A DNA stretch of 52,221 nt, filler included, from Sphacelaria rigidula (lineage: Eukaryota), in assembly GCA_964200075.2 (NCBI GenBank). It is 3 parts of 3 records of this genome, joined end to end, with 100 filler letters (N's around TTAATTAATTAA, not from the genome) between each part and the next. Parts side by side here need not be neighbours in the genome. Positions count along the whole stretch, not along the records: positions 34,884 to 52,221 come from CAXNAA020001107.1; 2 more parts are not named here. One strand, given 5' to 3'. The notes under the pieces were generated by a model, which was given only the letters and a program-made list of their open reading frames with translations, did not search any database and was not told the DNA's origin. Made by a program: the position numbers and the translations under genes. This document shows positions 1 through 52,221 of this stretch, in pieces. Numbering within the stretch: position 1 is the stretch's first letter; the number at the start of each line of letters is the position of its first letter.

Positions 1-99
1 GATACCCCGGCGTGCGCCGCCCCGGCCTTACAGAGATGCGATGCCAATAGTTCTGCGACTCCGGCGTGCAAGATCACGAGTACCCCCCCCCCCCCCCCC
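1..99 (+). mobile_element. 3' end of a non-LTR retroelement (subfamily II) followed by a C17 run
   Basis: GATGCGATGCCAATAGTTCTGCGACTCCGGCGTGCAAGATCACGAGTAC followed by C-run 83-99; similar to 18412-18460 (+) and 50869-51110 (-). Confidence 0.5.
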
Positions 100-2249
100 A
101 TCTTGTGAAACTTTTGCCGTCTGTGTCACCCACCAATACCACAAGTTGTAGCCAACCACACCTTGGTATCTGTCATCGTTCCTCTTGCAAGGAACCGAGA
201 TTAAGGGGCAGTTCAACAAATTACAAGGGTGCCACCGTCTACTTGTAGGGATGGAAGACTAGGAGCATCACCAGGCAAAACAATAACTCCTACTAGTACT
301 TTGTTTGGACTGCGCTCGTCATGATCAATCATATAGTCACAATGTCGAGTGCCCCACAGCCTCCTGTACCCTACTTACAAACCTGAACACCTTTATTATT
401 CAACTAATCAGGCGGTGGCGTCCCACTCACACGCTACACTTGTTGAGGCGACTAACAGAGTTCATCAGCGACCATCCCAGTTGGAAGGTCGTGCCCAACA
501 CACTAAACAGGTGACGAAAAACATCACAAATCGGTCCTGAGCCCGACTCACCATGTACACATAGCCAAAACATGACAAAACAAATCTATCCGCAGATAAC
601 CGCCATTTGAACGACTCCATCATTCAATCAAGCCAAGCATTCGTGCGTCACTTCCATCCGCATCTTTCGTGACGGCATACAATTTTCAACACCGATCCAG
701 CCAGCAATTACCAGGACGGCAAAACGTGTGGTAGTGCCAAGTTCGTTACTGCCATGAACATGGTCTTGATGACACCGAGAAGAGATGACCTACATATTCT
801 GGCGTAACATAGTTCCATGTTTTACAGCACACGTGAGGCTATGTTGGACATCTTTCCATCATATGCCATCCTACAGTTCATCGTCTGGATTTTCGCGTTG
901 GCTCAGAAGATAAATATGTGCACAGCATCGGACAGATTGGAATATCTCAAATATTCTCTGGGGACACTTCGTCGCGCCGAGATAGGAATGGTTAGGGAGT
1001 GGTTCTTCCAACCCCAAGTATTGTTTTTACTCAAATGTTGTATACTACAGACAGTCCATACTACAGAGAGTCCCTTGCTGTTGTGATCCCGTTTTCGACA
1101 GTCTCGTCCTAATGTTGCATCATGAAGAGCGTATGATGGGGCCACAAAAATTAGTCCCAAATGCATTGAAACAGACTGGTCAACAGCCACCTGGAGATAC
1201 GCCTGCCGCCACTGTCACGTCCCCCTTCCTACAAATGTCGCGTACCTGATTTGAATCCACCCACAAAATCAAACCCATCACCGCGCGGATCACCGAGGGG
1301 CTACAGGCACGTTGACCTCATTCATGAACCCCGAACCACCAGACCACCATTTGACATGGAACTCATGTTTGGGACGTGTGCCCACTTGATGAATCTTGAG
1401 CACTCCCTCCCCGCATGTGAGGTAAACAGCGCCCGCTCTGTGCATATTCGTGTCGCCGATGAGTGGCGACGGTGCGTTTGCGCAACCTCCCCTCCACAGG
1501 TCCCATGGATTCCTCGTGAGATAGTCCCACTTCCCCGAGCGGGCGAACCTGGGCTCTCACCTGTTTGGTGTCGGGATGCTCCTTATCTCGTACCCGTGGC
1601 GGGGTGCGACCCGCCACCTGCCTCATCTCCCCCGCCTGCAGCAACCCCCGGCCCTGCAGGTGGTGGTGCGTCTTGCGTACTCGGGACACGGCTACCTTTG
1701 ACTTTAACTATACTTCCGTTCCCGTCCGCGTAGCTTTCATTTCCATTTTGCTGAGGAATCACAAAATACCTGTTAAAGATTTCGAGTATTTCGTAGTCAG
1801 TGATCTGGTGGATCCGTTCGATGGATTCTACTTAGACAGGCGAGAGAAGGCACGCCCGACAGCCAATCAGGCTTGGATAGAAAGACATCACTGTTACTTA
1901 GTTCGCGGAATAGAAGAAGTGAACATGTAGGGCACAGCCGCACGCTCAGACATTAAGACTTTATCTACGTCAATCCCCGACACGCCAACTGGGGCAGTAA
2001 ATCCCGCCGCGTGTGAAGGCCATGACATGTTACACACTTGCCTCACTACATTTCCACGGATCAAGCACCGTGGACCCTACCGATTACCCCGTTCGCAGGA
2101 ACAGCGTACGGCGCGGGATGTTGAGGTAGATAATGTGCCGTGATTGTTTGTCACAGCAGGATACTGTAACGAAGTAAGTCGGCGACGTAGCTTGCAGTAT
2201 AACTAGGGTGGTAAGACTAGCGCGTCAGCAGCAGTCCAATCAGATGATA

Positions 2250-5200
2250 GAAGCTGTTTTGACTAACGTGTCACCAGTGACGTATAATTGTTTCTTCTTA
2301 TTCGAAGAAATATCGCAGCTTGGGTTCGACGATCTCGATTCCCTGTTGCTGTCACCCTCCCAGCTCTCCTCCACTTCTCTGCATTGCGAAGAGATTCTGT
2401 GTGATATTTTGTCTTGGCCAAACGAGCGCCCGCAAATGCCATCTGACTTTTGTCTTTATCTGCACAACGCAAGTGAGGCAGGCTCATGACGTCATTGAAC
2501 GCGTTCAAAATCTTTTCGGCTTCCTTTCCCGCCAAACCGTTTCAGAGACTAGTCCTTGCGTAGAAATCTCCGCGACGACTTCTGCTTCATACGTCTGGTG
2601 CACGACATCCGGTGAGAGCGCATTGGTGTGAAGTCATCGCCGCCGTAGCTCGTAAAGCGTGTTGTCATCGCGACCGCTACAAGATACGCGAAAGTGGGGT
2701 TGTTGTTGCTGGAGTTGCGCTCCCTAAAGGAGCGCGCTGCGATGCCTACACGTGTCGCCGCTGGCGTCACTCGGTGGCGTGAGTATCGAGGGTGTTGAGT
2801 AGTGTTTGTCGAGGATGGTGGAGCAGTGGTGATTTGACTGGTGTCTCCGCGAGTTCGCCAACCCCGTCCTGTGGGGTGTCAAGAGTTTCCCCAGCGGTTC
2901 ACTGCCCTCCAGGATTCCCGCTGGCAGCTATACGGGACGTGGCATCGTCGTGCAGCATTTTCCGCCTGGCGATGGCGCTGGATATCTCCAGGCCACCTGT
3001 GGATTTCTCGAGACCCCGCTGGCAGTGGTATGATCGGCAGGCACGGACCGGTTGAGCTAGAACAGAGGTGTGATCGCGAAGGTCGTCCAGGAAATTGTCG
3101 TCAGAGGCATAGTCGTGCCTTACTGTCGCCAGGTTCCTCGTCGCTGGGTGAAAGCGGGTGTACCAGAGGCTGTGGCTCCCCTTGCAGCGTAAGGTGGGAC
3201 GGCGTCCCGATGAAGACGGCGTTACGGCTCTCCGTGATGTGTCGGGTGGGCGGGGTTTAAACGCGGTAGCTCTTGCGGTCGTTGCTGCACCCAACCAATC
3301 GTCCGTCCACTGACTTGAGAGCGAGTATTTGGGTGCGTCGCTTGATATGTACGGAAGCCCTCGCCCCCGCTTCGAAAAAAAAAAACGTAAATCTGGTTCC
3401 GTCGCCGCCAGCACCTTGCGGGGAGTTCGCATGTTAAGCGCGGAACACCGTGTTCTATTTGCGAAACCCGCTGCCGTGAACCATCTGTTCCTCCTAGAGA
3501 ATGGTTAGCAGATTGCTTTCAGTAAGGATGCACAGGATCATGGCTGCGAGCGACCTCCCGATGAGTTTGGACAGGCTGATGCGCTGTGGCGTGTTGGTGC
3601 AGGTATACTCCAGCAATACTCCCATCTGGTGGCAGTACTCCTTGAAGTCGTTGGCTATGAACTCCCCCCTCCATTGGCCCTCAGTCGCTCGACCTGAACG
3701 CTGCTCGGAATGACCCATCGACTGTACTAACGACTGGGATGCGTGGAATGCGCCGCTCTTGGTTGTCAGGAGGTAACTCTCCGCACACTTGTTGGTTTCA
3801 TCGGAGATCTTGCAAACATACTAGGAGCCCCCGAACACTTCTGGCGTAAAGGGTCGCACCAAAACCTGTGATGATCACCTGAAATGCCCTTTGGGCCTTA
3901 CGGTCGGCCGTTTTCGGGTGGGCCATTGGTAACTTTTCCTGACGGCGCAAATACCATAATTCGACACGGTATCACCGAACTTCACTCCGTTGTCATCATC
4001 TAAGTTGTTCACGGGGCTCAAACTCTTGCGGATGAGATTCCCCATTCTCCGATGCCATGAAGTGGGGCATAGTGTGGCGGTAACTGCAGCTTGCATTTCA
4101 AATCCAGGTGCACAACTACCACTGATGGGTTTTGACGGTGTGATATTCCGCAAAACAGCAAATTCTTGACAATCAAAGAGTTTTTACCTCAACTCGGGTA
4201 TGATGGTACCGTTGAGGTAGTGTCTCGACGCCCCACTGCTTTCATCAAGCTGAGATAACTCATCCTCACTGTAGATGATGCCGCCACAAGTTCATGCTGA
4301 CTATCGTTCTTCGATGTTACTCGGTAATACAACGAACCACCGATCGCCAGCCAAACATATTGTATGGCTGCCACTGTCGCCAATGTACGGGTTGGCTGGA
4401 TAGCGCCCCGCTGATTGCCAGCAGCATGCTGTTGGTTCTGCCCCGAAGCTCCAGTCTCTCTTGTGGCCCTGCTTCCGCTCTGAAAGCCGACTTCCAGCCT
4501 TCCTACCGTTTATCCCCCCGGAGGCTCCGAACAGCTCGCTGCTGTCGAGCAAAGCAACTGTGGTTCGTTCGTGGGAGCGAACGGCCAGTGATTATCAGCT
4601 CTCGTAGGACTGTTCTTGTTCAACGATTCCACGGCGTTGGAGGACATCGCCGGAGGCAGCTCCCGTGTACCGAGGACCGCCGGGTATGTTGACCGATGAC
4701 GGGCGAGGTTTGAGCTCGCGTCCTCACTGCTGTGTCTCTCAGGGACGCGGCATTCCTCTTCGCCGTGGTAGCTCGACACATGACGTCAGTAGCACTATAG
4801 TTGCCGCGTTCCTCATTCGCCCCGTCGCCTCGCATGTGAGCCAGTTGGGCGGCTTCCCAAGCGGCGCAGTCTCTCTTTATACGGCCCCGCTCCTCGCAGA
4901 AGAAGCATTTCGTGCCACTCTTCCTACTACCGTCACTACCTTGCTTGTCCGCATAGCACCGCCACGGCCTGCGATCAAGTTTGCGGCGTTCGGACGGAAA
5001 AGATAGTCGACGCACACGGTGCTGACTATGGGCCAAATGTCGGCCAAATTCAAATCGGCAGGAAGGCCTGTGAGAGGAGTATCTCCGAAGCACTCCTCAG
5101 GTACTGGCTGGCCCATTTCCCCTATACGATCGCGGCAGCTGTTCATAATGTAGAAGAAATCGTCTGGATCACCTACGGACTGTATCGGGGTAGTGTGCCA

Positions 5201-5826
5201 TAGTTCGAGGCACTCCCTGCTTGCCTACTTGGTGCTACTGTTATATTTTGCTTTCTTTGCTGCCCGCGTCGCTTCTTCGTTGCCGACGCCATCGTCTTAA
5301 GGCTTGTCCACATGTCGTTTGACGCTATGTGCGGATAGCTCTGGGCTAAAACCAGAATACTGAACAGGTTGTGATCAGCACAGCTCATGCCGTCGGAGCT
5401 ACAGCATTGCGGAGCGGCGTATCGTTGCCGATTAGGGTGGCTGGTGGTCTCGCCTACCCGTATAGGATATCGGCGGCCGCCTTCTGATAACGTGAAAGTA
5501 TAACGCGGGGTTTGTACCTTTACTCCCTCAAAATCGCTTTGTCTTTGCCGTTGAATCGTGGACAGAGCTTTAGCACCGTTGGGTGTCCTGACCGTTTTCC
5601 GCCATGGCAATCCTGTACGACTTAGAGCAAAGAGGAACGGGGAAAAGTGAATGGCTCTAAAGTCAGGATTACTGTGCCCCACCGCAGTAGCAGCTAGCTC
5701 CGACGTGACTCAGCTTCCAGGTCGCGAAGGGAGCAACGAGGCAAGAATGAAAAGCATTCATGCTTGCCACGTAATGTCTCACCGCAGTTCTACTCTCCGC
5801 CGCTTGACGTTGCAGAGCGTCCACAA
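2250..5826 (-). mobile_element. Decayed, 3'-truncated Ty1/Copia LTR retrotransposon (gag zinc knuckle, GAG-pre-integrase, integrase core, start of RT)
   Basis: Minus-strand fragments in Copia order: KCFFCEERGRIKRDC (ORF 4620-5093), WHRRMGNL...CAVRKS (3875-4153), GEFIANDFKEYCHQMGVLLEYTCTNTPQ (3494-3718), AFNDVMSLPH (2263-2535). Many frameshifts and stops. Possible degenerate PBS near 5672-5683 and short 5' LTR to about 5826 (weak). Confidence 0.85.
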
Positions 5827-6093
5827 TGTGATGATATCAAACGTGGTATAAATGCTCCTCTACGGCCACGGCTTTGTACTTCACCAGTGGACGCGCACAA
5901 ATGAAGTCCCACCAAGTGAGGAATCGTGCACCACATTTCGCGGCGCAATAGTAGCAGTGCTCGACGCGCCAAGACGTAGAGCCACCCCCCTAAAACCAAC
6001 CGTGCATCCTTCTTCATTTAGGTCGCGACGCACTACTGTAGGGCAGGACTAGCACAACCATGGGCCGTCCCTCTAAATATTTACGTATCTTAC

Positions 6094-9000
6094 CTCGTTC
6101 CAGGTTATGATGTACTGATGAGTGCTGATCGCGCACAGTTGTTGTGCCGTCCCCGAGAATGTTGGCGCACCCTTCTTCGGTCTAGCCGCACCGTGACGAA
6201 GTGTCAGACTCGCACAGAGTTGGTGCCGCCCCTAGGTTTGACTCACCTCACGTTGTTGCCAAGGGGAGATATCCCCCGTTGATCATAGCTGTTACTGTTC
6301 CAAGCTCCGAGGGTGCTCCCAGGAAGACTCCGGGATGCGCCGTGCGATAAGGCAAGGCTTACTGACCTGTTGGAACACGTCCTCAGACGCTTTCAGTGTG
6401 GTCGCAAAGACTAGCGCCGGTGGCGGGTAAGCCAGTCGAGAAAACACTGCGTGAGGAGTTGAGGAGTAAGGGCAGAAGATTGTGTGAGAGGTGTCGCATT
6501 CGGGCAAGAAAGTACGAAATACCTCACTGTGCTGTACAGTCTGGAGAAGAGTAGAGAGGAACATCACGCCAACGTCAGACTGAGATGTCGGTGACAGTTA
6601 CGCTTCGATCTAAGACGCATCTCGCATTTCGCCGGTCTCACACCCGACTTGTCTGCTTTTTAAAGATGCTCTGATTGTAGTTGTCCCCTGAACTTACGCA
6701 GTACACCAACGTACGAAGCGTCGACTTAATAAGCTGCAAAATATTTTTCCTAACATGAAGGGAAGGTGGAGACCGACGTCCATAACATATGGGAGGGCAA
6801 CACACATACCCATGGTGCTAGTGTGTCCATAGGGTAGTATCTTTGAGCTCAATCGAGTGATATAAACCGTGCTGGTGTATGTAATCCAAGTTAATCCACC
6901 CGCTAAATCATCGCAGAGCAGTTGGGGAAAATGAGCCATCAGAATGTGTGTTCGCGTCCAGGAATCAGCTACATTGGCAACGAGGATGTGCATATACCCC
7001 CGTTGCTCCTGAGTTGGATTGCCTTGGCCGTGAAAAAATGAACTGAACACGGATAGCTGTGAAGGAACCGAGTATACCATGATTGGTTTAATCGCAAAAG
7101 GCTGGGTGGATTACAGTTGCCGGGTGACCTACGAAAATGATTTATGATCCGATTGCAATTTTGACTGCGTCCCCTCCTCGTCGTTTGTGTATTCCTAAAC
7201 ACAAATGCTGAACAGCCACTGATAACGGACACATCATCAGCGCGGATCGAGCCACTCGGGAACGTATCGACATCATCGATAGACTTTTGCATTGAAGAGG
7301 TTGATGCCTGTGCTGCGGATAGTGTGTGTTCCCCGTGCTTGCTCCACGTACTCGGCGATTACGACTGTGTGCTGCCGGACGAGGCTACTTGTGCTGACGC
7401 AGAGGTAAGCCAGGTTTATCATAATGCTATTCGACGGTGTGAAGGGGGGAGGTATGATTTCTCACGGTAAAGCGTAGAAGACAATATCGCGTCCCTTCCT
7501 CCCTCCCAAACTTCACCCTCGCTTCGCAGAGAAAAAATGCTGGATATTCGTGTAATGCGTGGGAGGACCGCATGCTTAGAGGACCGCGCCGTAGTTCAAA
7601 ATACCTCAGGAACGACGTTTTCCAAAACCAATGGGGTCAGTCCCTGCAAGTACCACGCCCCTGACCCGAACCCCAACACTAACCATAGGGGTGTTCAAAT
7701 TCCGATGCGGTCCTTTAAGCACGCTGTCCCCTCACGCATTACAATTCGAACCATAGCGGCAGTGTTCGGTAGAGTGCCAGGCTTGAAGATTGAGCTATGG
7801 ATTTCAAGGTGGATCAATCACTTACAGATTCGTCTGTAGTTAGACTCGGCATCCCCGGTATTCTGACAGTGCATAAGTTCGTATTTATTACAGGATCCAC
7901 GGCAAGTATGTGTTCAATCAGCATCTACGGAAGGTGTTTCTCCCTGACGCGCCCTATCGATTTTTGCATACAGCTGGAGACAAAAGCTGCCGAAACCATC
8001 TGATCTATACCATGATCATCACAGAGATGCATCGAGTGGCGTGAGATTCGCACTGTGAGCTGAGATCAGCTTTCGAGAGCCAATCGATCAAGGGACGACC
8101 TACGTCGACAAAACCGATACACATATTTTCTATTTTCGGCGACAGAGTCCCCATCCTTTCGAAGCTTGGGAACTTACTTGCTCTCTCATGACTGCCCAGC
8201 TTTTTTCGATGCTCAAACGTGTTGCTTTTTCTGCCCGATGGCATTCATTTCCATCTCCATATTTTTTCTCGAAGGTATAAACAATATTCTAGCCCACTAT
8301 CATCATCATTAAAAGCAAATGGGAGGAATTAGAAGGGCGCGAGAGTTATTAGTAAGGGACCCGACCCGTACAAGATAGAGCCCGCCAGATTTACTGGGCT
8401 CACTCACCGGATCAAGGAAGAACAGTGCATTTTCTCCGGAATATATATGCTTGTGGTCTCTCTGCCGTCAGGTGGTACCCTATGTGAAAGCGTGAAAGTG
8501 TGGGTTCTTCAATACAATGAGCTAGATATATCAGGGAAATCAGCTTCGGGTGCGCACTTCCCAGGCGAAAATGTTACAAAAGAGTGTACGATAGGAGAAG
8601 CGTGTTTCGAGCCAATACTTGCACGTGGTCACTTCCTGGTGAATGATCTTACACTTCCTGGTGAATGATCTTAGTATCAAGAACACAATTTGACACCACC
8701 CGGCAACAGATGAAGCCACATGAAAACATAAAATGAGCGTGTGAAATCGTGTGCACTACGACTGAGATGTACTTTGCTTCGTGCGATCAGTCCCGCCCTT
8801 TCGTGTAGGGTCACTGTCATCGCCTGCAGTCGTGCCCATCCCGGATGGTTGGAGTTCCTTTTCACGCATTTCGAGCCCTAACAAATACATGTTACGCTTT
8901 TCCCGGATGTTCTGTGGCAGAAAGATGAGGAAAGCCGTACTCACCCACCCACGTCGTTCGCTCTCTTGCCAATACCTCAGGAGTATATCTGCTGCATTGT

Positions 9001-12000
9001 GCCGAAATACTGCATTTCCGAGGAGAAATATTACGCGTATATCGAATGCCTTTATGGAGAGTCCTGCCCGAGCATGGTGTTCGATTGCAGCTTTGCGATC
9101 AGATGTCCGGATTCGGTCTTCGATTGTGATGGGGCGGTGGGAGTATTGATGATGGCTGTTATTCCTAAAGTAGGATATGCCGTCGGTGCTCTCAGCGTCC
9201 TGATCGCAGCAGCTGGACACGTGCTACTGTAGTCGACAGTCGGGTGTGATGAGCAGCAGCAGGAAGCGGGGGAGGTCAGCTGGGTGCAATGCCCTTCATG
9301 TTGGTGCTACTGGAGATTATGAGAACATGTATTTGCTCAGTCGGGACAAAAGTACGAGCCGCTCCCGCTTTGTTTTGTGTGCATGGTAGTGAGGACGCCT
9401 CGAAGTCGCCGGAAGGCAAGGTGATACTCGTACGACTAGTCGATCGCAGTTAGTGTGCGTCGTGCTGACAGCAAAGGCTTCAGTCATAGCACAAGATATA
9501 ATATAGTACAACCAAACGATTGATGTTTGTGGTGCATAGTGTTTACCACCTCGCTGCGCGGACGAGCTCCTCCGCGGTTTCGCGAGCGACCGTTGCTCTC
9601 GTGTCACATACTGTTTCCTCTACGGGGCCAACAAAAATGACGCTGTGAATATCAACAATTTTCATATCGCAATAGATATGATGCTTCGTCAACTTAAACG
9701 ACTTCCATTGAAGTTCGAAAACTTGTCGAAATAATGGCTCCTTATCCCGGCTGGCTTGTCTTTGGTAGTAAGGAGTGCGCCTAGGCAGCATCATTAGCAG
9801 GTCGCGTAGAGTATACTGCTCAGTATTTTCGAAGAGTCATACTTTTAGTTCTCAATTTTCGAGTCGAGTATTCAAGGTTGTACCCAATCTACCCAAAATT
9901 TGATTAGAGTATTTGAGGCCGTACTCGACCAACTCGAAATTTGACCGGAGTGTTTGAGGCCGCACTTGACCTACTCAAAATTTGAGTAGAGTATTTAGGT
10001 CATACTCGACACCGTGTACACATTTCCGTTGGTTCTGTATAGGGGTGCTGCCTCTACAACGCGGACCGCCAGAGCCTTTTTTGAGGCCAGGCCTATCACT
10101 CCTGATCCCGCCGCACCTTTTCCTGTACCTTCCTCTAGCGACTGTTCCGATGTTCTTGCGTCTTGCACTGTTTCCCCCGCTGACTCTCTCATGGAGTCGC
10201 TCTGTGCTGAAAGTGATATCGAAGGCGTTGTGAGGTATCGAGTATGTACTGCCGTGGGTGGGGGCTGGTAAGTTGGGGCGCTGGGGCAGGTAGGTTCACT
10301 GTTCATTCACCAGCATGTTTTGTAAAATAGTGTTATGGTCATCATTTACTCATACTCCTTGTAGCCTGTAACGTAACGCCACCCATCTAAATACTGGCAA
10401 TCGTTCGCCCATATATTCACCATAGTCTGTGAAGTGACGTCACGCAGTCTCCGACGGGCACGGATACTCACCATACCTAAGTGAAACTCTGCATCCAAGT
10501 ATTACTGCGAGTGTTCGCTCAATATTTGAGTAGAGTATATATTTGAGTAGAGTATTGGAGGTCGTGCTCGGTCTACTCAACATTTGAGTAGAGTATGTGA
10601 GGCTGTACTCGACCTACTCAAACCATTTTGAGTAAAGTATTGAGGTCATACTCAAGTAATAGTCTTTACTCCATTATTACTGATAGTGCTTACTCAATAT
10701 TTGAGTAGAGTATATGAGGTCGTACTCGACCTACTCAAATTTTGAGCAGATTATTTGAGGCTGCACTCGACCTTCTCAAACTTTCAGTAGAGTAAATACT
10801 CGAGTATTTTACTCGAGTACTCAAAAAGTACATACTCTACTCAACCTACCCTTGCAACATTCAGAATACCGCCGTGCTGACCAAAAACATAGAATATGAC
10901 TTATTTCCTGAAAGGACAAACTGAAAGTGATGCGCAAACCATGACAAACTCGTTGTCAAACGTTCGGCCAGAATGCACCAACGCCGCTAATGACACCGCG
11001 CGGCAGATTTTGGACAGCCTTGCTAAATACCCGGACGTCGAATTCCACTTGAATATACTCGGCACACAGGCAGCATCTAACACTGAGGGCACATTGTTGT
11101 GGTGGCATAAAAGCACGGTTAAAAGGTGTAAGCTTGCACTAGTACGCACGTGACGAAGTGTCTGCATCAAGAGCAAAATAGAGCAAAGCTGCACACCAAA
11201 AGTGTGGTATATGTATGCTGAAGTGTGGTATATGTGTGAGGCCCAGAGAGTTTGGATTTTACTAACAAGAGTCACTTGCGATGAAACCGCCGGTGGTCAC
11301 CATGCTATTACCAAGATGTTGCCCTAATTAGGTGAACGTGTCAGCCGCATATTCTACATCCAAGACCTCGGTCCGGAGCTTGTGTGATGCCTTTACTCAG
11401 GCAGCACATAATGAGATAGCGCCACTTGATCTGTATCTTAGCTTCGCAGCTAAGATCCATAGGGCACGATCGGTGAGTGCCTCAAGTTTCATCGTGACAC
11501 ACCGTCGGTGCAAACGAACAAGCCACGGGGCCCATCCGCGGTCGTGAAGGCTATGATTTTGACATTCCGAGTTCAACACCCCCCCCCAAAAAAAACAAAA
11601 AACAAAGAAGAATGATCACACGGGTTGTATCCACCGTCTTGGCATGTTGAACATGAATGGCGATGCGCCTTAAGACACATAATAACGTCCAAACATCGAA
11701 GACTCACTCCCGCCCCTAGTTTCTCCCCACCCGAAATCGCTCTACCCCCTTGCCAAACACGATGGGGGTACTATCTACGGTTTTGGCCACTTTCATATGC
11801 ATTTCCGCATGAACGGTGATGCCTCTGAACACGAGGGAGGCATCGCGAAAACATACTTATCGTACCCTACTGCTCGATGAGACGTTTACCTTTCTATCCC
11901 TTTACCCGAGGACAAAACCAACGTATCCCCTTCGCGAACAGTTCTGGTGTGAAGGGGGTGTTATCTATCCGGCGCTTGATCCATTTGTGGCCAGGCAACA

Positions 12001-15000
12001 ATGAAACTGCGCATGTGACCGGTACCGATCGGAAGCCTACAGCCCATCATAAGCAGTGATATCTTCCACTCCTCTTCCGAGCACTACGAAACCCTGGAAA
12101 AGGTATCGTTAAATACCCTGGACACGGGGGAGACATTCTTCAAACGTACTCATCCCCATGCTATTGCTTGATGACCCCGCTTGCTCCCCGGCCCTGATCG
12201 CCGCGGACAAAGTCAACTCATCCTCTCCCCAAACCATCTTCGCGGAAATGGGTGGGGTGTCGCGGCCAGACAACAAAGAATCTGAGCACGTGATCGGTAC
12301 CAATAGAAGCCTATAACGTACCTCAATCAGTGATTCCTCCGACTCTTTTTGTCGGGGCTATCAAACTCCCGAGGAAGGTATCACTTCATCCCCTCCCCAT
12401 GTACGCTCAAGGGTCAATGTACCGCTAGGGCCTGTTACGTACAGATGGCGATGCTCTCGACGCGCGGGAGACATCGCAAGGACGTACTCACCGTACCCTA
12501 GTGCTTGATGATCTCTCCTCCTCACGGCCCTCCTCCCCGCGCGCACGCAATACATTCCCTCCTCAAATCTCTCAGCGGGAACGGGGTGTCATCCGACGCA
12601 TGAGCCATTTTGCGGCGGCGCAACGATGAATCTGAGCACGTTGTAATGCGTGAGAGGACCGCGTGCTTAGAGGACCGCATCAGAATTTGAACAGTCCTAT
12701 AGTTAGGGTTAGGGTTAGGGTTAGTGTTGGGGTTAGGGTCAGGGGTGTGGTACCTGCAAGGACTGACCCGATTGGTTTTGGAAAACGTCGATCCTGAGGT
12801 ATTTTGAACTACGGCGTGGTCCTCTAAGCACGCGGTCCTCTCACGCATTACAACGTGACCGGTACCAATAGAAATCATACAGTCTACTCTAACAGGTGAT
12901 ACTTTTCATTCTTCACGGGACAACAACGAACACCCCAGGAAAATATCGCTTCATCCCCTCCCTGAATAAGTCCATGGATAACCTCTGCAATATACGGATA
13001 ATGATGCCCCCAAACACGTGGGAGGCATGATTGGGACACTCTATTTTTTGCCCTACGACCCTTCCCTCCCCCTCTTCATACCATGAAGATGTAATCAATG
13101 CACCCCCTCCACGAAATTGCCCAGGTAGCGATTTACATTCAGCACTATCAGCATTTGCAGTGTCAACTTCCCGTGCTGATAAGGTGGCATATATCGTCTC
13201 ACTACTAATTTTGACGGAGGCCAGCAACTCACGTGAAACGTTTTCAGCCTTTGGCCGACGACGGGGGTGTCGGTGTTGCGGTGGGAAGAATGCACGGGTC
13301 GGGCGAATTAATGATTCGTCTGAAAATTTCTCGATTTTAGTGTGATTGGTTCGTACCGTACGCATCAATCCTTGGGCTTTGTTTTCAGCGTTGCAACCCA
13401 GGTACGCGCAGCCCAGGCACCCTGAACGGCGCAGAAGTTGCGTGGGAACCATTCTGACCATTGGTCGTTTTTTTTCCTTTCGAGCAACCAGGCCTGAGCA
13501 ATCGTGGATTCGGTAATTCGAACCGGCGATGATTCGTTCGAACCGTGGAAGAATGGGCAAATCGAGCGTTGTGAGCTGCGGCGTCAAGATGCCCTTTATG
13601 GATATTTCGCTTCGAACGGTAGGGCCCTTCTGCTCCAAGCAAGCATGATATTCTGACGAATACTTGCTCATTTCTCGACACATACCTTGGTCCATCCATG
13701 CTTCCATGTATCGAACGAATTGTGTGGAGCTTTTCCGCCGATACGTTTCGACCACTTTGGACCCTAACAAAGATATGCATAGCGGACTCTTTTGGAAGAG
13801 TGGCACTTGGTTTTGGCACTGTACACAGTACATATTAAACAGGCATAAACACGTCAACAAGAACCACAACAAGCCTGACTACAACGTGCGACTGCGACAC
13901 GTTACACCATACACAGTCGCCCCGAACGAACACGCACAAACGCCCACAGCACAAGCACATCACGTCTAGCGCTAGCTCTTGATAATCACAAGGAGATATT
14001 GGGAGAGGGGCGGCCGTGTGTGCGACATAGACGTAGCTAGCGGCGGATTCGCTAGCCGATTGCGGGTATGAAATACGGCGCTTGTCGTACAGAAGTGACC
14101 GTGCCACATAGTGTGAGCCATGTTTCAATTGATGCGATTATCCCGTCCGTTGTTCCCACATACAAGTAGTTCTCTCTGCTTCCTTTGCTCGACAATCACT
14201 AGACTGCAAGTCACCATGACGCTTGCAAATGTTACAACAAAGCACGACCTGCTGCGTTTCACATTTATTTGGGAGTCATTAGGATTGCATGAGCGCGTTC
14301 CGTACTGATCTAACCTACTAAGGTGCCGTTACAAGTGTTACTCCTGCTGAGCGATACCGTACGTATTGTACTGTAGAATTCCGCGACCATCAGTTGCATG
14401 CAGGAGTGAAGCCCACTTCCTGCACCCAGGAGCATTGCCGTCTCGCTCCGGAGCCATGACCCGTCGTATGGGAATAATTACCTGGATGAATAGAACCTAC
14501 TCCAAATCACTCTAACGTCGTAAGGTCATGCACAACTCCATACAATAGCGACAGCTACTTGACTTCAGACTGCAAAGATTTAACTACTTGAATTAGGAAC
14601 AGCTACATTGACACTTTCTACGATAGCCCCCCCCATAAAAGTGCATGGTTTTTGGGAGGCAAAATCTTCCCGTAAATCAAAATGGGAAAAGCCGAGCACA
14701 ACGAGCAGCTGGGAATTCTCATGACTGGGTTCGTTCTAGCCAGTATTGCCAATATGAGGCGCTTCATGCAGCCTGAACCCAAGCATCAGGCGCTGTATGC
14801 TCATTTTTTTCGTGACCCTTTTGGCTGGTTTTAGGGGGGGGCTATCGTGGAAAGTGTCCATTGGGCACCTGACTTTAGCGTTGCCACTCGATCATTTGGA
14901 TTAATTATACCCAATCATAACTACTTAAAGTTTGTTCAGTCTCTATCCCAAATTTTTAGGCAGTCTAGACGAATATCATACTCGATAAGGTGGGACATAC

Positions 15001-16603
15001 CAACGCTGGGTAATGACTGTACACGTGTAGGGCGCACGAAATTCCCTGACCCCCCCCTGCCCCCCCCTTTCACCAGGGACCATCAAACGCTACTTCAGGG
15101 GCTATTGTGTCTTCGTTCAACTTTACAGGTACCCTCGGTGAATGAAACAAAAACGATCACAAGCAACAAGCAAATTGAGAGATACACCAGCCGAGTCTAT
15201 GGTCTGCTGCTGATGTCTACGCCCCGGCCACGCCTCTTACGGTCACGTCAAGAAGGAGTATGGAGAAGTGGTAGCCCCTGCCAATCATTGCTGCGTTATT
15301 TAGCTCTCGTGTGAGCGTGGTGCCCTTCTTGCTTGGGTCGCTTGTTTGGTGCTCTTGTGCTTCATGTGTGCGGGGGCGGTCGGGCCTTCCAGACTACTGA
15401 GGGAACGGAGAAGGCTGGGCATTCCGATGTTTTTTTCTCACATTGATTCACTTTTCGTCACACATTTAACCCCTCTACCCTTCCTCGGGGCGAGTTCTTG
15501 GTCTCGAGAAATCAACCTTCCTCTGCCTCAGATTCCGATGGCTAATACAATTAAGTCGAGAGTCAGCGAAATAGCGAACAAATCGAACCCCCCCGACAAG
15601 GCATTCCAACACATGAGAGCCGGAGGCCTCCCAACCCAATGTTTCGATTGTGTGAGAGTCAACAAACGTAATTATCCGTGAGTATCTGTACACATTTCGA
15701 GTTCAATACTGTAGTAGTGGTGTTCGTATTTCGCCCCTGTAGTACCCCCAGACAACGCATTCCAACACATGAGACCCGGAGGCCTACCAACCCGAAATTT
15801 AGATTGTGTGAGAGTCAACAGACGTAGTTATCCGTAAGTATCTGTACACATTCCGAGTTCGATACTGTAGTAGTGGTGTTCGTATTTCGCCCCTGTAGCT
15901 TTTGGGCGGCAGTTCATGTCCAGATAGTATGGGTTACCAAATAGCTTCCACTGCATTGTATTTTCTCGCACCTATTGTCCCTTCATTGTCATTTCCTAAT
16001 CAATTGAAGTAATTTAGGTATTAGCGTTGTTACTCTCTCTTCCTTCACTTCCCTTCCCTTCCTTTTTTTTCTTCTCTCGATATCGTTTGCCGAAAGCGCT
16101 CTTTGGTGTTTGGTCGTTGGTGTTGCGAGTGATGAACAATATCAAAATCAATCACATATTCGAACAACATCGTGCAGTTCGTGTGGCTCGAATATCGCAT
16201 CAATGACAGTACCACAGCAGCGCAGTACAGCACAACAGAATCGTTCTTGAGCACAGCTCAGCGCAATACCGCGCCGCACCGCACCATGCAACACGGTACA
16301 GTACGGCAAAACTCTCTCTCAAAATATAATATATCCTCCTATCTATATGGGGATCGGTCACGGCCGGACGTCACCCCCAACATGATGTCAGGGCAGTAAA
16401 GATATGTCTTGGTAATGGTTCAAGCCAACAAGGAGCGTGCGTTAGAGCACCGTATACTTGTTGTATCCGCGAAGAGATGTTCTAGCCGACTCGATGCTCA
16501 CCGCAGTTTGTGCACTGTAGTTGCTGAAAGCTCGTGCCCCGAGTACGCTGCTGCCAGCCTTGATTGTTGTCGAGGGGCGCGCAGGATGGGCAGACATCGC
16601 CAT
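6094..16603 (-). CDS. Multi-exon gene for a large protein with C2-like domains (partial model; 3' end unresolved, may be partly degenerate)
   Basis: Phase-consistent GT-AG chain: 16603-16502 (MAMSAHPARPSTT...), 14481-14363, 14203-14164, then a long exon from 13818 (ORF 12913-13872). C2-like halves ALAVRVVEAAPL (about 10050-10080) and RTPYY...EPLFRQVFELQ...MKIVDIHSVIFVGPV (exon from 9780). Further linked exons 6366-6247 and 6181-6094 (...QYIITWNE). Exon-like segments also near 8000-9220 and 550-1900. Middle exons could not be chained. Confidence 0.55.
7551..7743 (+). mobile_element. Telomeric-repeat-bearing MITE, copy 1
   Basis: TGTAATGCGT...ACGCATTACA termini, ~37-bp TIRs, 5-bp TSD ATTCG, degenerate CCCTAA units inside. 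Confidence 0.9.
9797..10010. repeat. Left block of a ~41-bp tandem-unit repeat (TTTGAGTAGAGTATTTGAGGCCGTACTCGACCTACTCAAA), probable DNA-transposon remnant
   Basis: About 3-4 diverged units; outer end resembles the inverted end of the 10510-10853 block. Confidence 0.7.
10510..10853. repeat. Right block of the same ~41-bp unit repeat, ending in TACTCGAGTA-rich terminus ...CTCAACCTACCCTTG (possibly hAT-like)
   Basis: About 5 diverged units plus TACTCGAGTA palindromes; superfamily assignment is a guess. Confidence 0.7.
11800..13090. repeat. Degenerate tandem repeat, 3-4 units of ~280-350 bp
   Basis: Motif ATGAA-CTG-GCA-GTGA-CGGTACC-AT-GAA recurs at about 12001, 12276 and 12626/12853 (the last interrupted by a MITE); CGTACCCTA-TGCT-GATGA recurs near 11861, 12150 and 12492. 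Confidence 0.6.
12642..12852 (-). mobile_element. Telomeric-repeat-bearing MITE, copy 2
   Basis: Near-perfect 37-bp TIRs, 4-bp TSD ACGT, TTAGGG-type array at about 12702-12742; empty paralogous site at 12281-12308. Confidence 0.95.
14609..14859. mobile_element. ~250-bp MITE with ~25-bp terminal inverted repeats
   Basis: GACACTTTCTACGATAGCCCCCCCC ... GGGGGGGGCTATCGTGGAAAGTGTC; no clean TSD. Confidence 0.7.
15589..15898 (+). repeat. Tandem duplication, 2 x 156 bp
   Basis: GACAA.GCATTCCAACACATGAGA...TTTCGCCCCTGTAG at 15595 and 15751, few mismatches. Confidence 0.9.
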
Positions 16604-17343
16604 TGCTGCGTCACTCAGGCGTCGCGTGCGCGACGTTCCCACGCTTTTCGCATTGTTTTTTGCCAGTGTTTTCTGTCGTTGGTGTGCTGCATGCGCGACT
16701 GTCTGGTGTGCGTGTCGATACCTAAGTCAGAATGAGTGAGGGTTTCTTGTTCGATTTCAACACTTGTATCCAAGTAGAGAAAGAAATGAGTGCAGATGCC
16801 ATGCCAAAAACTCAAGACAACACCATATAACACCTGAGCTGCTGTCAACACTTTGTTCAGAGCGTGTGGGCGCCAACAGCCTGGTGATCGATTGGTACTC
16901 AGGCACGCTTTTTCAAGATTACACGCTAATGTTCAATCTCTAGATGCTTGGTTGCTCGCTCTCTGCCGACGTGCGTGTTTCAGCACCCGCCGAGGGAACC
17001 AACGTCACATGACTAGATACTGCCTTCACCTCGTGTTACGTGAGCCCCCTGGCTTAGGAGGGTCAAGGGAAAGGTTGCAATCCCATGTCGAAGATCCAAT
17101 CTGTTCGGGCTTAGCCCCCGCACCCAGGTGGTCTGCCCGGTACAACCGAAACCAGTTAGGTCGAAAGGATGCGGTTCGATTCCCGCCTTATTCATCTGGG
17201 TTTTGTCCGGGAAGTCTGATGCCGCCGTTGAGAACATGAGGGCATGAGTAACAGAGGAAATTCATCTGACGAAAGTCGGCGAGTTGCGGGGGTTCCGATT
17301 CAGTCCGCGATGCCAACATGTAAGGCGTGTACCGGGGGGGGGG

Positions 17344-17443
17344 NNNNNNNNNNNNNNNNNNNNNNNNNNNNNNNNNNNNNNNNNNNNTTAATTAATTAAN
17401 NNNNNNNNNNNNNNNNNNNNNNNNNNNNNNNNNNNNNNNNNNN
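17344..17443. other. Assembly gap / artificial spacer (N44-TTAATTAATTAA-N44)
   Basis: Identical 100-bp construct at 34784; the insert gives stops in all frames. Confidence 0.97.
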
Positions 17444-17830
17444 TTTGTTGCTGGCCTTAGTCATTTGACCATTGACCACGCATCCCTTTCGAGACGGAGC
17501 ACTGTTCCTACTCCTAATAGAGACACCTCCAGCATTCCGGCGCTCATTACGTTTTATCCATACAGAACACGAGAGCCTTTTACAGATCTTATCCCCATCC
17601 TGTTTCGCCGTCTCTGGCCACCATCTATCTCTTGGTATAGCCATCGTTTTCTCCCCACTGTCTAATGCATCAAACGATTTTTGGCCACCTTCGTTCACGT
17701 CCCGCATTTCCCCTTTTCCGAGCAGTGGGGGAGGGGGGAGGGGGGAGTTGGCGCACGTTCCAAGAATACGGCATATGTCGTTGGAATGCTCTCCGTACTG
17801 CGGATCGGTTGCATGAATCCAAACTTTCGA
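17444..17830 (-). mobile_element. 3' fragment of a non-LTR retrotransposon (subfamily I)
   Basis: ORF ...RWWPETAKQDGDKICKRL...RKGCVVNGQMTKASNK; homologous to 23566-23650 and 51142-51331; G10 run directly left of the gap. Confidence 0.7.
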
Positions 17831-18411
17831 TGTTTTTCTTGTGCTTCCAGAAAAGTCTACCTTCGTGATTTTTCCTGTTCGACTTTGTTTATTTTCAACA
17901 GCGGGTTTGGACGGCTCATCCTGAGGAACTCATGTTGATCTAACTCAGACTTTTTTCTTTCCGACATTTTCAACAGAGAACTGCGGAATATTGCTCTTCG
18001 AGGGTCCAGGGAGAACGGCTTTATTCGCCAAAATTGGCCAGAGGATCGCAACCATTTTCTGGATTCGGTCGAATCGACTGCCGATACCCTGGCTCGTTTG
18101 CTGTTTTTCTTGTGACAAAACTCCGTGGCGGAAAAACATCGAGGTCGAAGCTTTCAAAGAATCCACCGTAAAACCAAGGCAAAGGCTGTTGCATATGATC
18201 ATGTGCATCTTGTACATTCATCTATGCCTATCAGCCTGCACAGAGAGGGTCCACAGCGGAACCTAATCGGACACAACGCAGCGGCTTGGAGCTGTCTGGG
18301 GAAATATTATCGGTCAAATATATATATAGAATTTTTGTATATTCGGAGGAATACCGAGTATTTCCGGGAAAAATAGATCTTCAAAATACCCCCCCCCAAA
18401 AAAAGTTCCGA

Positions 18412-18460
18412 AATGCGAGGTCAATGGTCTTATGACTGCGGCATGCAAGACCATGAGTAC
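18412..18460 (+). mobile_element. Very short 3' end of non-LTR subfamily II
   Basis: TGCGAGGTCAATGGTCTTATGACTGCGGCATGCAAGACCATGAGTAC matches 1-83 and the reverse complement of about 50879-50925. Confidence 0.55.
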
Positions 18461-18899
18461 ACCATACTTTCGAAAATTAGTCATTTCGCCCCAATAAAAA
18501 ATCTAAGACTATATTTGGATTCTTGACGATGCTATCCTTGGGAAATTTCTGCTGTATTTCAACGGAGAAACAAGAGAGAAAACACGTGCGTGCATTCATC
18601 GTAAAATTCTGTTTGCATGGATCGATACGATGAAGCCGGAATTGCGTGATTGGCACGTCTAGTATTCCCGCGTACTTTGAAATCTACCTTGGTAGAGTAC
18701 GGGGAGGTCAAGCATCGCAACAAAGCTATTTTTTGCACGTATTTTCATCCTCGAATTCGACGATTTGTACGTCCATCTTCCAGGGAATCGTCATCACAGT
18801 TGCCACCAAAAAAATATAGTTGACCCTAAAAGCATATAATCTAGAATGCACTGAGTCGCTCCAACGCAATTCTTTAGTAAAGAGTATTTTCATACTTAC

Positions 18900-21800
18900 A
18901 TCCAGTGTGGGCATATCTGAAACACGTTCATACGCCGCGGCACTCCTGCCAGAAGTACTGCGTTTCCCAACGAGACAGTCGCCGTGCGACTTCACCAGTT
19001 CATCTTCCGACAACGTCTGCACGCTCCAACTCGCAACAGTCGGACAGACTAGCTAGATGCGCTAGGGGTGCCTTAAACATTTGTTGATATCAATGTTGTA
19101 CGCCGGCGTGGTCTAATGCCTACTACAGGGAAAGGGATACGGCAGGCTTACCCCAGTATTGAAACCCCCAGTGTCGATGAAGACCGTATAGCCACCCGCG
19201 TCTTATTCCCAAGTAGTTTTCCAGCAGAACGCCCCCCACCCCCATGGTTGAATCCAAGAAGGGCAATGTGAGAAAACAATCGACACGCGAAGGGTAAACG
19301 TAAAGTTAGGCGTGCGGTAAAGACTTCACGGAAAAACCTCCAGGCAATTTTTGAACCCGGCTACGAATAACAGTGTTCATACCAAAAAGCCTCGAGCCCG
19401 AGGTGTTACAACAGGTGTCGAGCTAAAGGGGATACGTGCGCCAAGATATAGTGTAGAACGCACCGTCGCCCTATAACCTTCCGGTCACGCACAGGTCGAC
19501 GCGCTTGAGAAAACAACGTATTGAACAAATGCATACGGGAGGCGAGAGACGAGAGGCGAGATCGAGCTCCGGGGGAGAGTACCCGTGTTGTGTATTTATA
19601 CGACGAATATATATATATATATATAATTAACAAAGGCACTGACCACACGCCCTGGACCGGACGGAACGCTTGTGTCGCAAGATATTTTCGCCGATACTCA
19701 ACCTATTCCCCAGCTTTTGTACAGAACGTGACTCAGGATGGTTTGTGTGTGAGGAGTCCCACCTTCGTTATAAGGGATGGTGGTCGTTGGTCTGTAATTC
19801 TCCCAGTACTGCTCCTCAATCGAAATTTCCTCCTTCGCAGTCTTTCCGGAGAGGCACGTATCGTAGTACCCCATCGAAGACTCGCATTCCGGGACCCTTA
19901 TCCGCCGCTTAAACGTAAGCTGTATCCCGTGTCAACACGAGGTTATGTTGTATAGAAGAGCATCAAGAGCAAGAGTGTAGACGAGCGCGGGTGGTCGAGT
20001 TCGGCATGGTTGACGAGCGAAAAATAAGAGAAAATTCGCTTCACCCGTGACCACTTGACGGCACCAATGCCCAGTATTCCGAAATCGCTTGAGGCCTACA
20101 AGATACCACAGTTCTGAGAGCGCCATGCTTGCTTGATGTCGCGGTATCCCCCTGCGGTCAGTACAGCCCACTGGCACCATAGAAACCTCAAGCACGCTTG
20201 CATGACTGGTCAGTGGCATCCCCGACGTTCACGTAGGTAGATCATGGCAGTTCTTTACACATGGTCGTACGGTCCGGCAACTTGACTGAAACTACGGCAG
20301 GGTCTAGTAACATGGTTTCCCATACCACAACGACACTCACCAGCATCCCGCCAACAATCCTGTTAGTATTGGCGATATATCCCCCTCCGTTATATCCCAC
20401 CTGGACGCCAAACAAATTGGTCACGACCGGGTCAATTTTCATGGTATAAAAAGAGTCAGTGCGCGGAAGTAGCAACACCGATGCCAGTCACGGGAATGGG
20501 AATGTGCCGATGGGAACGTTCTAAGGGGACTGCGTCGGTCGATGAAGACTGCAGCAGACGATTGGGCTTTGAGGGTGTATAGCTGATTTTGACTGACGCA
20601 AAATCTTGACGGGAGGATAAAACACATGTGTCGATCGAGGCTGCGTTGAGGTTCGGTGAAAAGCCGTGGACAGCTGTTGGGCACTTGCAGAACTTCGACA
20701 TGTGAAAAAATGTATTGATGGCTAGGGTGAGAAGGCGAGTTTCGACGCCGAAGGTGATGAGCATGTGAACACGCTCCGGGAGGTGGTCGATACGGACGAC
20801 GACGGAATCTACAGCGTCCAGAAATTCATACCGAGCGGGGTAAAGGAAGTACACGTTCAAGTCTGCATTCGCACGCCGACGATGTGTTGGACGTGTCAGT
20901 GGACCTGAATGAAGCGTCCTGGACCATGATCTTTCAAGCAGGTCGAGTTGTAGGATGACTGAAATCGTGGATGTGTTGAATGACAGAGTGGAGTGGCATG
21001 CAGGTGGCATGGTATGAAGCGAGTGATGAAGTCTTCGTGTGGCCGCTTGCTGATGAACAAAACTTGGCGTATCTTATATCGTCGCTTACAACTAAGGTCA
21101 CCGGAAACTTGTATACACAGAAGAGTGACACACGTTGATGGAGGTTTCACTTGCAGGAACATACATGCTCCGAGGGGCGGGGAGCATGGTCTACGTCAGT
21201 TGGTATGTAGGAGTACAGATCCTGGTGAGCTTGAGCTTTTGCATGGAATTGATATCGATGGGATTTAGCCCTCATTGGGGAAAGTCACACGTTCCCTGTG
21301 CCATGGACATAGTGACAATAAAATAATAATCAAACTGCAGCAAAGGACACTTGACGGTCTCCAACGTGATATGTGGTTTCTGCAATAATCCTGGCGTGAT
21401 TAATGTGTCGTTTCGCATTTGATCTACATATTTTCCGTCAAGAACTCGCCTTTCAATACCAGTAAGAACATCGTGAAAGGGGAGCAACGAGTTCCATGAA
21501 ACCGGTATTTCTCTAGAAAATGTACACAAATCATTGAAGAGAGCATGCACAAGCTACTGGTGCGAATGAGGGGTAAAAAAATATTCTTGTGGCACGGGGA
21601 CGCCAAAGTGCACCCGAGTTTCGGTTGCAGAGGCGGAAACGTGCCCATCTTCCCACTATTTTGACGTTCTACTCAAGAATGGTGAATACGCACAGGAGAG
21701 GAGGTGGAACACGGCAGAAGAGAGCTGAAACTGGACACAGATGCGCGCGCATGCGAGATCGATGGCCTAAACAACGCAAGGCAATAAGGAGACGAGACAC

Positions 21801-24800
21801 CCGGGCACCATCCCTAGATTTCCACTGCAACTCTACGGGTGCTCCTTGCACGTAATCCCCAGGTTTCTGCTTATGAGGAGCTAATCGATCACGCCGTGCT
21901 GTTGTACTTCGTGCACGTTCGTTCTCTTTGGCGTTTGGGCACCACGTGTAGCCCCAGACATCTCTACCACGTCTATGCGGAGGACGTCCTGGGGCACTTG
22001 CGCGCAAGCAACCTCTGTTCGACACAGCTGGGGTGCAGTCGTTCACGATGATATCCTAGGGATTCTGATGCAAAACGCGGCGACAACAACTTTGCAGTTG
22101 TCTCGCAGAATCGCCGCAAAATATCCGTCACGGGGGGTATATTTCTCAATCGAGTAATAATAATGAAAATGGAGGGATGGAAAGAGAGAGAGAGAGAGAT
22201 AGGCTCTGCGCGCATTTATGAGACCATAGAAGTTGGGTAAAAATATCTGAAGCACCGCATGAACGGCGGTAGATATAGTCTACATTCCGACACAAGAACT
22301 TTCGGAAGACAAACTGTTGGCTTGAAATTTTCTTTGCTTTGAGTCATTTCGTGTGCGGCTCTTGGAACAACTACTGTGGGGTGTGGCAGCGCCTTTCGGA
22401 ACAACCCTCACTGAAACTCGTGCGAGAAGCTCTACCCCGGCATGGTTCGATCAACGTGTTCTATGGACTATTGACTCAGGTTTCATATATGGACTCACAG
22501 GATCATCGCGCCGCGGTAGAAATAACAACGTCGACTCGGCTTGAAAAGGAACGAAATAAACCAATGAGGGGGGGGGGGGGCTCATGTACGTCTCGCTCAC
22601 GCCCGTTCGCTTGTTGCTGTTGAGAGATAGTGGGACTGTGTAGGATGTAGTGCAGTGAGGAAACACGACTCATACCGTAAATTACAGCAAAACACCGTCA
22701 CGACACTTTTGCAAACGTTACGAGCGGTATAGAAAATATTGATGCTAACGGCTGCGGTCACTTGCGACCGGTTGAGCTACACCTGACTTTGAGACACTTC
22801 GTTTACGACACCTGACACTAGACGGTAGTAAAAACTTACTGCAAGTGTGTCGACCTTGAGAGCACAAGCGCCACTCAGCTGTTCGAGGCATGGCTACTCA
22901 GCTGTGCGTTGTTGTTGTTGTCACCCCATCTATTCTGGATGCCAGTTTACACCTCTCGGTAAATATGAGCGCATCAGTCGGGGTCAGCCAGGAGTAAGGC
23001 CAACACAGGAGTTTCTGTATTTTTAACTTGTTTCAGTGCTCCACCTTCCTTCTGCGGTGCTCGCCTTTTTTTTCTTGAGAGAGGGGTTTAGCGATCCCTT
23101 TCCATTAGTATCTTTTTCAGCTGTAGCAGTGCTAAACGTGAACCCGTTTAATCCCTGTAGCCGTGATAACAAGGAAGACAATAAACTCAGCAGCCAACAG
23201 AACAAGGGAACAAGACTCTGAACACTCTGTTCCACGCAAAGCACATCTCTCCCTGATTTTTTGTAGCAAGTGGTGTGATCGAACCCACTCCTGACGTCCT
23301 CTGCCCGCAATCCCTTCTTCGGCGCCCATGAGCACGTATTCGCGACCAAGTATGAAAGTGAACGCCGCCGTTTGCAAGCAAAGACGAAGTAAAACGAGTG
23401 TTTTGTAGTACGTGCATGGTGAATACTGAAGCCTCTGTGGCGTCGTCCAAGAGTCAACAGCGTGCGGTGCCGAAATCATTACACGAGCAGTACTTGGCAA
23501 GTGTGCTAGACGCACAACCGACTCTCCTGACGCAGCGTTGTGGGAAGGGACCACAGTGAATCCACGGGGGGGGGGGGGCGTACTCATTACTTGCTTACCT
23601 TATTCGTTTGACCATTGACCACGCATCACTTTCGAGACGGAGCACCGCATGAAACCATGGGGGAATAATAAAAAATCGGAAAATCAGCTGCGCAACTTGT
23701 AGCGCTGCAGCAGCTCATCAACTGCTCGCAAGTACATATCGGTCGAGGCCGACGAAAAGCCGTAAACAGGGTGCACAAGAAAAGTAATGTTGAGCTTGGC
23801 GGCGGGGTGGAGGGGAGTTGATGCTGGGCAGAGCACAGGGTTGGGCCGCTTTTTGCGATCCGAAAAAACACGGCATGAACTTCGGGCAGTGACCTCTCCT
23901 CACGGCTTTTCTCGACGAAAAAATGTATTCGAGGGCGCTTCTCATGACTATGAAAAACTTCGGCAGCTTCCACACTAAGATGGCGGCGGGGCGCCGACCC
24001 AGGTGACATTTGCCAAAATTCATTTTGGTAAACGAAAAAGCGGCCGCGTCGTTGTCTACAACTAGGCGTTGTCTGCATGTCATCTATCGTTCAGCATGCT
24101 GCTCTAATTCCTGCCTGCCTACCTGCCTGCATGTGACATACTGCACAGCAATGTGCCACCATGTGTGTATTGTTTGAATACTGGTGCACACTCTCCCGTC
24201 CCCGACCGCCGCCCGACTGGGGATGCTTGTGTCAGAGGTACCTGACCAAATGGGACAACCACACATCAAGAGAGAGTGATGTCACCTACAGACTGGTCCC
24301 TGTTTTGTATCTGCGGTGATGCAACACAAAACCTAGCCAGTGGGTCATGCCGACAGGCTTGAACTTCAGGCTCAACCCTGTAGCTGCTGAGTTCTACCCT
24401 GTACTGGGACCCAAACTGATCCCCGCAGCTGCAGAGTGGACCCCAAGTAGGGGCACTGTAACGGAAACCATGTTGATGGAGATCAGACACATGTGAGTGA
24501 ATGCCAGATTTGGCGAACTGGAGCTAGCGGCCGACGTGGGCTGAAGAGGCTGTATCGTCCCCGCGAGACCAAAACGCAAGGCAAGGCTCATGGCCGACGT
24601 GCCAAGGAAAATTGGGACAAAAAAATCTCGCATAGCCTTGATCGGCGTGATCGTATAGCGGTTCACGACAGACCCAGCCACCGTCTCAGACCTGGTACGT
24701 TCAGTTTATGCACCAAAAGGTCACAACGGTGAACACCTAGAGTGTTGCCCCAGGAGAGGGTGTGGCACGCGGTGTGGGGAATGCTATAGGGGGATGACGC

Positions 24801-27800
24801 AGGCATGGTCTCGAGGTCCCCAGACGGGCTTGCTAGAATTATGGCTGTGGTAGTGGTGGCCTGTCATGAGTTCGGATTGACGGCATCGGAGAGTAAGACA
24901 GTCCATGCGCATGTACAAGAGCAGACGACCAAGTTTGTCCACCTTGGCGGCACTGTCGGCCGGCGGCGAATATTTCCATAGAAATCTACCGCCGCATCCG
25001 CGGCACGCCTCCGAAGGTACGTATGGTTGCAAACACCACGATCGACTGAACGCCTAGCTGTCTCTGAGAATCCGGCTGCTTCGAGCGGAAGTGATGGAAG
25101 CTATCTTGTACGGATGAGCTACATGGACGCTGCGTTCCGAGGATTTCACGAGTCTGCGCGTTGCCCACCACAAGCGTCTGCTGCGAGTGGTTGGATTCCC
25201 TCCCCAAGAAGGAGCGAACTGGCTACAAGATGCCTTGTACAGAGAGGTGCTCCAGATGACCAACTGCGAACATATCAAGACGACCATCGGAAAGGGTCAA
25301 CTCCAACTCTGGTTCGCTGGGTACCTTGTCCGGCAGGAAGGCGCACATTTTCCAGAACGCATCATCCTCGGATGGTTTGCCGCACAAGGGCCCACGGAGG
25401 CTGGCCACCCCCCAAGCCCTGGGGGGATAACTCCCACGTCAAGGACGTACCCGACTAGGTCACTGCGGCGACGCACATGGGAAAATGGCATCTTGGAGGC
25501 GAGAAAGGGGCGGGAGAGTTCGAGGAGACGTGACAACGCGAAGACAAGGGCGAAGCACACCTTCGCCACAAACCAGAGGTTGCCACGCCGGGAGCTCCCA
25601 ATTTGAGAACTGTCGCCGCTAACACAACGACAGCAACAGCTCAAGAGGACTCCTGGACGGAAATGATCGAGAAAACATCCTGCTCTATTGCCGACTAGGG
25701 ATGAGTGGGGGGGACGGCGTTAACACGGAAAGTGATGTACTCCTGTATGTTCCCATCGGTTTTTGATTTCCTCCATATTAGGTGGTCTTGAGGTATTCCT
25801 TGCTTGTGCGTTTGTACCTGGACCACTGAACCATGTCCTTGAGCCTTACCACGTCCGCAGTTTCTTTCTCCTCTGTTCTCTCTTCTTCCCCCCGTCTCTC
25901 TCTCTCTCTCTCTCTCCTTATGTATGTGTGTTTCTTTCCTCCGGGTGTATGCAAATCGCAGTTAAGTGCCTCGCTTCCGTAAGATTCATGGATGAGAGCA
26001 CATACTCAAAGTAGTGTGGCCAAACCAGATGAGCCGCGATCTTTTCCCGCGGCTTCTCGTTCTCGTCTGGGTACGAGTGCTTGTGCTTTTGCGCAAGACC
26101 TGTTTCACCTGAAGCCATGTGCAGAGGACGATCATTCCTAGGGAGGTTTTTGTCTCTGCTGTGTTCGTCCGGTTGGTTGGTTCTTTTCTACAACTTTACT
26201 CTGTTCCATGTTTCTGTTTTCTTCACTTTTCATCAACAAGCGTTTTCGTGTTGTTCGCCTTGGATACGTTCATCCTGCGGATAATGACATGGCGGGGTTC
26301 CTCGTGGATCACTTACTGTGCGACCATCAAACGAATCAACAGCGACGCTGACTGCGTTGTACTGTTGATGCACCGTCATACACAGTGAGTTTTGTCTGTA
26401 CAGCTAGTCGCACAGTGCTTGATGGGAGGTGTTTCCAAGTAGCTGCACAGTTTAGAATGTCTTGATCTGTTCATGCGTGCACATGACATGCTGATACACT
26501 CTATCCGGATAGAATATGGGGCTATCGTGAGCCAGAGTGCCGCGTGCTTCGACGGGTCTGAAAAGAGCTCCCATCCAAATTGCCGCCGCACTCCGGTGGT
26601 CAAATGACCCGACTGTCACCATCAGGGTGGAGAGAACGAGGGTTCGATTCCCGATGCGTTGCCATTTTTCTTCCAAGTCTCTGATTCCCACCGTCGAAAG
26701 CGTGAACACGGAGGTGAACACAAACAGCTGACAGTTTGTTTGACGAGAGATGACGGTATGGGAGTGCTGGCCCAATCCGCGAGACCATCATGCAAGGCGT
26801 GTACTGGGGAGAGATCCGTTGATCTCTTGAGGCCAAGGATTCGTCCCTAGGAAGCGCAGGGGTTCAAAGTGTGACAACACACACAGTGTATAGAAGGCAC
26901 GGACAGGACACAAGGGAGGGGTGGACGTGACACAATCGCCTGTTAGTAACCATCGTTAACTGTGTCTGAAGGCTAAGACCCGTGCGGAACCATCTGTCCG
27001 TAAATGAAGGCACTCAAGATTTCGTGCTACAGAGACTGAGGCAGACGGTGAATCGACGAAATTGGTGTTGTGACGTACACGGTACCTTGAAACGCTGCCT
27101 GATGCGCAGCATGTTCTCCGTGATCCCGTTATGTATGAAATCCCAGGTCTTGCACTCGCTCACCTATTGTCATGTGCAGCAGCAGAAGAGCAAACGTGAC
27201 TCAGGGAGCAGTTTGATGTGCACACGTGATTTCTCATAAACGATACGCAACAACACGTGTCATCGCTCACAATTCCCTCACGACATGCAAAACACATGTC
27301 CAGGAAGGACATTTGCAAACGAACCTTGAGTTGTACGTCACGACCGCCTCGTCACCCCCTAAACCCCGTAGGTTGTAAGTGTGATGATGCCCATCTTCCA
27401 TCCAGGCGACGTGCAACAAACTACGTCGGTAGCCGTGCTTGCAAATAACAACAGTTACGACCACACCCTCATGACTAATGTCTCTGTGATGCTCAACCAA
27501 CGACCCGAGATCCACTCTAAGGGGGTCGCCGCGGTCGTACTCACACCTCGGTATACCGGTAGAGTATGCACGTCGAGCCTGCAGCCATGCGAGCCGTATC
27601 AAAATCGGGTATAATATTCCCGCGCTTTACACAAAAGCTGTGCGGACTCAACACGGGTCAATTCTTTGTACAGGACCGATACTTACGTTTTGAACGGTCA
27701 TATGTCCAGTCGACGCGGAAACGCCTCCCTCCGGAGTCAGATCGAACTCCGCAAGTGCCGTCATATTTATATACTCGGATAGCATCTCTTCGGTGAAGAT

Positions 27801-29230
27801 TTGGTGTGGAGAGATTGTGGAGGAGGAAGTTAACGACGGATGCGACGCGTCCCATTGCTCAACATGTTCAGTGATGTTGAAGTCTGCCAACGAGCCCCCG
27901 CTCAAGGTGACGTTGCAAGCCTGCGCTTCGATTGGACCACAGTACCACGAAGCCTGTAGTGCAGTTCGCGTTCAAAGCGCAGGGCAAGAGAGGCAGGAGG
28001 AGCGGGCCGTGAGCTTGAATCGGGGGTTGCCAAACATCGAAGGCTTGTACTCATCATGCAGCGTGCCCCTTGGCAAAGTACAAGCATTTAGCGGACATTA
28101 CTGGCTCTGCCCTAACTTCAAATGGGCGCCATCGGAAGAGCGTGCGAACTACGCAAACTCACCACACAGGTCTGGCAGTCCGTCGATGTTCCATTGTAGT
28201 AAAAGTAGGTGCCCGACGTGCTGTCCAAAGCGGTGGCATTCACATATTCCAAGATGTTGCAACTGTCGCAAAAATCGTCCGGTGGTCTGATGGCACACGG
28301 CACGCAAATGTCCTCTATCTCCGTCCCCGAATACGTCTCACGGAAAAACGCCTAGAGGGAACGAAGACAGCACACATGGTAGTACCCAAAACACACAGAG
28401 TGGCGGGAACAGTGAGACGTATATTCCCACTCGAGAAAAAGACAGAGCAGCTGAGCTCAAAACTAAGCACCCTGGCCTGAACGGAACATACGAACACGCT
28501 CAGAATATGTCGCTTTGCGACTGTATGGTATAGTGACTCAAACAGGGTTCGTCAAACAGACTATACATCAAATCGAACAGGAGCACCTCCAGGCAGGAAG
28601 GACGTCACAGGTAGAGGAAAACGACAGCACGTATCGTGTCGTGGGTACGTTGAGGACATGATAGCCCATTGCGTAACTGCTGGGCCAACTCACTTGAATC
28701 CACTGGTGAACATCGGAAAGGGAGATCACGTCGTTGTAACCCCGATCCCCTTCCGCACCGAACTTGACCTGATGGCAAGACGAGTATGCCGCGTACGCGC
28801 GCGCATCCATGTGCGGGTACGGGAGTACCGCAGGGCGGCGGGGAAAGGCTGTGAAACGACGCATACGCGTCCTGTTCGGGATGATGCGATTGAAAGCGGG
28901 AGGTACCAGCGACTGGCTCGAGCACAGGAGAACGCCATTGGATGAAACCGTTACTTTGCGATTCGGCTCGCTACTCCACAACTACAGTAGCACGAAATTA
29001 CTGATACTCACCGAGTCCACGTGGTTTTGCAGTCCCTGTTCCACCGCTCGCTCGAACGGGATATCGACGCCGGTGAACACCATGGTGAAATACAGAGCAT
29101 AAAACAGCAGAAACATGGTCAACAGCCTGAATCCGCGAGAATTGCGATGTAAAGCTCTGATGGCACACTCCGCTTCCCTCGCTGGCAGCATGCGTAGGCG
29201 TTCGCGTGTCCGATATCCTCGGAACGCCGC
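18900..29230 (-). CDS. Polycystin-2 / TRPP-like cation channel, N-terminal part (IQ motif, S1, extracellular polycystin/TOP domain); partial model
   Basis: In-phase GT-AG exons: 29230-29012 (AAFRGYRTRERL...LLTMFLLFYALYFTMVFTG), 28768-28694 (GYNDVISLSDVHQWIQ), 28351-28163, 27920-27687; unresolved stretch; then 20400-20341 (GYIANTNRIVGGML), 19919-19763 (LTFKRRIRVPECESSMGYYDTC), 19201-19152 (DAGGYTVFID; AAG acceptor) and probably 19016-18900. Motif order matches the PKD2-family S1-TOP region. Confidence 0.75.
22908..23105 (-). mobile_element. SINE-like element 3' body with (CAA)n tail
   Basis: Aligns with 44917-45110 (CCCATCTAT.CTG.A.GCCAGTTTACACCT.TCGGTA...). Confidence 0.7.
23566..23650 (-). 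mobile_element. Short 3' end of non-LTR subfamily I ending in C13
   Basis: Reverse complement reads GATGCGTGGTCAATGGTCAAACGAATAAGGTAAGCAAGTAATGAGTACG then C13. Confidence 0.7.
24275..25930 (+). mobile_element. Internally deleted, decayed RTE-like LINE
   Basis: Endonuclease-start-like LRPGTFSL (about 24685) joined almost directly to RT C-terminal motifs TKFVHLGGTV, EIYRRIR and LWFAGYLVRQEGAHFPERIILG...GHP; ends in (CT)n/TG-rich tail; boundaries approximate. Confidence 0.75.
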
Positions 29231-32200
29231 CTGAAATTGTGCAGCGGCAGCGGTGGAAACGCAAGGGGCGGTCGATGTTCCACGGATAAGATATCGTGCA
29301 TCGTAACCGGTACTGCAGCGATGATAACAGGAAGGTCAATTTATAGATGGCGCTGGGAGCAACCCAACCTTCGCTTTGCAATAGAATCACCGCGGGCTAC
29401 TGGCTCGGATGGACTTGGCGTTGGTGCAAGATGACGGTAAATATGGATGGCATTTTGCCCTGCCCCATGGTGTGCGGACCGGCCCTCTCGGCTGTATTAT
29501 GCGAAGAAGCTACTTCAGCAGACGTATTTCCACGTATGGGCCATCATTTCCTTGCTCAATAGTGAGACCCATGCTCCTAGCGATGTTCCAAAATATCCGT
29601 ATAGACAACAGTGACCGAATGCACAAAAAACGACTTTCCACAGAACGTCAACGTGAAAAGGTTACGAATTTTCACTCATATTTCTGAATGAAATTTGGTT
29701 CCACTTATTTGTGGCCACAGTAGTAGTTTTGTCACAGCAGCTCCCAACCCGTGTGTAATCATTCTGGTGCGAGCACGGTAACCACCGAAACAGCTCAGCG
29801 TGAGAGCGAGTGCACGCGCGCTCATGCTTGTCGCTGGGAAAGAGAGCGAGAGCGAGAGACTAAGAAAACGATTGTTGTGATGTCGTGGACGTAGTCTGCG
29901 ATATACTCTGGGAATCAGCGCATACGGTGTAGCGAGCCTGTGCTTGCTGGGAAATACAAACGAGAAAACAAGTAAGGGGTTGGCGGAGGGCAACACTAGA
30001 ACAGTACGACGCCGGGGGTAGAAATGCGGGTTCCGAGCCAGTTCCTGCCTCGATAACGAAGGGTGGGACTTGGGGAGATGCCGCCTACTCGAGTGCGGTC
30101 GTTGCGAACGAATGTCACCGCAACGCAGCACGCGAGATAATGTGTATCGGCGTTATCGCGGGTAGGTACGAAAGTGTTCCCGCCGGTGGGTGGGTGAAGC
30201 GGGGCTGGGATCCCATAACATTCCTCTGCGATATCCAAATTCTACTGCTTCAACAAGTGGCAGCACCAACAGCGACTGTCAGGGAGGCACAGCGACTGTG
30301 CCATCACATTTGTTTTGTAACGTGAGTTTTTATTTCCTCTCGGCGTACGGGGGCTGCGAAGCCCTGAAAAGTTGCTTTCGTCCCGAGGCGACGAAGGGAA
30401 GCTGGGTTAGGGTGGTGGACTGTGACGTGCAAAGTTCAACCGTGTCACCGCAGGGTCCAAAAGATTGTTAGATAATTTGTTAAATGTTTTATTTGATGAT
30501 GGTGACTATCCTCGTTGACATCCAACGCAAACAAAGAAACGGTTGCGTTTAACCATACATAACTCCGTCACCAATTGGCGAAAATATAAGTCTGGTTTAG
30601 TTTGTGCTGTGCACACAAGCCGGATACTTCAATTCAGCCATCAATTGCGTTAAGGGTCTATAGTTTGTGTCGAGAAACCGCGGGATATTTTCAGTTGAGT
30701 TGACGCGCCGGATTTTTTCTAGATTCCTCTGTGCTTCATAACTCCAGTTCCTCGAAAGTTTCTCAACCGCACGAAAAAACCGCCTCGAGCCATGACGTGC
30801 GTGCAGTCGCTGCGGCCGATTCAAGCACCTCGGCGTTCCGAGAGGTGCTACCGGTATCGAGAAATTACATCTCATGTACGAGCAAAAAACTGGTGTTCCT
30901 CAGGTTGAAAATCATTTCGAGACATATGATTTGCCAAGGACCACACCCAAGAACAGCACACGGTAGTCACGTTTCCGGCAGCTGGCTGGAGGCGTGCGGA
31001 GAAGATCGATAAAAAACACGGTAAAGCTCTGAATCGCACGCACACTGTATTGTGGCGTGTTCGTTTCATAGAAAAGCTCCGCCACTTCAATCGCCGTACT
31101 GCGCGTGACCGTCCTGCGCATATCACTTGGCGACAGCATGGCTCTTTTCTAGTAAAGGGCGCGGGGCAAACGGTCTACCCTATGCTAATGGAATTGGCCG
31201 CAGCATATTGAGATCTGCTGTGAATAACCTGAAGCTCGGCATGGTGGCCATTCATGACAAGGGAAAGACTCCGATAACAATATTCTGGTACTGACCATTC
31301 CCAGGCGACGTCACGTTGACTACGTCAGGGTTGACTGTTGGATAGGATCTAGAAAAATATCTTTATCGGAATGGGGCGTATTCAGCTGACTTTCACGCAT
31401 CAGCTGGGCCATGCTCCACTGAATGTTGAGATCAACGCACATTGGCCGATGGCATTGATCAGTAGCTGCGCGGATATACCACCATATGGCTGCGCATCCT
31501 ATAGGCATCATTGAATACTCACTAAACACATGCTATACTCATTGTCCACGATTGCTACATGTTACTGTCATTGTTTGGCTGTAGTGTGACTCGCGCGGGG
31601 TTATTGTGCCCTTGCCATTCTCAGCACTAAAGTCCAAAGCACAAGTCTCGAAAATAAGCAGCATAATGGCCTGCAAGATAGAGCTCCGTTTGAAGGCTGA
31701 TTGAGGTGAGAATCCGCCTGCAACCTACTATTCCGCTTCTATGCTGGCCCAGTACGAAGCCCTCATCCTTTGAGGTGGGTTTCCAGGGAATTCTGTGCTG
31801 TGTACTGTAGGAACCCTGGGACCGCGAGGGTAGTCCATCTGGATCATGCATACTGTATTCAAGTGAAATGAACGCCAATTCAACAGGTGGCCTACCCTCC
31901 TGTTTGAGGGTTAGTATCCAGCGTGCAATGCCGCCATTGTATGGGATTTAGAATTAAGTACGTCGAAGTGGAGCAATTACGATGACTATACCCAAATAAC
32001 GTAGTGTAGTTATTTGACCCATACTGAAGTCGAGTGAACTCGAGACACTCAATCAAAGGGAACATTGCACCCACGGAAGCACTACTCTAGAGCCGCGTTC
32101 ACCACTCGGTCGATTCGAATACACTTTTTTTGGAAACCTCTTGTGTTATGCTCGTTATGATGATTCGTTATGTTATAACTTTATATCGAAAGTTTATGAT

Positions 32201-32383
32201 GTTGATCATCACGCTTTGGGAGCCGTTTCAGTGTGCCTCCTGACAGTCCCGGGCTAATTGCCTCGCTTTTCATGGTCGTACTACACAAAGCTGGCCCACA
32301 AGGATGCGCGCACACTCAGTCGCACACAACACACGGGCGCAGAGATACACGCCCAAAGACACTACGCGGCCCCCCTGCTGCAG

Positions 32384-32525
32384 CTGGTGAAGATTGCGGC
32401 CGTGTACGATTACCCGCCGGACCCAGTTCAGCATTTACCGGCCGGCGGGGCGTCGTTCGCTGATCGCGTCACCTGCTTCGAGAACATGTGCACACGATGC
32501 TACAAGCCTGACGAGGTGCTGACGG
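32384..32525 (+). CDS. Isolated internal exon of an unidentified gene
   Basis: CCCCCTGCTGCAG acceptor, GTGAGT donor, GC-rich codons, LVKIAAVYDYPPDPVQHLPAGGASFADRVTCFENMCTRCYKPDEVLT; no partner exons identified. Confidence 0.45.
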
Positions 32526-33084
32526 GTGAGTTGGCCCCAGCGCTTACACAGGCACAGCATCCGCAGAGAACGCCATCAAGCGATGGTGCTTCTGTTGCCA
32601 TCTGTGGGTGTTTTTTCGCGAACAAGGTATTGTGTGTCGCGCAGTAGAGAATGCTCCTGGTGTGCATCTCACAAAATATGGGTAAATTAAGCAGGCATAC
32701 ACGGGGTGCATTTCGGCGTACACCAAGCAAGATACACCATTCGATTTGTTTTGTTCGCCAGCATAATCCTGACACCGTCGTCAAAAAAGGAACACGAAAA
32801 CAACTAGTCGGTTCGGTATAAACTCGGACTATTTTGAGGTTCGACCCTTCGTTATCGCCCAGCGTCTCCGGTGGTTCGGTGGTTCGGCCTTGTTCACGAC
32901 CATCTCCGTTTGAGGAGGCTTCATCCTACAGTCCGACCTGCTGCTCGTTTCTTGTCTGGGATGCCTCGGTGTTTAGGCCTTCGGAGCGCTCGTCCGCGCT
33001 TGGAGTCGCATGAGTTACAGGCGCCGCCGGGGGCACCCGTGGTTCCAGCGGTTCACCGGCCTCTCGGCTCTGAGGCTTGTTGCC

Positions 33085-34078
33085 CTTCAGTTGGATTTCC
33101 TCTTCCATGACCACTTTCCATTTGTCAGCATCAGGTTCTGCCAGGGCTTCTTTCGCTGTCGACGGTTCCTGTGGTCCAGTCACGATTCCGCCCGCGAGCA
33201 TGCAGAATGCGCCTTTGTCCTCTTCTTGTAGAAGGGTGTCAAGAAAATTTCCGTCATCAGAACTGCTGTCGCCAACACTCCCAAAGCATTACTGTATGTT
33301 GTCCCCCCGACGCCGTTGCGCCAGTCGACTGGACCTGCGTAGTCCACTGTCCGGAGGAGAGCGCTTCGATGATGTCGAGTCCCGTGGTGGCTGTCCACCC
33401 GGGCCGTCATTGCCGTCGATTGGTGCTGCTTCCTCTTCCCATGGTTCGTCCTCGTCATCACTGAGTTCGACCGCCTCCAGCTCCCCCAAGATGTCTACGA
33501 TCTTGGCCTCTGATTTAAACGTGATGTGTGAAGACTTGACGAGCTTTGATTCCTGTATCAGCCATACATACCAGCAGAGAGAGTGCCGATTGTGCCCCAC
33601 CAAGATGCCCCGCTTCGCATATGGGTGGAACTTCGCAGCGGCGCCGCGTTGCTGCTTGTGCTGATGCACGAAACACTCGGATCCCCAAGTACGAAGCCGG
33701 TCGTAGTTGAAAGACTTTCCTGTCAGCCTCTCACATGGGGTCTCGCCCCCGAGGTACTCGTGGGGCATCCCCATGGTCTCTAATGCCGCGTCCGCCACAG
33801 CGAAGAACCAGTAGTCCTCTCCGCGTCCCGCTTCCACCTGTTGGCTACGTACTATCCTGATCAGTTGTTGAATTGCACGCTCACCAATTCCATTACTCTG
33901 CGGTGTCCTTGGCGGGGAGGAGCGCCACTTGATGCCGCGATTGGTCAGCATGCGTTGAAATTTGACTGACTGTCCAAGATCCCCAGCGCCATCTCTGCTG
34001 ATGCTTATAATGGCTACTCTCACGGGCCATTTCGTCGATGTAGGCTCCCGTGGTGTCAGTGTCCGCATCTCGTGTCTT
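33085..34078 (-). mobile_element. Ty1/Copia pol fragment: integrase core, SH3-like region, linker and first residues of RT
   Basis: ISRDGAGDLG...SPPRTPQSNGIGERAI...ETPCERLTGK...LRTWGSECFVH...KFHPYAKRGILVGH (ORF 33289-34089); EPSTAKEALAEPDADKWKVVMEEEI (ORF 32926-33201); truncated both sides. Confidence 0.9.
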
Positions 34079-34462
34079 GAGCTTTTCATTAAGGATGAGA
34101 ACCCGGAGGATCAAAATCTTCGTATCCACACCAAATCTTTGGAATATGGTTCCATTCTCACCTACTGGTCGCTATTGACCAGTGCTACACGCCCCAAAAA
34201 TTTGGACTTCGATAACCGAAATTTTGGGGTCCTGGGTAAGAAATCGATTCAGAGGAATTACGGCGATCCGATCGGATCACCTAGGTTCCACATTATGTTT
34301 CATCAAGGACCCCAACATCTTGGTTATCGAAATCCAAATTTGTATGGCGTGTAGTAGTTGTCAATAGCTAGCAATAGGCGAAGGAATGGAACCATATTCC
34401 GAAGATTTGGTGTGGTTCCGACGATTTTAATCCTCCGGGTTTTCATCCTTAATGAAAAGCTC
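34079..34462. mobile_element. 384-bp foldback (palindromic) element
   Basis: GAGCTTTTCATTAAGGATGA...TCATCCTTAATGAAAAGCTC; arms pair imperfectly to a central GATCCGATCGGATC at 34265-34278. Confidence 0.85.
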
Positions 34463-34783
34463 CATCCTCAATTTACATGATCGATTGTGAAGGGACGCAC
34501 GGAGTGCTGCAGCAGCCATGCTGTTACTACCGTACTGGACATACGACATACACAGCTCCTTTTGCACTGACTGTACTAAGGTTGTATGTGAGCAGTGTGC
34601 GATGGAGCTCTGACTGCACCATTGCAGGTACCGTGTGCGAGGAGTGTGTGGTGGAACGTCGCTTTCCAGACAGAGTTTCTGGGAGCTGACGGCTTTTCTC
34701 AAAGAAAGTTTCAGGAAAGATGGAAAAGGGGATAGCTACACTCCGGGCACAGAACAGTAAAATGGTCAGTAGTTCGAAGGGAA

Positions 34784-34883
34784 NNNNNNNNNNNNNNNNN
34801 NNNNNNNNNNNNNNNNNNNNNNNNNNNTTAATTAATTAANNNNNNNNNNNNNNNNNNNNNNNNNNNNNNNNNNNNNNNNNNNN
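34784..34883. other. Assembly gap / artificial spacer (N44-TTAATTAATTAA-N44)
   Basis: Same construct as 17344-17443. Confidence 0.97.
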
Positions 34884-34957
34884 ACTTAAAGCGAATGATC
34901 AAAGCCACTCTCAATCGTATCATCTACTCTCAATCTCACGAAAACACTGTTACATGT

Positions 34958-35149
34958 GCTGATGCGTGAGAGGACCGCGCCGCGGTTCTAAATACCGCAG
35001 GATCGACGTTCATGACCAGTCGGGCCAGTCCCTGAAAGTACCACCCCCCCAACCATGACCTCACCTCTAACCGTAGCCCTAACCCTAGCCATGGGTATGT
35101 TCAGATTGCGGTACTGTCCTCTGAGCACCCGGTCCTCTAACGCGTTACA
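34958..35149 (+). mobile_element. Telomeric-repeat-bearing MITE, copy 3 (old, diverged)
   Basis: GATGCGTGAGAGGACCGC...GGTCCTCTAACGCGTTACA with degenerate CCCTAA units; no TSD recognisable. Confidence 0.8.
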
Positions 35150-36891
35150 CTAGCGTCGGACGAGCACGACCTTGACTCGTGGTACTCGCGAACTCGTGGG
35201 CTGCTTGTCGGGAGTTCGTGAAGATCTTCGAACACGCAGTTCGTTGCGGGCTATGAAAACCTCCACAGAGCGAGTACCCTCGTCATCGCTTGCTGTGAAA
35301 AACTTCGTGGAGTGGGAACACGCGTCGTTGGTCCTTGTGAAAGTATGAAGTATGGGCGAGCCCTCGACTCGTTGCTCGTGGCGAACGCCTGAAATCGACA
35401 AAGCTCCCGCGAAGTAGCTTGACAGTGTTTCGCACCACCGCCTTCTCCCTGCATTCGTTGGTGCAGCTCCGCTTGTATGATTGAATACAGTCTAGGGACG
35501 GGGGGGTGGCTGTGCCGCACGAGCGCGGCTGACGCAACATGGGTAACATGTGTAGAACGGAGGCTAGCGAGCTCTCTCGTTGGCCGGTTGCTGGGGATTG
35601 ATGGACAATCAACCGACCACGCGTTGGGAGAATGTTATAGCGTGTGCACTCCAGTATTTGCTCGCTGTGGAAAATATGAACGGCTTCCTGTTCTTGCACC
35701 TCATCAAAACGTGATGGGAGCCAACACTTGACTCGTTTCTTCCAGAATAATCAATCGGACGCGTGTCCAAGTCGTTGTTCGCTGTGGAACATCAAGAGGG
35801 CGCAAGCTCGAGCCCCACCCAAGTTTCAAAAAGATGGATCCCGTTTCGACGAGGCATGACGAAACCCATGCGTGCGGGCTGTGCGTTCGGCCAAGTATAA
35901 CACGGGTCGTGTGCAACTTTTCAGCCAGTTCGAACGTTGGCGTGAACACAAATGTATGGCGCCATGAATCGTGTGTCCACGTCGTTCAACAGACATGCTC
36001 CAGCTCATTTCCCCTCGAGGTAAACAAGACGAGTATGGCACACCCACGTCGAACCGTCACTGTTTTCATGTCGACTGGCTCCCAGCGGCAACATTGAGCC
36101 ACGAGACGAAGAGGGTACGGAGGCTTGTGAACTGCAATCGATTAGTTTTCAACGTACAAGTTGTTCAATGACGACAACGGCCATGATCGTAGTCGGGTCT
36201 CAATTATCATACGGGACGCCCATAGGCGACAGTTTTGTCCGAAGAGGGGGGAGGGGGGACCATTGTATGTTGTGCTACAGTACCGCCAATGATCATTCAA
36301 CGATAATCCCCACGTCCTGAGCCATACGACGCATCATCTGGCACACCTGGGGGCTACTGCGGCGGGGTTTGGAGGGAATGAGTGCCCCATTGAACACATT
36401 CCGCCAGTTACTCACAAGTTGCTCCGTGACGGCAACCACAGATCATACCCTACACAAGCTACCATCTACATTATTGATCAACACACTTCAGTATCTTACG
36501 CTGTACAACAAGCCACCGTCTACATTTGTGACCAACATCCGTCCAGTCTACGCATCCTCACCTCCTTTCACACGTATGCCCATTCGGAAAAGACTACTGA
36601 AACGCGGGCTCACACCATCACTACACGTATCCCGACCAAATCGCTGCGGTTTTCTGGGGCCAACATGCAGCACCGCATTTTCATCTCATCACGTGTACAG
36701 TCACCTAGGCCCACCGGTCGAAACAAATTCCCATCGCCCATCAGCACCAGGACTCAAGGAAAAACACAGCGGAGGCTCCCGAAAATCAAACCGTGGGCGC
36801 TTGCCCATCAGGTCGACCTTCGCGAGGAAACCTACTACGGTACTACCGCTCGAAGAGCAGTGGGCGGTTCTTCGGGACTGGTTACGGCCCG

Positions 36892-39352
36892 TTAAGCTCC
36901 AGTCCCGGGCGCGTTACCGCTATTCCCGGGTGCGTTACCGCTATTCCCGGGTGCGTTACCGCTATTCCCGGGAGTCGCTGGCTCAGGCATTGGCGTCGGA
37001 CTCGGCACCGGGGTTGGTATCGCGGTCGGCACCGGGGTCGGCACCGACGTCGGCGCCGGCGTAGGGTCCGCGTTGAAAACGAGCACTTGAACAGCACAAA
37101 TGCTCGGATTACTGCAGATGACGGGGAAACTCTCCGGCGGGTTCCACTCGGGAGCGAAAGTGCCAAACCTGACCGGGGTGCGACCGGCGACAACGCCATT
37201 GACGACCGCGACCACGAAGGGGTTCGTTTCGGCGACCCGCAAAGCCCGGCGGAAGATCGTCACGCTCTCGATCTGCACCCTCACCTGCGATCCGTAGACA
37301 ACAGCAGCGTTCGGGTCGATGGCAAATTGTCAGCGGTCGGGAAGCAGTCCGAGTAAGTATCATCTCTCCTCACTACCTTGTCGGGAACTCGGCTAGTGCA
37401 AAATTATGTTTACCCCATCACGGGGCATGAGGGCAAGGCAGTTCGACGGCAAAGCCCATCCCAAATCGCTGACCGCGATGCGCGGGAGCAGGCACAGCCC
37501 GGCCCGTATCCTTCTCTTCGGGAACGGGGGCATACTGAGTCTCACCACCAAGGTTTCTATAAAACAACGTCGGCACCGCGGCACACCATGCGACGCATGA
37601 TATCCACTACGGTTCTCACATTGATCCCTCCCCCCAGCTGAAGACCGCGGGACGCCTCACTCTCCGCCGAGATGGCGGCTCCCTCTCCTTCGGTCGTTTC
37701 CGTCAGCCTCCGATTTACCAACACAATGAAGATGATCTGTCCGACAACCGTTCCATTCACGTCCACAAGGACCACAACAATTCTCCGGCCGAGTACCAGA
37801 TCTATGATCTCGATAATTCCACCGCCAATCGCGAGGCCGGGAATTCCTGCCGTTCGTATGGACATGCGCAAGGACAGCACGGTCGACGCAAACCGAGCGA
37901 GAGATTTTTCGTTATCGAGGCACATGTGTAAAACGCGCACGCGGTACACCACGACTTGGCAGTACCTCAGCAAATTCGACCCTGACCGAACGGACACCGA
38001 AGCAGCTTGCGGAAGGAGTCAACCAGGCCGAGGTGCCGATCAAGGGTGTGGCGTTGCACAACAGTCTCCGGCACCCCTGGAATTTCACGTTGCGCGTCAA
38101 AACACATGAATCATGAGACAGGCACTTGTTCGACCTTCATCTCACCCGGAATCGGAAAGATGATGGCCAGCACCGGGGCTGGGGTCGGCTGCGGTGTCGC
38201 AGTCGGCGCCGGCGTGGCTGTCGGCGCCACCGTGGCGGTTGGTGCCGGTGTGGTGGTCGGGGCCGCTGTCGGTGCCGGAGTAAACTTCCTCCTTCCTGCA
38301 AGCGAAATGAACGGAGTACCAACACACGAAGCGGAACCACCATGGCGCGAGGGCGACGTGGGTGCAACGAACGCGGCTCAGGGCACGACCCCCAGGAGTT
38401 TTGGTGTGTGATTCCACTGCGACAGACATGGTACACGTTGGTCGACCTACCGCCCTTGTTCCGCATCTTCGACACATGTTTAGCACTAGTCTCTACTCGC
38501 GCCGTTCACGAATATCGAGTTGCACTGCTGTCTTCAGCGCTGACCACGGCATGGCACACCAAAGGTGGCCCAGTGCGCGGTGCACGCACCACGGAACCTC
38601 CGTCCTCTGCGACGTCTTCTGCCCCCCCTTCTCCGTCTCCTCCTGCCCCTACCCCTGCCCCTGCCCCTCCTGCGGCGTTTCCTCCTGAGGCTCCTGCCGT
38701 ACTCTTCACCTGGACGTGCGGTGCAACACGACGGCGGAGCGGGGCGACTTCGGATGGGGATACGATACAGGCGGACCCTGTCAGAGGCAGCACCCACGTC
38801 GAGCGGGTTGTGACCACGCCAGGTGCATGACTGCACCACCGATACCCGTCCACGACACGGCAACGACTAGATTTTTCCATCGAAACTCCTCACCCTCCCG
38901 AGGGCTCACCTTGCCCTGATGCTCGTGTGACCGAGCCTCCGGCAACAGACAGAGCCAAGTCTGTCGGTCTCTCCTCTTCCCGCAGTGCCACCGCCTCAGC
39001 TGTTGGCCCTGACACATACGTTCACGGACATGGAGTTCGGGCGCTGAAACTCCCTCGGCCATGCACGCGCCAGGAACACACGACACACCCGGAGAGCACC
39101 CCGAACGCGTCAGCGAAGTCAACGCTGTACAAGTTAACACCAAGCCAGCTCCGGGATCAACGCCCAAGGTCTACCGTAGACATGCGACACTCATGTGTAC
39201 CATTTCCGATCCGCTTACACGAGCAGTACACGAAAGCCGTAATGTTCGCGACAAAAGGTGTGCGACTCACCTGCTGCAGCCGAACGCGCGAAGAGAGCCA
39301 AGCAGAAGATGATCCCAATCACGCATCCGTACAGCCTCTTCGTCGACAACAT
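36892..39352 (-). CDS. Secreted 356-aa protein: signal peptide, RxL motifs, poly-Arg tract, Pro/Thr stalks, permuted C2-like domain, GNSGNAP repeats
   Basis: Six GT-AG exons 39352-39271, 39008-38910, 38709-38590, 38295-38146, 37846-37620, 37284-36892 sum to 1071 nt in one open frame from ATG to TAA. N-terminus MLSTKRLYGCVIGIIFCLALFARSAAA; C2 motifs NPFVV, GRTPV, APEWN, ESF, VQVLVFNAD. Confidence 0.85.
36904..36972. repeat. 3 x 21-bp coding tandem repeat (PGNSGNA on the minus strand)
   Basis: CCCGGG(C/T)GCGTTACCGCTATT repeated three times in the last exon. Confidence 0.9.
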
Positions 39353-40908
39353 CCTGCTTCACCACCCGGTGGATCCCCACCAGACGATCGCTCCCTGTGG
39401 GTCAATCATTAGCAAAAAACTGAATAAAAAGAAAAGCGGCATCTCTGCGCTTGACAAGATACAACGCAGAGGCTCTCGTGTGTGGGATGACCGCGTATTC
39501 TCTTCACCTGGTTGAGGTTAATGCTGGGGTTAAAATCAAGAGCGGGGTTTCCGCAGGTACTCCCTGAACCGAGGTGTAGAAACTCGTCCACCCCGGTGTG
39601 TTCAAACTACGCGTGCTTTCCACCCATCACGGGCTCAACGCCCTCGTCAGTACGGGTGTGTCGGTACTCTCTCGGTTCATCTGTATACTCAAACCTACAC
39701 ATCGGGTGAGGGTCAGATCCTCCGCCAGCTACTTCAAGAGGACTCGAACGGGTCAACGTATGACGCCAGTGCCGCTCCCGCACGTTCCGAGCTCAAGTCT
39801 CAGGGCGGGCAACTTTTGAGGGGAGGTCTCCTCTGATTCCGCGGAGACTGAGTACCCGTCCTGTTTCACAACAACGAGTCTCGGTGTGCCGCCGCGCGAC
39901 AACTTACACCAGACACCCCTCACCTCTTTCTTCAAAACATGGACACGTGAACATCACTCCTCCGTAAACTCAACGTCACGAGATATGTGTCTTCTTTCGC
40001 GCCAACACACTCTTAATTGAAAAAACGGCCTCTATTGGTCACGCCATGAGCAGACAGAGGCGGTCGCCCAGCAAAAACCGGCGAAGACCGGGGACTTGGC
40101 TGCGCACGAAGCCACACTCAAAATCACCACCGTCGAAGAGGCAGACACATACACACACACACAGCGCGTGCACACGGCAAGACAGCCCTCACTCTGCTCT
40201 CTCACCCTCACGCGTATCCCCGACGGTGCTGTAGTCCAGGAATGGAGCGGACGACCGTGACACGGACAGTTGTTGTGAGGACGCGGGGGGGAATGGGGGT
40301 AAGGGGGGGGGGAGGGGGCGGTTACAACAACAGACGACAGCGTGACGGCTCGTGTTCCATCCTCCTGCGAGCACCTGTCCTCTCACCTGCCGAACGACTC
40401 CCGCCTGACGAAACCATTGGTACATGTTCCCCATCCCTCCTTTATACCCCACGGATCAAAGGTACACGTTTCCCACAGCTTCATGCGGCCTAAATCATAC
40501 GCACATTTTATCCTAGTTCTGCCCTAATTGTGCATCAGCGCCGAGATTGGAATGATTCAGGACTTGGGCATCTCATACCGTCCACGGCACACGTACAACG
40601 AGTTCCGGGTCAAATGTTCGCCTCAGGTCCCGATTTGAGCCCCCAAAGCGCATCTTCTTTCTCCTAGGACACATCGTTCACATGTTTCCGGCTCCCGACC
40701 AAATGCGGTGCATGTATTGTATGCAGTCAAGACACGCCATAGCGGAACTCGGGCTATGATACGACGTTAAAAAAGCCAAAATTACAGCGTTGAACTTCGC
40801 ATCTACGTTCATTGCAGAGAGCGCACAGGTCAATCCGGGTAGGCCCGAGCATCACGGTCTCTCTAGCGGGCACAGAGACACTGCGGGCGCTGCACCCTGC
40901 TTGGGTGT

Positions 40909-41146
40909 TGTGATGCAAAAGAGGACCGCGTGCTCAGGGGATCGCATGATAGTTCGAAACACCTCAGGATCAGCGTTTTTGGAAACAAAATCGGCGTAGT
41001 CCCTGCATGGCCACACCCCTGACCCTGATCCCAACACCGACCGTAACCCCAACACCAACCCTAACCCTAACCTTAACCCCAACCATAGGGTCGTTCAAAT
41101 TCCGATGCGGACCTCTAAGCACGCAGTCCTCTCATCACGCATTACA
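40909..41146 (+). mobile_element. Telomeric-repeat-bearing MITE, copy 4
   Basis: TGTGATGC...GCATTACA; long partly degenerate CCCTAA array; flanks GTGT/GCGT (4 bp, 1 mismatch). Confidence 0.85.
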
Positions 41147-41255
41147 GCGTGTCAAGCACGACCGCCACTCTCTTCACTTGCAACTGTTATGCCCCTGTGG
41201 TGTGTCCACAGCGTCACAACCGAGAAAAACGCCGCGGAACCTCAGCTGTGCGGTT

Positions 41256-41435
41256 TGAAATGCGTGAGAGGACCGCACCGGAATTAAACATCTTCTTGGT
41301 CAAGCTTAGGGTTAGGTTTAGTGTTGGGGTTGTGGTCAGGGGCGTTGTACCTGCAGGGACTGGGGCCCGATGGGTTTTGAAAAACATCGATCCTGAGGGG
41401 TTTCGAACTGCGGCGCGGTCCTCTCACGCATTACA
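41256..41435 (-). mobile_element. Telomeric-repeat-bearing MITE, copy 5
   Basis: TGAAATGCGTGAGAGGACCGC...GCGGTCCTCTCACGCATTACA; 5-bp TSD CGGTT; TTAGGG-type units. Confidence 0.9.
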
Positions 41436-42372
41436 CGGTTGCTCCGCGTGGAGGCGTGTTTCCCAAACTGGATAGCCGGACTTTGTTGCCGTCGCTCGTT
41501 CCGGGCTCCAGAAACCTTTAGACGTCGACCGACCACAACGCTACCGGAACGGTTTTACGTGATGAAGCTTCCATCACGGACATTCGAATTTTTCAATGGA
41601 GGGGTGACAGTCCCGCCCGGAGACATAAACCTCTTCGCGGATCCCAAGAAGTTCAGTATGAAACCAGGAAAACTGCGGAAAACCTGCGTACTGTGTGCCC
41701 ATCTTTTCTCGATTTTCTCTGATATGTTTTTCGTTCCAAGTTCCGAAGAACACGCGAGACCACCTCCGACCTGAAGCGGCTACTTCCACTTCGCCACATA
41801 CTGTAACCCATCTGCCTACCATAGGTAGATCGTGGCCCGATGGTGTGAGCACTACCAGATCATGACCGCTTGGTAACGCAGTGCCGATCGTGATCGGAGC
41901 GAGCGGGATTCGTGATGTTCACGCGATTTTGTCGCCCAATACTCATGGCTCAAACATCCTCGATCCCAGGGGCAAAGCCGGGATTCAACCCCTCCGTGGA
42001 ACGTCTTTTCGTCGCTGCCTTCTTTCCTCGAATCAGGATCACTTGACCTCGTCTTCAGACCGTCATGGTTGGACGGTCAGCGCTCGAATTTTCTCTAGCG
42101 CGGGTACGTTTTGGTCGACATGCCGGATCTTAGAAGCCATCACAGAACAAACCAGACGCCGGGGGAATCCTACAAACCGCCGGGACCACTTTGTATTCAA
42201 AACAACAAAGGAAGCGTGCACACATGCACATTGGCCCAAAAACACTCGCAAATCGCACGTGAACAGAGCAAAACGTGAAATAGCTGCACACCAAACGCAC
42301 ACTATTTTACGGGGTAGTAGTGCACCATGCCGACATTGCAGTCGTCTCAGTGAACCCTACATTCTTGCACAG

Positions 42373-42380
42373 TATATATA

Positions 42381-42411
<31 letters not shown>
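42373..42411. repeat. (TA)n microsatellite
   Basis: Direct reading. Confidence 0.9.
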
Positions 42412-42661
42412 CATGCTGCAATGGCGAAGGGGAGCTGTGTAGAGCCCGTTTTCGCCGCGAGCTTGACTGATGCGCATCACGACCCGTATTTCGCCCAGTT
42501 TCGTCAAACACCGAATTTCGTTCCGAGCCCAGCACATCAGCATTTTGGCTGTCATAAGTCTCTCGACGACACCGTCTTATTTCAAGCCATGGACTGTCTT
42601 GCCCAAACTAACCCATCGGAAGGTTGCCGTGAACAAGCCGAACTATGATATTGAAAGTGAG

Positions 42662-42846
42662 CGTCATGCGTGAGAGGACCGCGGTGGGGACCGCCCGTTG
42701 TTCCGAATAGCTCAGGATCGACGTTTTTCGAAACCAATCGGGTCAGTCCCTGCAGGTACCACGCCCCTGACTCTAACCCAACGCTGACCCTAACCCTAAC
42801 CCTAGGAAGGTTCAAATTCCGATGCGCGGTTCTCTCACACATTACA
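42662..42846 (+). mobile_element. Telomeric-repeat-bearing MITE, copy 6
   Basis: CGTCATGCGTGAGAGGACCGC...CACACATTACA; flanks GTGAG/GCGAG (5 bp, 1 mismatch); CCCTAA units. Confidence 0.85.
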
Positions 42847-42929
42847 GCGAGCACCATTTATTTAGACTATGTATAGGCTGGACCGCCTAAGACGCAGACA
42901 GGGATGTGAACACGCGATTTAACAGCTGA

Positions 42930-43182
42930 GTTTCAGGTCTTTTTCTATGAAATTTTGACACGATGTACAGGACGTATGTACCAAGACGCCACCTTTTCCC
43001 CCATATGCCCTTTTTTTTTTTTCGAGTTATTCACGATTTTATTCCGAAACAAACTGTTCTGAAATGTTTGGTTGTCGATAACTCACGGGGAAAAATTAAA
43101 TAATTTAGAGGGGGAAAGGTGGCGTCTTGGTACACACATCCTGTATATCGCGTCAAAAATTTCATTGAAAACGACCTGAAAC
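42930..43182. mobile_element. ~250-bp foldback MITE with ~73-bp inverted arms
   Basis: GTTTCAGGTC...GTACCAAGACGCCACCTTTTCCCCC pairs with GGGGGAAAGGTGGCGTCTTGGTAC...GACCTGAAAC. Confidence 0.8.
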
Positions 43183-44011
43183 GATGTGTTCACCGCTTGG
43201 TAGGATGAAAAAAGATCTTGGAGTAGTCACGGTGTGTGCAAGTGCTGAAGAGGATAATAATTGTTTTTTTCGCACATGAGCCTGATGTTTGGAACAATAC
43301 CTCTGGCGACATCTGTTCGTCAACAACAGTTGTCACCTCGTTCGTGACAGTCCCGGAAAACTTGCGCCGCTTCTCAGCAAGAGCGAGCACACAGCACACA
43401 CACCCGACGCGCACACGCTCAGTCAATGACACACACACACCCTCAAGCACAAACACACACACAAGGGCATTGTGCAGTATTCCTGCTGCGCCTCGATGTG
43501 CCAAGTCGCTGCAGTGTACCAGCTTGGAGAAGAAGACCTCACTTGATACATACAGTAAGTAGTCTGGCTACATGTGCACGCCTACACTACAGGAGTAGTA
43601 TTTGCGCAGCACACCTCCCGCTGCTGCAATTGTCATGCGGGCGATGTAGCCCGAGGGCAGAGCGACACAGTTCGACACAGCTCGAGAGTCTATGCCAAGG
43701 CTGCATCATTACACCACAGCGAAATTTTGGGCTTGTACCCGGAAGAGGTTGGGCATGGGTAGCAGCTATGGTGTGTAGTTGAGTGAATTCCATGCTGTAC
43801 TGGCGGGAAATCATACCATTCTGGCGGGAATCTACGGCGACAATGGAAGCTCCGTTCTCCGACGAGGAGGCGGGCTTATTGCCGAGGAACTGGACGGGAT
43901 GCCTTCGACCCGTTTTTTTCCGGTCGACACTCAACACGCGGGCTATAGCGCTCATCCTCCGGCAGTATACTCTGTACAATGTACAAAACGACCCCGTTTC
44001 TTCTGCCAGGC

Positions 44012-44240
44012 TGTAATGCGTAAGAGGACCGCGTGCTCAGAGGACCGCGCCGTAGTTCAAAACACCGCAGGATCGACCTTTTCCAAAACCAATCGGGCCA
44101 GTCCCTGCAGGTACCACGCCCCTGACCCTAACCCTAACCCTAACCCTAACCCTAACCCTAACCCTAACCCTAACCCTAACCATAGGGATATGAAAATTCC
44201 GGTGCGGTCCGCTAAGCACGCGGTCCTCTCACGCATTACA
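44012..44240 (+). mobile_element. Telomeric-repeat-bearing MITE, copy 7, with (CCCTAA)9
   Basis: 37-bp TIRs, 4-bp TSD AGGC, nine perfect CCCTAA at 44126-44179. Confidence 0.95.
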
Positions 44241-44916
44241 AGGCTACCATATTGGTCGCCATTAGATTTGGTTGTTCTGAACCGGCACTGGTCGTTAGGG
44301 GCAATCCACGCGGCACTGCATCGGAGATGAGGCAAAACATCGAACCAGACATACGGTTTCTTATATCGGGGATCGAGGAGGGGCTAAGCATGGAGGGAGT
44401 GCGGCCGATCGGACGGTTTATGGGCGGAAGTGGCTGAGGTAGTCACGACAGGAACGGCGGCGAAGGGGCAGGCGGTGACGTACAGTCATGGCTGTGTGCA
44501 AGGTGCAAGGTGCTGGACCAGGCATCACTCCATCCTACGGAGCGTCGTGTGTGCAACCGCCCAAGAGTACCCGAAGAAGGGCATGACCGTGGGGATATGG
44601 GGGGTGGGGGGGGACAACGGGGGGTGGCGGCGGCGGGACCGGCCGTAGACGGGAGTTTGGGGCGGAGATGGGAGCGGGGACGGGCGCAGTGACAGCGGCG
44701 GTAGGGGAGGTGGGCGCGGGAATGGGGGCGGCTGCAGCGGCTGCGGTGGCTGGAGGGTGTATATATCTGTGACGTCTGCATCCGATGCCCTAGGGACAAG
44801 ACTGAATGGAACTCGTGAGTTTACGAGAGCACTGTACAGTTATGCGCGCCCTCTGCTTGTACCACGCTACAGGCGTCATCCGCGGTTAAGGGCCGCTTGC
44901 CTTGTTTGTGTGTACG

Positions 44917-45270
44917 TGTTGTCAACCCATCTATCCTGAACGCCAGTTTACACCTTTCGGTATATGTGGGCGCACTAGCCGGGGTCACACAGGAGGAAGG
45001 TCAACACAGGAGTAGTTTTTTCTTTTTTATTTGTTTTTAGTACTGCACCTCCCTTCTGTGGTGCTTGCCTTTCATTTTTATCGCAAAAGGGGTTCAGCAG
45101 TCCCTTTCCCTCGTCGACCGTTAAGACGAATTTTGTGTACCCACGACATAGTCGCTCTCCACTCTTGGGCATGGTGTGGGATAAAATCCCACATCGCGCC
45201 GAGAGTTGAACCCACGATCCAACCGTCAGAAGGTTCCGAGGTTACCAACTGAACCACCGGCGCGACTGGC
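44917..45270 (-). mobile_element. tRNA-derived SINE (~350 bp)
   Basis: Minus-strand head with A-box TGGTTCAGTTGG and B-box-like GGTTCAACTC; body shared with 22908-23105. Confidence 0.75.
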
Positions 45271-45797
45271 TGTCCAGCTGAAAAATAAACATCACAAGTC
45301 GCTTTTTGACTCGCCCAGAAAAACCCCAAACCATCGTCGAACAAGCTTTACGTGAAAAAATCGGTTCGGAATCGCCTCGAATTGATTTGTTCACCGTGCT
45401 TATGAACTTTTCGTATTTTGTGCTCCTCGCCACTCGATTCCGTTTCGCCGATTCGGGGAGGCAGGGGGGAAGGGGGTGAAGCATAATTTACGACGTTGTT
45501 GAGGCAAAAAAATAACTTGGTTTGACTTGAAAATTTCTTCGCGATAAAAGCTTCAAGATGACCGTCTGGGTTCGACCTGATCTTTGATTGCGAAAAATGC
45601 CGTCGTTGGCGACATATCTACAACACCATAACTGAAACGACAAAAATAAAAACAAGTGCGGGATTCGTCATCTCCGCCCACAACTTAGCCTACAGTAAGT
45701 GTTTAGTTGCGTTTGCCTCTGAAACCCCTAAAACGTCGTGTGAAACGCTACACGTGAAATATCGGTTCGGGATCGCCTCGAGAAAATGTCTTCACGT

Positions 45798-45806
45798 TTG
45801 TTGTGG

Positions 45807-45844
<38 letters not shown>
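45798..45844. repeat. (TTG)n microsatellite
   Basis: Direct reading. Confidence 0.9.
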
Positions 45845-45845
<1 letters not shown>

Positions 45846-48800
45846 TTCATGCTCCTTGGCAGTCGATACTGTGCCGCCTACCATTTCATTTAGGTGGACG
45901 CAGGCGTGTCGTTACCTGTTGATCCAGGGACGTCGACTCTGTTGACTTGAATTTTCCATTGCGAGTAAAAGCCCCAACATTCCCGTCTTTGCTCCACTGC
46001 AGTAAATCTTCGCGATACTCCGATCTCTCTACTAAGTACCCTTCATTGTCTCCAACCGAACGTCACTGCTCTGGCGTACTTGTCTCCAGTTACGCAACCG
46101 AGGCAAAGCTCGTGGATTTCTTCAAGCAACTCTAATCACGTTTGATCTCATGTATCGGAGGCAGCGAGAAGTGTTGGAATTAACTTTTGGAACGCGGGTC
46201 TGCAGCGACATCGGATGCGGAAGGATTTTACACGTCCGGCGCGAGTCAGATCGCGCACATGTTTTTGTGGGGGGCGGAGGGTGGAGGGCGCTAAATATGT
46301 TGTGGAAATCGTCAACCACTAGCTGGTGAGTCGCGTTCAGTTGTCTCTCACGCTGTAATCGCTACAATTTGGGGAAATACCGATCCACGAGCATGCATAC
46401 CAGTGAGGCGTCTGTGTAACGCGTGCGATTCCAAGGAAACAGTTGCCCGCCAATAATCTTCTCGGTGTGACCCCACCCATGGTATAGTGGTCAACCTTTT
46501 AAAAAAGCAGGAAAACAAGGCTGACCGGGGGAATTATAGAGGGATAACGCTACTGAGCACGGTGAGGAAAACATTCCGTAAGGTTCTGGACGATAGAAAC
46601 ACTATATTTGTGGGATTCAGAGGGTAGTTTCAGATTCAGAGTGGATGCTCTAGCTTTTCCAACAGCCAACGTTTTTTGTTTTTTTTGCTTGAGCACACGT
46701 GCTGTGCATGCAGCTACCGTACAGTACCCCATTCGAGGAATTCGGCGGTCTGGTTGGTGAGATACCGCACAAAGTATTTTTACCCCTGGGGGGCATTTCG
46801 GAACTGAAACTGTTTCAGGCACTAATCGGTTTTTCCTGAAAGAGGGGACCTTTTGTTGCAATGGACTGACTATGTCGTTGCGATCAAGTGATGTGTCAAA
46901 TTGATCGTCTAGGTGACAGCTTTCATTGAAGCCACCGCTTCACCAGCTGGGCGCACTACTCGTCGAACTGTGGCGATGTCAAAATCGACGGGAAAGTGGA
47001 TTGTTTCGGGTCTCACTCTGAATCCGATGTTACACTCTGAATCTCACGAATAGTGTTAGTTGCAATATGCCTATATTGTACGCAGCATAAGTTTTCTAAT
47101 GCAAATATTGAGCACACGGACTCCATTGTGCCGGCGAGTCATGCTACAGTACAGTAGGGGGAGGGATATTTTGGACCATTTCTTCCAGGGAATTCCACTT
47201 GAACACGTCGTTGAAAGCAGCAGCGGTTGTTGTTACGAACGCGCTTGTTACCGATATATAACGCTGATTCATGCTGCCTGACACCGTTTTACCCAAGTAC
47301 AAGTGCACCGCGAGTGTGGGCCCTTTTTGTTCGTGGAATCACACTCCTCTCCCCCCCCTCCCTGTGTTGTTGCACGATTCCGACAGTGAAAAATGTTTTC
47401 GCGAAATATGGAGAGTCCAGGGTACGATTGAGAGTGAGAAGCGGTCAATTAATGAATTAAATGTTTCAGTCCTTTCGAAATGCCCCTACACGAGGTCTGA
47501 TAGACATTGTGGAGTAGTAGCTTGCCACTAACTGAAGCCTTTGATATCCCCGAGTAGGATATCGACGCGTAGCTGTAGGCATACGACAGTTTTACTTACA
47601 GGCAAACAAAAAAACACACAGAATGAAAACAAAGGCCAAGTTAGAGCGAACAAGAAAAATCTTAATCAACGCTGAACTCTCTTTCTCATGAAAACATTGT
47701 TAATAAATGCAGCAGGCCCATATCTTACGCCGCCGTATACAGTTTTCCTGTTGCAGCTATAATTGCCCACATTTTGTCAAGTGTGCGTAATACTAGTAGT
47801 ACTGTACGCCACGCCCCGGTCGTAAAACTAGCACGACTGAAATTGACTCGACGGGAAGAGTGCGGGTTCGATACCCGCGAGATGCAGCTGCGTTTTTTTC
47901 TGAGAAAAATCCGATTTCCGTCGTTGAAAAAGCGATAAAAAAATGATGAATAGACGATATAGTCAACCAGAGTCGACGCGGTGCGGAAGTGCTGGTCATG
48001 ATCCAGTACGCAATACCAAATACATGTAAGTCGCGTACAGCGGGTGAGATAAAGCTGATCGCCGTGACCACGGACTCGTACCGAGTAAGGGTATGGGAGG
48101 GTTTGAAGAGACAAAAAAAAAGAAGATGGGCTATTTTTGTACGCTAGCCCGGCGTTAATCTTTGACGGTGTCTTCTCTCATTGATCGATTGGTTAGTTGA
48201 TTGTTCCGAGTCACAAATCCAGTCTCCATCGTTATAGTCACCATATAGATACGCGTTTCTAAAGCAACGTATATCGACAGAAACACTTGCTTGATGACGG
48301 AAAAATTCGAGGAATGGAAAAAAGATGAGAAAGTAAGAACAAAGCCGGCAATAAATATACTGGAAGCAACAAGAACGACGTATTAAAAAAGAAGATTCAT
48401 CGAATAAAATAAAATAAACATGCCTACAGTGCAACCGAGGAAGACGCCACGATGGTTATAGCGAACATGTAGGAGTATCAAGTATATCGGTGATCTCATT
48501 TCAAGATCTAGAAAGAAAAACGGGAGGCTTCAGTCGCGTGGCTGCAGGCAAACGTCGCGGCCGCATAATAACAAAACAACGCGAAACAGCGCAACATGAA
48601 GAGGATCCTGGAAGCAGGGTTGCGACTCAGTTACCCGAGGGCGTTACTATCGGGCAGGATCTTTCACCCACGAGTTCTGCAGGAGCAAGACATGCGCGAA
48701 AAAACACTTTGATAATACTCGTATGTATAATACGGGATTTAAGCAAGACCCAAAACCAACCAAAAACTCTGGTGGGGGGGAGGGGGGGATAAGACGAGAA

Positions 48801-48904
48801 GGACGGAAGGGAGCGAAAGAAAGAGATAAAAACGAAGGGGAAGGTAATGAGAGGAGAAAGAAAGCAGGGAAGAATGGGATCCAGAGGCAAGAAGCACACG
48901 TATG

Positions 48905-49180
48905 CGTAGGCTCGCGATCGATCACCAAGCACAAAGCGCCGTGGTGTACTCGGCGAATCGCATGACGGGTGAGCTGCATCCTAAGATTCTTCTGCCCGAA
49001 GCGTACTGATTATCTTGCATGGGAATGACAACCTCCAATGAGTTGATTAATTTTCTGGTATCGTTACTTCCAGAGACAGCCACGGCCTCCATAAACACCG
49101 CCTCATGGATGTCGCACTATTCAAACACTGCGTAGTATGAGCATCTCCTCTGCGCGAAGTTGATGTTCTCCCGCCCCGCT
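48905..49180 (-). mobile_element. Internal fragment of non-LTR subfamily II
   Basis: Shares TCACCAAGC...TCGCATGA.GGGTGAGCTGCATCCT...CGTACT.ATT with 50970-51120. Confidence 0.6.
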
Positions 49181-49341
49181 AAAGATGTTCTAGCTCGACC
49201 ACCATCGTAATGGTAACGGCAAAAAGAAACGCAAGCACGCAAAAACCCCGAAAAACCTGGTTGCTTCGCTTATTACGCAGTGTGAGGGGCGCGTTTCAGC
49301 GCCATCGCCAACCGACGCCTACCCTCCAAGGGTGGGCTATA

Positions 49342-49466
49342 CGGTAGGGGTGCACCTTTCAGTTCCAGAGTTTCTGAGGCTGCACAAAAGAGCCCAGATG
49401 TTTGTCATCGAGAGGCTCTCAAAGTGCAGAGTCCCACACGAAAAGAAAAAAAGTGCACCCCTACCT
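49342..49466. mobile_element. 125-bp MITE with TA target duplication (Tc1/mariner-type)
   Basis: TA-CGGTAGGGGTGCAC ... GTGCACCCCTACCT-TA. Confidence 0.7.
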
Positions 49467-50868
49467 TAGGACAACCGTTCGGTCGCCGCAAAAGTGAGCG
49501 TGTTTGATGTGACTGGTCGTGAAGAACTGGGATTTCGGTTAATATCAGATAAACCCTGTCTTACAGAGACAAAAAAAAAAGAGGAAAACAAGGACCATCA
49601 TCCCAAAAAGTATGACGTTCATCGGTCACTGGGCGGGTCTATGGTCGCCGTGACCGATCAACATCCTGCTCTTGGACGCTTGCTTCTATTCTCGCATCTT
49701 TTTCTTAGCTCGATAAGACGCGGTCTCAGTCACGCGGCCTCCAGGGCACGGTACTTACTGTACACAATAGCTGTTCATTTTTATCCCCTCGTTTTCGTTT
49801 GATCGTGTGGTGTCGGATTGAAGACTGAGCTTGCTCGTATGTCGTAGTGTTGGCACGTGCGTTCGGCTCATTCATGTGCATCGTCCTGCTTGGAGGATTC
49901 AAACACGCGTCTATGTATGTTGTAAGGAAGAATTACGGTTGTGCGCCGGAATTGACGAGGTGGGGCGCGATCACGCGAAAAAAGCTCCCGAGACGGGAAT
50001 AAAATGGGGTAGTTTTCGCTCTAACACGCCATTGAATTCATCTCCCTGTCATTGCAGCCGCTCCATTGCACTCCCGTCGCGCTACGCATCCCTCTAGCTC
50101 TCCCTTTCCGTCTCTATTGCGTCGCACCCTCAAGCTCTCTCGAGGGAAGACATGATGATCAAGACGTGGTAGGCTCGACCATTGTTTATCTGCCGTGAGC
50201 GTGGGCTGTTTGTCGCGAGGCACTTTACCACAACAAGTCGAAAAAAAAAAAGGCTTGAAAAAAAAAGCCGTTCATGGCCAAAAACAACGAGGGTACGACC
50301 ACCATGGCGCCCGCCAATGATAATGCCTGATTTACCCCGCCTTGTAAAAACAACGTACAACGCACAGCACTTCGAGAAACATCCATCACGCACAAGGACA
50401 CCCCGTATCTCATCTACTTCGAGAAACCACCCTCCCGAAATATGGGTCATGCACCAGAATCTCCCCCCTCCACCCCCCGTCATCCCCCGACCCCGAGCTG
50501 CCGCTACTGCAGCCTGTGCTGCACGATAACAACGTAAAGCGCATATTTTTGTGGTAACAACCATCTTTGCCGAATGGAAGACGACGCAAAAACAGGTGGC
50601 GAACCAAAATAGAGGTGGATACATCATAAAAACAGGGTCATGTACAAAAAAATAGACAGAGTAAGTAACATGCAAGCACGTCATCGATGGGGTGCAGCGC
50701 AAAGCCAGTCGTCTGAGCCCTCGAGAGGAAAATGCCACGATCCACTGCCCTTGCTCATCTGTGTGCGCTTGGAGTAGGCGCGAGGCTCGTCCGTCAGCAC
50801 TTCTCGCATGTCCCCGTTCCACTCTCCCAGCGCGAATCGCGTCTGCGATCCAGGGGGCATACAGACGA

Positions 50869-51120
50869 GGGGGGAAGTGTACTCATGATTTTGCATGCCA
50901 TAGTCATATGGCCTCTGACCTCGCATCCCTACAAAGTCAGGGACGGAGAACGCCGGGTTTTCGCCGGACCAGGCTCGTGGTCAGTCACCAAGCGCGAAGC
51001 GGCGTGATATGTTCCGCGAGTCGCATGAAGGGTGAGCTGCATCCTGCTATGATTGCTCGGCTCAAATCGTACTCATTTCCTTGAATGGGGATGACAGTCT
51101 CTCATAAGTAGCTCAATTTT
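50869..51120 (-). mobile_element. 3' fragment of non-LTR subfamily II
   Basis: Reverse complement ends GGATGCGAGGTCAGAGGCCATATGACTATGGCATGCAAAATCATGAGTAC-ACTT-C6. Confidence 0.65.
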
Positions 51121-51141
51121 CCTCAAGTGGCGACACCAAAC

Positions 51142-51331
51142 GGGGGGCGTATCCATTCGTTGCTTGCCTTAGTTGTTCGACCATTGACCACACATCCCTT
51201 CCGAGACGGGGCACCGTTCCTAGTCCTGATGGAGACATCTCCAGTATTCCGGCGTTCATTACGTTTCTTCCATGTATTACACAAAAACCTTCAGATCTCA
51301 TCCCTTCCCTGGGGGGGGGGGAGGGGGAGGG
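51142..51331 (-). mobile_element. 5'-truncated 3' fragment of non-LTR subfamily I with C-runs on both sides
   Basis: Homologous to 17444-17600; G6 at 51142-51147 and G11-A-G5-A-G3 at 51311-51331 on the plus strand. Confidence 0.75.
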
Positions 51332-52019
51332 TTGAATTATAAACGAACCTTGCACAAATAACGAGAGAGAAAAAAACGGAACAGAACACCCCTCTCTTTT
51401 TGGATGACATGGGCTACTTGATGCCGAAGAGCCAACTCGTGCCGATCGACATACAGGTACTAGAACACTACGACAGAAGTTCAACACTGTGTGTGGATTT
51501 CGCCTTGGTGTGACACTATCAACTGAACTAAAAAACAATCACTTACAAAGATAGCCGACGCCTGAGCGTGCACAATTTTGCAACTACTTCACCTTGCGTG
51601 GGTGTTCATTCAGACGTCGGTCGTTCAAAGCCTGCTAGTTTACACAGATTTCGAAGTGAATGTGCCCGCGACCGAACAAACGAGCAGACAGCTCATGATA
51701 CCCCTCATTTTTGCGCCATGATTTTCTTGTACACACATGTTTTAACGTGCACATCTCCATCATGTTTTCAGTTCGCCACTTTTTTTTTCTTTTGGGGGGG
51801 GGGCGCTTTCGTAGACCACTTTCCGAGGGGTACTTGACAGGGTTACGGAATCAAAGAATCGTTTTGAAACTGTTCCGAAATGACCGTCATCTAGCAGGCA
51901 TTACACACCCTGAAAAAAATCAAATAGTCAAAACGTGCACTGCTCACTGTATCGACTATCGTGTCTTTTGCAATCAACAAAAGATTCCATTCTGCACACC
52001 GCACTTTTTTTATTATATA

Positions 52020-52221
52020 CTTCCTCTGTCCCATAAGTAAAGTCCGTTATGGGCTTTTAATCGTTTGTGCATTCAAACTCTTCCGATCATCCCATAGTTG
52101 AGTTCGCAGGAAAGATGAAGCGCCAACGAAGCTGATGCAAAAATAATAAAATAAATAAAAAGTTAGTGGTCCATACTAGAATGACGTCAAAATACGCTAA
52201 TTTTGGCCCACTTTTGGTCCA
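52020..52221. mobile_element. Possible left end of a Stowaway/mariner-like MITE running off the window
   Basis: TA followed by CTTCCTCTGTCCCATAAGTAAAGT resembles the CTCCCTCCGTCCC Stowaway terminus; no right TIR visible. Confidence 0.3.

Follow-up and report, generated by a model that had tools for sequence, protein, structure and literature searches.

The locus studied here lies within a window of 52,221 nucleotides (the whole stretch of DNA that was analysed, filler included) and raises the question of whether a dense run of arginine codons on its minus strand belongs to an expressed secretory protein and, if so, what kind of protein this could be. We found that the run is part of a six-exon gene on the minus strand, which extends from an ATG at 39352 to a stop at 36892 and holds one long open reading frame of 356 aa. 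The gene is real, spliced and transcribed, and it is probably lineage-restricted, belonging to a brown alga or a close relative. Its exons are as follows:

40206..40236, minus strand, 3' end of an upstream 5'UTR exon, with the donor GT at 40205-40204
39353..39394, minus strand, 5'UTR part of the first coding exon, with an in-frame TGA 12 nt before the ATG
39352-39271, minus strand, coding part of exon 1
39008-38910, minus strand, exon 2
38709-38590, minus strand, exon 3
38295-38146, minus strand, exon 4
37846-37620, minus strand, exon 5
37284-36892, minus strand, exon 6

All five introns are bounded by GT..AG, and exons 2, 3 and 4 are each phase 1-1. Four runs were aligned, and transcript evidence comes from spliced contigs of three of them, X1, X2 and X8, the fourth, X11, being DNA-like; X1 and X2 are presumed to be RNA, and X8 carries no recorded type. 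Contig joints are converted to exon borders by cut offsets of +1 and +4. The joints 39007/39270, 38705/38906 and 37845/38145 were present in X1, X2 and X8, while the joint of exons 3 and 4 (38294/38589) is weakly supported, by one X1 contig of depth 4.16 and a 12-letter unplaced overhang in X8 record 28, and that of exons 5 and 6 is based on loose ends at 37615 and 37284. When contigs were compared with the window, the loose-end letters at 39395 in X2 and X8 matched minus-strand 40236-40207, and this points to an intron of about 811 nt in the 5'UTR (40205-39395). Depth in X1 over nine wholly intronic bins was 0, 0, 0, 0, 12, 15, 0, 0 and 0, and in the DNA-like X11 the same bins ranged from 14 to 153.

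The initial annotation had left the frame and inclusion of the exon at 38709-38590 to be settled by transcripts, and its exon borders agree with the GT..AG joints. Every sequence feature it named lies at the position it gave, on the minus strand. Spliced contigs from the three runs include this exon in the Arg frame, at a depth similar to that of the neighbouring exons, and no joint from exon 2 to exon 4 was among those listed for the X1, X2 and X8 contigs. From the first ATG of the spliced mRNA, the Arg frame is the only open reading frame of at least 40 aa that spans exon 3. The 12 exonic differences listed among the runs are divided equally between synonymous changes and conservative replacements (six each) and are too few to argue selection. 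A tblastn search with the protein model found no second copy of the gene in the window, and no Rfam family was found in 36000-41000.

The encoded protein opens with a signal-peptide-like start and a mildly acidic stretch, followed by RSLR, a polyarginine tract, a Pro/Thr/Ala stalk, a beta domain, a second stalk and GNSGNAP repeats. These parts are placed as follows:

39272..39352, minus strand, signal-peptide-like N-terminus (codons 1-27), with a basic n-region, a hydrophobic core and an AxA-type end
38910..39008, minus strand, exon 2 pro-region, mildly acidic, with an EER motif at aa 39-41
38687..38695, minus strand, RSL at aa 66-68, which with R69 forms an exact RxLR
38590..38686, minus strand, main part of the polyarginine tract, aa 69-100, in exon 3
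38282..38295, minus strand, end of the polybasic tract, aa 101-105, at the start of exon 4
38147..38281, minus strand, stalk 1, aa 106-150, 82% Pro/Ala/Ser/Thr, with six AP and five TP dipeptides
37620..37846, minus strand, exon 5, beta-rich first half of the folded domain and acidic loop, with RRL at 37712-37704 and RGL at 37649-37641
37063..37284, minus strand, first 74 codons of exon 6, C2-related half, with a conserved Cys pair at aa 283 and 289
36964..37062, minus strand, stalk 2, aa 301-333, 76% Pro/Ala/Ser/Thr
36892..36963, minus strand, C-terminal repeats and then the stop, a 21-nt unit in 3.3 copies

The N-terminal features (K5 and R6, a 16-residue hydrophobic core with a Kyte-Doolittle mean of up to 2.63, and S-A-A-A before G28) look like the signal peptide first proposed for this protein, as judged by composition and hydropathy. 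The acidic propeptide proposed behind it is mildly so, with seven acidic and three basic residues and a net charge of -4 over aa 28-65, and its exon 2 part is probably disordered. RSL closes the 41-aa stretch that follows the signal peptide (aa 28-68). Four RxL motifs occur in the protein (RSL66, RRL196, RGL217 and RAL239), against about 1.0 expected from composition outside the tract. Those described earlier, one before the tract and two around the acidic linker, are all present, with RRL and RGL invariant in all four sequences that cover them. The fourth, RAL239, was absent from the earlier description.

The 37 residues after RSL (66-68) comprise 25 Arg, 2 Lys and 8 Gly and carry a net charge of +27, and the Arg and Lys counts made originally on the genomic sequence were recovered on the spliced model. 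Two points of background count against the wall anchoring by this tract that is proposed below: long polybasic runs slow translation, and convertases of the dibasic (kexin/furin) type would find ideal sites in its RR and KR pairs and, by cutting there, would destroy it. Dibasic sites are standard convertase substrates, and the tract might be a multibasic processing spacer, cut by Golgi dibasic convertases and trimmed by carboxypeptidases, leaving a mature protein of stalk and C2-like domain only and no wall polycation. Its makeup, almost all RR, KR and RG pairs, and its position exactly between the short pro-region and stalk 1 are consistent with such a spacer. However, processing needs no more than one or two dibasic sites, and an exon devoted to 27 basic residues goes far beyond that; we regard this explanation as unlikely.

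The tract could also be a tolerated low-complexity expansion of a purine-/G-rich repeat with no specific function, the stalk and the beta domain being the functional parts. Exon 3 has 61 G and 31 A among its 120 nt, with (GGCAGG)4.5 at 38642-38668 and a four-run G-tract motif on the coding strand at 38667-38646, and no relative reaches the tract to show conservation. The family's other low-complexity parts vary in length as well: against the 3.3 C-terminal repeats found here, similar repeats form a far longer array in the Sphacelaria relative P0001. Most of the tract, however, is not tandem repeat, the 27 nt of (GGCAGG)4.5 being the only simple one, and its Arg residues are encoded by five kinds of codon (13 AGG, 5 AGA, 3 CGC, 2 CGG and 2 CGT); exon 3 is also kept in the spliced contigs at its neighbours' depth. 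The five codons, the confinement of the repeat to 27 nt and the tract's own symmetric phase-1 exon count for a tract that is not a mere microsatellite, and a functionless expansion seems quite unlikely.

Precursors of antimicrobial peptides commonly place an anionic pro-piece before a cationic part, and stretches of at least eight Arg cross membranes. The pro-region of net -4 and the tract of net +27 follow this order, and the protein might be the precursor of a free or tethered cationic membrane-active peptide, antimicrobial or cell-penetrating, that is masked by its pro-piece until secretion. The charge of the pro-piece is nevertheless far too weak to neutralise the tract, and no cleavage motif lies between tract and stalk, so that the peptide would stay on a large glycoprotein. 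We consider a precursor of this type very unlikely.

Relatives of the protein are very few, namely one Sphacelaria protein (P0001) and four fragments (P0026, P0039, P0041 and P0113). The only named relative, P0001, is from the brown alga Sphacelaria rigidula and is partial, the other four are single-exon fragments, and the N-terminus is covered by none of them. Among longer proteins, the exon-6 search gave 18 matches, of which P0001 is the sole true relative; the other 17 were rejected, as they align with the low-complexity tail. A further protein search returned P0001 only, and a search with profile A2 returned four proteins (P0026, P0001, P0039 and P0113). Profile A1, used on representatives, retained the repeat tail, so most of the matches listed lie beyond position ~165; among the best 150 of its 481 matches, the domain itself was matched by P0001, P0026, P0039, P0041, P0113 and P0125 only. 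None of the papers listed by the literature searches, judged mostly by titles and the opening lines of abstracts, describes a brown-alga protein of this kind.

Conservation counts refer to the four sequences that span the region downstream of the tract, not to the Arg tract or RSL. In the exon-5 region, 25 of 79 columns are invariant among the four, including R-R-L-T and R-x-L-Q, the inner RxL motifs (RRLT and RxLQ) that flank the acidic loop and are unchanged in every covering sequence. In the P0001 model, both motifs lie in a segment with pLDDT <50 and no secondary structure. The Cys pair of the C2-like half is likewise invariant in 4/4, consistent with a disulfide in a protein outside the cytosol.

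Profile comparison establishes, at the level of sequence, that the second half of the folded domain is related to C2 domains. The exon-6 half aligned with nine C2 repeats of P0125 at an hhalign probability of 96.4% (E 1.1e-9, 48 columns), covering C2 strands 1-4, and the family profile matched P0125, a 12-fold C2 protein, at E 5.1e-8. Pfam C2 (PF00168) scored 18.4 bits (E 0.0025) on the exon-6 open reading frame of the window, below the gathering cutoff of 22, with 16.0 bits in P0041, 12.2 in P0001 and no match in P0113. The initial annotation had read both halves as C2; this is shown for the exon-6 half, the exon-5 half having reached E 0.054 over 11 columns only. Relative to PF00168, the stalk takes the place of what follows strand 5/6, and extra strands come from upstream of the acidic loop. 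With the halves swapped, the hhalign alignment lengthened from 71-74 to 97-104 columns at an unchanged score (52.6-53.5), and a circular permutation of the C2-like domain is possible.

C2 domains are eight-stranded beta sandwiches. Two AlphaFold models of the family were all-beta, with mean pLDDT of 43.8 and 51.6, which is low confidence, and the fold searches made with them are only suggestive for that reason. 'C2' occurred in the title of 31 of the 50 structural matches listed, the extracellular C2 of perforin included, with C2 entries at Z 4.5-5.8, and Foldseek C2 matches had E 0.015-0.24. The top row of both fold searches was a kinesin-3 entry, not a C2 entry. Searches of PDB sequences gave nothing at E up to 10, and the Atlas gave C2 clusters at 0.81, as a lead only. 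The Asp of the first-loop C2 calcium site ('DPY/DPF') is Asn (NPF/NPL) in 4/4, whereas the C2 repeats have DPF. Nucleolar and RNA-binding proteins typically carry RG repeats and Arg runs, and C2 domains are mostly cytosolic, but an intracellular nuclear or nucleolar protein whose N-terminus is not a working signal peptide, while compatible with those features, is highly improbable given the 16-residue hydrophobic core with its AxA-type end, the Pro/Thr/Ala-rich stalks, the conserved Cys pair and the Asn at the calcium site in all four sequences.

The silaffin-like precursor layout initially proposed stands in the order of its segments but not in their content. Diatom Sil1p has a signal peptide, an acidic stretch, RxL and a polybasic part, and the diatom RXL domain consists of ~30 aa that follow the signal peptide, end in RXL and have been observed to be removed (PMC4557024 and PMC5525289). 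The protein resembles the diatom RXL proteins (Sil1p, silicanin-1 and cingulins) in having a signal peptide, a stretch leading to RXL (41 aa to RSL here, a likeness of layout only) and a basic part, though we found no sequence relation to them, and the C2-like domain and Pro/Thr stalks are extra in the algal protein. Each silaffin repeat unit closes with an RXL-type sequence (RRIL/RRNL), which is removed (PMC4557024), whereas such units are absent here and the basic tract is single. The basic part of silaffins is rich in Lys and Ser with KXXK, while the algal tract is Arg/Gly and the whole protein has three Lys and no Lys clusters. Identity as a silaffin was rejected on the scarcity of Lys (two in the tract) and the absence of Lys/Ser repeats and RxL-ended units. 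Diatoms, moreover, silicify, and P0001, the closest relative with a name, comes from a brown alga without a silica wall.

A second comparison is with oomycete RXLR(-EER) proteins, which are also of stramenopiles and also carry RxLR and EER after a signal peptide, again a likeness of layout only. Oomycete RXLR lies within ~30-40 aa of the signal-peptide cleavage site in a disordered region and is cut after L before secretion, and EER is cut after Arg (PMC11754927). In our protein, RSLR (aa 66-69) starts 39 aa after the presumed cleavage behind A27. The oomycete order of RXLR and then EER is reversed, with EER 27 residues before RSLR, and the second Arg of RSLR is merely the first of the Arg run; an RxL directly before such a run makes RxLR almost unavoidable. 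Pfam found no oomycete effector-type domain in the algal protein, and the alga is not a pathogen.

The TPAP-type stalk described behind the tract is present, with Pro, Ala, Ser or Thr at 37 of its 45 positions, AP and TP dipeptides and an 18-nt periodicity; in stalk 2, the count is 25 of 33. Modules of arabinogalactan proteins (AGPs) are recognised by more than 50% Pro/Ala/Ser/Thr, and both stalks exceed this level and show the AP/TP/SP type of dipeptide. The protein is like AGP-like and hydroxyproline-rich wall glycoproteins in combining a signal peptide with such modules on either side of a folded domain. The polyarginine tract is foreign to the AGP class, however, and classical AGPs have a GPI-anchor signal, while no hydrophobic C-terminus was found here, the last 30 residues being Gly/Asn/Ser/Ala/Pro repeats. 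AGP backbones and epitopes have been reported in brown algae (PMC8307928).

We tentatively favour the explanation that this is a modular protein of the secretory pathway, processed at the RSL/R junction, whose tract anchors it to the charged brown-alga matrix. The signal peptide would take the protein into the ER, and the two Pro/Thr/Ala stalks would be O-glycosylated in the manner of the AGP or mucin-type modules of algae and plants. The short acidic pro-region could then be removed at RSL/R by an RxL-type endoprotease; such a protease is inferred for diatom wall proteins, and a cut after Leu has been shown for oomycete RXLR (PMC11754927). The exposed N-terminal tract, at +27 over 37 residues, may bind alginate and sulfated fucans electrostatically in a matrix rich in carboxylate and sulfate, and would thereby keep the C2-like module, glycosylated and poor in Ca sites, in the wall. 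Further cuts at the inner RRL and RGL sites may release the acidic loop.

Cleavage, secretion and polysaccharide binding are steps that we infer, and tract binding of a purely electrostatic kind would be weakened by the ionic strength of seawater. We take as a functional analogue of the proposed anchoring a secreted LRR protein of the animal matrix, which binds sulfated glycans by an N-terminal end rich in Arg and Pro, although its fold is unrelated and its Arg density far lower than that of the algal tract. A literature search for polyarginine together with alginate or fucoidan listed drug-delivery reviews only. In a bolder reading, RxL endoproteolysis would be a maturation step common to the secretory proteins of stramenopiles (diatoms, oomycetes and brown algae), with this protein as a natural substrate cut at three sites. 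The cut at RSL/R would unmask a polyArg anchor that crosslinks alginate and sulfated fucans ionically and perhaps binds phlorotannins by cation-pi contacts, and the two inner cuts would remove the acidic loop, leaving an extracellular C2 domain of two chains that is independent of calcium and possibly circularly permuted. The protein would then stand for a new class of brown-alga matrix proteins; taken whole, we give this reading only a small likelihood.

Known brown-alga wall proteins are very few compared with the wall polysaccharides, and the protein described here, which is transcribed, predicted to be secreted and charged at +27 over its tract, gives a concrete candidate for one that engages the alginate/fucan matrix. 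With RxL sites of which two are invariant in 4/4, it also provides a test substrate, from a third stramenopile lineage, in the search for the RxL/RXLR protease of diatoms and oomycetes. Should the tract turn out to lack conservation, what is left is a glycoprotein specific to its lineage, unannotated so far, whose C2-like fold is divergent.

The feature at 38146-39352 spans four of the six coding exons, E1 to E4, in a minus-strand gene modelled by sequence reading and by script. All of its introns have GT..AG borders, and its predicted product has 356 amino acids:

39352-39271, minus strand, coding exon E1 of the gene model
39008-38910, minus strand, coding exon E2, phase 1-1
38709-38590, minus strand, coding exon E3, phase 1-1
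38295-38146, minus strand, coding exon E4, phase 1-1
37846-37620, minus strand, coding exon E5
37284-36892, minus strand, coding exon E6, including the stop

Four sequencing runs were aligned to the window (X1, X2, X8 and X11), none of them recorded as RNA and X11 DNA-like. Word depth over exons ranged from hundreds to tens of thousands in X1, X2 and X8; in nine wholly intronic bins, X1 depth was 0, 0, 0, 0, 12, 15, 0, 0 and 0, and X11 depth 14-153. Contig joints at 39007/39270, 38705/38906 and 37845/38145 were present in X1, X2 and X8, and the ends skipped at contig joints read CT..AC on the plus strand, which is GT..AG on the minus. Loose ends at 37615 and 37284 link E5 to E6, and the weakest joint is that of E3 and E4 (38294/38589), found in one X1 contig (depth 4.16) and in 12 unplaced letters ending record 28 of X8. 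No joint between E2 and E4 was among the contig joints listed for the aligned runs, so there is no sign of exon 3 skipping. The loose end at 39395 equals 40236-40207, which places an intron of ~811 nt in the 5'UTR. The model begins at the first ATG of the spliced mRNA, which an in-frame TGA precedes by 12 nt, and the sole other ORF of at least 40 aa lies far downstream in a different frame. Exon 3 is therefore translated in the Arg frame rather than the Gly/Ala frame. Transcripts using the Gly/Ala frame or skipping this exon, the outcome that the initial annotation had set against its own reading, were looked for and not found; exon 3 is included, in the Arg frame.

Several further contig ends lie in and near the gene. 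Loose ends at 36815 (all four runs), 36986 and 37017 fall in the second stalk and 3' region, and could reflect length variation of the low-complexity stalk, or a 3'UTR that differs in the strains sequenced. One X11 contig matches the window to 37713 and continues with 255 unlike letters, whose reverse-complement start, translated by hand, resembles the 'GQVTVVV' strand of relatives, and one X1 contig has a joint at 37713/38172 without splice-site ends. These 37713 contigs hint that the sampled organism has another copy or allele, diverged from this one.

Elsewhere in the window, (TTAGGG)n telomere-type interstitial arrays occur at 12703-12744, 41053-41082, 41306-41323, 42782-42805 and 44120-44185, with 20 matches to three TTAGGG units (at most 2 mismatches) vs 0 in 100 shuffles. 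The arrays near 41000, 41300 and 44150 adjoin stretches with mutually similar translations, suggesting that the telomere-like array is borne by a dispersed repeat. An open frame at 33289-34110 on the minus strand encodes a retroviral-polymerase SH3-like domain (E 8.4e-15) with a weak integrase-core match, and looks like an LTR retroelement remnant ~3 kb from the gene in window coordinates. A run of unknown bases at ~17396-17440, taken for an assembly gap, gives an ORF there its X residues.

The transcripts include the Arg tract, and the protein that they encode is a genuinely strange one, laid out as follows:

aa 1-27, basic K5 and R6, then a hydrophobic core of 16 residues (Kyte-Doolittle window mean reaching 2.63), with S-A-A-A ahead of G28
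aa 28-65, mildly acidic stretch with 7 acidic and 3 basic residues, EER at 39-41
aa 66-68, RSL, an exact RxLR with R69
aa 69-105, polybasic tract of 37 residues, of which 25 are R, 2 are K and 8 are G, net charge +27
aa 106-150, stalk, 82% Pro/Ala/Ser/Thr
aa 151-300, beta-rich domain with an acidic loop between RRL (196-198) and RGL (217-219)
aa 301-333, second stalk, 76% Pro/Ala/Ser/Thr
aa 334-356, heptad repeats, without a hydrophobic C-terminus

The initial annotation had read the precursor in this way: its count of 25 Arg and 2 Lys in 37 residues after RSL matches exactly, the acidic stretch, RSL, stalk and the RRL/RGL pair around the acidic loop are all located in the model, and aa 1-27 look like a cleavable signal peptide in their residues. 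The C-terminus is not hydrophobic, and there is thus no GPI signal. The observation itself was confirmed, and the interpretation attached to it partly supported.

Relatives are few in public protein collections, where we found one annotated partial protein and four single-exon fragments. Conservation was compared over the domain only, as all relatives stop short of the N-terminus with the Arg tract and RSL. P0001, a partial protein of the brown alga Sphacelaria rigidula, has 50% identity to the exon-6 ORF (halves 68% and 58%); of the fragments, P0026 and P0039 correspond to the first half of the domain, and P0041 and P0113 to the second. Of 79 columns in the first half, 25 are invariant (n=4 sequences), including a consecutive R-R-L-T and an R-x-L-Q at the far end of the acidic loop, while the loop varies; the second half has 15 of 75 invariant, including both Cys of a C-x5/6-C pair. 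In the structure model made for the Sphacelaria domain, both RxL motifs lie in a segment of pLDDT <50 without secondary structure. A fourth RxL, RAL239, is not conserved. The C-terminal 90 residues of P0001 are a heptad repeat far longer than the 3.3 copies in the window, and this tail attracts many spurious bacterial matches in protein searches, such as FecR-domain proteins.

The proposed 'two C2 halves' held for one half. The Pfam C2 match on the exon-6 half is sub-threshold (18.4 bits vs a cutoff of 22), with likewise weak scores in P0041 and P0001 and no Pfam C2 match in P0113. The family profile matches P0125 (3436 aa), which Pfam reads as 12 C2 domains, at E 5.1e-8, and hhalign aligned the second half to nine P0125 C2 repeats with probability 96.4% (E 1.1e-9) over 48 columns, strands 1-4. 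The exon-5 half gave 11 columns only (E 0.054), did not bear out the claim and stays unassigned. Two AlphaFold models were all-beta at low confidence (mean pLDDT 43.8 and 51.6). In a wide structural search with a low-confidence model, 31 of the 50 rows listed had 'C2' in the title (Z 4.5-5.8) and the top row was a kinesin-3 entry (Z 6.2), also the best Foldseek match (E 4.9e-4) ahead of C2 entries (E 0.015-0.24); PDB sequence searches gave no match. By sequence comparison, the exon-6 half is related to C2 but divergent, and scores below the Pfam cutoff. Swapping the halves lengthened the alignment to C2 without raising its score, and circular permutation of C2 is a guess. Asp is replaced by Asn in the first calcium-binding loop of 4/4 family sequences, and the exon-6 half probably does not bind calcium.

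The gene and its frame, the order of the domains, the relation of one half to C2 and the conserved RxL and Cys pairs are directly established. From these we propose that the protein would enter the ER through its predicted signal peptide, that its stalks would be O-glycosylated, that the pro-region would be removed between RSL and the following R, and that the exposed Arg tract would be anchored electrostatically to alginate and sulfated fucans. The cut is proposed because of processing in related lineages: in diatom biosilica proteins, a stretch of ~30 aa behind the signal peptide terminates in RXL and its removal was observed, and in Sil1p the N-terminal domain is acidic and precedes a strongly basic part (PMC5525289; PMC4557024). 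Phytophthora makes pre-secretion cuts after the Leu of RXLR and the Arg of EER, limited to disordered regions close to the signal peptide (PMC11754927). As to the stalks, backbones of the AGP type have been reported from brown algae (PMC8307928). The whole chain of events is held tentatively, and a real secretory modular protein with a translated Arg tract is rated much higher.

Among other explanations, a convertase could cleave the Arg tract away as a spacer that never reaches the wall, which we consider unlikely. The tract may instead be a tolerated low-complexity expansion, and exon 3 is very purine-rich (61 of 120 nt are G); the tract uses five Arg codons and its simple hexanucleotide repeat is limited to 38642-38668, so it is not just a young microsatellite, and we give this account rather little credence. 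The same exon holds four runs of four G with 2-base spacers on the coding strand (38646-38667, minus strand), a motif that could form a G-quadruplex in the transcript. It is improbable that the tract acts as a membrane-active cationic peptide, and highly improbable that the protein is an intracellular, RG-rich one.

The likeness to silaffin precursors is one of layout and does not extend to membership of that family; the same holds for RXLR proteins. Chimeric AGP-like proteins share the stalk chemistry, but the window protein has no GPI signal. Title-level search results held no description of a brown-alga protein of this kind. We file it, on its predicted features, as a putative secreted glycoprotein of the wall, modular in build, which combines conserved RxL sites with a polyarginine module that is unusual.

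Follow-up and report, generated by a model that had tools for sequence, protein, structure and literature searches.

The usual explanation for interstitial telomeric sequences is that they are scars, left either by chromosome fusion or by telomerase-mediated break repair. The stretch of Sphacelaria rigidula DNA analyzed here (hereafter, the window; 52,221 nucleotides in total) contains a run of nine exact CCCTAA hexamers at 44126-44179, embedded in a short segment with inverted ends, and this arrangement raises the question of whether telomere-type tracts can also be spread by a mobile element. The designation of this run as telomere-type relies on the brown-alga affinity of the host and on the telomere unit of Ectocarpus. 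For Ectocarpus, earlier work is cited for a putative telomere with (TTAGGG)n, and in the newer assembly, 43 of 54 telomeric regions are resolved (PMC11541908). Given the brown-alga affinity of the host, TTAGGG can reasonably be taken as its telomere unit, too. We consider it likely that the segment is one copy of a high-copy, non-autonomous DNA transposon (MITE) which is moved by an integrase-type transposase and in which the hexamer array is a passenger.

A family of short elements with inverted ends

The window consists of three contigs that are joined by linkers of the form N44-TTAATTAATTAA-N44 at 17344-17443 and 34784-34883. Seven copies of the element (c1 to c7), 180-238 bp in length and present in both orientations, were identified consistently by BLAST, by MAFFT alignment and by an nhmmer profile. 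The first contig contains two of them and the third contig the other five, which are grouped within 9.3 kb; the second contig has none. The original prediction named seven copies by their start positions, with lengths of 180-240 bp and two orientations, and every one of these was located. Its density of seven copies in 52 kb stands as a count, with the qualifications that the window is composed of three joined contigs and that it includes an eighth, decayed relic of the family. The copies, the relic and the parts of the focal copy c7 are as follows.

7551-7743, plus strand: copy c1, 193 bp, with two-unit inverted ends and the duplication ATTCG (5 bp); its array is decayed, with about 3-4 units and zero exact CCCTAA
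12642-12852, minus strand: copy c2, 211 bp, with the 4-bp duplication ACGT and 4 exact CCCTAA units
34958-35149, plus strand: copy c3, 192 bp, old, with an altered left end and no recognizable duplication
39510-39636, minus strand: decayed relic, the eighth family member (nhmmer E-value 3.6e-7), with a degenerate telomere-like stretch
40909-41146, plus strand: copy c4, 238 bp, old, with a decayed flanking duplication
41256-41435, minus strand: copy c5, 180 bp, with 22-bp one-unit ends on both sides and the duplication AACCG (5 bp)
42662-42846, plus strand: copy c6, 185 bp, flanked by GTGAG and GCGAG, which match at 4 of 5 positions
44012-44240, plus strand: copy c7, the focal copy, 229 bp, with the duplication AGGC
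44008-44011, no strand: target-site duplication of c7, left copy, AGGC
44012-44048, plus strand: left inverted end of c7, 37 bp, consisting of the TGTAA terminus and two 16-bp sub-repeats
44120-44181, plus strand (C-rich strand): telomere-type array of c7, 10.3 units at 98% (Tandem Repeats Finder)
44204-44240, minus strand: right inverted end of c7, 37 bp
44241-44244, no strand: target-site duplication of c7, right copy, AGGC

From left to right, c7 is composed of the end TGTAATGCG..., a conserved interior, the CCCTAA run and the inverted end ...CGCATTACA. All copies have ends of the TGTAA...TTACA type that are contained within inverted ends of 22-37 bp, and the pentanucleotide TGTAA itself is found at the left end of five of the seven copies. 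The alignment indicates that a full end consists of TGTAATGCGT followed by two direct 16-bp sub-repeats of the GAGAGGACCGCG type. In c1, c2, c4 and c7, both ends are of this two-unit, 37-bp type; the shorter one-unit type of 22 bp makes up both ends of c5 and one end each of c3 and c6. Thus, the inverted ends that the original prediction assigned to each copy are real, whereas the predicted length of about 37 bp is complete at both ends of only four of the seven copies. In motif searches at up to 3 mismatches, the 37-mer put forward initially matched 6 of the 14 copy ends and the outer 22-mer matched 12, with zero matches for either in 100 shuffles. The 12 matches to the 22-mer represent six copies with two ends each; the two ends of c4 are too diverged. 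The 16-bp sub-repeats, one or two per end, would be likely binding sites for the transposase.

In c2, the copy for which a fold was computed, 37 of the 40 outermost bases of the ends are inverted-complementary. As single-stranded DNA, c2 is predicted to fold at -50.6 kcal/mol, compared to -19.0 +/- 3.1 kcal/mol for shuffled sequences (z = -10.3), into a hairpin whose terminal stem spans about 35 bp. Outside the array, c2 is also the copy closest to the consensus of the seven (4.1% divergence); the divergence is 5.8% for c1 and 6.4% (11 of 171 positions) for c7, and the two oldest copies, c3 and c4, have each diverged by 17.1%. The left end of c3 adjoins a different high-copy repeat that ends at 34951/34958.

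The telomere-type array within the element

In the alignment, the array occupies the identical position in all seven copies, as had been expected from the fixed internal location originally proposed. Its junctions are shared as well, with CCCCTG on the left in six of the seven copies and a sequence resembling ACCATAGG on the right. The content of the array varies widely: from c1 to c7, the counts of exact CCCTAA units are 0, 4, 1, 2, 1, 2 and 9. Two to three exact units in tandem are present in c2, c4 and c6. The array of c4 is lengthened; it comprises about 12 degenerate units, and an 18-bp duplication is part of it. Immediately after the first unit, c1, c2, c4 and c5 have in common the variant units ACCCCA-ACACTA, and c6 retains a shortened version of this stretch; the array of c7 is free of these shared variants. 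Every run of at least two exact hexamers in the window falls within one of the copies.

The common variant units and the common position imply that the source of the family already had a short, imperfect array which was inherited along with the element. Inheritance from the source, as opposed to gain copy by copy, is accordingly supported by the copies themselves. Under the proposed scenario, the source element would have borne an imperfect CCCTAA-like microsatellite at a single internal site, and with the array already in place, each transposition would lay down a small interstitial telomere-like tract. After insertion, the array would behave as a microsatellite, decaying in most copies, lengthening through degenerate units in c4 and growing to 9-10 perfect units in c7. 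A passenger microsatellite is the best-supported account of the array.

The perfect array of c7 is most likely the result of later expansion and homogenization by slippage, given that the body of this copy is 6.4% diverged, whereas the array, 60 bp long, has almost no changes and none of the variant units. Alternatively, c7 could possibly stem from a source lineage of its own in which the array was pure, a choice for which seven copies is the entire sample; by our estimate, an old 60-bp array would show 0-1 changes at 6.4% divergence with a chance of about 0.1.

A different origin of the arrays would be their addition to each copy by telomerase while breaks at a fragile site of the hairpin-forming element were being repaired, a mechanism that has been proposed for short interstitial telomeric sequences of mammals. 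In primates, rodents and the horse, telomeric repeats are documented to have been inserted at double-strand breaks (PMC7215372), the element folds into a strong hairpin, and the array of c7 is pure, all of which would be compatible with such repair. However, the left CCCCTG and the right ACCATAGG-like junctions recur among the copies, as do the same internal variant units in c1, c2, c4 and c5, and independent additions would not be expected to recreate either, so that this origin appears very improbable.

The possibility that the TTAGGG tracts function in the host, and that the family is kept or tolerated on their account, pertains to the fate of the arrays and is compatible with spread by a MITE. 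The tracts could be putative binding sites for telomere proteins, seeds for new telomeres at breaks or a source of subtelomeric satellites. Several observations could be read in this manner: the position of the array is held in all seven copies, exact units persist in six of the seven, all runs of at least two exact hexamers lie inside copies, and the family is very abundant. In Ectocarpus, the monomers of a subtelomeric satellite contain three TTAGGG units each (PMC11541908), and the authors of that study liken the satellite to Chlamydomonas motifs that are hypothesized to serve as telomere seeds (PMC11541908). Against a host function, the arrays decay at about the same rate as the rest of the element, exact units number zero in c1 and one each in c3 and c5, and a fixed position is what simple inheritance predicts. 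We regard such a function, with all three of its variants taken jointly, as rather improbable. There is a similarly slim chance that the MITE-spread tracts, probably thousands in number, are employed by the host for the docking of telomere-repeat-binding proteins, as healing seeds or as the raw material of TTAGGG-bearing subtelomeric satellites of brown algae, with re-expanded, c7-like copies being the active ones.

The distribution of potential G-quadruplexes also weighs against a function shared by the family. The canonical motif (four G3 runs with loops of up to 7) is found in only one of the seven copies, c7, the minus strand of which contains two such motifs; when loops of up to 12 are allowed, c2, c4 and c6 also contain a motif, and c1, c3 and c5 none. 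Hence G-quadruplex formation, suggested in the original prediction, is not supported by these copies as a property of the family. Its further suggestion that the arrays recruit proteins or provide healing sites is, as a family property, likewise not supported so far, the exact CCCTAA counts ranging from 0 to 9.

Several known systems combine some of these features. The telomere-bearing elements (TBE) of Oxytricha are likewise very abundant DNA transposons that bear the telomere repeat of the host within their own sequence (PMC4724952). In TBE, however, the repeat is located in the inverted ends, and the elements belong to the Tc1/mariner type and encode three proteins (PMC4724952). In contrast, the family described here is a non-coding MITE with integrase-type ends and duplications other than TA, and its array is internal, its distance from both ends being given as at least about 85 bp. 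Tandem repeats within transposons, including MITEs, are already well known (PMC5615363), and as in those elements, the array here is an integral part that grows and shrinks from copy to copy (PMC5615363); the distinction is that the repeated unit here is the telomere hexamer. The 98-bp subtelomeric satellite of Ectocarpus resembles the present family in that it is a brown-alga repeat, other than the telomere itself, that contains telomere motifs; the satellite, compared here by its description only, is tandem and confined to subtelomeres (PMC11541908), whereas this family is dispersed and mobile.

Transposition, abundance and the type of transposase

Perfect flanking duplications of 4-5 bp are present in four of the seven copies (ATTCG in c1, AACCG in c5, ACGT in c2 and AGGC in c7), and a near-perfect one, with 4 of 5 positions matching, in c6; none is recognizable in c3 and c4. 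With the chance of a perfect match of at least 4 bp being about 1 in 256 per copy by our arithmetic, four perfect duplications among seven copies are far beyond chance. Such duplications would arise if the transposase cleaves the target with a stagger of 4-5 bp. The duplication of c7 can also be read as AGGCT (5 bp) when the first T of the element is assigned to it. A mixture of 4-bp and 5-bp duplications in one family is unusual.

The genome-wide behavior of the family was assessed with Logan contigs from four runs (X1, X2, X4 and X5; three share one organism label, and X2 is labeled as an algae metagenome), which were aligned to 34890-46000 at 90% likeness; all genome-wide statements below derive from this single alignment of short assembled contigs at that likeness. 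Some of these contigs represent the site of c7 without the element. Contigs that join 44007 directly to 44241 were found once in X2 and twice in X4 (longest side 54), and this joint skips 233 bases, that is, the 229-bp element and one AGGC. X1 and X2 each include one contig that joins 44009 to 44244 (sides 55 and 36, respectively). In X1, the bin depth over the flanks of c7 is 1,000-1,750, which identifies them as a low-copy repeat, so the contigs with the empty site are probably paralogous, not allelic; they still display the state of the site before insertion.

Conversely, numerous contigs leave the window precisely at the right end of c7. At position 44240, there are 102 such contigs in X1, 113 in X2, 106 in X4 and 47 in X5, and their continuations agree with one another at only 0.32-0.34, which indicates that many other copies of the element end exactly there and are followed by unrelated DNA. 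The depth profile points in the same direction. In X1, the summed depth is 25,000-164,000 in the bins that hold copies and 74-390 in most other bins, with contigs that match the window exactly at a depth of about 30 (single-copy), and in all four runs, the copies exceed the flanks in summed depth by a factor of hundreds to thousands. The summed contig depth is not itself a copy number; with the bin means scaled to the fraction of each bin occupied by the element, we roughly estimate the size of the family at thousands to about ten thousand copies.

Within the window, the flanks of different copies, when compared, are unlike each other, and a self-BLAST of the third contig yields only element-to-element matches and one unrelated pair. 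The dissimilarity of the flanks indicates that the cluster of five copies on this contig resulted from independent insertions; segmental duplication was considered as the origin of the cluster and rejected on the same grounds.

Taken together, inverted ends, short duplications, a non-coding length of 180-238 bp and a high copy number with unrelated flanks are the hallmarks by which MITEs are recognized. The depth over the copies, the unrelated flanks at 44240 and the contigs without the element identify the family as a real MITE, and the proposal of a non-autonomous transposon family is thus borne out by inverted ends, 4-5 bp duplications, an empty site, unrelated flanks and a very high copy number.

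Some of these features would also be expected if the copies were solo LTRs, or the LTRs of a miniature terminal-repeat retrotransposon, inserted by a retrotransposon integrase. The termini TGTNR...ACA combined with duplications of 4-6 bp are an LTR signature (PMC2836005, PMC10045372). In addition, the size of 180-240 bp falls within the range of small LTRs, and a copia fragment is present in the window at 33292-34110. The copies share with Gypsy/Copia-type solo LTRs the TG...CA ends, the 4-6 bp duplications, the small non-coding size and the high copy number. Unlike solo LTRs, they possess long, near-perfect inverted ends of 34-37 bp, the inverted ends of typical LTRs being far shorter, and their flanks are unrelated. 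Further, no pair of copies in the window encloses a retroelement region with primer-binding site, polypurine tract and gag-pol or has a common outer duplication. About 100 contigs per run continue past 44240 into unrelated sequence (agreement 0.32-0.34), so that a conserved internal region would follow hardly any of the copies. Finally, the copia fragment and c3 belong to different contigs, separated by the linker at 34784-34883. An LTR origin of the copies is therefore unlikely, and we return to transposition as a MITE.

A non-coding element of this kind would be moved in trans by a transposase encoded elsewhere in the genome, and its ends point to a DDE transposase of the retroviral-integrase type. 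Several other superfamilies, namely, Tc1/mariner, PIF/Harbinger, hAT, Mutator, piggyBac, Transib, CACTA and Polinton, were considered and set aside, their duplication lengths or ends being different by the standard definitions and by the length values of PMC10045372. Duplications are 4 bp in Ginger1, 4 or 5 bp in Ginger2, 6 bp in Polinton and 3-6 bp in LTR elements (PMC10045372), and the TGTNR terminus is common to Ginger elements and Gypsy LTRs (PMC2836005).

The best fit is Ginger2/TDD, a choice suggested by the ends and the duplications. Like the present family with its TGTAA ends, these elements terminate in TGTNR...ACA, are bounded by inverted repeats and generate 4-bp or 5-bp duplications (PMC2836005, PMC10045372), the length of 5 bp being reported for TDD-4 and TDD-5 (PMC2836005). 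There are also differences. The inverted ends of Ginger2/TDD span 50-180 bp (PMC2836005), compared to 22-37 bp here, and the present family may be a short derivative that keeps only the outer part of a Ginger2-like end. Ginger2/TDD elements prefer the AT-rich target RTATAY (PMC2836005), whereas none of the four clear targets here, only four sites in all, is TATA-like. Ginger2/TDD elements encode a DDE transposase that is integrase-like and has an H2C2 zinc finger, and the window contains no such frame.

The similarity to Ginger1 includes the TGTNR termini and, at the low end of about 40 bp, the inverted ends, which range from 40 to 270 bp in that group (PMC2836005). However, the 4-bp duplications of Ginger1 are CCGG in 75% of the cases and CCGT/ACGG in 24% (PMC2836005), whereas there are none such among the four clear ones here and two of these are 5 bp. 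The IS481EU elements have TGT...ACA ends, duplications of 4 or about 15 bp and an IS481-like transposase and are reported so far from parabasalids (PMC10045372); their ends fit the present copies, two of which have 4-bp and two 5-bp duplications, and the reported host range differs. The Ginger-type assignment that was originally proposed is thus sustained for the TGTNR ends and the 4 and 5 bp duplications and not for the CCGG/CCGT and RTATAY targets or for an integrase gene in the window. Judged from its sequence features, the family appears to work like an integrase-type cut-and-paste element. Membership in Ginger is compatible but unproven, and we refrain from assigning the family to this group.

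Novelty and coding content

In the literature searched, including the parts of PMC6532368, PMC5615363, PMC6947457 and PMC9071541 that were covered, we found no MITE with an internal array of telomere units. Sequence strings of the element matched nothing in the full text of papers, and Repbase or Dfam may contain a catalogued match. Ginger elements of brown algae, as well as activity of this superfamily in stramenopile algae, were likewise not encountered in the literature searched. If the transposase is Ginger-like, this superfamily would be active and highly successful in stramenopile algae. In the three contigs analyzed here, a single mobile family accounts for all telomere-like tracts, which suggests a third route for the spread of such sequences, beyond fusion and break repair. 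In these algae, the family would have to be masked before telomere motifs are counted to gauge assembly quality or to detect fusions, as the counts would otherwise mislead.

A 20-mer from the end of the element and a 23-mer from its interior had zero matches in public collections of genome contigs and viral contigs. A 17-mer of the end led to 76 metagenome loci, for which BLAST with the whole element aligned only the seed region (18-34 bp); with the alignment confined to the seed, all 76 are chance matches.

The window is poor in genes. Among the 277 stop-to-stop frames of at least 75 amino acids, a single one has a Pfam match above the threshold, and none of the frames of this length that overlap a copy has any. 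These searches detected no integrase frame near the copies and no transposase gene in the window, and a search with the 22-mer found no orphan ends in the window, every end being paired into a short copy. Rfam gave no match over the whole window at gathering scores, nor at E-values up to 1 in the segments 43950-44300 and 44850-45320, and ARAGORN predicted no tRNA in the window. The 3' part of a repeat at 44903-45272 appears tRNA-like by eye, a resemblance that is unsupported by Rfam and ARAGORN and was dismissed. With regard to expression, no RNA data set is listed among the runs, and four runs presumed to be RNA share only 0.09-0.10 of the words.

The sole Pfam match is a copia-type SH3 domain at 33292-34110 on the minus strand, far from the copies. 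In a search limited to longer proteins, this fragment, the only route to the host in so gene-poor a window, matched 14 proteins at E-values of 1e-5 or lower. The brown-alga affinity that it indicates is in agreement with the algae-metagenome label of X2. The top match (73% identity) and six others are without a species name; the seven matches with a name all come from brown algae, two from Sphacelaria rigidula itself (69% and 84%) and five from Choristocarpus tenellus (47-59% identity).

Make-up of the window

The window consists of three contigs strung together, and the DNA flanking a linker is not necessarily neighbouring in the genome. The linkers are two identical spacers with stop codons in every frame:

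17344-17443 and 34784-34883, linker, 44 N + TTAATTAATTAA + 44 N

Recognisable coding sequence is nearly absent from the window (positions 1-52221), with one of the 277 stop-to-stop frames of at least 75 aa scoring above the Pfam threshold, which is consistent with a region rich in repeats within a large genome.

High-copy repeats

Two high-copy repeats accompany the MITE family that carries the internal telomere-type array, one of them with a diverged partial copy in the second contig:

44903-45272, second high-copy repeat, ~370 bp, T-rich around 45012
22916-23103, diverged partial copy of the same repeat, 80% identity
34884-34958, further very high-copy repeat, at the third contig's start, ending at 34951/34958

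The repeat at 44903-45272 is more abundant still than the MITE family, with a summed depth (contig depth added up per bin, not a copy number) of 1.4 million in X1, one of the four public sequencing runs, and is skipped in run contigs that join 44902/44903 to 45271/45273. Its 3' part looks tRNA-like by eye; no match was obtained with Rfam or ARAGORN. The repeat may be SINE-like or another short non-autonomous element.

The repeat at 34884-34958 directly adjoins the altered left end of the MITE copy c3. Run contigs that leave the window sequence at 34905/34906 show a conserved continuation beyond these loose ends, and a joint from 34951 to 44984 is also seen.

A copia fragment

33292-34110, minus strand, copia-type polyprotein fragment, SH3_retrovirus domain (E 8.4e-15)

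The species-named relatives of this fragment come from brown algae only, with 69% and 84% identity to Sphacelaria rigidula proteins and 47-59% to those of Choristocarpus tenellus. Beside the fragment, no frame for a reverse transcriptase was detected.

Tandem and other dispersed repeats

9894-10010 (2.9 units) and 10541-10794 (6.3 units), 41-bp tandem repeat in two arrays, 65-76% matches
15589-15898, two tandem copies of a 156-bp unit, 91% identity
17444-17600, 51156-51304 and 23591-23645, dispersed repeat, 82% and 91% identity

The 41-bp repeat has inverted symmetry within it, and the dispersed repeat forms the start of the second contig (17444-17600), a sequence common to the two further places.
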